Shown: positions 1 through 64,000 of the stretch, one piece after another
How positions within the stretch are numbered: the first letter of the stretch is position 1
How the letters are laid out: each line of letters opens with the position of its first letter
Assembly (NCBI GenBank): GCA_008632985.1
Contig: QPGO01000009.1
Coordinates: 186,001 to 250,000 of the forward strand
Source of the DNA: Psammoneis japonica
Taxonomy: Eukaryota
Direction of reading: 5' to 3'
DNA: 64,000 nucleotides
Position numbers and translations under genes: made by a program
The notes under the pieces: model-generated
Database searches by the model: none
Told to the model about the DNA's origin: nothing
The model's input: the letters and a program-made list of their open reading frames with translations, nothing else

Positions 1-11678: not shown

Positions 11679-12045
11679 TGCAGCATGCGACTGTTATATA
11701 CATATCTATGATTATATATTATTTATATGTCAATCGTACCACAGTCGTGGATGCGTACAAAGGACAGAACGATCACACAGAGTTGATCGGATGTCGAGAA
11801 TTGCAAATACGATCGATTGACGATGTTGACATCTTACGTGTCAATAGCAATCGTATCCGGACAATCTGTTGTCACGAATATATTCTCCGAAAGGCCTTTT
11901 GTCTGTAGAAGCAGTACAGAAGCTTTAGGCCATTGAGAACTCGTTCGGAGAAACCAAAAATCACAGAGCAAAATTCAATCTTATAATTTCCACTTTTCGT
12001 ACACTATTCTACTTTCGTTTACACTCGTTCTTCGAGCATAGTGCA
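11679..12045 (+). repeat. 5' LTR of the gypsy element
   Basis: 364/367 identical to 16052-16418 by manual alignment; imperfect terminal inverted repeats TGCAG(C/T)ATGC...GCATAGTGCA. Confidence 0.93.
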
Positions 12046-15000
12046 TTGTGTATACACACCACAGAAGGTAAAAAGCACGGAAAATGAAAATTTTAACTAA
12101 TGTGCCTTTGTAAATTCTTCTACAAACAGGAACGAATCGCACCAGTTCTGCTGGAATCGATTTCCGAGCGGAAGAAGCTCAAGCCGAGCAGTGCCTCAAG
12201 ATGGAACGCTGTTTTTCGTCTACCAGACAAGAGGATTCGCTTTAATACGGTCTATTCCAAGCACCCAAGGATCAAGGGCTCTCAAGCACACCGCATTGTC
12301 AAAAAATCTACACCAAGTCATGGTTGCAGAGAATGCAAGTTCCGAGTCGATCAGGTCCGAGAAATACGTCTACCATGCAAGGAGAGACTATTGGAGAGTT
12401 TTTTGAGACCGAATCGATGATCCTCGAGTCCAAGGAGCAAGAGGGAATCGTTGGAAAGTACCTCAAGCGTCTCATAACTCATGTCCTCCGAGGAAATGCA
12501 CTTCAGAATCAGGGAAATTATTTTCGAGACGACCTGAAGAAACCAGAGCCGCTCAACAGCAAGAAAGCCTCTGACAGACCCAAGAGGTCAACGATGAGAG
12601 TCTATACAACCCTCAGATGGATTCTAAGTCGAATCTAGCGGGAAACCGAGCGCTGATTTATCAGCTATCACTCGCACCGCAAGGATGGCAGCATCAGTCT
12701 ACTGTCCAAAACAATCAACTGTTGCAACTCATCCTTGATGAGCTGATTAAGTTTTGAGTCATCTAAAGGTCGTTCATGACGTCCGTGACGAAAAAACATA
12801 TCAACTCAGGCTCTGACAGCGCAGTTGGTTCCAAAATAAAAAAGGTTCCAAATTTGGTTCCAAAAATGGTCTCCCACATGGTGCCAGAACAATCCAAAGT
12901 GAATGCAAGGTCTTATCTTTGAAAAAAGAATGCCCACATCACGGATTGAAGCTGTTCTAAAAATGAACTAGCAAAAGAGTGCAAGGGTGACTCTGAAAGA
13001 GACCCAAAAATGCGCCGTTCAAATGGCAATCGCACGCGGTCGCGTCGCGATAACGAAAATGCCGCTCGCAAAAAAAGAGATGAACGTCATGATTGATCAG
13101 GCGGTTCAAAAAATGCTCAAAGCGAGTTCCTTGAACAAAGAAAAAGAGCACAAGGGCAAAGAATCAGATTCTGATGCCCTCAGTGAAGAAAAACACCAAT
13201 TTGATCGGATGATCCAGACTGAATCCGAAGAACAATTTTGGTCCATTCACGAATTATGTGCTTTGCTGGACATTAGGAAGCCCCAGAAAAAAGGCAGAAA
13301 TAATTCATGCTAGTCCAGGAGTCATCATTTATATGAGTGCTTCCTTGGGAAAGGAGAGAAAAAAAAAAAGCATCTACGTGTTCCCATCGATGACGGAACA
13401 TCGTCAACCATGATTTTGCGCAAATTCGTGCGAAAGTTGAGAACACAAGAATCCGCCACCAAAAACTTGGGAAACCGAGGGTGAGCTCTTTACGACTGAC
13501 AGCAAACACCGAATTCAGTTCTCACCATGCGAAATTTAAGGCACACTGACATGCAAACAGTGTGTGTTGAAAACACCAAATTTTCTTCAGGTTCAAATGA
13601 TGTGATCATGGGACGCGACTTAATGTCCAGTCCTGCAAGTCACATTGGACTACGCAAATGAAGAAATCTAATGGGAAGAAGCAATTGCCTTATGAAGAAT
13701 GTTCGTGCACTCTTCGATGTCGATGTTTTCAAGCTGAAAACCGATCACATTGAAAAACATGACGCCGTGAATGGAGTCAACAACGGAACCAATGGTCCTC
13801 GACTCACATCATCACGCCATCGATCTTAATCAAGTGACAACTGCGGCGATGCATCCAACCCAAATGAACACAACCAACTCAATCTTCTTCTTAAGAGGTT
13901 GAAATTGTTTTGAAAAGTTCCTCAGACGAATGCATGGGAAGCATCAGTGGATCTCATCGTGGAAAATCTGACGCGATTCCACGACGCGTGAGAACCTTCT
14001 CCTGTCACAGTCTTTGGAGGCGTCCAATCAAAAGGAGTTTGACCTGTCATGAAAGATTGAAGTCTTGAGAATGAAATTGCTCTGAACAAGTCGCTCTGAG
14101 ACTCATTGTCTAAAGAAAACAGGTCGAGTTTGACCGCATCCGACACTCAGAAGCTTGGTGTGAGGTTCACACAGGTGGTGTGTCCTTTGCCCAACATTCA
14201 GGAAATGCCATTGAAGCAAGAACGTTTCATGTGTGTGATCCATTTGATTCAAACATGGAATGCCGCCATGTCAAATAAAAAAAGCACACGTCGTGCTCAC
14301 ACGAAAATCATGCCGTGGGGAGAAAATGAGTGCTGTGGACTTCCAATGAGAATCCACAGAGCCCCAGACATTTTTGTGCAACACTTGAGTGAACTCATGA
14401 CAGGTTTGAAGTTGTCAGAACGACCACATGTGATCGTTTGTGCCTGACAAAAGCAACTTCAAAATGTCACCTGTGCAAGCAACAGCTTAACACGGCATTC
14501 AAACAGTCGCTTAGAAGGTTAACAACAAAAGTCCTTCACTGTTTGACTTGAAAAAAAACTGTCAAGACTTCCATGCGCAATGACATGCAATCGATTGCAA
14601 AGAAAATGGAGGCGATTCAAGCAATCGCAACACGAGAAAAATGCAAAGAACACTGCGACATCTCGTTGCCATGCGTTGCTGTTGTCGAGACATGCAGTCT
14701 CAACGATCTCCTGTGCAATGCTGGCCAAATTCACCTCAACAAAGGTCAAACGGCAAAAGCACAAGTACGGAACGAAAAGTCTCTGAAAATGTGGAGCGTG
14801 TCAAATCAAAAACTGCGTTGTTGTCATGCACGGATTTCAATGTTGTGCGTTGCGACGGAAAAAAGAACTTCTGTCCACAGTGAAAACACTTGTAAAATTC
14901 CGAAATGTGCTGTTTGGCCAACATGTTTGTGTGTGTGCGGATCACAAGACACAATGGACAAAGTCATGCGTTGACGACTTACAATGGAAAAACTTCAGTC

Positions 15001-16051
15001 CCGAATTAAAATGCAGCGAGAGCAAGGCGAACATCGTCGCGATAGACGCGATCAGCCGACTCACTGCAGAAAATTGAATCCTACGACAATGTCCTGCCGT
15101 TAAAACGGGACACAGACATTCCCTCCAAATTGTTGGACGCGACACATCATACGAACACTTTTCGTGGAGGCGAGCGAGATCGAAAAATGCTCATGTCACA
15201 AGGACAAAATCGCCTTTTTAAAGGACGATTTAGGAAAAAACAGCGACAGATTGGTGCACATTATGCGCGTCCACTTCACACTGGCAAAAGACAATCTCAC
15301 AACACCCGCGCGGTTGCATTGCACAATGTGCGAGGCAAGACATTAAAATGGACATCATGTCGACACACGAGATGTGCCAAAGATCTAGACAAAGAAAAGA
15401 AAAATGGACATTCACCCCACTCAGTGCACGAAAGCAGTGCCTTCGGAATGACAAAACAACACCGGCATGTCAGAAAGAAACGTCCAAATGACGATTAAAA
15501 TCCAACTGATGGATGGTTGAAGCACAAAAAAAAAAAAATCCACAATGGAATTCACAACCATCACAGGATTGATTGTCAAGACGAAATGGTCACAATGTCT
15601 TTGACCATCGTTTATTATTACTTATGAAACGTGGTGGTGCAGCAGAGCAACATGGCACATAAAGTAAGCCCGCCAAACTACATGAAATCCACAAGTAAGT
15701 AAGTGAACGCCACGATTAAGAGCGTACATTAAGTACTGGGCACGATGCTATGTACAATCGACATCAGGAGAAATACTTGCTCCAGGACAATTAGTCCTTG
15801 TGTTCATATCAACAAGAACGTCAATGAGAATACTCGACGTAATACCACATATATACATGTTAAGTGAGAAACAAACAATGTCACTCTCAAAAGACATTCG
15901 GAAATTGGAACGGCCCTATATTGCCTATACAAAACAACAACAGTCATTGCTAATGGCACAATACAGTGAAAGTGGAGACATTATTGACACTGTCGATGTC
16001 CGTCGAATAATCCACTTACAAATGACTCTAATGTGCAATTAGGGAGGCGAA

Positions 16052-16418
16052 TGCAGTATGCGACTGTTATATACATATCTATGATTATATATTATTTATA
16101 TGTCAATCGTACCACAGTCGTGGATGCGTACAAAGGACAGAACGATCACACAGAGTTGATCGGATGTCGAGAATTGCAAATACGATCGATTGACGATGTT
16201 GACATCTTACGTGTCAATAGCAATCGTATCCGGACAATCTGTTGTCACGAATATATTCTCCGAAAGGCCTTTTGTCTGTAGAAGCAGTGCAGAAGCTTTA
16301 GGCCATTGAGAACTCGTTCGGAGAAACCAAAAATCACAGAGCAAAATTCAATCTTATAATTTCCACTTTTCGTACACTGTTCTACTTTCGTTTACACTCG
16401 TTCTTCGAGCATAGTGCA
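16052..16418 (+). repeat. 3' LTR of the gypsy element
   Basis: Direct repeat of 11679-12045 at a constant offset of 4373; preceded by the polypurine tract. Confidence 0.93.
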
Positions 16419-16880
16419 GCCCGGTGCTCCCCAAGCACGCCACTTGGAATCTGCTCCGCCTGAGCATGCGCTCTCTCAACTGCCATTTTGTGATCCCCAG
16501 AGAGACCCCTGCTGGAGTGTGGTGGCCAGCAGGAGGATCCCTTCATTTTGTGCTTGGCCACCACACTGCACGTGACCGTGCTTTTCCCTTTTGGCAAGGT
16601 CAAACCTGCGCTCGTTGCTGTTGTTGAGCCCTGGGTGTGCAGCGCCAGCTGCCCAAACCTTGTTTTGCACTGGAAGCGAGGGACCCCCCCCCCCCCCCCC
16701 TTGTTTTTGCAAAGGCAGCAGAGACCTTGTGGCAAGTGAAGAGGAGTCACTGCTTGTGACCTGCGCAATGTGCGGCGCAATGGGTGTGGGTGGAGGTCTT
16801 TCGTCATGATTTCCCAAAGCGCGGCTGCTTCACGCACGCTGGCCAAGGATCGCTCGCGACGCTCGACGCACCGGGATGCA
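16419..16880. mobile_element. TpA-depleted degenerate repeat remnant (continuation of the sequence interrupted by the gypsy), with a poly-C tract
   Basis: No TpA between about 16420 and 16880; C-run at about 16684-16700; joined to about 11100-11678 through the TSD. Confidence 0.55.
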
Positions 16881-17285
16881 CTACGTTGTCGTCCACCAGC
16901 ACCGGCACCGGTACGATCAGGCACGTGCTGTAGGGTCCGTAGGGTCTTACACAAAAGACCCCATGCATGTAGTGTTATCCATGTACGTAGGTTTTGAATT
17001 TATTTCTAACGCAGGATATTGCGCCGCCGCTCAACGGTCGATCGAGTCAGTCATAACGTCGCCGCCTACAGTACAGTGTACCGGTACCGGCAGGTACAAT
17101 GCCCGCCCTACGTACAGTACGCCTGTGGATACAGTACCTACCCTCACGCACACACTCTTGCGATTGCAGGTTCAACAACACGAGTCAGATCTATCTCTGC
17201 GGTACATAGACCAGCTGTCAGTCTTATGTATTGCTCTTTTTTGTTGCATCTTTGATCTTTAGCGCTCAAGTAGCGTCCTTTGACA

Positions 17286-19580
17286 ATGGAGAATGAGAAT
17301 AGCCCCAAAACGTCGTCTCTTTTAGCGAGTCTAACAGGAGAAGCGGACGGATTTCCTCTCGCCGTAGATGACAGTACTCCCGCTACGGACGAACCGGAGG
17401 AAGATCTCTTTGGAGAAGTGCCGATTGATTCTCCCCCCGCAACTCGTAAGCCAGCAACTTCTTCAAGTTTGTTGGAATCCAGTGGACTGTTAAATGATGG
17501 AGGGTCTTCTGGAGCAGCCAACGGTGGCGGCGGTGGCTTGTTTGATGATGTCGACGCTCTGCAAAAGCGGCAGGAAGAAGAGCAAGAGCGACGGCGGCAG
17601 GAAGAACTTCAGCGCAAGCAGCTAGAAGAGCGGGAGAGGCAGCATCTTCAGTTACAGAAGCAGCAAGAAGAACAGCAGCGTCTTCAGCTACAGCAGCAAC
17701 AGGAGCAGGCAGCATACGCTCAGCAGCAGCAGCAGGTACAGCAACCGACGTACCCCCAGCAACAGCAGGACGCTTATGCAGTACAGCAAATGCAGCAGCA
17801 ATCCATTTACGGTCAGGGGCAACAGCAGGGGGGTGTAGTGTATCAGCAGCAACCGCTGCAACAGGGCCATCAGATTCCACCTCAGGTTCAACAGCAGCAT
17901 GCTCCAAACAACATTTCGAATCCTCTGGTATCTCCGACTCAAGGCGGGTTTTACAGGAATCACCAGGAAGTTCCTTTACAGCAACCACTGTCTTCTTCTG
18001 GCATGTATACGAATGGCGGGATGCTCAGCTCCACCACGATGGCACCAACCGCTGAAGGTCGCTACCACCATACAACCGCCATGCCACAGCAAAAGCCTAG
18101 CATTATGGCTGGATTGCATAACACGACAGGTGGTACTGGTTTGGGCCTGCAATCTCCGATTATTACTGCGCCTCCAACCCACGAACCAATGTTTGGTCGT
18201 ATCAAGGTCAGCGATCCTATGCTGCAGAACTCCGAGGGTGGTGGACTCATGTCCATGATGGTTCCTTCGGCGCCTCATTGGACATATCAAGTACAGACGG
18301 AGTTGAAGCAAGATTTGGGCGGACTGTGGATTGTCAGAAGGCGGTTTCGTCACGTCGTGGCTTTGGAAGAGCGATTGAGGCAAGATGTACCTGGAGCTAT
18401 TTTACCACCACGGTGAGTAAGAACCTTCTCTCAGAGGTACGATTCAATTCGAAGTGTTTCTGACTGTATACTCTCTTTCTTTGGCAGACCTGACAAGCAC
18501 GCAACACGTGCTTTGGAAGAAGCCTCCTCGAAACAGTCAGCGGAATTTGCTACTCAACGTGCAGCCGAACTGGAAGTCTACCTTAATGCTTTGGCTCAGC
18601 ACCCCATCGCTGGTAACTCTCCCGTGCTGAGATTGTTCTTGGCGTTGCAGGATGATGTAGGTACAGCATGGCCAGAAGTTTCGTCGAATGCCATTACGAG
18701 ACTTACCAATGTCACAGCGGGGGCGGCTATGAAAATCACTGACGCCACGGCGGACGCTGCTACTCATCTTCCGTGGGCATCATCTTCGAGTGGTGTCATG
18801 GCTGGAGTAGGAGATGTATCGGAAGATTCTGCGGAACTCTTGGCTCTGGCATCCAGCGAGCATGTCCGTATGGGCGCAGTCACGCAGGCCGTTCCCAAAC
18901 TTGAAGGAGCTGTGACGCTAATTCGAGAAGAAGGAGAACGCGCGGGAGGTGTTGGGGTTGAATTGAATAAGCTTTCCAAGGATGTGGAAGGCTTCGATCG
19001 CGACTTGAGTGTGCCACTGGAAATCCTTGGCAATGGAGCTTTGCGCCATGGTCGCCGTACCAAACGATTAGGCCTTGAGTTGAGCGCTGCACTCGACCCT
19101 TTTGTGATGCAATTCAAGCTCTGCAAATATGAAAAGCTGGCCTTTTCCGATCGCCGCAATGCGTTGGCCAGGAAGCAGAAGGAACGTTCGAAGGCGGATG
19201 CTACAGCCCAGCGTCTTGTCGTCGTTCAGCGTGGAGGTGGCGGCCTTGGATCGGATGGAACTGGTGTAGGCAACTTAGAGCGAATGGAAGCCGAGGCGTC
19301 GATCATGGATAAGGTAGCCGTTGATGCGATACAAGAATGCGATGAGATCGGGCAACGTTTGAAGAGCGAAGTAAATCGCGTGTCGTATGAACGCAGGCTG
19401 GCTTTCAAGAAATCGATCAAAATAATTGCAAGCTCTTTTAAGGAGGCTTCGTCCGAACGGAAGGCAGTATGGGAATCTGCCAGGGATGCTTTCTACCAGG
19501 CGTACCCAGATGACTTTCCAGCACAGCAACAGAACGAAGGTAACACCGTAGGTGGCGGCGTTGCTGCCGGAGGCGGATAG
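17286..19580 (+). CDS. Sorting nexin, PX domain plus BAR/Vps5-like C-terminus, Gln-rich N-terminus; intron 18413-18487
   Basis: PX motif VRRRFRHVVALEERL...ILPPRPDK across a GTGAGT..CAG intron; RAAELEVYLNALAQHP; coiled-coil C-terminus. Confidence 0.85.
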
Positions 19581-19604
19581 ATGGTAGCCAGCATGGCATT
19601 CAAT

Positions 19605-20377
19605 AGAAACCTTTTCTTCCAGCTTTCTGATGTCGCAGTTACTAGAGTCGTCTTTCAAAGCACGGCGAAAACGAGACTAGAGCAGGACTGGACTGCATGC
19701 TACCGGCACCGTGCAGTAGAGGCAGTGCCGGACAACAGTTTCCAACCGCACTCCACTCTCCGTCGCGGGCTGTGCAACGGTTCATCACGCGCCAATGTTG
19801 TCACCACGACAACTGGCATTGCACCCCGCAGCCTCACTGTTGCTGCTGTGAGTGCCCCAAAGCAGAATATGGCAGGACAACTTGAAGGAGAGATGGACAC
19901 AAAATTGGACAATCAGAAATGCCAATTCAAGGTGCAGAATTGGAATTCATGCGGTTCTCAGTGCCTCACCACATTTTTTAGAAAAGAGTGAACAATCAGA
20001 AACCTTTTCTTCCAGCTTTCTGATGTCGCAGTTACTAGAGTCGTCTTTCAAAGCACGACGAAAACGAGACTGGAGCAAGACTGGACTGCATGCTGCCGGC
20101 ACCGTGCAGCAGAGGCGGTGCCGGACAACAGTTTCCAACTGCACTCCACTCTCCATTGCGGGCTGTGCAATGGTTCATCATGTGCCACAACTGGCATTGC
20201 ACCCCGCAGCCTCGCTGTTGCTGCTGTGAGTGCCCCAAAGCAGACTGTGGCAGGACAACTTGAGGGAGAGATGGACACAAAATTGGACAATCAGGAGTGC
20301 CAATGCACGGTGCAGAATTGGAGTTCATGTGGTTCTCAGTGCCTTGCCACATTTTTTAGAAAAGAGTGAACAATCAG
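19605..20377 (+). repeat. Tandem duplication of about 393 bp (19605-19997 and 19998-20377)
   Basis: Both copies run AGAAACCTTTTCTTCCAGC...GAAAAGAGTGAACAATC; copy 2 has a short deletion and more TA/CG transitions. Confidence 0.9.
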
Positions 20378-22280
20378 TTCATCATTGGCTCATCATGAGT
20401 TTGTCCTGTGCCTTTCTACTTGGAGCCATCCACTCGCACACAACAAAGAAAACCCACTTTGGCAAGCGGCTTGCCTGGTTCCACGCGCTTGCCCAACAAC
20501 ACGCTCCGACGTGTGTCCTTGGTCCTTTGCCCTTGTTCTTTTGAAATGCAAGCCTGAATCTGCGAAAAGTGACTCAACATGTTTTGGATGCTCTTTCACC
20601 AATGCTTGATGGCAGACTTGAAATCAAAGCAAGATTCAAACAGTGCTGGGTTTGGAAGTGGCATCGTCTCAATTTTTTCAAAGTGTGAGCCTGGGCCCTT
20701 GATCCTGCAATCAACAAGAAGCAACTTGATGAGTCTTGGACACTGGCTTGCCATTGTTGCAGCTTGTTTGTGGAGCTCACTTTTGACAACAAAAGTTTTT
20801 GTAAGATGTTGACTTTTTGACCAGGAAGGTCAAAGAGTCCATGGAAGCATTGCTCACATCACAATGACTTTGTTGTCTCACCCCACCTCAATTGAACATG
20901 GCAACCCATGTGTGCAGAGCATTTGAATTTGAGCTGCATGTTGGAAGATCAGGAGAATCCTCAAAGAGACTGCTGAAAACTCAGCGCTGTTGTCAATTTT
21001 GACAAAGCACCCATCAAAGTCATTTTTTGACAAATCTTGGGCTCCAGAAATGAGGGTGGAAGGATCAGGGAAGGACTCTGGGCATGGATTCAGGGGTGGT
21101 GTTTGCAGCGGCACAGGAGCTCCTGCTGGACAAGCAATGCCAGCAGGAGTGCTGGGGTCAGAGCTGGCTGGAGGTCAAGAGTCAGATTCTGAGTCAGAGG
21201 TCCAGACGGTTGTGCTGCTGGCAGTCCAGCCAGCTTCTAATTGGCAGGAGGTGCTGTCGGGATTGACGACAAAGTCAGAAATGGGGGTGGTGATGGCAGA
21301 GACACAGGCCATAGAATGGGGCTGGGAGCCAGTGGCAACACACTTGGCAACATGAGCAATGCTGGAGAAAGAGCAGGATCTGATGTTCGAGGTGGAGATG
21401 GGGAAGGATTTGGTGCAGGAGGAGGCGGCATTGGGAGGGTGGGAATTTGTGCTGGAGATGATGCTGGAGGAAAAGCGGGGCTTGAAGATGGAGCAGAGAC
21501 AGAAGCGCAGAACAGGCCTGATGGCAGAGTTGATGTGTGATTTGTCAGCTGCAGCTCCGCCATCATTGGCGAGTTGCTGACAGCAGGGGGGGAGGTTGTT
21601 GGGGGATCTGATGCCAGCAGGCCAGCTCTTGAGGGCTTTTCAACACTTCCCAGCCCAGGAGAAGCTCTCTCTTTTGACACCAGCCAGTGCCTCAGCCACG
21701 ACACCTGGTGCCACAACAACAAATGTCACAATGCTGAGAAGGAGCAGCAGTGCACCTCACTTCTTGGCTGAGGAACAGGCTTTTTTTTTTTTTTGCCAGC
21801 AGCTGCCTTGCACTCAGGATTTTTGAGCTTGGCTGTTGGAGCAAGATGTGTTGGTGTGACTGCAACCTCTCCTGCTGTGCTTCTTTTTCCCTGGTGGCTG
21901 TCCTTGCAACAACTGGTTTCTCTTCAGAGCCCAGATGATGTGCTGCTGCCTTCTTCACAAGCACCAGGAAGTGCAGCTGGCCGCACCGCCACTGGGTTGA
22001 TTTCTCCCCTCCTCTCACCTTGCCAAAAATTGCTTGCAGACTGTTCACCCAAATTGTGACAGTTGCCTTTTGCGACTTCTGCTTGACCTGTGCATCATGA
22101 TTCTGGTCACTCATGGGAACTTCCAGAAATGGCTTCAAACCAGGCTTTGTCATGTCGTCTCCGCTGTCATCATCAGCATTCTCCACGTTTCGCCAACTTG
22201 TTGCTTGAAAATGACACACAATTCTATCACTGAGACCTGTTCCCCAATGTAAGGTCCTTTGCTGCTTTGTGTCCAAGTTG
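20378..22280. mobile_element. TpA/CpG-depleted degenerate repeat or gene relic of unknown family (Pro-rich ORF remnants on the minus strand)
   Basis: Near absence of TpA, Tyr-free broken ORFs, no recognisable domain. Confidence 0.45.
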
Positions 22281-22530
22281 TGTCTGGCATTTTCCCCGCG
22301 CTTTGTTAACCGTTAAAGGCGAGGCGGGACTAACCAAGTGGCGGATACAACGTGTCGGCCGAAGGGCTCATCGCTTACTCTACTAGATTATTCAATCCCA
22401 TTCAAAGTACGATTGGGCTTCGCTCTTTCTTCAATAGCAGAGTGTGGTAAGCCAAGTGAAAGAAAATGCTAAGCATGAGCCTATGTACCTATGTTACATA
22501 AACGAGGAGTTAACTCAACACTACTCCCCA

Positions 22531-24405
22531 CTAGTACCCATCAATGAGTTTGCTCAAGTACGGGACTACCTCGTCAAGTGGCACACGTACTTGTTCGGTT
22601 GTGTCGCGGTCACGAATGGTGACGGCATTGTCTTTTTCGATTGTATCAAAATCAACCGTAATACAAAACGGTGTTCCCACCTCATCAGCTCGTCGGTACC
22701 GTCGTCCAATGGCCCCGGCAGCATCCCAGGCAACATTCCAACGAAGCTGCAATTGCTCAAACAATTTTTGTGATGTCTCAACTAGCTCTGGCTTATTCTT
22801 GACAAGAGGTAGGATGGATGCCTTAATGGGAGCAACACTCGGATGGAACTTGAGAAAGTTACGTTTCTCTCCTCCAATCTCATCTTCCGCGTACGCAGAG
22901 CATATCAGCGCCAAAATCAAACGGTCGACACCGAGGGATGGTTCAATGCAATGTGGGATAAACTTCTCCTTGCTTTGCTCGTCAAAATACTCCAAGTCTA
23001 AAAAGAGAATAAGTTTTAAGTGAGTACGACGTGAGGTCACCGCTGCACATGACAATATCAATGACACTCACTCTTGCCGGATCCTTCTGAATGTTGTGTC
23101 AAGTCAAAGTCGCCACGAGCGGCAATTCCCATTAGCTCTTGGGTTCCAAATGGAAACTTGAATGTAATATCTGTACAAGCACGGGCGTAATGAGCCAATT
23201 TGTCTCCCTCGTGAACGTCCCAATCCATCAAATCCTCCCGGAGCCCAATCTCAATCAACCACTCTTTCGAATCTTGCATCCATGTTTCGTGGTGCGGTTT
23301 CCACACCTCCTCATCACCGGGCGGGATGAAATACTCCACTTCCATTTGCTCGAATTCACGAGAACGGAAGATAAAATTGCGCGGTGTGATTTCATTTCGA
23401 AAAGCTTTTCCAATTTGAGCAATGCCAAACGGTATCTTTTGACGGGAAGTTCCCTGGGCGTTTTTGAAGTTGATAAAGATTCCCTGGGCTGTCTCCGGCC
23501 TTAAATAGGCAATAGACGATCCATCCGTAGCAGCGCCAACACTAGTCTGAAACATAAGATTGAAATCGCGAGGCATGGTCAAAGTAGGCTGTCCGCTGGC
23601 GGGCGATGGGATTTGTTCCATTTCCTCCTCCGTTGCTTCGACTAATTCACGAAAACTGAATCCTTCAATTGGAGTTCCTTGCATGTCTTTCGCTTTCAGC
23701 TGTTTCTTGGCCTGTTTCTTCGCAGACTTGACCATATCTTCGTCGTTGCCTTCCTGAACGCAGACAAAGCCTACAGTTTCTCCGGTTTCTTTCACCACGA
23801 TTGGAGAATAAAAGAGCTGATCAGCCCGAAAACGCAGCTTTGTCTCTTTACAATCCACCATTGGGTCCGAGAATCCATCCAAGTGCCCTGCAAGACGAAC
23901 AAGTACCACCTGAGAATCTAAACGTTTGCTTTCGAACGTTATGATAACACACAAACTCGATACACTTACCTGAACTCTTCCAAGTTGTAGGATTGTGAAT
24001 GATGCTAGTATCCAGCCCCACAACATCTTGCCTACGAGTCACAAAGCTCCTCCACCACAAGTCCTTGACATTTTTCTTCAGTTCACTCCCCAACGGACCA
24101 TAATCGTAAAATCCTGCGTATCCGTTATATATTTCTGAAGAAGGGAAAATGAAACCGCGTCGTTTACACAAACTGACAATGTCATCCATCGAAACCTGCT
24201 CATACGCTTTCTCGTTGACAATCGGCTTTTTACTCTCTTTGGTTTCCGTTTCAGAAGCCGTGGCAGAAAAGTTGACGACATTCCGACGTAGCGATGGGAC
24301 CGTTCGTGCTACTACTCTCGGGTTTGAGATGAAGGCCAACATTTCATCAAGTGTAAGGCACGCCACGACAACCCACAGAAAAAACCGAGCGGAACCGATA
24401 GACAT
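22531..24405 (-). CDS. GARS: Glycyl-tRNA synthetase (alpha2/class II type), organelle-targeted; introns 23888-23969 and 22998-23071
   Basis: Motifs [94 protein letters not shown]-terminal signal peptide followed by LAF; both GT-AG introns restore the frame. Confidence 0.95.
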
Positions 24406-24714
24406 GGCGTTTATTGTTCTCTGGATTTTCTCGACTGCGTCTCAGTCTCAGTTACAGATCTCCCGAGGAAATGTCAAGTAGATCACAAACTAGTGTGATG
24501 TGTAACTGCGCTGGCGTTTGTTCTGTGGTGTTGTGTGTCTTATGTGGTGGTGAAATAATGCTGTAAGGCATCTCGCAGCAATTTGGAATTCAGCACGTCG
24601 TTGGCGGGAGGTGTCGGAGGTGGAAGAAACGTCAGCGGCGGCGCGCGAAAAGACCGCGCGAAAGATGGTCTTGGCGGGAAAGACGTCATTTTTTCTACGG
24701 CACGAAGGTTATGA

Positions 24715-27395
24715 ATGCTCACCATGCAGTGCGCAACTCGTGTCGTTCCACGACTGACGCTTCACAACATGCAACACCGCAGGGCCTGGGCTCCAGATTT
24801 GTTTCGTCAGATCCGTGGCATGATTTGCAAGATCACCCGGCACTCCCGGGTGCTCTCCCCAGACTCCCCAGACTCTTTTTCACACTGGAAAAGGATGCTG
24901 CTTGGAGCCACAGCAGCCCCTGGTGCCGCGGATGCTTTGGAGGCTTGGCTGGCAGAGCAGTTGCCTCGGCAAAGCTGCCGTCAGCCAATGCTCCACCTTT
25001 TGGGGCTGCTGCACGGCACCCTCAAACTTGAGAAACCAAGACATGTGCTGCAGGCCTGGCTCTGTGGGAAAGAGCAAAAAATGCAAAGAGCCGCAACTGA
25101 GAAGGGGGAGAAAAGACTGAGACATGCAGACTTCTTGCTGTTGCTGGAAGCACAGCAGCAAAAACAGCAAAAACAGCAAAAGGCAGCAAAAAAGGCAGTG
25201 TGCCTTGCATCTCAAGCTGCGCCAGCAGCTGGCCAAAGGTTGTTCCTCACATGGGGTCAGACACCAGGTTTGCTGGACAAAAAGCTGTGGCACGAGCAGG
25301 TGAGCCATGAGTGCCCTTCCTGCCACCCACTGAAGAGCTGCCAGATGAAGGGCAAATTTTGCCAGCAATCTGGAGGCTTTCTGGTTTGGTTGAAAAAAGA
25401 TTGGGCCTCACAGGGGTTCTTTGAGAAAAAATTGGCTTGGCTGGCCCGGCCAGTGCTGCAAAGAAAACACCAGCACAAACTTGTCAGCCTTTTCCTGCAC
25501 ACATCACACAACCCAAATGGAGAAACATGAGAACCTCCCTTTTCTAAAAGCTGCGCACATTTTGCTGCCTGTCAGCTTGTTTGCTGCAAGACTTGCTGCT
25601 GTTTTTGTGTCTCACAGCTGAGCCAGAGACTGAGGTGGACCAGCTTCAGCGCTGGCGCTCTTCAAGCTGACCACTCTGGACAAACAGGTGCCCAGTCAAA
25701 CTTTGTTTCTGTCTAAGACTCGTTGATTTGACTCTGCTGTCTGAGTCAGTGAGCACAGCACACTGTCCCATTGGTTGAAAGAGCTCTTCCAAACAAGAGC
25801 ATGGGAGCTTGCACTCTGACACACGCTGCTCCAGCGCCCCCACCTGCACTCATGCTTGGTGCTCATGACCCTCTCTTCCTGCTCTCAACATGAAAAGTTC
25901 AGCTTCGTCACTTGCCATCAACTCTTTTGCTTGCCATGATGTCACAGCTGCTGGCCCCAACCATCAGCTGCGCCAGCAAGGTTCTGGGTTGATCTTGCCC
26001 CCTTTGTCCCACAGCTCTTCTCTTCCCAATGACAAAATGATGCAGGAAAGGAACAAGGCAGTGGCATGAGAGCAAAGGCTTGTTTCAAGCTCTTGTGCTG
26101 AGCCTGACCGGAAAAGGGGCGAGTGCCCCTTGCTTGTCGTTGACTTCCCGCACATCATCGTTTGATTGTTCCCTTGACTCGCAATGCCTGTCATGTGACA
26201 CAAGGTCTTGCTGTTGCACTAGCACGGCAAAATGGTTTCTGAGGAACAGAGCAAAAATCTTTGTCATGGCTGCAGCAAAGCTTTGACGGATGCACGGCTT
26301 TTTTGGCCATCAGTGCAGAGTGCGTGTCACTCTCCAAAGGCGGGCACCAACTCCTCACAGATTGAGTCGGTCCTGTTGCAGATTAACTTTTTTTGTGGAA
26401 TCTCACTTGGTCACACCGCTGCCTTTCATCATCCCAAACTGGAGTTTGCTAAAAGTCTCACTCCCTGGCCCCTGACACAAACCCCAAACCCCAACCCTGA
26501 CCACGCAAAACTGTTTTTTCTAAATGTTGGGATGCAGAAATGGTGAAGCCATGCATGGTGGATTCCTTTTTGTGGCTCAATCTGTGACAGGCACAAATTA
26601 ATCTGTCAGGGGCATTTTTTCTCCAAAGGCACCCTCTCAATCCTTTCCTTCTTGGCAACTCTTTCATGTGCGGTCATTTGATGCTTTGGCATTTGGACCA
26701 ACAGCGCTGTTTTTGGTGGGAGCATGGACACTCATTTTGGCAGCTCTTCATCAGCCGAAGTTGCTGCGATCCCAAGCCCACGTGCTTGGCTGTGCACCCA
26801 CCCACACCTCGTCATCATTGATGACTTGGTTTGACACGTTGCAGATGAAAACCTTTTCCCAACAAAGACAGAGAGCTGTCAAAAAGCAAAGTGCTGGACT
26901 CCCTGGCTTGTGAGGTTGGCAGTCGACCACAGCACATGGAGAAAGTCAAAGAGCAGGTTGCGCCAAACCCGCGGCAAAAGCACCCAGCCAACATGTGCCG
27001 TTGCGCGCTGTTCTGCATCTGAGCATGCAAAGGAGATTGCTTCTCTTGTTTTGCTGTCTGCTGTCTTGCATTGTCAGTGCTGCTGGGCACTGTGATGCCA
27101 GTTTCTCGTTTGACAGCCCCAGTGCCTGCTCATGCTGGTGCTTCGGCGGCGTGCATGCTGGCTGTCGCCTCATTTTTTGCAACGCTCTTGGCTGCTCTGC
27201 AAAAACAGCTTGTCATCAGCATCGTCGGAAGGACAACATTGAACATCACCATCATCTTGATGCATCGTCCATCGTCCATGGTGTGTGACCACCTGGATGA
27301 GCGGTGGCAGTGCGGCGTGTTGCGGCACTCATCACACAAGGCTCATTGTCAACACAGAAAGACAGACAGGCAGACAAGACAGACAGCTCGCGCGC
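24715..27395. mobile_element. TpA-depleted degenerate element with convergent ORF remnants, between the GlyRS and LHC genes
   Basis: Sharp-edged domain with almost no TpA outside TTA/TAA; Tyr-free ORF 24715-25530 (+) and broken minus-strand ORFs. Confidence 0.5.
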
Positions 27396-27557
27396 ATCTA
27401 TCTAATCTCAGATGTCGGATGGATTCCTAATTCCTTCTCTCCGCATGCGTGGCGCGACAGGTTGAACTCAAATCCTCGCGATCCTTTTGTGATTGCCAGC
27501 GGCTGTTGTCGTGCGCGAGTTTGTTGCATCCCCGAGGACCTAAGAACTGTTTTGACC

Positions 27558-28417
27558 ATGAAGTTTGTATCTGTTTTGGCTCTCTGCGGTTCGGCGTAAG
27601 TGGTCTTGTCGACATTTTGTCTTGAGAATGAATGGGAGCAGTTTGATGGTTCAATAAAGGAGTCCAAAATTGGACTAGGGATCATGGATGCGGAAGCGTT
27701 GTTGTGACATCAGCTCTTTCTCCTTCAGTGAGACATTCGGTCCGCACCTGGCCAAGCATCTGACCAGTCAGCTCTTTATCTACTCGTCCTATAAATTCCT
27801 GGTTGCTGGTGTTATCTATAATTCTCACGATCGTCTCTGTTGTTCCTCGCGTCATTTCTGATCACCTCAGCGCGGCATTCGCCCCGGCATCACAACGGGC
27901 TGCTACCACAACGTCACTTTCGGCATGGAAGGATGAGACCGTTGTTGGAATTACTCCTCCTATGGGTTACTTTGATCCCCTTGGACTCAGTAAGGGAAAG
28001 AGCGACGATACCATGAAATTGTACCGCGAGGCTGAACTCAAGCACGGCCGCGTGGCCATGGCCGCCTGTCTTGGCTGGTACATTACCGCCGCCGGTGTGC
28101 ACCCTGCTTTCAACTCTGAGCTTTCCAGTGACCCTCTTCAGGCTGCAAAGGAACTTCCCGTTGTCGGATGGCTTCAGTTTGTGTTGGGTTGTGGCGCGAT
28201 TGAATGGCTTGCCGCTCAAATCCGTCAACGCCCCGGATACGTTCCCGGAGACATCCTCGGAGCTTCCTACTGGGTTGACGACAGCGATGAAGGATGGGTT
28301 GACTACCAAAACAAGGAAATTAACAACGGACGACTTGCCATGGTTGCGTTCATGGGTATCCTTGTTCAGGATCTGTACTATGACAACTACGGTGACATGA
28401 TCTTCAAGCAGTCGTAA
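27558..28417 (+). CDS. Light-harvesting fucoxanthin-chlorophyll a/c binding protein (LHC/FCP); intron 27596-27870
   Basis: MKFVSVLALCGSA|AAFAP bipartite targeting sequence; GYFDPLGL, REAELKHGRVAM, KEINNGRLAMVAFMG. Confidence 0.95.
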
Positions 28418-28571
28418 ATTGAAAATGTCAACGCGAATTTGTTACTTACGTCTCGAGGAGTATTGAGATAAACTAGGCATAATAGAGACTAGGCTGGTCT
28501 CGGGAACGCGCATCCAATACCTTGCAGATTCATTCTAGTTTTCTCTCTTGGCATCTTTCTCTTTCCTCTCC

Positions 28572-29637
28572 CTACAGACTGTCATCATCCTGATCGCTTC
28601 CTCTTAGTCGACTCGTCACAAAAGAGAGGAGCTGCTTGACATAGTGCTCGTAATCAAAGCACGGAAATGGAAGATCATCAGTGCTGGAAAGATGTGCATG
28701 TGCGAGCATATAGCCTCCCACTGCCCCAAAAGCGAGCGCCATAAGTCTCCCAAAAGACAAGTTAACCATGACAGCAAGCCAGAATATTCCTTCCACAGCG
28801 ATTCCTCCAGCCATTGTTCCACTATTTCCTTCAACAAAGCTCGACGACGCAAACGCTATAGCATGTAGATATCCTCTTGATGCTCCAATAATGGCCCCAA
28901 TTCCAGTAACGGGAACGTCGGACAAAAATGTTGCGACGCTGTTCCCCAAAAATCCAATCCCGCAAATGAGCAGCGTGCTGTTGACAAGAAAGCTCGTGAC
29001 CGGATCGTCCGGCATTCTAGCAGCTAGAAGATCGTACATTGCGACAAGGGCAATGTATACGTACGGTAAACAAAGCAAATCAAGCACTCTGGGCTGATAA
29101 AGAACATTGAAGGTCGGAAACGGAAGATGAATCCACGTCGTCACCCTGGAAAGGACCAAGAGCGCCAGAAACAGACTCAGTACGGAGCTGGGCAAATCCT
29201 CCTCTTCCCAGAAAAGTAGCTCTCCCCGACACAGCTCTTTTGCTACGCAAAAGAAAACATATCAATACAGGGCGTTACTGCATTGTTTGTCGGCATCACA
29301 ACGAGAGCATGGTCTCCTTGACGCTCCACGTACCTGCCATTGAACACAGTGGTTTTGAGTCTGAGAATCGGCATAGTAACTTTGATCGATTCAGTCCATA
29401 TAGCCATAAGCCATACTGCTTTGCTTCCAAAGAGAATATTCGATAGTTCGTAATCTCCCGTTCAGACACAGAATACCGGTAAATTCCGATTTTCTGGAAA
29501 CCATTCGTCACATGCTCCGGCAATTCATTCCCAGGGTTAAGAATGAACAAAGCGAAACATGTCAGCAGAATCAGCACGAATCTAATTATGGAGAATCTCT
29601 TTATCGGATCTCGATTCATGTTTGCTGTGCTTTCCAT
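28572..29637 (-). CDS. Hypothetical multi-pass membrane protein; intron at about 29243-29333
   Basis: Two minus-strand ORFs joined by a GTACGT..TAG intron; several hydrophobic segments. Confidence 0.6.
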
Positions 29638-30142
29638 TGTGGAACCACGAGCGAATTGAGCGTCCACGATCCCCACAATGCTGTCTTCCAACGCATACGG
29701 TACACCATGTCGATCACATCGCAAAATCTCAAATTTGAAGAATGTGGAGGTGTGAGTCGTGAACGCGACCAATACGTTGGAACTGTACCAGTGATTACCG
29801 TACAGAATACCGTACTTATCTTCACGTGGAAGCTACTGTAGCGCGGCAGCGCAGAGCGAGGCGCTTCCCTTCGTCTTGCACCGTGGTTTTATTTTCAGCA
29901 AGCGCATTTGAACGCTTCGCGTTGTTGTGCTTTCGTTCAAGAGACTTTTGCCCGATGCTCCCCCGGTGTTACTTGAGTCTTTCTTCGAGGACGACGACTC
30001 ATCATCAGGTCCTCGTGTCATCGGACTGTTGCTCATACTATTAGCACCCCGAGCGTCATTTTCAGGCCAGAGGTATTTTTCCCACGTCAGTACAGAAACT
30101 ACGTAGATTTCTACGCGTCTTTCGCTTGAACCAAACCTCACC

Positions 30143-32642
30143 ATGGCTTCCCAAGTTTCCGACGTTGAGGAACTCCGCAACAAGATGAAGCAGGCCGACG
30201 ATCTTGAGGCCCAGTTGGAAAGCCTCCCGAAAAAGTTTTCCGAAGAGCGCTCTCCTCGCCTTCGTATGCAGCTCTGCGAGATTCTAAGCGATGTTATGCT
30301 TCAGGACCCCTACTTTGCGTTACGCAAGAACTGTGCTGATCGTTTGTGGAGGAGTTGCTTTTATGGACGTATCACTCAACTGAGAAACCGCATCAATCGA
30401 GAGAAGCGCAAAAAGGGACCCAACTTAAAGAATCTAGAGTCAAGTCTCAACGTATTCTTGCAGGAAGCTATAGTGCTCTATCGATGGATCGTGAACAAGT
30501 ACGAAACAAAGTTACTGCCTCGGCTTCCGGACAGTCAGCTTTCCCAAGAGTCGGAGACTTCTGCTATTGCACCTACAGAAGACGTCACTGGTGTGATTCC
30601 CATACTGTATCGTCTATTGATTCATTTGGGTGACTTAAATCGATACGCCGGTTCTTTTAACGACGCTTCAACCTCTTACACCGAGGCTTCCAAACTCGCA
30701 CCGGGTAAGGGGAACCCTTACAATCAATTGGCAGTGGTAGCGCAAATGAAGGACCCCAGTTCGCCCCTGTCGTGCGTGTCACTTTATTGGTATACACGAT
30801 CTCTTTTAGCGGTTGACGGGCCGTTCGAAACGTCAAAGTCTAATCTGGCTCTGTTGTTTGACCACAACCAAAAGTGGCTAGAAAAACACGCAGAGGACCC
30901 CGTCATTCAAGCCACCGGCACTAACAGAAAGGCTCTGCAACAGCAAGCACGAGCTCGAAAGTCTGCCTTGAGTCAGCGCTTCTTGTCGCGATTTGTGAAT
31001 CTCCACTACGATTTCTTTCAAGCCGCAGACAGGAAGGATATAAGTAAAGCTGATCTGACGCAAAGTCCAAGATGTATTGGAGAGGTTCTCGTCCCTCTTG
31101 GACGCCACTGCCTTTGGCGATGCTCTTCTGATGAAAATGGTTGCCATTAACGCATTTTCCACCCATAATCTAAATAGCGGAAGCGACTGTTTTGAGCAAG
31201 CCATGGCCTTGCTTCTCAGCTTTGGTGCTTCCATGCTGCAGCGCGTGGAAAAGACTCTTCAAAAGGTTGTACCGGCAACGGAACAGCCGTCGCCTGCAGC
31301 CATGCCGTCAGTACGGCTTGTGGTCCCTCTTGTGCTCATTTGTGACTACCTTTACACATTCCACGACCGGCACTTGGTTTTTGAGAATCATCCCCACGAT
31401 GATCTTTGGCGGGACGCTAGTCAGTCGTTCTGGTGTGGTGTTGCCTCGGTTGCTAACTTGTTGAGCACCGTTCGTGATCAGCTCAACCCTAGCTCATTGC
31501 AGCATCTCCAGATCAAGGAGTTCGAGAGCTTTGTTGGTTACGTACCGTTTCAGCCCTTTGTATGCAAAGGCAAGAAGCACGAGGCGTTTGTGTCTGCCGA
31601 TGAGGCCGTCCGAGCTTTGGAACTCTCGCCGCCCACCACCCAGGAATCTTCAGCAAGCGTTTCGCCAGGGAATGACGAAGAGAATAGGCTCAAGTTGGTG
31701 CGGTTCCTTCAAGTCGTAGACCGCTTTGTCCGTCGGTGGGAAAAGGGGGGAAATGGTTTGCTTGCTCGTGTCAAGGACGGAGTGTACAAGGCGACAGCAC
31801 ATCCGCATGACACGGGTATGGGCACTTCGGAGGTCACGGGGCAAGAGACAAACTTTGACAACGAAGAAGACATGGATACGACAGTAACAGTGGAGGCTTC
31901 TGCTCAACAAGACGGTAACGACGAAGACGATGGCGGTGATGTTGTGATGTACAAGCCGACAGAAGGTGCTGGCCCCGCGTTGTTGGTCCCTGGCCCTCTA
32001 TTGACAAAAGAAGTTAAGGCTGCTCCTGTGGTGTCCAAGGCAGAGACCCCTGCTACTGACCCTTGGAAGACGACCGTTAACGAGAGCGTCGGGGTGGACA
32101 TGTCCTCATTGCTTGCCGCTTCTCCTGCTCCTCCTCCACCTCCTGTCGAAGCCCATGAAGCGCCACATCCAGCAGCGTCGAAGCAGCCACTACCTGTGAG
32201 CAACCCAGTGGAAGTCGCTGCTATCCCGCCGCCTCCTGGTCTGCTCCCGCCGCCAGGTTTTGGAGGCACCGTAGCTTCTTCGGGAGCAGCCTCTCTTTCA
32301 TCAAGCACTGCTGTCCCTACAGCACCTCCTCCGCCAGGCTTTTCGCAGCAGTCTGTCCCAACTCAGCAGAATATTCATACACACGGATTGGATCTGTCCA
32401 ACTTAAGTACGGCGAATCCATTCGCATCCGAGTATCCGCAGCCATCGCTCGAGAGTCTCCGATTACCAGGCTCTGGCATTTTCGGTTCAGGCTACGGTGA
32501 ATCAAAGCCGTCATCGAATTTTCTTGATGTTAACAGAGAGAAAGAAGCTTCGCTTGTTGAAAGTTCCTTTCTGACAAACCTGTGGGCTGAGGAGAGCCAA
32601 AAGACAGACCCTCCGTATAGCGAGAACCCTTTCTTGACATAG
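30143..32642 (+). CDS. Est1/SMG5-7-like NMD/telomerase-binding protein (14-3-3-like TPR domain); one frameshift at about 31060
   Basis: LWRSCFY, IHLGDLNRY, PGKGNPYNQLAVVA and YWYTRSL are characteristic of the EST1 DNA/RNA-binding domain; continues in ORF 31077-32642. Confidence 0.85.
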
Positions 32643-33140
32643 CGCCCCTTGGCGTTGACGATGGTATGAATTTTCGCGATGCCAATAACGTGATGATGCT
32701 GTCATTGTTGGACTCAGTCAGTGGCCATGAACTTTCGAGATCTCAGTGGGCGCACACGACATGCGACGACGGCTACAGACAATACACCTACTCGTTGAGA
32801 GCTAAACTCACTGAATAACGTGATAAAATATTCTTTACGCTCGAATCATCAGACACACTAGAGAGAGAGAGGGTACCGGTATGATGCTACGGTCTTGGAA
32901 GTTGGCAAGTGAAAAGCGCTCCACGCTCCACTCGCTCGCGCGGTGGGTCATTTTGTTCTCGTTCGGTGTCAGGTGTCACCCGATCGAAGAGCGAGCGAGA
33001 GGTGAACGCCGCTCGGTTCAGTTTTTGTGTTGAGTTGTTGAATGGCGAATGGAAGGACCCGAGAACAACGTTAGTTGATTGTTCTTCACAGTACTGTATT
33101 TAGAAGTATATTAATACATTGAGTCCTGTTCGTGCTGAAA

Positions 33141-33554
33141 ATGGTGAACGCTTCTGAGACTAGTCATTTGGATGCCAAGTTCGGGAACGATGAAGTCAAT
33201 GATGCTGTTGGAGTCGGTGATAATTTGCGTGTCGCGTTCGGAAAGAACTCCTTGTCGGGAGTAAATAGGAGCTTCAAAAAGCTTACCGATACGATCTCAA
33301 ACGCCATGGATAATGTTATGATCGGGCTTCAAGAAGAAGAGGTAGAGCGGGTACCTTCAACGAAAAGTCAAGAGGAAAGACAGAGCGATGACGTGAAGCA
33401 CCAAGTCGACGACAAAATAGAAAAAGCTGTGATCAGCTCGGATGAATTTCGTCACCTTCAGCAAGAGATGCGAGCATCAGGTATGACGACTGGGGTGGGA
33501 ACCAAAGCGTTTTTAGTCAGTATGGCGGAAGAGAGACGTGGTGGCGGCGCTTAA
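33141..33554 (+). CDS. Hypothetical protein
   Basis: ATG-initiated ORF of about 137 aa with normal composition; no recognised domain. Confidence 0.5.
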   Translation: MVNASETSHLDAKFGNDEVNDAVGVGDNLRVAFGKNSLSGVNRSFKKLTDTISNAMDNVMIGLQEEEVERVPSTKSQEERQSDDVKHQVDDKIEKAVISSDEFRHLQQEMRASGMTTGVGTKAFLVSMAEERRGGGA

Positions 33555-34233
33555 AGTTGTCGACCCGAGCCAAGTACTCTGTGAACCTACCTTTCAGAAA
33601 TGCACATGAAGAAAATGCCTCGTTCATTACTCATTACTGAGGGGTTGCTCTGATAAAAACATAGTGATGCGAGGGAACTCTGGAATCGCTAAATTTCATA
33701 ATACATTTATTGTTCATTTCTACAATGATTCTTCTGTGCACATTTGCTCCCTCTGCAATAGGAATGCATAGAGCCCTACCGGTTCAACAACCATATTCAT
33801 ATTCAACAATATCGGGGTGTACGCCAGCTTTGCAGGTAAGAAATCGATTGGGCATGGATGCACACATTTCTTAAGGTCTCATTTTTGCCTTCTCGCACCA
33901 TAAAAATGGAAAGCGGCATCAGCAACTCCTCTGCATGAATTGAATATGCTTGCTCATAGTGTTGTTACAAGCTACAACCTTGACCTTGAGCGTGTAGTAA
34001 TTGACTTGGGGGAAGGGGGGTGGAATAGAGAAATGACGAGTTCTCTCCTAAAGAACAGGGCCTGAATCAGAACACAGATTTCATGAAACGTCAACTTGCA
34101 ATTGTTTACCGTAGTTTATTTCTCACTGGGATTGTTAAGCAGATAGGTTATCATAGTATTGCGAGATAAAAGTAGGGTCCTATGCTCCTCATTGACGAAC
34201 GGCAGGGACGGAGAATAGATTAGCCCTACGGTA

Positions 34234-34815
34234 CCAGTAAAAAACCGAATTGAGTCCTTATGACTGAACTGAGTCCTTATCCGACCCATATGTTGAATCG
34301 ATCGATAAAATGATGAAAAAACCAAGTAATCAAACTGTTTTTGTTGCTGTGATAATCTTCAATTGCTGCTGCTTCTGACCATGTGTTTGGATTTGGGTGT
34401 TTCAGTTTTCTCCGGCTGCCCGTTGCCGTCGAACATGGTCGTTTGTATTTTTTGAAGCGGAAACGAGATTCAACAATTCTCATGTAATTTTTTTATGAAG
34501 ACACGTACATCATATATCCTCACTGCTCCGTGCTGCTTGCTGATTTGGAGATATGTTGAATTTCTTCTGGTACTTGACACGTAGAAATGTACAGGGGGGG
34601 CCGAATTGAGTCATTACGCGAAAAAGGTGCAACTTTTGCAGCTAGATTAAGCTAATCCCAAGCCCATTTCACAACCGACTATCATCAAAGAACTCGTTAA
34701 GAGATGATGAAAAGCTAGGAAATGCGAAGAAATGGTCAGTTTTAGGCCAATGATGGGCAAAAAATGGCCATTCAACATATGGCAAAAATAAGGACTCAAT
34801 TCGGTTTTTTACTGG
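34234..34815. mobile_element. MITE (Tc1/mariner-type), 582 bp, perfect 28-bp TIRs, TA target-site duplication
   Basis: TA|CCAGTAAAAAACCGAATTGAGTCCTTAT at 34232-34261 and its exact reverse complement at 34788-34817; internal partial TIR copies at about 34266 and 34601. Confidence 0.9.
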
Positions 34816-35185
34816 TATCGCATGATGCATGATGAGGACCAAGGACGATCTTGTGCGTTTGTCTGTTCAGTGTGAGCGGTCATCCTTCAGCCGCGCCTCC
34901 TCTTTCTTTTTGGGGTCTGTTTGCTTGCCTCCTCACTTTTTGCACATCAAACACAAAAAGAACTGAACGATGTGAGGTAAAATGCGTCAGAGGTCAACCT
35001 GCAAAGTACCAAGATGCGTTATGTCACAAATATTGCCCGCGCCAGATCGTGTCGAACTCTACTTATAATGGGTGCAATAAATGCCTTACATCATGCTCGG
35101 GCTGGAAACATCATCGTGAAGATCTACTTGTACGATCACTCAAATCCTCCCGGAGTATTTTTCATAAAACGTCGGCGAGCAAAAA

Positions 35186-36071
35186 ATGATGATTCGTTTC
35201 ACTGTTGGTTTCCTTTTGGTAGCTCTTGCTTCTACTGGCGGGATGCCGACTCCCATCTTCGAGTCCACCGACGGTATGACACCGAGCGATGAAGAAGTAA
35301 AGTACAGATGCAACTTTGAAGGATTGTGGACGCAGAAGCGCCATCCCAAAGAGTTTCCTGTTAATAATTTCCCACACTGGAGTCAACCGGTTGTTGCTAC
35401 CCACAGCAACAAGTATACCCTATGGAATGTAGGGAAGTTCGCGTCGCCTGGAGTTGAATTGGTGGCAGAGGTACGTACTGTATAATGCTGGGATTCTGCT
35501 GACGATTCTGGGACAACGAAACCAAAGCTGACGACGTTTTTCTGCTCAGACCGGAATTACATCGACGTTGCGAAAGGAGTTGGCGAAAGACAAGGGTGTC
35601 TTGGCGTATCAAGGGCTCCGAAACACAAAAGGCGACATATGGGAGGCCAGCGATCTGGTGAGCATGGATTCAACTCACAACCGCATCTCCGCCATTTCAA
35701 TGATTGCACCCTCTCCTGATTGGTTCTCCGGCTTCCACGACGTTACTCCTGTCAACAAGACTACTGGTATGTGGTATTACGAGTTCAAGATGACAACGCT
35801 TCCGTATGATGCTGGAACTGAAGAAGGTGAAACGTACTCTCTCTTCAATCCCGACGAACGCCCGCAGCGTAAGATTCAGAGGATTAAACCATCCAACGCT
35901 CCCAACGGTTTGTTTGTCACAATGAAAGGGGGTAAACCCCGTATCTTAAAGGTGGCGAAATGGACTTGCGTTCAGGATGGTGGACGTGAAGACTGCAATC
36001 AGTACAAACCAGACCGCCGTCTTATGAATCAATGCAGGCGCCGCAACAAAGCAAGAGACAAAAATCCCTAA
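35186..36071 (+). CDS. Secreted Spondin_N-domain protein; intron 35471-35549
   Basis: Signal peptide; YRCNFEGLWT..HP..FP...HWS.PVVATHS, ASPGVELVAE|TG, SMIAPSPDWFSG, PYDAGTEEGETY. Confidence 0.88.
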
Positions 36072-36326
36072 TGCACCGCATCGACTATAGAGAGAGCCGC
36101 CTCTTCTCTTTCAATCCTGGAGCTTCGACAACGGGATAGTCTGAAGTACGGCGAAGTAATAATACCGTAGCTGTGAACAATGAACGTATCCTTTGTCACC
36201 TTGCGTCTTGTTTCAGTGCCACACGGTCTCGACACAACGAAACAGAGACTTTCCGTCCTTGTAGTTTGCAAGGCGTGCTAAACTTGCTGAAAACCTCTTT
36301 CGCTGAACGCTCAACTAAGAGAGCAA

Positions 36327-37184
36327 TCACATACGAGGCAGCCCGTCCTCGTCAACACCACTGATCGCAAGCTCATTCAAAGCGTCCAGATGGTCGTTGA
36401 TTTCGTCTGCAAGATATTCCAGTTCCTCCTGAGACAAACCTAGTCCAACAGATGTGACTCCTTTCTTTCCATACAAGCGCAATTCACACTGAGGCACGTC
36501 ATTCACAATGGATGCAACCTCCATTTGCGCACCTTCGAGATCCTGAGTGGGACCATCCCTTTTCTTGATTACGGCGCCACCATACGTTGATTCCAAGGAC
36601 CAAGCATACTCTCCAATCGTCAGTGTCGACGCTACAAATGGATCCACCACCGCGGTCTTGGCCACCATGCCTCCTGCAGCCCAGAAAGGCAGCATAAATA
36701 GGAGAGGCGCAGCACCAGCGGCAAACGTTGCAGGGACAATGGCTGAGAACCACGCCGCGCTGAAAGCACCACTGAAAACAGCGTTCGCAGTGAGGCCTGT
36801 GCGTGGTAGCTCAACCACAAGAGTGCCTGCATCGGTACGTGATATTATAGATTGACTCCCCAAAGGAGGCTGTGACAGCGGCGCCGCTTCCGACGAGGAT
36901 TTGCTACGTAGTTTTTGTCTTGCTTCTTGCGCAGCCGCGATTGCTGCTTGTGCTGTCGCCAGCTTACGGGCATAATCTTCTTCTGGATCCTCATCATCCG
37001 GGAGTGGATCAGGGTAAAGATCATTCTGCTTTGTTTGATTCAGAGAAACATGTGAAATACGAAAGACAGGTCGTTGCAGTGCACGTTTTGTTGTCAGGAG
37101 GAACGCATGCTGATGGTGTGTCACAAACGCTGAAGCCAATCGAGATGTGACGAAAACCGCAACCAGAAATGGATGAAGAAGCAT
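36327..37184 (-). CDS. Putative plastid-targeted membrane protein (hypothetical)
   Basis: MLLHPFLVAVFVTSRLASAFV bipartite targeting sequence; two hydrophobic helices (FSAAWFSAIV, FMLPFWAAG). Confidence 0.75.
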   Translation of the reverse strand: MLLHPFLVAVFVTSRLASAFVTHHQHAFLLTTKRALQRPVFRISHVSLNQTKQNDLYPDPLPDDEDPEEDYARKLATAQAAIAAAQEARQKLRSKSSSEAAPLSQPPLGSQSIISRTDAGTLVVELPRTGLTANAVFSGAFSAAWFSAIVPATFAAGAAPLLFMLPFWAAGGMVAKTAVVDPFVASTLTIGEYAWSLESTYGGAVIKKRDGPTQDLEGAQMEVASIVNDVPQCELRLYGKKGVTSVGLGLSQEELEYLADEINDHLDALNELAISGVDEDGLPRM

Positions 37185-37229
37185 GTTTATTAGATTGTTG
37201 CAAGCTCGGGTTAGCGTGTGGTGCTTTAA

Positions 37230-39260
37230 CTTTTCAAGGCGACATTCAAGACGTTCAGAGTGCTTGTCATGCATGGACGATGCGTGCATGGACGATGGAC
37301 GACGTCTCCGGCCTTCTGGCCACCTGCCAGGCCGTGCGCGCATTTGGGATTTTGCCCGCCTTCGGCTGGTGGCACTGGGTGCGGCATTGTGCGGCATGCA
37401 AACGAGAGATGCAGAGAACACAGAAGATGCATGATTCTTCTTCTGTCAAGCGTTCACCTGACTCGCCACAGCATGCATGCACTGGGATTAACAAACTTTT
37501 TCAGTGCAAATTCTGTGTTCACCACATTCTTTGGACAGCCGCTGTCCCTCCAGAGATGATGGCGCTGGGCGTCATTTTGCCCTGCCCAGCAGAGATTGGG
37601 CAATGGCAACGAACAACCCCTCTGGCCTCTTTGGAGAAGGAGAAGGGTGTGAAACCCTGGGCTGAGAAAAACACTTGGGGCATGAATTTGTCTGAGAGCT
37701 TTGGAGAAAAAGGTGTGGGGTGCTTCTTTTGGCTGCGGCAGAGGAGTGGCCAAGAGCTCAGCGGCTCTTGCTGCGCTGTCAAAAAAGATGATGGTGAGCA
37801 GAGAGAGCTGTTGCTGCCGCTGCAAACTTGTGCACACTGAGCAGCTGTGACACCAGAGCACACTTTTCTCTGTGCGGCCTCTGGCGGCTCTCATCTTCTG
37901 CAGCCACCGGCGTGCCGGCACACATGCGCGCGCCACACCTGCCAGCTGCTTTGGCAGCAGCTGCACAAGATGAACAATCTGTTGATGCGCGCATGGCATC
38001 ACAAAGAGCCTTGATGAAAAACAAGCCATTGTCTCCCAGGGGGGGGGGGGGGGGGGGGGGCACATTGCAAAATGATGTCTGCCACATGGCTGCATGGCTG
38101 CTGACAAGCGGGCAAGTTTGGTGCCATGTTGTGTGAAAAAGCAGGGCTTGGAACACAGAGCAACATGAGCGGTGCTCCGGCGCTCATGTTGTTCAGAAAG
38201 CAGCAGGCAGTGCCAGCAGGAGAAAAGCACCATGAGTCCCACATGTGGTGTGCAAGTGCTGAACTTGCCCTGGCACTCAGTGCACAAATCAAAGCACAGC
38301 TCAAACTGGTGTTTGCAAGCAGCACACGCCGCACAATCTCAGCCAGCATTGCACGCAGCACTGTGCTGCCACTCACTCCTGCAGAAACCCATGGGGCATC
38401 GAGGGGGTGTGGCATTTCGACGCACATTTTCAGCATGCACACCAAAGAGCAGCGCTGCTGCAAGACAGGTGTGGAACAAAAAAGAGCTGTTGTTGTGCCT
38501 GTGCTGGCCTGTGAAAAAGTTTTCACAGCACAAGGCTGGGCTGGCTTCCCCCTTTGGTGGGGGGATCTTGCCAGAAGCCAGCGCAGCAGCCTCCCTTCCT
38601 CTTGTGCAGCCACCTTGGGCTGCTGCTTGTCTCTTGCACAAGCACCACCACCACCAGCAGCAGCAGCAGCATTTTGCACTTTTCAAGCCATTTCTTCTTC
38701 TTTGCCTGGAAAAGCAAGCTTGTGAGTTTTGTGCTTGCTTGCGCTCTTGTCTTTTTGCCTCTGATGGAAATCACAAGCCAAGGGGGGTTGCACAAAAAAA
38801 GTTTCTTTTGTTTGCCTCTGGCCCACTTTGCATCCAAAAAAGAGCCAGCTGGGTCAAGGGGCAAGTGTTGTTCCAAGAGAAAATGGTTGACAAATCAAAA
38901 ACCTGTGCTGGGTGCAGGCTGGCGTGGCATGTGTGGCCAATGAAGCAACTTTTTCTTTGGTTGACAGGCAGCTGGGAGACTGGAGCAAGCCAGAGATGCA
39001 GCAAACAGAGCAAGTGCCACCCTGCTCTTCTTTGTTTGTTGGCCCTGCAGCAGCACTCAACAGCTCCAAGCAGAAGCACACAGTTGGGTCATTGTGGGGC
39101 TTGTGTGTGAGCAGCAGACCCCTTCACATGCAAGTGCTCCACAGTGTCAACCCCTCCTCCCCCCCCTTTCCACCACCATCGCCACCACCACAGACAAAAA
39201 GAGCCGCTGTGCATGCAACAGCAAATGCTGGGTTGCCTGCCCCACCCCCAAGCAAGCAAA
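37230..39260. mobile_element. TpA-depleted degenerate repeat with a poly-G tract
   Basis: Almost no TpA for about 2 kb; G-run at 38039-38060; peptide HQQIVH shared with the 51635-52990 domain. Confidence 0.5.
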
Positions 39261-39536
39261 AAATGTAGGGTCCTTCTGGCTGTTGTCAAAAGACTCTCCC
39301 TGTTAGCTAGCTTGTGCGACTAAACATGCACAAAAGTGGCAAAGCAGTGTCCTGCCGTGCCATGTGGCCGTGCAAGTCGTGCAGGGCATTGCTTTTGAAA
39401 CACTGCACTGCCCGAAGTACATGCATGATGGGAAACCGAATCAGGCAAAATATGAAATATTGTGCATTTACCTTACGTATATACTATGCATATGGACTGG
39501 ATACCATCTCGATGCGCCTTTCCATCTCGGGCTTGT

Positions 39537-40976
39537 TCATTTCTTCTTGTGCTTTTTGTCCTTCTTTCCTTTCTTGTTCCTCTTTTTGGAAGTGGCGGCA
39601 GCTTGCACGGGGGCACTCTCGGTACGCGCAAGAGTCTTTCCGCTCTTCTTCTTGGAGCTACTCTCCTTGGAGCTACGAGACGGGGACGACGCCGGTGCCT
39701 TGGCATCAGATTGCTCTGACTTCTTCCTTCGCTTTTTCTTGGCACTCCCGGCAGTCGCAGGAGTAGTCTCTGACCTGCTGGAGCTACTCTTCTTGGAGCT
39801 ATGAGACGGGGACGACGCCGGTGCGGACTTTTTCCTTCGCTTCTTGGCACTCTCGGCAGTCGCAGGAGTAGTCTCGGAATTGTTTTTCCGTTTCTTGCCG
39901 CTCGCTGCTGGCTTGGGGCTTACAGCAGCGGGTGTTTTCGCTTTGCGCTTCTTCTCTGCAGTCAACATTGGTTTGATCGGCTTTCCCTCCGGCACCATGA
40001 ATGCGTGAAACCAATCAATCAAGCATCGCTCCTGGTACGCCGTAAAGCGGTAACGGTTGAGAGGTTCATCAGATCGAAATCGCCTGTAGAATGCAAGCAT
40101 CATGGCTTGCTCCTCTTCCAGAGTGAACCCCTCCTCATTGAGGGGCTCCTTCTTCTTCTTAGAGCGGTGCTTTTTCGCAGGAGGTGGAGGTGGCGAATCG
40201 TCGCTATCGCTGTCACTCGAGCTACTGCCACTGTCGCTTGACGTCTCTTCTTCTTCCTGCTCCTCTTCCTGTACAGCTGGAGGGGCAAGTCTCTTGCGTG
40301 ACCCATTCTTGGTGGAAGACTTGTCAGTGCTGGCGGTAGTGGACGCCGGAAGGGCCTTCGCGACAGACGCTTTGGCCGCAGATGACTTTCGTGACTTGTT
40401 CGACGTCACAGTGCTGTAATGAATTGTCATGCAATCCCTGCCTTCCTTTGGCGGAGAAACTACCACGGTGCGAAAGTTGGTGCCTTTACCGTGTTGTTGG
40501 TGTGGCCAAAAGACTCCAGTGTCAGTGCGCACCCAAACAACAACACGATCACTAACCCTGTTAATCGAACCATAAAAGTCAGAAAATGGATTCATGACGC
40601 CAAGAGTGGGCACTTCGGTCGCATTCACGGTGGATTCCGCCATAGTCAAGGCGACGCAAAAGGATTTGGTGATCTTCGAAGATGTTCCACTACCCTTGAC
40701 GACTATAGTGGTTTGCAAACCCGCTCCGTAGTTGAGACACACAGACGATCGATCGCCCTGCTTCATCTCCGCTTCAGCCCGAGAATGTAAGCGGTATAGC
40801 CAGCTCCCGATCTCCTCGACAATATGACGAGTCCAGCCGGCAACCGACATTCCATCGTTTAGAACCAAGCTGGAGAGCACATTTCCCGTGTTGCGCCACT
40901 CGTCTTGCTCGGCCTCCGTTGGCATCAATCGGAACGTAACAAGGACTGCAGGGTTCTTTTCTTCGGCCGTCGCCAT
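39537..40976 (-). CDS. Hypothetical Lys/Ser-rich (probably nuclear) protein with C-terminal tandem repeats
   Basis: Long clean ORF from MATAEEKN; acidic Ser tract; repeated SETTPATA.SAKK.RRKKS...APASSPS units; basic NLS-like runs. Confidence 0.65.
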   Translation of the reverse strand: MATAEEKNPAVLVTFRLMPTEAEQDEWRNTGNVLSSLVLNDGMSVAGWTRHIVEEIGSWLYRLHSRAEAEMKQGDRSSVCLNYGAGLQTTIVVKGSGTSSKITKSFCVALTMAESTVNATEVPTLGVMNPFSDFYGSINRVSDRVVVWVRTDTGVFWPHQQHGKGTNFRTVVVSPPKEGRDCMTIHYSTVTSNKSRKSSAAKASVAKALPASTTASTDKSSTKNGSRKRLAPPAVQEEEQEEEETSSDSGSSSSDSDSDDSPPPPPAKKHRSKKKKEPLNEEGFTLEEEQAMMLAFYRRFRSDEPLNRYRFTAYQERCLIDWFHAFMVPEGKPIKPMLTAEKKRKAKTPAAVSPKPAASGKKRKNNSETTPATAESAKKRRKKSAPASSPSHSSKKSSSSRSETTPATAGSAKKKRRKKSEQSDAKAPASSPSRSSKESSSKKKSGKTLARTESAPVQAAATSKKRNKKGKKDKKHKKK

Positions 40977-41799
40977 GATGAGTTGGTGATTGCTATTTGA
41001 AAGATAAAGCAAGCACGAAATGGTGTGAGCATGAGGGCAAACACGACAAAATACCGTGTACGCGTTGAGATCGTGTATTTAGCCGTGTTAGACAGGCACA
41101 ACGATTTTATCCGTACTGGGTACGGCACGGCTCCCAGGAACAAACAGTAGGAGGAAAACACGTGGATTCCTTCTCCGTCACTAGCCACCCCCGCCTCTTT
41201 CTCGAAGCATGGCAATCACTAGAACGACAAGCATCAATCGAATGAAGCAACTTACATGCAGATCAAGGGGAGGGGATGAGGACGTGTGCTATTCCGCTTG
41301 AACAGTCAACAGTGTTCTGATTGGGAGTTGTGCTCCTGAATAAAATGAAGACGAGAGCAGAAGGAAGAATTCTTGTCGTGACGCACGAAATGAAGTTCTT
41401 TTGCCGTAGGAATCCCTACGTTTTGTACGGAGAGCTCGTATCTTTTTCTCTTCCGACTACCGTGTGGCCCTACTGTAAAATGTACGTATGTAAAAAGTAC
41501 GCCCTTGCGGTATAGCGCTTCTAATCGCGCGACTTGCCGGGCGGTGTCACTGACCTGAGCCCTACAATACATCCAGTGCTGAATATCCCTGCATATGCTC
41601 GAATTTGCACCGACATGCTCCAGATCGTGTGGACATACTGTATGTACTGTAGGTTTGCTGGTGCAAATACGTAGAATTTCACGTACCGTAGCTGCACTGA
41701 AGATGGTCTCTGGAGGGGGTCTGTGCAGGCGAGAGTGCATAGGAGTAGGTCTCTGGACGGGCGGGGTCTGTGCACAAGTAGTAGGGACATACTGTAACA

Positions 41800-42830
41800 T
41801 TCACACCGCCCGGTGTCTACCGGCACTCTCTCTCTAGCTACAGGTCTACAGGTACTCGTACTATAACATCGAGAGAGTCCGCCCCACCAGGTGCCGCATG
41901 GAACTAGGCCACTACCTGTACAGTACGGTAATGCTGTGGGTGGGGGCTTACGACGATGCGGCGGGAATACACGCACACTTCCACTCTCTCTCTCTACTAG
42001 TGTAGTAGTTCCCTTACTAGCTAGTAGTAGCTAGTAGTAGAGGTGGTTGAATGCCATGTATGGTATGCGGAAAGAACGTGGAGCTACTTGCGAATGACGT
42101 GCAAGGCCTCTCTAGAGAGTACCGTAGTAGCTGCGCCTTGCTCTACTGTACCCACTACTCTCTACTAGCTAGTAGAGGGCACTACTACAGTGCATGCAGT
42201 GGTATCATAGCTACGACTTAGCAGCCAGGCCAGCCAGTGAGAGAAAAGCGCCACCATCCGTCCAACCCTGCGCGTGCGCATGTACCAGCTCCCACGCGAG
42301 TGGCCTCAGGTTTTGAGTCACATCGATCATCGTCACTATCTTGGCGGCACCAAGGGATGGACACTATGGTACCGTACTGTAGACCTACTGTACAGTATGC
42401 TGACACACGACGTACGACGTAACACCCAACAGTGCGGGCGCAGTGCTACGGTTTCATTACATACAGTAGAAGTGAGAGTAAATTGATACGGTACGTACAG
42501 TAGGTACATGTAGGCCCTATGCGACCCGTGACTACATACAGCACCGGCACCGTTAGGGCTCTACGACCGTAAAGCCTCTACTCTCTCTCTAGGTAGAGAG
42601 CTATGATAGGGCTCTACGACTGTAAAGCCTCTACTACTAGAGTTACTAAAAAAAAAAAACAGATCTACTAGAGCTAGCTAGATAGAGGAACCTACCAGGT
42701 AATCACCGACGAGTGGGAGAGTTGGCACGTACGCTGCGCTCTACTACGGTGCTACTCTAGAGAGACTAGTGCAGTTAGAGTATGAAAAGCGCACACCAGA
42801 TACCACGGCGCTACTTGCTTTGAACTACTG
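41800..42830. repeat. CTAG/CTAC/GTAG/GTAC-rich low-complexity spacer
   Basis: Dense ctactag/gtagtag/ctctctac motifs; direct repeat TAGGGCTCTACGAC.GTAAAGCCTCTACT at about 42554 and 42607. Confidence 0.7.
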
Positions 42831-43615
42831 TACTTACAGATTTGTACACTTACTCCTTAAGTTCCGACTACAGCACCACCCCTGCATGTGTTGTGCGAAA
42901 CTGGCTTTCTGTGCAGTCTGTGAATCCACTTCATGCTAGATCTACTTCAATTTGAAAACATTCGGTCTCAATGGATAAATCATAAATCCCGACCTAATCA
43001 ATTCTTGCAGTTTAATTGTGAACAGTTTCACACCCCGTTGGCCCATCGACAGACTAGACGCGTAACCACATTAGTGGAGGAAATTTGTCTATATCAACAT
43101 ATCTTTGAATCAATTGTGTTCCCACAACTAGTGGCTAATTCGCCACTGTATAGAGGGTGGCGGCTACGATAGTCCCTCTCTTCCACGCCAACAATGATTT
43201 TGTGCAAAGTCCAGTGCGTGCGCTGCTTGCTGAAGTGCTGGCCTCTAAAAAGATTATAAAAGGCATTCGACGGCATTCTCACGTACCACTCCGCATTGAG
43301 CAAAGGTAGAGCACCACAAATAGACCAAGAGGAGATAGTCAGAATGTGAAGAACCGGAGCAAGGAGCGGTGGGGAACGAAATCGTTTGAGGGCAGTGAAT
43401 CTTTTCCCTGACAATCCTATCTCAAAACGACTAATACGTGATTTTTGAGGAGGTTATGTCCACGTCAACAGGGCCCCACAATGCCAGCCGACGATGAGTA
43501 TGCCACATAAATCTACCATCAAAACTTTCAGCCGAGAAGGCGACCATCAACACACGGCCGGCGCCTAAGTCAAACTCAGTGAGACCTTCAGCCAAACAGC
43601 CACGCTCTATTTTGT

Positions 43616-44788
43616 TTAGATCCATCCAATAGCTTCCGGTAATTCAATTCCTTCTCGATTCAGTAATGCTCGACTTGTTCTCTTTTGAACACTATGAAGA
43701 ATTCCCTTGAGTTTCAAAACATTGAATTCGTGTTCGCTCAAGTCCCCAGGCCGTATTGGTCCCTTGTCGCTGTCCTTGGAACACGCGGAAAGGTGTGCCA
43801 AGGTTATTGCCGTAGCCACCGACAAGTTGAAGCTTTCGGCAAAACCGCACATTGGTAGTGTAAAGGTCTCATCCGCCAAGGCACGCATTTCGTCCGAGAT
43901 ACCACTCCCCTCATTTCCCATGACAATGCATATAGGACGATCGTCCCCCGATTCGTCGCCCCAATCAATGTCACGAATGTCTTTGGAGTTGGGATTCAAA
44001 TCCGAAGCATAAATCTTGTAACCTTTGTTATCCCGCAATTCTTCAATGGCACTCTTGGTGGAAACGTAATTGTGAATTGTGAGCCATTGAGCACTTCCCA
44101 TAGCCGATCGCATTCCCGATTTTTGTGCTATTGCTGATTTACCCTTGTATTCAGTTGAGTCAATGACAATATCGACATGTTGAATACCAAACGAGTCTAT
44201 GGTTCGCATACAGGCCCACACGTTGCTGGGATTGGATGGATTTTCAAACAGGAATCGAGTGTGTTGTGTTCGTTTCTTCAAAACGGAATCCATTTTCTCC
44301 AATCGTTCGTCATTGACAAATGGAAGCAAGACATTGGTGGCATCCTGAACGAGTTTGGGAGGAAGAGAATCGAGAGCATGGAGTCGTTCCTGAAAACGCT
44401 TTGCCATGGCACGGTCGCGTTGTGCTTCAACTTTGGCGACTTGATCTATATCATGCTCTGTTTCCATAATTGCTCTCTGTGCGTCAACGTCAACCCATTT
44501 TGGACTGTACAATCATGGATAGTCTATAGTGAGAATGCAACAGTTTCGTTGGTAAGAATCGTGTGGCTACAAAAGTACGCACCGTTCTGAAAACTCAAAT
44601 GTTTCCCAGTCCAACGTTGCCGGAGAAGAAGAAGATTTGCTAGACCGCCTGTACTTTTGGCTGTACAATTGCCAAGTCTTGCTGTGTGATCGAAACCCAG
44701 ATCTCCCTGAAAATGCTCCAGCAGTATGTTTTGTCAATAAGAAGAAGCACATGAAGAATGCTGCTGCTGCCGCTCCCATCAGTCTCAT
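43616..44788 (-). CDS. trmH: SpoU/TrmH-family RNA 2'-O-ribose methyltransferase, with N-terminal targeting sequence; intron 44505-44582
   Basis: SPOUT motifs ENPSNPSNVWACMRTIDSFG, IVMGNEGSGIS, LPMCGFAESFNLSVA; GT-AG intron joins the N-terminal exon in frame. Confidence 0.88.
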
Positions 44789-45065
44789 GACGATGTCGTC
44801 TATCGGTCTATTGGATGGGGTGGAAAAATGAGATGAGAGATGAGAGCGAGATAGTGGTGAGTTTTGAGTTTGGTCGGAGGGCGGACAGAAATTTTCATAA
44901 ATACTTATATATCTCAACGGAAAAATTATAATAATTTACACGCTTTTTAAATGTATAATTTTTACATAAATTTACATAGAATATAAGCGAGTCCTCGTTC
45001 GTGACCTTTTACTCGGAGCGGCGTGGAGCGATGAAGGATCGACAAGTCATTTCAGAAGTTTCACC
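44789..45065. promoter_or_regulatory. Short divergent intergenic region with an AT-rich core (candidate bidirectional promoter)
   Basis: 277 bp between head-to-head ATGs (44788 minus, 45066 plus); very AT-rich at about 44890-44985. Confidence 0.45.
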
Positions 45066-48000
45066 ATGGCGGCGGCTGCAGGGGCGGTGGCCCCACAAGA
45101 AGCACCAAACGAGTCCCATAAAATGGACCCAATAAGCCGCTTGCACAAGAAACTGAAGGAGTATGAGGCGCTACTTCGTCATGTGGCCGTGGTCATGGCG
45201 GCTCTGGTTGCATCTCTTTTTGCGACGGGGAACGGTATTCTGCTTGTGAATTGGATCATACTTCCCGTTTGGAATTTTGCATTGCTCGTTATTGGTACTA
45301 CAATGGGAATCGGGCTGGGTCTGGGCTTGGCGTCTCATGTTCATGATCGACTCGAAGTGTGGCACGCACGTCACGATGCCGAAACCAACACTGAATCATC
45401 GTCGAAATTGAAATCAACAGCAACAACATCTTATCAACGAGTCAGGAGTTCTAGTATGCGTATCAGCAGCAACAACAACTCGTCTGCATGGGAGGAAGAA
45501 ACGAATTATGCATCACTTATGGCAAGTGCGGGATACGATGTTTCTGACCGCATACATCGGTGTCAGGTGCTACGGAGCTCTTCGTCCTTTCTAAAGCCCT
45601 TTTACCCATTTACCAATGTCCCTCCGGAGGAACAACACGGACCGCAAATCATGGCACAGCAATGGCCGCATCTTTCAAGCAGTATAAGCTTTCAATTGGG
45701 TCGTTTCATTGAACACGTGGTGCGAGACTTTGTCGCGTCGTGGTACAGCATAATTGATCCGGGATGTCCTTATGAGAACGAAAAGGAAAAACGAAAACGA
45801 ATCAAACAAGCCGAGGAGAATGGAGAGACGGATGAAACAGATCAGAAGCCCTCACAGGAACAAGAACCTTCATCTGATAGAGTAATGGTTTGGAGTACAG
45901 CCACGTCTCGCCCTCTTCCCATGTTGCATACGGTTTATCACACGCTCGCAATCATGATGGGAAACCTTAGTGCGCGGGTTGAGCATGTCAATGTCTTTTC
46001 CTTAATTCTTGTCAAGTGGACAAGAGTTCTTGGCCATTCCTTCAAGGTTTATCGTCAAATGAGACGCTTGGCCATCAAAAAGTCGGCATCACCACAAGAC
46101 AGCAACAAGTCGAAACGAAAAAAGTCAAAATCACCCAAGAAATCATTGAAACGATCACACTCAGCTCCGCTACGAGATCCACCAACTCGCACACAGCCAT
46201 CCCGGAGCGTCGCATCGTCCGTCATGGGGACCAACGCGGAACTACTTAATTTGCAGCAAGCACAAGAAGACGACGAGGAGGGTAACCTGACACAGTCTGC
46301 CCCTTCTTCGTCACAGCATCTGAGCAATGTTGCAGAAGAAGGGGAAGAGGATTTGCGCCCCGATGATGCCGACAAGGACAATCATGGCGAAGAGGAATTC
46401 GATTCTAAACAGAAACTGCCTTATGTTTCCGAAATGGCCATGGCTAAGGAATACCTCCTGGCGGGCAAGCTACATTGTGCCGTTACGTTTGGATTGGACG
46501 TGCCGAGTCTACTTTTTGCCGACACGTTGGGAAGAGAGTGTGGCGTGGGTAGTGATGACGAAGAAATACCAACAAACATGACGGAAGATGAGGTGTTGGA
46601 GAAGCGCCTCTTTTCTACCAAGGTGCTTTCGGAATGCGAAATGGACTATTGCCGCATCTTGTCGCATCGGTTTTGTAGAACCCTCTTGCCACGGAGCGAA
46701 TTTGCGTCTCCCATTATTCGAACGCTCTTTACTGAAATCTTGGCTGGAAATGTCATTTCGACAATTATGGGCTGCTTTACGCCCGTGTACATGAATGACT
46801 GGATTTGTACAGCTATTGACAAAATGTCTGCCGCACGACAAGATGCGCAAGAGCAAGGAGAAGACGATATTGATGACAACGACGACGACGACGAGGGAAT
46901 CGGAGTTCAGTCTTCCGAGGACGGTGTTGATATCATGCTGGAATCAAACGACGATGAATTTGATGAAAAAGAAACGAGTCGGGAGAAAGGTATTGAAATA
47001 AAAATTGCTGGCTCGGATAATGATGGAGACAGGAGCGAAAAGGATGAACCAGACCAGTCGGGTGACGACACTGGCGATGATGAATTGGAAGATCACGAGA
47101 AGGAGACCAGCATCTACTCTTTTGGTACTTCTGACCATGATGTTGACGAGCATTTTGATGACGACAACATGGAACAGCAGTCTCGAGATAAGCCACCAAA
47201 GTCGGCGGGACAGGACATTTTGCCTCTACTGGCAATGGCGCTGGTAGACCTTTCGAATCACGTTGATTTCGACCACTGTCGTGAGGCTAGGCTTGGCTCT
47301 GAAAAGGTAGTTATTGATTGGGACGCACCCGCATGTCGACAGGCTGTTCGTCGTTTGGTTCTCGTCATCGAGGGCGCTCTGCTCCACGGATGCCGCTCTT
47401 CAAGAAGACGGGTACCGCCCAAGAAGAGAGAGGACACGGGCGATAATCATTTTGACGATGGCGACAAAACCAAGATTGACGAGGACTCATTTGACCACGA
47501 AGTTGACAGCAATCACCATGAAGCAGTCGAGGTGACACTCCCACAATATCAGTTCTCAACCCTTTCTCAGATTCTCATGGAGTTAACAAGTGACATTGAC
47601 GCTTTTGAAGAGAGAGTTGCTACGGAGGAGAGAGAACACGCCATTGAAGTCGAAGAAGCGCCTATTGACGACGAAGAAGCTCCTATTGACGCGGAACGTA
47701 AACCCACCAAGACCGAAGTTTCGACTCTTCGAACGTTGATTGCTGCATGGCTACACACTGGTCAAATCTACCACATTGTATCCGTCATTGCACTGGCAAG
47801 AACCAGTATCCTTGAGCCGTTTTATAAAGAGAGCAGCTTTCTCCGAAATCCGGACAACGCACGAGATCTCGTTCAGCAGCTGAAAACCTTGGACGGAGTT
47901 GACATTTTGGTTGACACCATGGATGTGCTTTCCAGTAGCACTCTTGATTTCGAAGGGCGCCAAGTTAGAATGCTGGAGCCCCAAGAGGTGGAAATCCCAG

Positions 48001-51000
48001 AAGCTATAGAGCAAGGTGCACCAGTGCTCCCTTTCCCGGAAGTAGATGGTTCCGCCTCGCCCAAGCCCAATCATGATATGGAGGGCTCTGCGTCAACAAA
48101 CGGAGCAATTCACCGGCCCAGCGTAGCTGGGAGCATGAAGCGCCTCGTGGTTGGAAACTCCCATGACCATACAGTTTCGCCGTCGTCGACACGATCAACG
48201 ATTGAATCACCAGGTGCCTCAGGAGCACTTGGCCAGCGGTACTTTGGCTCCGCTACTCCGCGTTACCTTGATTTCAGCCGAAACGAAGCATTTGCGTCCA
48301 GCTTGAGGCACGAGCGAGAGCGTAGAATGAAATCATGGGCTGATGTGACCGCATTGAAAGAGGGTGAGATGCCGGGTATGATTTGCCGTTCCAAAGGGCT
48401 GCAGAAAAGGGATAAAGTCATCCATCGAGAACTCCACAACATGTCTCGTATCTTGTACGCAGGAACGAACATGCTTGCCATTCGTAGTGGAGGACGCAGA
48501 AGGAATACCGAGGATAGTGCTGGGCACGCATCAGTTGACTCTGTCGCCGAAGTTGAGAGTGATCAAGTTTCTCTTTTGACTGCTGAGACTGCTTCTCAAC
48601 GTCGACGAATTGAAGTTCCTGATGACGACTCGTCATTCTTGCTTCGTGCACAGGTACGTTGGATTGGTTTGCTTGAGCTTGGTTGTTTTCATCACATAGA
48701 AACGTTGCTTCGGTATTGAGCGTTTTGAGCTCACCGTTCTCTCCCGTGTTTTGTGTATGCAGCCCCGCGCACTTGATCCCGTTGGGATTCATCGTGACCA
48801 GCGCAACACCGACCATAGTTACAAGAGCTATTGTGCAACATACGAAGAGCCTGCCATACCCGCTGGAGAGAACAAATATCGGGGTGGACGCTACATTCGC
48901 CGCTGTATGCTTAGGTACTACCCCACCGACCGAACTGCGACCATAGTCTTGCCGAACGACTATCGGCAGTTGGACCACCGACTGGAGCGAGATACCATTG
49001 GTGACGCGAGCACAATTGAGAGCTCAGCGTCATCTTCTTTTCTGTCTTCAGAGTTTCTACGTGAACGGCATTTGTGCAAAAAGTGGTACCAAAAGGGACA
49101 AGCCCCTCGCCCCGGCTCGATTCTGACGAGCTCTGTCATGGAGCCATCTGATTTTTGTGCTGTACCTCGCACAGGACGAGCCCTTGACTTTGTTTATCGT
49201 GTGAAACTATTTGAAAGTCCAATGGTTGAGCTCGGTGGAAAACGCTTCACCGTCCACGACTCTGCTTGTGCCGGGGTACACCGCGCTGATGCAAGTTCAC
49301 TCGAATTGAGTGATGCGGCCTTGAGTACTGCGCTCCTAACGATTGGAAGCGGAATGGAAGAAACCGACGTGAGCGGCGACACTGTTAGCGATTCCACTTT
49401 AAACAGTGGGAAGACCATCTCCAGAGGAATGTCGCATCCCGCCGTCCAAGAGTTGAATCCGGTCCTGATGGGTACCCCGTGATATTTTTGAAGTTCAGTA
49501 AGAAACAGGGAGATACAAGCAACGTAGAAATGAAACCATGCCGGACATCGTATATTCGCGCTTCTTTGCTGATAGCTTCGGCAAGACAGAGCGCCCAGCT
49601 ACAGGTAGGGAACCACCTCCTCGTTGTTTTTGCGCGGATGCAAGTCAATTGGAACCTGACATCTTTGCATTCTTTCACCTTTCACCGTATAAATAGTGCC
49701 TGCTAAAGTGTGTTCAGGCAGGCTCGGCTAGAAGCGCAACAAGAGCAAGGACCGAAGCGAAGCTTTGGCCGACGCTCAAGCTGCTAGAGTTTGCCAATGG
49801 ATCTGTCCGGGATAAACAATCAGTTTTGCTTCGAGATTTGAAATTGGGTATTAATCACATTGATCGAGAACAGCTTCGTCGAAATGGCTTGTTGCAGCCG
49901 CGATCCCCTACTAGCATTGTCAGCCTCAGCACAGTCATCGAGGACGCGTTACAAGCCAAAGACACTGGCGTAGAATTGAGGACATCTTCCCCGAACGAGA
50001 TTGTTTTCAAGGTTCGTTGCGTTGCCATCGTCGAACTTGCTAGCTCCATAGACGATGAAGAGCTGGCATTGAACTATCATGGTGGAGAACCGTCAGATAG
50101 CAGTCGTTTGTTCCGCGAAGAATGGGTTGTTTATCGCTCGTATCGCGAGTTTTCTCATTTTCATAAGCATCTCAAAACGCAAGTGGCTGTGTCTGAGACG
50201 TCGGCGAGCGCAAGTGCTGGAGCGCGACTGGTCGGAGTTGCCGCTGCCGCGCTCGCGGTGCACGGGGGACCGACGGGCTCAACGCGTTCTAGACAAGGCA
50301 TGATCCCATCACTTGGTCAAGCAAAGGCCGGGGCACTTGGAGCTACAAAAAAGACGATTCAGAAACGAAAGGCCGTGTTGGGAAGCTATTTGAAGCACCT
50401 TACTTCACCAGATAATTTCCTGAATCGCTGCCCTGAACTTCAGCTCTTTCTGGGAGCGTTTTATCCACTTCCTCCTGATGTTGAAACTGGAGCTGGCGTG
50501 GTCGATCATTATAGGGACTCTCTTGGCCGAACAAATATGTCGCGAACAATGCTCGAACGTACGCCGTCACGCCAAGGGATAACAGATTCAAAGTCGGTCT
50601 CCATTGAGCAACCGTCACAAATAAACGAGGACAAGACAGGGGCTATTAATGCAAGCTCAAGTGCTGATGCTGTGGATGGCAAACCCGCCGAAGCTACAAA
50701 ATCGCCAGTCGCTTCTGAAGATGGTGTCTCAGAAGAACTGGCAGCGAAAAAGAAAGCCCAAAAGAAGCGTCGATCGAAGAAAGTGGTGATGAAGCCATAC
50801 ATCAAAGCCAAGATCGATCAGGTTTCACTAGGGGAGGTCCGCTTTTGTATCTTCGAGTTGGTTCGATACTTGTTTGATTTTGATAACGCCTCTTTTTTTC
50901 GCTCCCAAGTCTTTCAAGCCCTGAAGACCATGTCAATGGCTGTAACTACCTCTAGTGAGTTCCGAAAGACGTTGTATGAAACTCATGTGAAGAGTCTCAA

Positions 51001-51333
51001 TGCCGACGCAATGGCTGGCTGGGTCCGGTTCGGACTAGATATGCTGTGGCCTGATGGTGCATTCTTTGATCCCAAACCGCCTCCTACACGTGAGGAAGCG
51101 ACGGAAATGGCTGCGAGGTCCAAACTCATGTTGCCAACCGCATTCCCTGATCAGATTCGAGCGATACTTGGTCAAGAAATTACTCAAAATGGATTCGAAA
51201 TTTTACACGAGATGCTTCAAACCGCTTGGTTCTGAAATCGATGGCGTACATGCTGTTTGACTTGGTGTGGCTAGAGGTTTTCCCCGAACTCCAAGACATC
51301 TTGACCTGTGGATCGGCCCTTGACATGGATTAG
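45066..51333 (+). CDS. Large sorting nexin of SNX13/14/25 (Mdm1-like) architecture: TM, PXA, PX, Nexin_C; introns 48654-48762 and 49605-49696; frameshifts at about 49400 and 51220
   Basis: N-terminal TM helices; PXA VVRDFVASWYSII and LFTEILAGNVI; PX EWVVYRSYREFSHFHKHL...RKAVLGSYL; Nexin_C LWPDG...LPTAFPDQIRAILG...LQNRLVLKSMAY.LFDLVWLEVFPEL. Confidence 0.85.
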
Positions 51334-51634
51334 GTAGTTTTCAAAAGTGAAGCAACAACATAGACAATTACAGTGCTAGAGAAGACTGTCTCTACTTTTC
51401 TTCTCTCACGTGGCCACACCCGAGCTAACCTGATCGAAGGTTACATTCAACTCATCAGCAATCTCAAATCCAAGAGAAGATCTTCCAGAGACAGACCGCG
51501 AGAGAGTCGCGCGAGCGAGCGACCCTCTCTGCTCCACTGGCTGGGCCCTGCTCTCTGCCGTACAGTGCTCTCTGCTCTCGCAGCTCTAGAGAGAGTGGCT
51601 GGCTGGCTGGCTAGCAGCTAGCTAGCTAGCTAGA

Positions 51635-52990
51635 GAGCAGCCACTCGCACAGCAGAGCAGAGCTGCCAGCTTTTAGAGAGTGCAGAGCAGATCTCAAGCG
51701 TTGCTTCCCCCACGAAAAGAACTTCCAATGCCCACACACACCACCACACACAACAAAAAATGTGCACAATTTGTTGATGCACACACAACAATTTAATGCC
51801 TGTGTTGTCCCTGCACTTCATGAGTGCAGTGACAGCATCTTCAAACCATGTGTGTGTGGCCTCTCTGTGTTCACCCCACATCACCTGGGCTGTGGAAGCC
51901 CTCAGCATGGGAGCACAAGCTGGGCAGTTGTCCGCAGGAAAGAAGAGCTGTGAAACCTGCGTCAGAGGCAAAATCAAGTTGGTTGCAAGGGCCTCTTCAG
52001 CTGGAGGGAACAGAAGATCTTTTGTCATGTTCCTGCGGCAGCATCTTGCAAAGCTTGTGAGGCAGAGCAAGAGCTGGGGCACGCGCACTTGGCTGCTTGC
52101 GCCGGCTGTTGAGCTCATTGCACAGCTCCAGAAGAACAAAAGGGGTGCACAGCACAGATCTTTGTTGGTGCTCTCAAGACTTGCCAGCAGCGCTCTGGTC
52201 TTTTCACTCAAAGTGACCCAAAACAATGCAGCGGCTTTGTCGCTGCAAAACCTTGCTGGCCACTCTTGCCACTGGCTCCCATGGCTGCAGGGGCAGAGCT
52301 CCAGCTCTGGTTGATGCTGTGCACCATTTGACCAGAGCTGGCACCCAAAAAAGGGGGTGTGGAGAGCCTCTCATGACACCAGGGGTGCAAAGTTTTTGAT
52401 GCGGGCCTGTCGGCACATCTGCAGGGGAGGGAGCTGGAGGTGCCCAAGCCTTCACGGTCATTTCATGGCACTTTCTCAGAAAAAGAAACAACAAAAAAGG
52501 CAGTGCACAGCAGCAACCCTTGCGTGCTGCGCTCTGTCATGACAGTGATGAGGGGCACTGGCGCCCTGCTGCTTGTGTTTGCAGATGGGCAGCTCGGCGC
52601 CATGGAGAGCTTCTGCCCTTCCACCCTTTGCTGTCCCAAACACATTCTGACCGCAGGTGCAGTGAGGACACTTGAGTGCCCAGGAGTGCGCCACTGGCGT
52701 GCTTGCCAACTTGAAAGCAAAGCTTTTGGCAGCTGAAGGCTGCCTTTTGCACCCTTGTTGGGCTGCAGAGGAGGGGGGCTGTGCGGCACGACCCCGCCCA
52801 AGAAATCATTTCTGCTCAGACACGGGCAGCCAAAGTGCTTTTCAGTGTGAACAAGGTTTTGCCCAAGCGTGGCTCTTGTGTGAAGGAGTGCAAGGCTGTG
52901 AATGTGAAGCCATTGTGAAACTGTTTGGCAGAGCCCGTTGATCCCACACATCATTTTTAGCCAAAAAATGCGCAAACTGGGCAAAACATT
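51635..52990. mobile_element. TpA-depleted degenerate repeat
   Basis: TpA occurs essentially only in TTA/TAA context; Tyr-free ORFs; short peptide similarities to the domains at 16.4-16.9 kb and 37-39 kb. Confidence 0.5.
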
Positions 52991-53202
52991 ATTTTTCACT
53001 CAACGAACTAATAAACGTTTTTTTCGTGACCGATTTTCGATCGAAAGCACCGACTTCCAACTCCCAATCTAGCTCCCGGCACTGCACTGGTAGATCATCA
53101 TCTGTGCATCTGTGATCTGCGAGGAGGAGTCGTTCTTCGAAGCAAAGATGAGCTGAACGGCACCGGTATTCTCAGTCTCTATGAAAGAAAGAATAGCAAA
53201 AC

Positions 53203-55341
53203 ATGACGAGCGAAGGAAGCGTTGAACATAGCGAAAGCGAATCTAGCATTGACATCACGCAAGATGCCAATCTCCCACCTGCACCGCCTCCAGCCACACC
53301 ACACCGGAGGTCTCCAAGACTTGGGTTGCATCATCCTCCTCAGTCCTTCCTCTCCAGATATCGAACAGGTGACGTTTCAAACTCCCACCGAACTACGATT
53401 CGAACCATGCACGATGCGGCTACCCACACAAATGGTGTCATCCGAGAAACCCACGTTGAAGAGGTGGAAGAAGTAAAGGCGGGAGACACGAAGAATAAGA
53501 AGCGATGGAAGAAGGCTGTAGCCTTATAAGTGCTACCAGGGCATTGGAATCCACAATTCAAGAAGGCAACGAAGAGGAGGAGGAAAACGAAGATGAAGAG
53601 CAGAACGGACAAACCGAGGCAAAACCAAAGAAGGTGAAGCAGTACCGCCTCACTACAAAACGAAGAGTAAGAACTATTGCGTGTTGCGTGTACCAGTGTT
53701 CATTTCAATGTTTCTCTTGCGTGAATATACTAACACAAGCTTTTGTGTTTTTAGTACATTGGGGCAAAGGATTGGCTGAGTGGTCAACTTTTCTTAGCTT
53801 CCACGACGGAGCATGAGGTATCTCAGATTCGGGGATTTAGCTATTACTTGACAAGATATCTTCAGTGGACCTTTCGCACAAGCTTCTTGTCTCTGTTTCT
53901 TGTGTCATTGGCGTTTTTCTATATCTTCACTTTAGCTTTCGCGGGCTTCTTCACCTTGTTTGGATACTTCCAACCAGAATGCATTTATGTTGGGGAAGGC
54001 GTCAAGTTTGGCCAAAATGGATTCGGGGACGCGTTCCATTTAAGTTGGACAACCTTTTCGACTGTTGGTTATGGTCTAGTTTTTCCAGACGTTGTGGGCG
54101 TACGGCAATGTGTTTTGTTGAACATGTTTGCTTCGTTTGAAGCGTACGTTGGGGTGATTTTTGTTGGATTTACAGGCGCCCTTGTGTTTGGTAAAGTATC
54201 GCGAGCCCAGAGCAGTGCTAAGGTGCGGTTTAGCGACCCTATTCTCATTCAGTATGGATCAGGATTAATGACGAGACAAGACGATGTTTCCGATACTTCT
54301 TCCTTTGATCGAGATCAACATGGTAGCGAGGAACCAAGAAGAGTCAGTGTCGGCGACGACCCTACCGGGATTCCTTGTCCCATTTTGGAGTTTCGGGTTA
54401 TCAATCTAGCCCACCAGTTCGAAGGAGGTGAAATTATGAATGCTTCTGTCAACTGTTCCGCCGTGTTAAAAGCTGGCGAAGTAGCTCCATCCATTCGCCT
54501 TGCAGCCTATAAATCAAGACGTCGCCTCAAAACCTTGGAAAAGCTGAGAAACGAAGGCAAGAAGAGATCTGCTGCGACGGGTGGAAAGGGAGTTTTCAGT
54601 CTTGCAACTGCCGGCCATTTAGTTGGCAAGCTAAAACAAGTTGCGACATCACCGCTTGGACGAACTGATTTACCTGAGACTATTGAAGAAGATGAAGATC
54701 TGGATGTAACGACTTATGATTTGAAGCACCAACGTGTCACTGTCCTTCAGCTGTCTGCTCTTCATACCCTTTACGACGAAGATCCTACTGGCAAATTTGT
54801 ACCACGCCGTATCTTTTCCAAAGTGGAACTTGAAACACCTTGCCATCCACTCTTTCGGCGTGTTTGGCATATTCAACACGTACTGAACGAGAAGTCTCCT
54901 CTTCTTAAAGCCAAGGCGAAACGAATGGTTGTTGAAAATGGAGGAAGCTGGCCAGAAGAGTTGAACTCTCACGAGAAGGTTCGCGAGAGTATCTACTTTG
55001 AAAAAATTCTTGTAAGCTTCTCGGGCACGGCAAGCACAACTGCTAACACGGTATATGCGCAAAAGGTATATCATTTTAAAAATACCAATGTTGGCTACAG
55101 GTTTTCCCCCCTCTTACACATTTCACAACAAGGGAGACTTGAAATGGATGCAGCTTTGCTAAACGATGTGACTGAACAGCCAGGCGGTGGAGGGGAGCCA
55201 TTCCAAAATGTGGAAGAGCCTTTGTTGATTCCTGGACAGCATGTGGCAGAAGCCGTGGTCGACGTGGCACATGCTACAGGTGACGTTGTTGATGGCGCGA
55301 TTGAAAGGATTCAAGAAGTGGTCGGATCTAAAGAAGAGTGA
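53203..55341 (+). CDS. Inward-rectifier-type (Kir-like) potassium channel; intron 53667-53754; frameshift at about 53524
   Basis: Two TM helices flanking the pore FHLSWTTFSTVGYG; cytoplasmic Kir motifs VRFSDPILI, PILEFRVIN, HVLNEKSPLL. Confidence 0.85.
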
Positions 55342-56043
55342 GATGTTTTGTCGTGAACCTCGTTTCCCCTCGCCTTTATCAGCATCTGTTTTGGCCGTAC
55401 AAGCCGCAGCGATGCAATTGGCCATTCTGAATAAGGTAGATGTCATTTGCAATGGTCACTTTGTCGCTGCCAGATGCTCGATTTTGCCACACGTGCTGTC
55501 GTTTGCCTCTTTCCCCGCGGCCTGAAGCGTTTTACGGGCAATATTGTAGAAAGTTTCATCGGCTTTCCTGAACGCGTGTTCGGGAGAGCGATGTTGAAAT
55601 GGAGTTAAATACACAAAATAGTATCTACTACCTGCTAGCGAGACGAGTAGAGAGAATACTGACCTTGATTCTGTTGGCTTCCAAGGATAGCCCATCCCTA
55701 TCTGTTGACGGACGGCCCTGGATATCTTCTCAACGAAAGAAGTGAGCCGAGCGCACTCTATCCTCTAAAATAAACTTTCTAGCTCTAGAGAGTTACCAGG
55801 TACCGTCGATTCTATATAGAGATAGGTTTTCTCGCTCTACTTGTGCTCTAGAGAGAGTGAGAGCTATGATCAAAGAGAGTGTATGAGCCCAAACTAGAAA
55901 GCTCATGTGATGTGTGACGTCACAATTTTGGCGCGAGCTAGCTTCAACACTTCTCCGAAAGCGAACCGTGTCACGACCAAAAAAAGATACAAGATACCCC
56001 TTCTCACTTCTCATTCGAACCGCATCAGCACCCAATCACCACC

Positions 56044-56759
56044 ATGATGGTCAAAGGAATCGTGTTCTTGTTGTCTGCACTACCTTTTTCAGAAGCGTTT
56101 GTGATATCGGTGCAACAGACAAGGGTAAAGGCGACTTCCCCTCATGTTGCTCTCAAGGGCGCTTCAAGCGCAACCACGCCAAACCAGAGCAACGATGCGT
56201 TGACTCGTCTGCAGCACGAATACAAGGTATTGCAAGAAAAGCTACTGAGCGATGTCGTCATCAAACATGACGAAGAAGACGCAGAGCTTATTGAAGAACA
56301 AATGATTGAGATCGCGACTCAAGCTACAAAGATTCAGGAGGAAAAGCAAATTGAAGTCATGGGAGATGCTGAACAAGACCATGTACAAGCCCAACATGCT
56401 CGAGAGCAGGCTGAAGCCCTCAAGAAAGGGGTAGATGAAACAGAGGAAGGTGATGCGTCCGTAAAAGGGATTTTCAACGAGGCGTACGATGAACTTGTAA
56501 AGTACAGCGACTACAAGGAACTTGAAGCAACACATAAAATGGAGGCCGCCAAACTTCTGCTAAAGGAATTGAAGGAAACGAGAAGAGACTAGAAGCAACT
56601 CTGCAGGCCTTGAGGGAAGAAAAGAAGAACAGCCAGAAAAGCTCTGCTGCTTTGGAAGAAGAACTTCATGCCCAGCACAGATCATTCCTCGACAAAGTCA
56701 AGGATGCGGTGTATGCGCACCCGGATATTTTGCTCAACCTTGATCCCCATATTCTATGA
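56044..56759 (+). CDS. Putative plastid-targeted coiled-coil protein; frameshift at about 56578
   Basis: Signal peptide plus SEAFV motif; Glu/Lys-rich helices; frame continues (ENEKRLEATLQ...LDPHIL*) if one A is restored. Confidence 0.7.
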
Positions 56760-57048
56760 TGCTAGCAGACTTGCGTTGCTTTCTAGCTAGCTGCATTTAA
56801 CACTTAGTAGGACTTTCTTTCGGTCTTTCGAAAGCACAATATATTGCCCGCCTTCACGTTTGCTCTAATACATTGCTTCAGCGTTGTGTTCAGTGGTGTG
56901 TGGCGTTCATTACGTGCGGAGCTTTGACGGACGACGCACCTACCGCTAGAGGAGAGAGAGCGGCGGGCGGCGGCGGCGGCGAGGAGAGACCATGACACTC
57001 GCGAGCCGCTTCCAGCCATAGACAACGTTTTCAGCAAAGACAACAACA

Positions 57049-59007
57049 ATGAGTGGATCCCTTAAAGACCCTTTACTCTCTGCGAAAGTAGCAGTGACGA
57101 AGAAGAATCGTCAAATAACAAAAACTCCGGAGTTCGTTCATCAGAAAATGTCGGCAGCACATTCCAATATGCTAATTCTTCGGACGCCGTTCGCAGCAGT
57201 GCAGCGGCCAGAATGCCCGTATCAGAACTGAAACGGATCTTGACGGAGCGTGGGATTGACACAGTGACTGTGTGGAAAAGCGGGGTCTTATTGACCGTCT
57301 CGAGAACAGCTGCGGTAGTGGCAATGCGGCGGGGAGTGAGAAAGTCAACGTCACCTATGAAGATGATCGAAAGCGAGCACCCATGGAGAGTATTCCAGGA
57401 ACCGACGGACAGAAACGACGAGCTTCTTCCATTCAGCTCCCCGCTGCTGTTTCCAAACGTCAAAGATCGACTTCGTCTTCAAACGTCTTGGATTCACACA
57501 TCAAACTATATCGAACTGATTTGGATCTCTCAACGGCTCAAGCGTCCTCACCAATCGTTCGTGATAACTGTCTTACAACGCGCCAGATGCTTGGTTTCGA
57601 TGCTTCGCCATATTACACGAACTGTAATATTGACTGGATGGTGCTATCCAATTTCATGGTTGACTTTGATTACCTTCTCGATCTGATACCAGAACTGTTT
57701 TCGATTCCAACCGGAGTTGTGTTTTATGGACAAGCAGGACCCAGTACGGCACTTGCAAACTGGAAACAAGCGACTGACGTGGATGTTATTGAATTGGATC
57801 CTTCTGACACACCATTGTCTGCGAGAAATCCACTCAAATACAAGGTAAGGTAACAGGCTCTCAATCATCTCCTCGTCGTTTATCCATACTCACGCCCTTT
57901 TTGCTCGTTGCCCCAGTTTCATTATGGTGTGCATCATACCAAGGCTTTCCTTCTCGGTTTGAGCAACGGTCTCTTGCGTGTGATTGTTCATACGGCCAAT
58001 ATTATGCCCGGAGACTGCCAGACAAAAACGCAAGGAGCATACATTCAGGACTTTCCTCTCAAGACTGCAGACTCGGAGCAAACCGAGTTTGAAAACGATA
58101 TGGTCAACTATTTCCAGACGTATGGATACAAGAAACAGCGGCGCTGGGATAAAAATGGGAGTGCGAGGACTTGTGGGATCAGTTGCGTCGGTATGACTTT
58201 AGCTCAGCGAAGGCTGTTCTTATAGCCTCTACCCCTGGTTATCACCCTGTGTCCCCTGGTGACGCAGAGCCCCTCCGAGGGTACTTGAAATTATCAAAGG
58301 CAATTCAAGTCCACTGTCCGGTCGACTCGGCATCTTCTGATCCCATTGTTTGCCAATTCTCATCCATGGGATCCTTGAACAAGAAGTGGCTCGCCAAGTT
58401 TGCAACCGCCCTCAATGCCTCTCAGACTCCTTGTAGCGAGCACAACCTCGAATCTTCCGTCAAACTTGTCTTTCCTACCGCTGATGAGATTTGTAACTCC
58501 GTTGAGGGCTATGCTGGAGGAGGCTCTGTTCCATCGTTCGCAAAGAATGTTGACAAGGACTTTCTTCAACCCCTTTATCACAAGTGGTCGTCGTCTTCGC
58601 CCCGATTGTTGCACAAGCCTCGTAACGTCCCGCATATCAAGTCCTTTTATCAGCTCGGACATGATTCTCTGTCCATGCAGTGGTTTTGCATCACTTCCCA
58701 CAATCTATCGACGGCAGCCTGGGGGCAAGTACAAAAGAGCAGGAGGGGTGGAGAGTGTTGCTTCATTCGGCACTGGGAGCTGGGAGTGTTCGTTGCGCCC
58801 AGTATGTTTGGAGCTAACACAGCGATTCGACCGATTCCAGAGGGTCAAAGTTTGAAGAGCACACCGACAGAGAAAATCATTGGGATACCACTTCCGTATC
58901 CCATTCAGCCAACCAGGTATGGAAGGGACGATGAAGTGTTTTCTTGGGAGAAATTCTACCAACGACGTGATGCGTTTGGCCGACGCTCTACTAGAGATAT
59001 TATGTAG
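57049..59007 (+). CDS. TDP1: Tyrosyl-DNA phosphodiesterase 1; intron 57845-57916; several frameshifts
   Basis: HKN motifs YGVHHTK...HTAN and PHIKS...TSHNLSTAAWG; YIQDFP, YDFSSAKAVLIASTPG, QFSSMGSL, HWELGV, PLPY. Confidence 0.92.
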
Positions 59008-59566
59008 CTAGCCTATCATGACGTTTTCGACAACAAGTGACGTGGATTGACCCCCATCAAGTTGAACGCTGGGGGGGGGGACTTGAAGGCTTTTTCTTTT
59101 TTCAACCTCTCTTGAGGAAACAGCATACTGTAGATGAAGCGAACGAGCACGCTGGTGCATTTTTGAGAGACAGCCTTTTTGCTTGTTGTTGCTTCGTCTT
59201 CCGAACTCAAATAGTGCGCGACTTGTCCATCATTCCCCGTGACTTCTCGTTCAGATACGATTGTACGTGAACTTCCCTCTACAGTAGAGAGTAGCTGTCG
59301 AACGGACCGTCGATCAGAGTTGAACTATCTGGGCAGTAGCACGAGCACAGGCATACCAGGTACGCTGAGTTCATGCAATTGTGGAAAAAGCAGGATACAC
59401 CAACAGTGACCTAGGTACAACTAATGATTCGCGGAATGTGATTATCGATTCTGTAACGAATTGATTGACTTGTCGTTATCTCTCTCTCTAGAGGCCTCGA
59501 TGCTAGACCTACCACAAGGTGCGCGATACACACCAAAAAGTTGACATACAGTCGAGCAGATACAAG

Positions 59567-60406
59567 TCAAACACCTACCACGACACTCTTATTAGCGCGT
59601 ACCTCGCACACTTCTATCTTTGGACAATTTCTAAGCACATCGACAACTCCCTGCGTCGTGAACGAGCTGTCCGCAAAGCCAGTGAATCCTCGGTGATTGT
59701 ACAGAAAGCACTCAAGGTTGTAACAAGCATGAGCTAGCGCCTTGAGGATTGTATCCGAGCAGAAATGATTTACCAGCACATCAATGACAAGACTTTCGAG
59801 TCGATTACCCATGGCTTGAATGAACGGTACGAGAGACCGGTCGTGTGCGCTTTGAAAGGTGAGGTCGAGCTTCTTGAGCTTTGGAAAAAGAGCAGGGATT
59901 TGGTGGAGCTCCTTGTCGAACGAAAATTCAAAAGCGAGGCCTAATTCTTCCAGCTGGGGCCCAATCGCCTCAACAATGCGATCAAGCAAACTGCAGAGGA
60001 CTGCCGGGCTGATTTCGGGATGCACCAGCTTTTTGAGCGAAGAAAACTGCGGCCGGAAGAGAAAGAAACGATGACGTAGCTCTATTGCATCCACTTTCCA
60101 GACGTCTCGTTGTAGCGCCATCCACAAATGAGGATTCTGTGTTGCCGCTAGCCAAGGCTTGGACACCACGGAAACGCAATGGACAAGATCGCGTTTTGGT
60201 AGATAGCCAAACACGACCAGTCCCAACTCGTCCGGGAATGCAACTATCTTCGACGTAAAGCACGGTTTTGATGCTGCACTATTATCGAGAATATTCTTGA
60301 TCGCAACGACACCATAGTCATCAGCACTCACGGTCTCGTGCACTCGTACTTGTTTCATTGCCGCCAACGCGTCTTCTGCTGCTTTACGCTTGGGACGGCG
60401 TTCCAT
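59567..60406 (-). CDS. F-box/LRR protein
   Basis: F-box FPDELGLVVFGYLPKRDL..VSVVSKPW....NPHLW followed by LRR-like repeats (PKLKKLDL, CYNLE, CPKIE). C-terminal end uncertain. Confidence 0.8.
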   Translation of the reverse strand: MERRPKRKAAEDALAAMKQVRVHETVSADDYGVVAIKNILDNSAASKPCFTSKIVAFPDELGLVVFGYLPKRDLVHCVSVVSKPWLAATQNPHLWMALQRDVWKVDAIELRHRFFLFRPQFSSLKKLVHPEISPAVLCSLLDRIVEAIGPQLEELGLAFEFSFDKELHQIPALFPKLKKLDLTFQSAHDRSLVPFIQAMGNRLESLVIDVLVNHFCSDTILKALAHACYNLECFLYNHRGFTGFADSSFTTQGVVDVLRNCPKIEVCEVRANKSVVVGV

Positions 60407-61386
60407 TGTATTTGACAGCACCGCAAGTCAAGCTCCCAAAGCAATTAGTAGCAGCGTTTTGGCTCTTCCCTGTCTCACTGCCTTATCAATGGTGATGTGT
60501 TGAAGATTTTCTACCGCCAAAAGGCATTCACGTATTAGAGAACGTACCAACCTCGACGTGAAACTCCCCTGACGGACAATGACCGGACCCCGGCAAGAGG
60601 TCGACGCGCGACAGACGTGATAAATCATAAATCAAGAGCTTACATATCCCTTCCACCTTACCCTCTCTTCGTTTCGCCAACTATTTCGACTTTATCTTCT
60701 CCTCCATGCTTGCGTATCAAAGCCACTCAATGAGAACAGTCTCGATTATCAAAGACAACAGAAGGACCATTTTCAAATTCGCAAACCAAAGCGCCGTCAA
60801 TTCTCGGGTTGTAAATGGGTGTGATTCTTGTTTTCCGCCCTACAAACTTCGAATATCCTTTTTCCACATTGCCAACAAAGCAAGACTCGACATTGACACT
60901 GGAAGCACACACCACTCCAGGCATACCTTTTACTCTTTGGGAGAACAGCGGTATTCCAAGCTTCTCCAGCAAGAAGTCTTTCCCGAGTAGACGGATCCAT
61001 CCCCAACCGTCCAGTTGGAGGTATGGCCTGACTCCATTCTCAAAAAGGAGAGTACAGTACAAAGAATTCTGTGACCTACGTTTCTGTTTGCTCATCCCAT
61101 CAAGTCAAGCTCGTCTCCAGTCCCATCGAAACACCGTGAGGATCGTTGTCACCGACGTGTCTCCCTTGTTGGAGTTTTCCCGTTTCTAGGGAGGGAACGA
61201 GACCTTATTATTGATGAAGGATTCAATGGAGCTCACCATGCGTCCACGTCTTGCCTTGTTAGCTAGGAGTACGGTAGCTCACACCAAATTCTTGCAACAT
61301 TCCATTGTCGTTGGTACACTGCTTCATGAAGGTAACCTTGCACCCATCCTCCAAGCAGCAAACTCCCTTGTTCGGGCATTTGACCT

Positions 61387-62009
61387 TTAGGTCACTGCAC
61401 TGTATCCGGGTTTGGTGAGCTTTCCACCATCCAACTTACAGCTCTCTTGAGAAAGGAACTGGAATCCCCAAAACAAGGTGCAGTATGCGCCAGGGGAGAC
61501 TTTAAAGAGCGTTGGTGACGGAGTAGGTGTCATGGTAGGGTCTGGGGTAGGAGCCGGAGTCGGAGTCGGAGTCGTCGTAGGAGGTGAGGTCGGACAGTTA
61601 CCCTTTTTGCTCTCTCTCAGTGCTTGTTGTTCTCCTTGCCCTGCTTGCCACTCTTTCTGTAACAATCGTTTCAGCTCTTCATTGCTGTTATTGTTTTCTA
61701 ATCCTTCCCATACATCTACGGCAGCAACCTCGTACCGGCCCAATTCGTACTTTGCTATTGCTATTCGGTACAAGGCCTTCGGCCTTGTCGATTCAACTAA
61801 AGCCAAGTAAAGACATGTTCAAGTGCTTCGCTGTGGCGACCCAGCTCCATGTAGCAAGCGGAACGATTCGAGTAAAAGGTTTCGTTGGAAGGATCAATAT
61901 CCATAGCAAGCCAGTATTGTTTGATGGCCGTTTCATGTTCCTTTTGAGCAAATAACGCGTTGCCTTTCTTTCTCATTTTCAAAGCACGTTCGCGATCATT
62001 ATCTGACAT
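61387..62009 (-). CDS. TPR-repeat protein with a Pro-Thr linker (frameshifted; possibly a pseudogene extending toward about 60730)
   Basis: KKGNALF...AIKQY..A..IDPSN..FYSNRSACYMELG, then PKALYRIAIAKYELG in another frame; (TP)n tract. Confidence 0.7.
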
Positions 62010-62810
62010 TGTCGCTGATTCCTTTTCAATTCTTTCCTCCAGTTATCTCACGGCACGCTTCTGTTTCGTTTTCGGACGATGGGATCGTATTTTCTTCTTT
62101 TTGTTTTCTTTGGCGGCCGTCTTTTCTTTTGGCTTGTGTGTCGCCCTTTATTTCTCAATGTACGAAAAGTGAATGGCACTGCGTCCTTCGCCATCCTTGA
62201 ATTGCGACAGCTCATCAAAATTCGATACATCGGCGTGCTAACTTGAATAATCTAGAGAACGTATTTCTTGGCCTTGTCGCCATGCTCTTCCAGAGCCGCG
62301 TGAAGCAACATGGTCAGAAACGCTCTGCTCTAGAAGATGATTCATCGTGCTTGCATTTGAGCTTCAGATTTGTTCTTTCCGATTTCGTCATTTCTCCCAA
62401 TATGTTTGTGATTTCTCCAACACAGTGTTAGTTATGATTTGATCCAGATAACATACTCGAGTACATACCGGTAGTACATTTTGTGCCATCGCCAATCATC
62501 GCCAGGTTTTTTAGGTGTTACTGTAGTTGCGTTGCTTGTTGGCGCAGTAGCCGCTCGTAGAAATGTACCGAGAAAAAGGAGGAATCCGGAACCTGCACAC
62601 GAAATGCACATTGCAGTGAACTCATCACGCGCGCGTGCTACGTATGCTGTCAGGCAGTTTCGCGTTTCGCCGCCCGACGCCCGCGACCATGGCACAAATA
62701 ATAAAAAGAGACAGTTCAGGAGTTTTGAGAAGCGCGTCGTCGTTGTTGAGATTAAGACCATACTATATTTCGGGTGTATAAGGTTATGATATGTACGCCT
62801 TACTGTGATT

Positions 62811-64000
62811 ATGTTTTCAGATCAAATTGCTGAAATATCATTGAACGGTCCGTCGAAATGTTTGGATGCAATTCATGCCGATCGAATGACAAGCCGATTC
62901 GTGGCTGCAACTTGTACTACTTCTGAAACTGTCTTGCACGTGCTGCGCTTTCACTCGGATTTAAATGAACTCGGAAACGATGGAACTCTTGAATTGGAAC
63001 AGCCTGTGGATCATATCGTGACAGCTCCTAACGATGCCGGCTTGATTCTGACAAGCAGCTATGCGAGCGATACGGTGAGCCTGTTGCGGATACCTCGGCA
63101 TGTCGTAACAAACGAGAGTGATTTAGAGTACAAGCCGAGCGAAGGACAAGAAGACGAATCTACTTCAACTCGACCGAATCCTTCTCAAGACGACGAAGAA
63201 GAAGCGTCTCTGGAACAAGCAGCAACCTTTGTTCATGGAAACAACGAACGATTGGCGCATGTGGTTTGGCGTGGAGAAGACTATGATGCAGGTGAAATCT
63301 TTACTCTTACACACAAAGGAACCGTTTCTCAGTGGGATGTAGACCACGGTGGACGTCCTATGCGAGCCGAGTTGGTCTATAGTGATGATGATACAACACA
63401 ACGAGACATGGTAACAATCCCACCTCCACGTTTGGCTTGTGATCCTCATTTCGCTCAGTCCCTCTGCGTGACGGACAAGCATGATGTGAAAATTCTCGAT
63501 TGGAGAACCGATACATCCTTACCAACGGGGACGGTATCACAAATCAAGAATGCGCACGTTTTGGGTAGTGTCACGGACGTGGACTACAATCCCAACAAGC
63601 CGCACATTCTCGTCACTAGTGGACAAGACGGTTTACTCAAGTTTTGGGACTTGAGATACTCGGGAAGTAACTACAAGAGCAAACCCATTTTAGTGGGCCG
63701 TGGTGGACATTCTCATTGGGTATCATGTGTCAAGTTCAACCCTTTTCATGATCAATTGGTTCTTTCGGGAGGAACGGATGCCATTGTGAATTTGTGGCGA
63801 ATGTCCAGCATTTCGAGCGCACCATTGCTTCAGTTGCCTTCCACTGGATCCTTGTCGAGTGGGGACCATCATGCTGCTGCTGCAGATACTTCCAACAATG
63901 TTCGTGTATCCAAGTACGAGCACTCAGATTCGGTTTACAGCGTCACGTGGGGTGCAGCAGATGCTTGGATTTATGTTTCGGTTGCATATGATGGCAAGGT
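62811..64000 (+). CDS. EIPR1: WD40 protein, EIPR1/TSSC1-like (runs off the window end)
   Basis: Translation contains DVDYNPNKPHILVTSGQDG.LKFWDLR, HSHWVSCVKFNPFHDQLVLSGGTD..VNLW, EHSDSVYSVTW...DAWIYVSVAYDGK. Start codon uncertain. Confidence 0.85.
   Translation, partial: MFSDQIAEISLNGPSKCLDAIHADRMTSRFVAATCTTSETVLHVLRFHSDLNELGNDGTLELEQPVDHIVTAPNDAGLILTSSYASDTVSLLRIPRHVVTNESDLEYKPSEGQEDESTSTRPNPSQDDEEEASLEQAATFVHGNNERLAHVVWRGEDYDAGEIFTLTHKGTVSQWDVDHGGRPMRAELVYSDDDTTQRDMVTIPPPRLACDPHFAQSLCVTDKHDVKILDWRTDTSLPTGTVSQIKNAHVLGSVTDVDYNPNKPHILVTSGQDGLLKFWDLRYSGSNYKSKPILVGRGGHSHWVSCVKFNPFHDQLVLSGGTDAIVNLWRMSSISSAPLLQLPSTGSLSSGDHHAAAADTSNNVRVSKYEHSDSVYSVTWGAADAWIYVSVAYDGK

Follow-up and report, generated by a model that had tools for sequence, protein, structure and literature searches.

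Three TpA-context differences between the LTRs of a gypsy-type retrotransposon in TpA-purged DNA of a diatom-like genome

INTRODUCTION

To date, a single report, a 2026 preprint (Mettrop et al., bioRxiv 10.64898/2026.01.13.699255), describes targeted A:T-to-G:C hypermutation at TpA; it concerns one rhizarian alga, the chlorarachniophyte Bigelowiella natans. According to the main text of that preprint, the hypermutation is restricted to TpA and falls on integrated giant-virus and virophage DNA. In mutation-accumulation lines, 230 of the 231 mutations in two hypermutable regions were A>G or T>C, every such GC-biased mutation lay on TpA, and the de novo rate was about 1000-fold the background (10.64898/2026.01.13.699255). 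The agent proposed for B. natans is a DNA deaminase that would convert adenine to hypoxanthine in a TpA context (10.64898/2026.01.13.699255). In the openly accessible literature that we searched, TpA-only hypermutation is described nowhere else, and not for diatoms.

Fungal RIP wrecks mobile DNA in place by dinucleotide-specific transitions and leaves tracts of odd composition; its C-to-T changes fall mainly on CpA, so that TpA becomes enriched. ADAR acts on double-stranded RNA, which it subjects to A-to-I hyperediting. As the Discussion of the B. natans preprint describes it, ADAR changes A to G with a preference for U or T preceding the edited A (10.64898/2026.01.13.699255). APOBEC editing of LTR retrotransposons is described as leaving strand-biased G-to-A clusters that stem from cDNA (Knisbacher and Levanon 2016, PMC4866542).

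We analyzed a 64,000-nucleotide stretch of Psammoneis japonica DNA (the window), which groups with diatoms, following an earlier note that had read a pair of LTRs within it as a clock for a TpA-specific process. Should this footprint recur in a diatom-like genome, the process would not be peculiar to one species, and diatoms would supply transformable model species for finding the enzyme and learning its targeting.

RESULTS AND DISCUSSION

TpA- and CpG-purged tracts

The window holds six tracts, with edges a few hundred bp wide, in which TpA is nearly absent (rho 0.04) and CpG is scarce (rho 0.29). Over the 18.2 kb of these tracts, YpR steps are kept (23.0 per 100 bp versus 23.9 outside) and their makeup shifts, the share of TA going from 16.8% outside to 1.1% in the tracts, that of CG from 24.1% to 8.3%, and that of TG plus CA from 59% to 90.6%. 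The element described below lies between two pieces of one tract.

2340..11678, no strand: left TA- and CG-purged tract, the insertion target; 30 TA and 118 CG in 9.3 kb
16419..16882, no strand: what is left of that tract on the right side; 0 TA, CG normal (25 in 464 bp)

Non-coding DNA with ordinary TA (rho_TA about 0.6) is present in the window at 33300-35500 and 60500-62700. The TA-loss process is therefore regional, and we rejected a genome-wide neutral equilibrium because of this unconverted DNA. Strand coordination between neighboring TG and CA steps is no higher in the tracts (0.517) than outside (0.530), so nothing points to long bursts on one strand. Loss of methylated CpG through 5-methylcytosine deamination accounts for the CG-to-TG/CA half of the tract composition, but it is incapable of removing TpA, and it trails TpA loss at the tract edges and in the element. 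Pfam returned nothing relevant in 12 tract open reading frames or in the six read-through frames of 5638-10650, and tblastn with gypsy homologues gave no match at an E value of ≤0.001 outside the element in the 64-kb window. TA-free, CG-free tracts are probably the unrecognizable remains of old mobile DNA.

Stronger internal clocks in the window

Two duplications in the window are stronger clocks than the LTR pair.

5377..5637, plus strand: old direct repeat copy 1; partner at 10828-11099, 5451 bp away
10828..11099, plus strand: old direct repeat copy 2; 260 aligned columns with 193 identical, 53 transitions, and 14 transversions
19605..20377, plus strand: tandem duplicate, copies 19605-19997 and 19998-20377, spanning a tract edge

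The old repeats share 53 YpR steps, of which 13 are CA in one repeat but TG in its partner, where 2.2 were expected (P = 6e-7). This excess indicates that, once duplicated, the two copies resolved ancestral TA or CG steps independently of one another. In the tandem duplicate, changes in the inner copy compared with the other direction ran 4:0 for TA loss and 7:2 for CG loss. The old repeat pair may represent the LTRs of an element that has been converted throughout, and no pol relic was found between the copies by Pfam six-frame read-through or by tblastn with gypsy homologues.

Base modifications can yield systematic miscalls on certain platforms, and if modified TA or CG bases had been misread in sequencing or polishing, the tracts and some of the LTR differences would be unreal. 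Contigs of one public run (X1; depth, 46 to 71) agree with 10500-11298, 11341-11678, and 16684-17500 without a single other letter or gap; the best-matching run may be the assembly's own source. Nor does a miscall of one modified base predict CA in one old repeat and TG at the matching site of its partner. Of all the alternatives that we weighed, such an artifact is the one to which we give the least credence.

The retrotransposon

To judge by its sequence, the element is a degenerate copy of a Ty3/gypsy-type LTR retrotransposon, young and coding-dead.

11675..11678 (left) and 16419-16422 (right), no strand: target-site duplication GCCC, both sides of the element
11679..12045, plus strand: 5' LTR, 367 bp, TG...CA ends; C (TA-less) at 11684, TA alleles at 11916 and 12006
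Directly 3' of the 5' LTR: sequence beginning TTGTGTATACACACC..., the expected place of the primer-binding site
12246..15488, plus strand: gag-pol relic, one long frame with 25 in-frame stops (17 TGA, 4 TAG, 4 TAA)
12401..15600, no strand: TA-poor, CG-normal core; 52 TA versus ~192 expected from the element's own ends
Near 13386, plus strand: aspartic protease, match to gypsy-type polyproteins
14079-14414, plus strand: reverse transcriptase (RT), match to gypsy-type polyproteins
14844-15074, plus strand: RNase H, match to gypsy-type polyproteins
16041..16051, plus strand: purine run AGGGAGGCGAA directly 5' of the 3' LTR, a putative polypurine tract by its position
16052..16418, plus strand: 3' LTR, 367 bp; T (TA allele) at 16057, G (TA-less) at 16289 and 16379

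The LTRs have the termini TGCAG...GTGCA and are flanked by GCCC on both sides, as expected of a Ty3/gypsy-type LTR element with its target-site duplication. Protease, RT, and RNase H follow in that order in a single frame, as judged from the matches to gypsy-type polyproteins; integrase was not found in the element. HMMER gave 19 matches with just 22 to 44% identity, and Pfam on the relic alone gave just RT_RNaseH at an E value of 9e-4, below threshold. A word-based protein search with the RT fragment gave no match at near lengths, the exact LTR word had no match in viral_contigs or metagenome_contigs, and blastn, also run in purine/pyrimidine space, found no further copy of the element within the 64-kb window.

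Differences between the LTRs

The earlier note had described two 367-bp LTRs with three differences, each of TA versus CA/TG and none at CpG, and our alignment agrees: 11679-12045 and 16052-16418 (367 and 367 bases) align with 0 gaps and exactly the 3 named differences.

11684 C / 16057 T: LTR difference 1, CAGCATG / CAGTATG
11916 A / 16289 G: LTR difference 2, AGTACAG / AGTGCAG
12006 A / 16379 G: LTR difference 3, ACTATTC / ACTGTTC

All three are transitions, and all three set TA in one LTR against CA or TG in the other. Read as TA loss, they comprise 1 T>C and 2 A>G changes. The two LTRs contain 29 and 28 TA and 21 and 21 CG, with 0 CpG differences. Three ordinary transitions might have fallen in a TA/CA/TG context by chance. 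Since 109 of the 367 possible LTR transitions make or break a TA, the undirected probability for three of three is 0.026, which is not vanishingly small; the signal consists of three sites only, and the pattern was chosen after it had been seen. When TA loss is required (polarized), P = 0.0044, and Fisher's test of 3/120 TA positions against 0/614 other positions in the LTRs gives P = 0.0043. We consider chance very unlikely, given the overwhelming TpA-specific process seen independently in the window and the 13:1 excess of TA loss in this copy over its family described below.

The claim that TpA loss outpaces CpG decay is borne out by the element interior (TA rho, 0.07 to 0.4; CG near 1) and by 16413-16882 (0 TA, CG normal) but not by the LTRs alone, where 3/60 TA versus 0/42 CpG is not significant (P = 0.27). 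As the note also had it, the TA-less alleles are on the flank-facing side, all three lying in the outer part of the LTRs (5, 129, and 39 bases inside the outer edge), and the flank is TA-free, with none in 16419-16881 and 0 TA in 11094-11678 versus 12 TA over the opening 60 bases of the 5' LTR. Encroachment of the process from outside, which the note had drawn from this geometry, was not established. The probabilities for the three sites, from tests all picked post hoc, are 0.044 (mean distance), 0.059 (outer 130 bp versus the rest), and 0.12 (outer halves); a TA-maximal reconstruction places 12 TA sites in the initial 60 bases of the 5' LTR, which adjoin the TA-free flank, and 11 of these sites are intact; and depletion peaks in mid-element.

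Comparison with family copies

We compared this copy with its family using k-mer contigs of four public runs (X1 to X4), all taken from a single sample within one study; these runs may themselves be the assembly's source. The family has hundreds of copies, with a summed contig depth of ~31000 to 38000 over the LTRs versus ~36 to 96 over the flank bins (one repeat-inflated bin, 376). Among the 40 of 645 comparison rows listed, the family majority differs from this copy in 33. TA versus TG/CA makes up 14 of these 33 listed rows, 13 with TA in the family and TG/CA here and 1 the reverse (sign test, P = 0.0018), and the CpG rows among those listed split 5:5. The 13 family-polarized TA losses comprise 8 CA and 5 TG. 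The reverse row is at 11982, with TA in this copy and CA in 80% of the family depth.

At the LTR sites, contigs were placed on whichever LTR fits better, so allele frequencies there are unreadable. In run X3, an A unitig (depth, 9.26) and a G unitig (depth, 7.66) at 11916/16289 are similar in depth; a multi-copy contig of X4 has G at 16289; and an X2 contig from another copy, covering 11768-12094, has G at both 11916 and 12006. Other family copies thus carry both alleles at two of the three LTR sites (11684 is absent from the rows listed). Polarization by other copies points to TA loss here across the listed rows and, as far as these contigs can be read, is not clean for the three LTR sites themselves.

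If the direction were reversed, CA/TG would have become TA in the opposite LTR, by C-to-T change at CpA as in fungal RIP. This would fit the finding that G is about as common as A at 11916/16289 in the family, as well as the TA of this copy at 11982. However, old sequence in the window ends TA-less, not TA-rich (rho 0.04), the family comparison runs 13:1 toward TA loss, and the direction measured in B. natans is TA to TG/CA, and we regard a reversal as highly improbable. RIP itself enriches TpA, whereas here TpA is erased.

Because both alleles are present in family copies, gene conversion or change on cDNA during reverse transcription could be the source of the LTR differences, with the same TpA process as their ultimate origin. 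The family is of great size, other copies have the TA-less alleles at 16289 and 16379 (X2 for both; X3 and X4 at 16289), and the two changes in the 3' LTR are 90 bp apart and so coverable by one conversion tract. On the other hand, the one contig observed to have both G alleles has 7 more differences between these sites that are absent from this 3' LTR, a site-specific process predicts recurrent hits on the same TA sites anyway, and TA conversion in place is evident from both the tandem duplicate and the old repeat pair. We think such an import unlikely.

A regional TpA-specific process

What the window shows is the TpA signature itself, confined to regions, acting on both strands, and running ahead of CpG loss. 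The TpA-specific process that the earlier note had proposed is upheld by the tract composition, the old repeat pair, the 13:1 family comparison, and the B. natans precedent. On the sequence evidence, we judge it reasonably probable that the element is a young Ty3/gypsy-type copy in a pre-purged tract and that its three LTR changes came from the same regional process. The retrotransposon would have inserted into diatom-like DNA already stripped of nearly all TpA and most CpG. Its LTRs would have been identical at insertion and would have acquired the three changes afterwards as regional TpA-specific A:T-to-G:C transitions, TA to TG or, on the other strand, TA to CA, through the process that produced the surrounding tract. 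We infer that the three changes likely arose at this locus after integration; the note's in situ claim keeps that strength, tempered by the two sites at which family copies carry both alleles. The enzyme would most likely be a deaminase converting adenine to hypoxanthine in the TpA context of DNA, as proposed for B. natans, and the CpG loss in the tracts would be separate, through deamination of methylated cytosine.

What the preprint's main text reports for B. natans and what is found in the window have in common TA to TG or CA changes on either strand, confinement to particular regions with neighbors spared, and long-term TpA depletion with gain of CpA plus TpG in kilobase-scale clusters. 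Among the TpA-poor genes of B. natans, reverse-transcriptase and transposase domains are overrepresented, a likeness to the retrotransposon here. A mobile origin of the targets here would fit the retrotransposon itself; the tracts lack a recognizable domain, and the old repeat pair is a hint of what was once an LTR element. The systems differ in lineage, one being a chlorarachniophyte and the other grouping with diatoms, and in the type of evidence, mutation-accumulation lines in B. natans and sequence alone for the window. The footprint here is far more complete, with a rho_TA of 0.04 over 18 kb versus 0.45 in the B. natans NCLDV region given in the preprint, and it is visible on a young, high-copy retrotransposon. 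CpG is also lost in the tracts here, while the main text of the preprint does not mention CpG, LTRs, or boundaries for B. natans.

As described for APOBEC, the damage here would be of a deaminase kind, lies in an LTR element, and is detected by copy-to-copy alignment. In contrast to APOBEC-type cDNA editing, the changes here are A:T to G:C, in a TpA context and on both strands, and they also occur in DNA not recognizable as a retroelement; none of the 3 LTR differences calls for G-to-A change on a single strand. The change of A to G and the preference for U/T before A recall ADAR. However, hyperedited RNA copied into DNA would mark one strand, and both are marked here, with 8 CA plus 5 TG among the family-polarized losses and with TG (249) and CA (305) both raised in the core at 12401..15600.

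We hold in even balance a broader proposal, that diatoms (stramenopiles) have a regional genome-defense mutator of silenced DNA that erases self-complementary YpR steps, TpA first and CpG later, leaving TG/CA, and that still acts on an abundant gypsy family. If this is true together with the chlorarachniophyte case, adenine-directed DNA hypermutation would be a widespread and overlooked defense of SAR-group eukaryotes. Its rate and spread could in that case be read from built-in clocks, namely LTR pairs within elements, tandem duplicates, and old repeat pairs. In genomes with such tracts, LTR divergence is an unsafe basis for dating LTR elements.

The element interior

TA depletion is strongest in the middle of the element, far beyond that of the LTRs, and private TA losses number at least 12/64 in the interior versus 3/60 in the LTRs (P = 0.026). 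Had this heavy loss in the interior taken place in situ, the LTRs would be expected to have been hit far more than 3/60. We suggest that the heavier mid-element loss at least partly predates the insertion and was carried along by a non-autonomous lineage, in which the LTRs and adjacent cis-acting sequences would have stayed intact because they are required for transposition. Codon polarization from the HMMER relatives was ruled out because their identity makes them too distant. At the 7 columns with a consensus Tyr, the element has Tyr in 0 and Cys in 2.

Three LTR differences, all at TpA

A gap-free alignment of the two 367-bp LTRs of the retrotransposon at 11679..16418 (11679-12045 versus 16052-16418) gave exactly three differences, at the sites identified in the earlier note and at no others.

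11684 C / 16057 T, LTR difference 1, transition, TA versus CA or TG
11916 A / 16289 G, LTR difference 2, transition, TA versus CA or TG
12006 A / 16379 G, LTR difference 3, transition, TA versus CA or TG

None of 21 CpGs differed between the LTRs. Because 109 of the 367 transitions possible in the LTR create or destroy a TA, three of three has a P value of 0.026, or 0.0044 when loss of TA is required. A comparison of TA with CpG within the LTRs alone was not significant (3/60 TA versus 0/42 CpG; P = 0.27). The three-site finding is real yet weak taken alone, and we consider it credible because the same window holds far stronger evidence for the same process.

Regional loss of TpA and CpG

Six tracts of the window, 18.2 kb in total, have a TpA observed/expected ratio (rho) of 0.04 and a CpG rho of 0.29, with TG (1.69) and CA (1.64) raised. 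The density of pyrimidine-purine steps is unchanged (23.0 per 100 bp in tracts versus 23.9), with the TA share of these steps falling from 16.8% to 1.1%, the CG share falling from 24.1% to 8.3%, and the TG-plus-CA share rising from 59% to 90.6%. Transitions at TA and CG would yield such a make-up. Noncoding stretches at 33300-35500 and 60500-62700 keep ordinary TA, so the loss is regional, and a genome-wide equilibrium is ruled out as its cause. The ordinary genes of the window include PXA/PX sorting nexin, EST1, SpoU, Tdp1, and EIPR1.

The element sits within the largest tract. The 585 bp upstream of it contain no TA versus 12 in the LTR's first 60 bp, which places conversion of the flank ahead of the insertion. 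The TA-free zone extends further outward at tract edges than the CG-poor zone does: 16413-16882 (0 TA, normal CG), 37228-37489, and 26600-27399 are TA-free with normal or near-normal CpG (3.9 to 6.9 per 100 bp), versus 0 to 0.9 per 100 bp in tract cores. At the edges, TpA loss comes first and CpG loss after. The earlier proposal that the process is faster than CpG decay holds on these edges and on the element core, where TA rho is 0.07 to 0.4 and CG rho is about 1; the LTRs alone give it no such support.

Several local features accompany the tracts. At 2210-2346, TCCGGGTTACTTTGG recurs four times (once with a mismatch) at intervals of 36 to 43 bp, precisely where the 9-kb TA-free tract begins on the left; the motif is absent from the rest of the window (chance expectation, 0.05), and the copies could be a candidate boundary or binding-site cluster. 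At its left end (2340-4740), the large tract is unlike the remainder: it is pyrimidine rich on the plus strand (T minus A skew of about +0.3), has low complexity with CTG/CTC-like words, and shows a TG:CA ratio of about 3 to 1. At least 14 consecutive C (16685-16700) lie in the TA-free flank 270 bp right of the insertion.

Two duplications as clocks

Two duplications are better clocks than the LTR pair in this same window.

5377-5637 and 10828-11099, old direct repeat pair inside the tract, 5451 bp apart, 74% identical
19605-19997 and 19998-20377, tandem duplicate straddling a tract edge, 24 differences

The old repeats align with a score of 95, whereas none of 200 shuffles scored above 15, and their 260 columns comprise 193 identities, 53 transitions, and 14 transversions. 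One copy has CA and the other TG at 13 of the 53 pyrimidine-purine steps that they share, versus 2.2 expected under independent transitions (P = 6 × 10−7); these paired steps make up half of the transitions. Steps of this sort mark an ancestral TA or CG that each copy resolved on its own once duplicated. The repeats are possible LTRs of a fully converted retrotransposon; we found no pol relic between them.

In the tandem duplicate, TA in the outer copy corresponds to TG or CA in the inner copy at four sites, with none in reverse, and CG does so at seven sites, with two in reverse (TA and CG losses pooled, P = 0.022). The inner copy also carries four A-to-G changes off TpA (19886, 19917, 19919, and 19945), each preceded by A or G, raising the possibility that the process also acts outside TpA.

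A coding-dead member of a large family

The element has TG...CA LTR termini and a 4-bp target duplication, GCCC.

12246-15488, gag-pol relic in one frame, 25 in-frame stops
near 13386, aspartic protease, by matches to gypsy-type polyproteins
14079-14414, RT, by matches to gypsy-type polyproteins
14844-15074, RNase H, by matches to gypsy-type polyproteins
directly 5' of the 3' LTR, purine run AGGGAGGCGAA

A HMMER search with the gag-pol read-through matched 19 proteins at an E value of 0.001 or better. The eight of these scanned with Pfam were all gypsy-type polyproteins with RVT_1 and RT_RNaseH, two of the eight having aspartic protease domains and two integrase domains. The in-frame stops, the lack of any visible integrase in the relic, and the below-threshold Pfam matches of the relic itself indicate that this copy is coding-dead despite LTRs that are 99.2% identical.

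We mapped 4,536 contigs onto 10500-17500, from four public runs (X1 to X4) that all derive from one sample of one study and may be the source of the assembly itself. Their similarity ranged from 99% or more down to <90%. Summed contig depth was about 36 to 96 in most flank bins (376 in one, 10968-11201), 5,900 to 14,300 over the interior, and 31,000 to 38,000 over the LTRs, so the family has hundreds of copies.

Among the 40 of 645 difference rows listed, the family majority (at least 73% of depth) was unlike the element copy in 33. In 13 of these, the family has TA where the element copy has CA (8) or TG (5), versus one listed row in the reverse direction (11982; sign test, P = 0.0018); CpG rows were balanced (5 versus 5), and 9 were of other kinds. 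The process stands as TpA specific, as the earlier note had it. Twelve of the 13 losses are interior and one is at 11976, where both LTRs share the TA-less state, so this loss predates the insertion.

Allele frequencies at the three LTR sites are unreadable because contigs were placed on the better-fitting LTR, and 11684 has no row among the 40 listed. TA alleles occur in multicopy contigs (T at 16057 in X3 and X4; A at 11916 and 12006 in X1 and X3), which is consistent with, without being decisive for, TA being ancestral at all three sites. The TA-less G at 16289 also occurs, in X3 (depth of 7.66 versus 9.26 for A) and X4, and one X2 contig from another copy has G at both 11916/16289 and 12006/16379. 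Gene conversion from other copies is a possible, though less probable, source of the three differences. Change in situ after integration, as previously claimed, is the simplest reading and a reasonably probable one.

TpA loss is heaviest in the element interior

The middle of the element has 52 TA versus about 192 expected, the heaviest loss in the element, and lineage-private TA loss is greater in the interior (at least 12/64) than in the LTRs (3/60; P = 0.026). For two intervals, the positions at which family contigs differ from the element copy are fewer than the missing TAs, and therefore the interior loss is partly inherited. The element may belong to a nonautonomous lineage in which hits would build up in the dispensable interior between rounds of transposition, while the need to transpose would keep the LTRs and the adjoining 350 to 450 bp intact. 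The further suggestion that conversion encroaches from outside was not established: the geometry of the sites gave a P value of 0.044, 0.059, or 0.12 depending on a post hoc cut, 11 of 12 TA sites beside the 5' flank are intact in a TA-maximal reconstruction, and the heaviest loss is in the middle.

Relation to known mutators

The closest known case is Bigelowiella natans, for which a 2026 preprint reports that, in mutation-accumulation lines, 230 of 231 mutations in an integrated giant virus and a virophage were A>G or T>C, all of these on TpA and at about 1000 times the background rate, and proposes an ADAT2-like deaminase (bioRxiv 10.64898/2026.01.13.699255). CpG, LTRs, and boundaries go unmentioned in its main text. 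The best named relatives of two window proteins are diatoms, and a 13-row Tdp1 tree, a single gene with rows picked for having names, puts the window Tdp1 and eight diatoms together in one clade (100/99), separate from a chlorarachniophyte, a pelagophyte, and an alveolate. The window is not from B. natans.

Because both strands are hit, editing of sense RNA alone is a poor explanation, and the direction and context of the changes exclude RIP and APOBEC signatures. Our literature search found no description of such a process beyond the B. natans preprint. The TpA mutator here is probably of a kind known from one preprint, in this case in a second eukaryotic lineage and acting on an LTR retrotransposon.

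The intergenic segment 41400-42850, which lacks any covering ORF of 510 nt or more, shows the opposite bias. TpA is in excess there (rho 1.6), with 38 to 50 TA per 500 bp and a G+C content of about 50%, and 90 of 140 TA fall within CTAC/GTAG, GTAC, and CTAG words.

What the first reader, a model, noticed from the sequence alone, without database searches (positions are those of the whole stretch)
12700..15600. TpA loss is separable from CpG loss
The gypsy interior is TpA-poor but keeps plentiful CpG (for example TCGCACGCGGTCGCGTCGCG near 13030), whereas the older Copia region lacks both. Domain edges (about 16800-16880, 24715-24860, 27280-27395, 37260-37400) are also CpG-rich but TpA-free. Inference: TpA conversion is faster than, or spreads wider than, 5mC deamination, so it is not simply a by-product of CpG decay.
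Basis: partly seen in the sequence, partly recalled or inferred. Interest (0 to 1): 0.75.

Follow-up and report, generated by a model that had tools for sequence, protein, structure and literature searches.

The report
Diatom TpA erasure outpaces CpG decay
In this diatom's transposon DNA, TA steps are rewritten to TG or CA about thirty times faster than CG steps decay, in the same patches, which points to a separate adenine-editing process aimed at silenced DNA and not to a side effect of methylation decay.

Summary
Observation confirmed. 12700-15600 has TpA o/e 0.19 and CpG 0.96; the older block has 0.04 and 0.17. The stretch is a converted tract (12712-15596) inside a young gypsy-like LTR element. 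Across 21 full copies, TA became TG or CA directly, after insertion, on either strand, in kilobase tracts (74-76% converted inside). Only 3-5% of CpG was lost there, about a 30-fold rate gap. Separable does not mean independent: private CpG losses are 6.5-fold enriched in the same tracts and rise with local TA conversion. At old-domain edges TpA drops as a step while CpG slopes down from the same boundary, so 'faster' explains the rims and 'spreads wider' is not needed. One repeat block elsewhere shows the reverse balance. Best reading: a TpA-specific A-to-G mutator and passive 5mCpG decay share one silencing target; enzyme and methylation are not shown. TpA hypermutation is published for Bigelowiella natans, and this scan reported it before on other DNA of this genome, once noting that it shares places with CpG decay. 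New here are the measured rate gap, tracts and coupling.

The parts
12712..15596 (.). TpA-converted tract inside the young LTR element: 76% of 167 scored TA-origin sites are now TG/CA/CG; 7 of 130 CpG sites are lost; conversion peaks at about 13930-14930
11679..16418 (+). Young, degenerate gypsy-like LTR element; 21 full copies analysed among 30 loci returned; an empty-site join is present in run X1
11679..12045 (+). 5' LTR, 367 bp, TpA spared (29 TA) although it abuts TA-free old DNA
16052..16418 (+). 3' LTR, 367 bp, 28 TA; differs from the 5' LTR at 3 positions, all TA versus TG/CA
11675..11678 (+). Target-site duplication GCCC (second copy 16419-16422)
   Evidence: join with 4 shared letters
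2340..11678 (.). Old repeat block lacking both TpA and CpG (o/e 0.03-0.04 and 0.17); copia-like remnants weakly supported; interrupted by the young element and continued at 16419-16799
8736..9697 (.). Intermediate-age insertion whose two halves match the two ends of a second repeat family (loci L036-L041); TA 0.15, CG 0.60
16800..16880 (.). Rim 1: 0 TA, 12 CG, upstream of a PX-domain gene
   Evidence: covered by an X1 contig
19605..20390 (+). Tandem duplicate at the edge of the 19718-22225 domain. Inner versus outer copy: 4 of 7 TA converted, 7 of 17 CG lost. X1 contigs 19635-19998 and 20028-20376 match the two copies with 0 other letters
24565..27399 (.). TpA-poor domain (9 TA, 90 CG) with rims 2 (24715-24860) and 3 (27280-27395), between a tRNA-synthetase gene and a fucoxanthin-chlorophyll protein gene; only about 26342-26630 had detected relatives
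37228..39266 (.). TpA-poor domain with rim 4 (37260-37400: 0 TA, 13 CG)
51675..52958 (.). Further TpA-poor domain (TA 0.01, CG 0.31), not studied further

Best explanation
Two different mutational processes act on one kind of target. After a repeat inserts, kilobase patches of it acquire a silencing state (inferred: CG methylation and repressive chromatin, as described for diatom transposons). In those patches (1) a TpA-specific process changes A to G on either strand, site by site, favouring TAY over TAR, and removes about three quarters of TA before point transversions appear; and (2) methylated CpG decays passively, about 30 times more slowly. Young tracts therefore look TpA-poor and CpG-normal, old blocks lack both, and domain rims, which have had less exposure, have lost TpA but little CpG. 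The TpA process looks episodic or separately regulated, because its ratio to CpG decay is not fixed across loci. Shown: spectrum, direction, post-insertion timing, tracts, rate gap, co-location, one reversed block. Inferred: methylation, adenine deamination (most likely a TadA/ADAT-family enzyme acting on DNA), and a defence role.
For: Direct TA>TG/CA. Direction: the least converted copy scores higher on RT_RNaseH (22.8 bits) than the window copy (15.7 bits on a longer query). Post-insertion: 21 LTR pairs have 176 TA-versus-TG/CA and 92 TG-versus-CA differences, 31 CpG differences and 1 transversion in 7676 columns. DNA-level and unstranded: TG 1571, CA 1363, CG 36; neighbours on the same strand 1909 of 3746, expected 0.50. 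Specificity: non-TA A>G 165 of 30453 in tracts. Rate gap: 74% TA against 3.3-4.8% CpG. Coupling: 97/2915 against 8/1528, within-copy odds ratio 7.9; CpG loss rises from 0.6% to 5.6% with local TA conversion. Not local repair spill-over: conversion is 74-81% at all distances from a CpG. CpG loss looks passive: flat 5' context, 0.020-0.022, TG 63, CA 61; CpH C>T only 23 of 19661. Nesting over 444 kb: TA-poor 47%, CG-poor 31%, CG-poor only 0.05%. Reverse case. Literature: measured TpA hypermutation active in only some lines (10.64898/2026.01.13.699255); CG-methylated TE islands in diatoms (PMC9998398, passages); TadA8e off-targets favour TA (PMC13225742, passages).
Against: No methylation data and no enzyme. 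The deaminases examined look ordinary: a TadA-like protein, an ADAT2-like protein and a guanine-deaminase-like fusion; the other PF00383 hits and the two A_deamin loci were not examined further. CpG loss does not correlate with TA conversion between copies (Spearman -0.02, n=20, 3-11 events per copy). The private conversions of the window copy are not confirmed by reads: run X1 holds 0.44 of the tract's words, against 0.26 free of converted sites and 0.65 seen in other loci, and at 13544, 13906 and 14048 only the other letter was counted. The reversed block is one locus with small counts, and part of its CpG loss may be inherited. Tract states were fitted on the same TA data used for the conversion fractions.
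Confidence: 0.62

Rival explanations
1. One process with a fixed ratio: methylation itself drives both changes, for example error-prone long-patch repair around methylation-linked lesions that miscopies TA.
For: Co-location and dose-response; coincident onset at edges; CG-poor DNA nested in TA-poor DNA.
Against: No dependence on distance to CpG within 200 bp. TA is over 100-fold more mutable than AA (74% per site against 63 of 12301), far beyond the WA bias of polymerase eta as I recall it (no call). Transversions are not raised in tracts. The ratio is about 30 in the young family and about 1 on C312.
Confidence: 0.14
2. The TpA process has a wider footprint than 5mC: it follows a histone mark or RNA guide that extends a few hundred bases past the methylated core, so rims were never methylated.
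For: Median 304-bp offset. All 15 CpG-normal flanks beside converted LTR ends have at most 2.4 TA per 100 bp against 4.2 in host DNA, and about five recover further out.
Against: No CpG-intact plateau in the pooled profile. Flank comparison not significant (15 against 5, p=0.51). Several such flanks are other repeats. The window's own 5' LTR is spared beside TA-free DNA.
Confidence: 0.12
3. The chemistry is a base modification, not direct deamination: N6-methyladenine at TpA followed by deamination, or an oxidised thymine that pairs with G.
For: A palindromic target and heritable-looking tracts fit a symmetric mark; sequence alone cannot tell A>G from T>C.
Against: None direct. Searches for MT-A70 and Tet_JBP found nothing, but their controls were silent too, so they show nothing; bacterial-type adenine methylases were not searched.
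Confidence: 0.08
4. Young tracts are assembly artefacts: modified bases miscalled in long-read consensus.
Against: X1 contigs reproduce the TA-free DNA at 16684-19634, 20348-22876 and most of 23604-28000 with 0-3 other letters each, and both tandem copies with 0. X1 carries extra TA>TG changes at 24542 and 26221. The same contexts resist in young and old DNA. These contigs drop rare variants of multicopy families.
Confidence: 0.04

Closest known systems
TpA hypermutation of integrated viral DNA in Bigelowiella natans (Mettrop et al., bioRxiv 10.64898/2026.01.13.699255; parts 1-3 of 5 read, supplements not seen)
   Same: TpA>TpG/CpA on both strands, confined to foreign or silent DNA, far above background, not always active; TE domains enriched among TpA-poor sequences; ADAT2 proposed without proof.
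   Different: There: a rhizarian, two viral insertions, measured per generation; the words CpG, diatom and trinucleotide do not occur in its main text. Here: a diatom, transposons, 47% of 444 kb, sub-element tracts, TAY preference and a measured link to CpG decay.
CG methylation of diatom transposons by DNMT5 with passive 5mC deamination (PMC9998398, passages)
   Same: Isolated TE islands in an otherwise unaffected genome; CpG-specific, context-flat C>T fits decay of such a mark.
   Different: It does not predict TpA loss. Methylation was not measured here, and DNMT5 was not identified among the 27 PF00145 matches.
Repeat-induced point mutation (RIP) of ascomycetes (features recalled; RID link to diatom DNMT4 from PMC9998398 passages)
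   Same: Dense, post-insertion, both-strand transitions in repeats.
   Different: Opposite chemistry (RIP makes TpA from CpA/TpG). One LTR of a pair is often hit alone (L005: 10 against 29 TA; L007: 5 against 30), unlike pair-triggered RIP.
TadA/ADAT-derived DNA adenine deaminases (PMC13225742, passages)
   Same: A>G and T>C changes with a TA preference.
   Different: Engineered enzymes with no repeat targeting; no natural enzyme is shown to do this here.

Membership tests
Bigelowiella-type TpA hypermutation | Changes are TpA>TpG and TpA>CpA | tested here: met
Bigelowiella-type TpA hypermutation | Confined to foreign or repeat-derived DNA, host genes spared | tested here: inconclusive
   Gene regions keep TA 0.52-0.60 and the tracts studied are in repeats, but most of 24565-27399 had no detected relatives and the 33 domains were not annotated
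Bigelowiella-type TpA hypermutation | Rate about 1000-fold above background | tested here: inconclusive
   Relative only: 268 TA-type differences against 1 transversion in LTR pairs; no per-generation rate
Bigelowiella-type TpA hypermutation | Activity in only some lineages or times | tested here: inconclusive
   Copies range from no tract (L004) to fully converted; C312 block weakly converted; timing not observed
Bigelowiella-type TpA hypermutation | Same enzyme | not testable with these tools
   Unknown in both; an ADAT2-like gene is present, which is expected in any eukaryote (recalled)
Fungal RIP | C>T at CpA/TpG, raising TpA | tested here: not met
   TpA falls; CA>TA 28 of 12551
Fungal RIP | Both copies of a linked duplication are mutated | tested here: not met
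   One-sided LTR pairs L005, L007, L009, L015
Fungal RIP | Premeiotic timing, RID dependence | not testable with these tools
   none
Passive 5mCpG deamination (for the CpG part) | C>T specific to CpG, both strands, little flanking preference | tested here: met
   151 of 5882 at CpG against 23 of 19661 at CpH; flat context
Passive 5mCpG deamination (for the CpG part) | 5mC present at those CpG | not testable with these tools
   no methylation data; C5-methyltransferase genes are present
RNA-stage A-to-I editing of retroelements | A>G on the sense strand only, fixed before insertion so that both LTRs agree | tested here: not met
   TG 1571 and CA 1363; LTRs differ
Ty3/gypsy LTR retrotransposon (carrier element) | LTRs with TG..CA ends, target duplication, gypsy-type pol domains | tested here: inconclusive
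   LTRs and 4-bp duplication met; RT_RNaseH 22.8 bits is below the 24.8 cut-off, and no RVT_1 or integrase hit

The most novel reading that the evidence does not exclude
Diatoms share with a rhizarian alga a genome-defence system in which silenced, CG-methylated chromatin recruits a natural DNA adenosine deaminase that erases TpA in bursts. CpG decay in the same tracts is a slow clock, so the TA:CG loss ratio records when and how strongly the editor acted at each locus.
Probability: 0.33. Interest if true: 0.87.

Novelty: new member of a known kind. Interest (0 to 1): 0.62.

Why it matters
The only published case I found of TpA hypermutation has no known guide and no enzyme. The coupling measured here (same tracts as CpG decay, about 30 times faster, ratio not fixed) names a testable guide, CG methylation or its chromatin, in a lineage where a DNMT5 knockout has been made in a model species (PMC9998398). 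It also predicts methylation borders inside single elements at known coordinates. In practice, transition-based ages of transposons in this genome are unreliable: copies with almost no transversions between their LTRs differ from one another by about 6%.

Tried and rejected
Reverse direction (CA/TG>TA, RIP-like): rejected by three-state columns and LTR pairs. TpA loss as a statistical echo of CpG decay: rejected, because raw TA counts fall from 315 to 67 with CG constant. RNA- or cDNA-stage editing and single-pass strand editing: rejected. Spreading into flanks: inconclusive. Whether CpG losses in the second family are inherited: the allele-sharing tally was confounded by CpG gains and was not used. 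Exact look-up of three window ORFs: 0 of 3 found. Pfam on frames read with X at stops gave nothing for the old block; tblastn with four intact copia RT ORFs gave no hit. MT-A70 and Tet_JBP searches were blank with silent controls, so no conclusion. No RNA holder listed for the tract; run X2 gave no cover over most repeat blocks, which is not used as evidence. Near-place look-up of earlier notes: none; one word look-up: none. Literature searches for a diatom report listed none by title or abstract start; PMC5890265 does not mention Bigelowiella; PMC8845244 had no relevant passage. Rows dropped: 9 of 30 loci (partial copies L017, L023-L030) were left out of the spectrum; 43 of 339 TA sites flagged as frequent outside tracts were removed for the 74%/4.6% figures (76%/12% with them); 18 of 339 were removed; 11 of 27 domains of 2 kb or more were left out of the edge profile as not CpG-poor; 2 of 21 LTR pairs were skipped and included.

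Full report
Setting. The window is bases 186001-250000 of contig C10 of a 91.4-Mb assembly. A light-harvesting gene at about 27560-28417 matches fucoxanthin-chlorophyll proteins best (E 2e-103), so I treat the organism as a diatom. Host gene regions have TpA o/e 0.52-0.60 and CpG 0.97-1.02.

The observation. The interval 12700-15600 has TpA o/e 0.19 and CpG 0.96. The old block to its left has 0.03-0.04 and 0.17, and a younger insertion inside that block (8736-9697) has 0.15 and 0.60. The window thus holds a nested series in which TpA goes first and CpG follows. The four named rims have no TA and CpG o/e 0.71-1.51.

The element. 11679-16418 has 367-bp LTRs that differ at three positions, all TA versus TG/CA, and a GCCC target duplication. 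A contig of run X1 joins 11674 to 16419 at depth 22 against about 60 for single-copy DNA (only 26 letters on the short side), which suggests the insertion is recent and not on every chromosome. The genome search returned 30 loci, of which 21 full copies were analysed. Coding remnants are degenerate; gypsy affinity rests on RT_RNaseH scores below the cut-off.

Spectrum. Across the 21 copies TA counts run from 67 to 315, TG+CA from 873 to 618, and CG stays at 209-226. Of 339 column pairs holding TA in any copy, 238 show TA, TG and CA with no CG, and 30 include a CG. In 21 LTR pairs there are 176 TA-versus-TG/CA differences, 92 TG-versus-CA, 31 CpG differences and one transversion in 7676 columns, so the changes came after insertion and very early. 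Strand choice is even and unclustered (1571 TG, 1363 CA, 36 CG; 1909 of 3746 neighbours on the same strand). This excludes RNA-stage editing and implies site-by-site fixation in DNA. TAT and TAC convert faster than TAA and TAG, and the resistant contexts TTAA, CTAA and GTAA dominate the residue in old domains. Non-TA A>G is 165 of 30453 inside tracts, raised mainly before T.

Tracts. Conversion is patchy within copies. A two-state model gives 76% converted inside and 12% outside, or 74% and 4.6% after dropping 43 sites flagged as frequent outside tracts. Other copies are converted at one end, both ends, throughout or not at all. Of 15 flanks made of old TA-free DNA, 6 adjoin an unconverted LTR end, so neighbouring converted DNA does not by itself convert a newcomer.

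Relation to CpG. Inside tracts 3.3% (private) to 4.8% of CpG sites are lost against 74% of TA sites, a hazard ratio of roughly 27-39. The two are tied in place: private CpG losses are 97 of 2915 inside and 8 of 1528 outside (Fisher p 1e-10; sites are not fully independent; odds ratio 7.9 within the 15 mosaic copies, falling to 2.9 when alleles shared by up to three copies are counted). They rise from 0.6% to 5.6% with local TA conversion. Between copies there is no correlation (Spearman -0.02, n=20). TA conversion does not depend on distance to the nearest CpG (74-81% in all five bins). CpG loss is CpG-specific and flat in its 5' context, as passive 5mC deamination would be.

Edges. Over 444 kb of the contig, 47% is TpA-poor, 31% CpG-poor and 0.05% CpG-poor only. 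At 32 edges of 16 old domains the CpG boundary lies inside the TpA boundary in 30 cases, median 304 bp; simulated coincident edges give medians of 2-66 bp. TpA drops at once to o/e 0.03-0.12, while CpG slopes 0.81, 0.55, 0.39, 0.42, 0.36, 0.28 and reaches 0.20 at 1 kb, with no intact plateau; the first bin is inflated by boundary error, as the simulations show. With a 30-fold gap, 10% CpG loss already corresponds to about 95% TpA loss, so a gradient of exposure gives this picture without a wider footprint (inference). The tandem duplicate at 19605-20390 shows both losses at a rim: 4 of 7 TA and 7 of 17 CG, matched by X1 contigs. Among seven X1 differences over 23604-28000, two are TA>TG (24542, 26221) and two CG>TG (24979, 26671), in a domain with 9 TA and 90 CG left; 24542 lies just outside it. 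Both processes appear recent or still segregating.

The reverse case. In the second family, copy L041 (C312) keeps 48% of CpG, like its five sisters (29-57%), yet keeps TA at 38 of 45 sites where a sister has TA and at 61 of 155 sites where sisters show both TG and CA. The surrounding 22 kb has TpA 0.10-0.67 and CpG 0.19-0.85. A repeat pair there that looks like two LTRs has 5 of 14 TA sites and 7 of 11 CG sites lost in one member, with 8 transversions. The ratio is therefore not fixed, which argues for two machineries. This is one locus with small numbers.

Real or artefact. X1 contigs reproduce the old TA-free blocks they cover and the tandem pair. The private changes of the window's own copy are not confirmed, and these contigs drop rare variants. 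I put the artefact reading at about 4%.

Mechanism. Most likely a silencing state laid down in patches recruits a TpA-specific A-to-G mutator while 5mCpG decays passively. Deamination by a TadA/ADAT-type enzyme is my preferred chemistry, from the TA preference of TadA8e (PMC13225742, passages) and the proposal in the Bigelowiella preprint. The deaminases I examined here look ordinary, so no candidate is singled out.

What is known. Mettrop et al. (10.64898/2026.01.13.699255; parts 1-3 of 5 read; supplements not seen) measured this TpA signature in B. natans and do not mention CpG. My searches listed no diatom report; subscription journals are mostly outside the library. This scan has reported TpA erasure on other pieces of this genome many times, and e1-7615068 already noted that it shares places with CpG decay. 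What is added here is the rate ratio, the sub-element tracts, the statistical coupling, the edge profile against a null, and the reversed block.

Verdict. The feature is real. 'Not a by-product' and 'faster' are supported; 'spreads wider' is unproven and not required. New member of a recently described kind; interest 0.62.

Noticed in passing
L106, L107, L108, L112 (G000 C301, C297) and L115 (C28): Several C5 cytosine-methyltransferase matches lie in TA-free DNA (TA 0.002-0.007 per base; CG 0.039-0.047, but 0.015 in L115), some with stops, clustered on C297: duplicated or mobile methyltransferase copies that were themselves converted.
   Followed up: no
L109:2348-3508 and 1231-2046 (-): A chromodomain match (24.7 bits, just under the cut-off) lies upstream of a C5-methyltransferase domain on the same strand; possibly one chromodomain methyltransferase gene.
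   Followed up: no
G000:C312:19000-41000 (L124, L041, L125): Repeat block in which CpG loss matches or exceeds TpA loss.
   Followed up: partly
window 24565-27399: A 2.8-kb TA-free domain of which only about 290 bp (26342-26630) had detected relatives in the genome search; the origin of the rest is unexplained.
   Followed up: partly
element coordinates about 14200-15340 in L012, L016, L019-L022: Six copies are converted at both ends and spared over nearly the same interior segment, four of them resuming at 15344, whereas the window copy, L002, L003 and L011 show the opposite pattern. Unexplained.
   Followed up: partly
L121, L122: Copia reverse-transcriptase regions with long open frames have low TpA (0.26, 0.39) and near-normal CpG (0.87, 0.88), unlike L120 and L123 (0.68, 0.72): partial conversion or evolved avoidance.
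   Followed up: no
window 41400-42800: TpA-rich stretch (o/e up to 2.0) in an otherwise TpA-poor genome.
   Followed up: no
window 18411-18487 and 23886-23969: Run X2, listed as probable DNA, has contigs that skip these stretches with intron-like ends (GT..AG; CT..AC on the minus-strand gene), so it may be RNA-derived.
   Followed up: no
L096:313-1785 (-): One open frame joins a guanine-deaminase-like domain to a 2-oxoglutarate dioxygenase domain; probably metabolic.
   Followed up: partly
window 39653-39824: Two 46-bp direct repeats, 96% alike, inside an ORF with no Pfam match.
   Followed up: no
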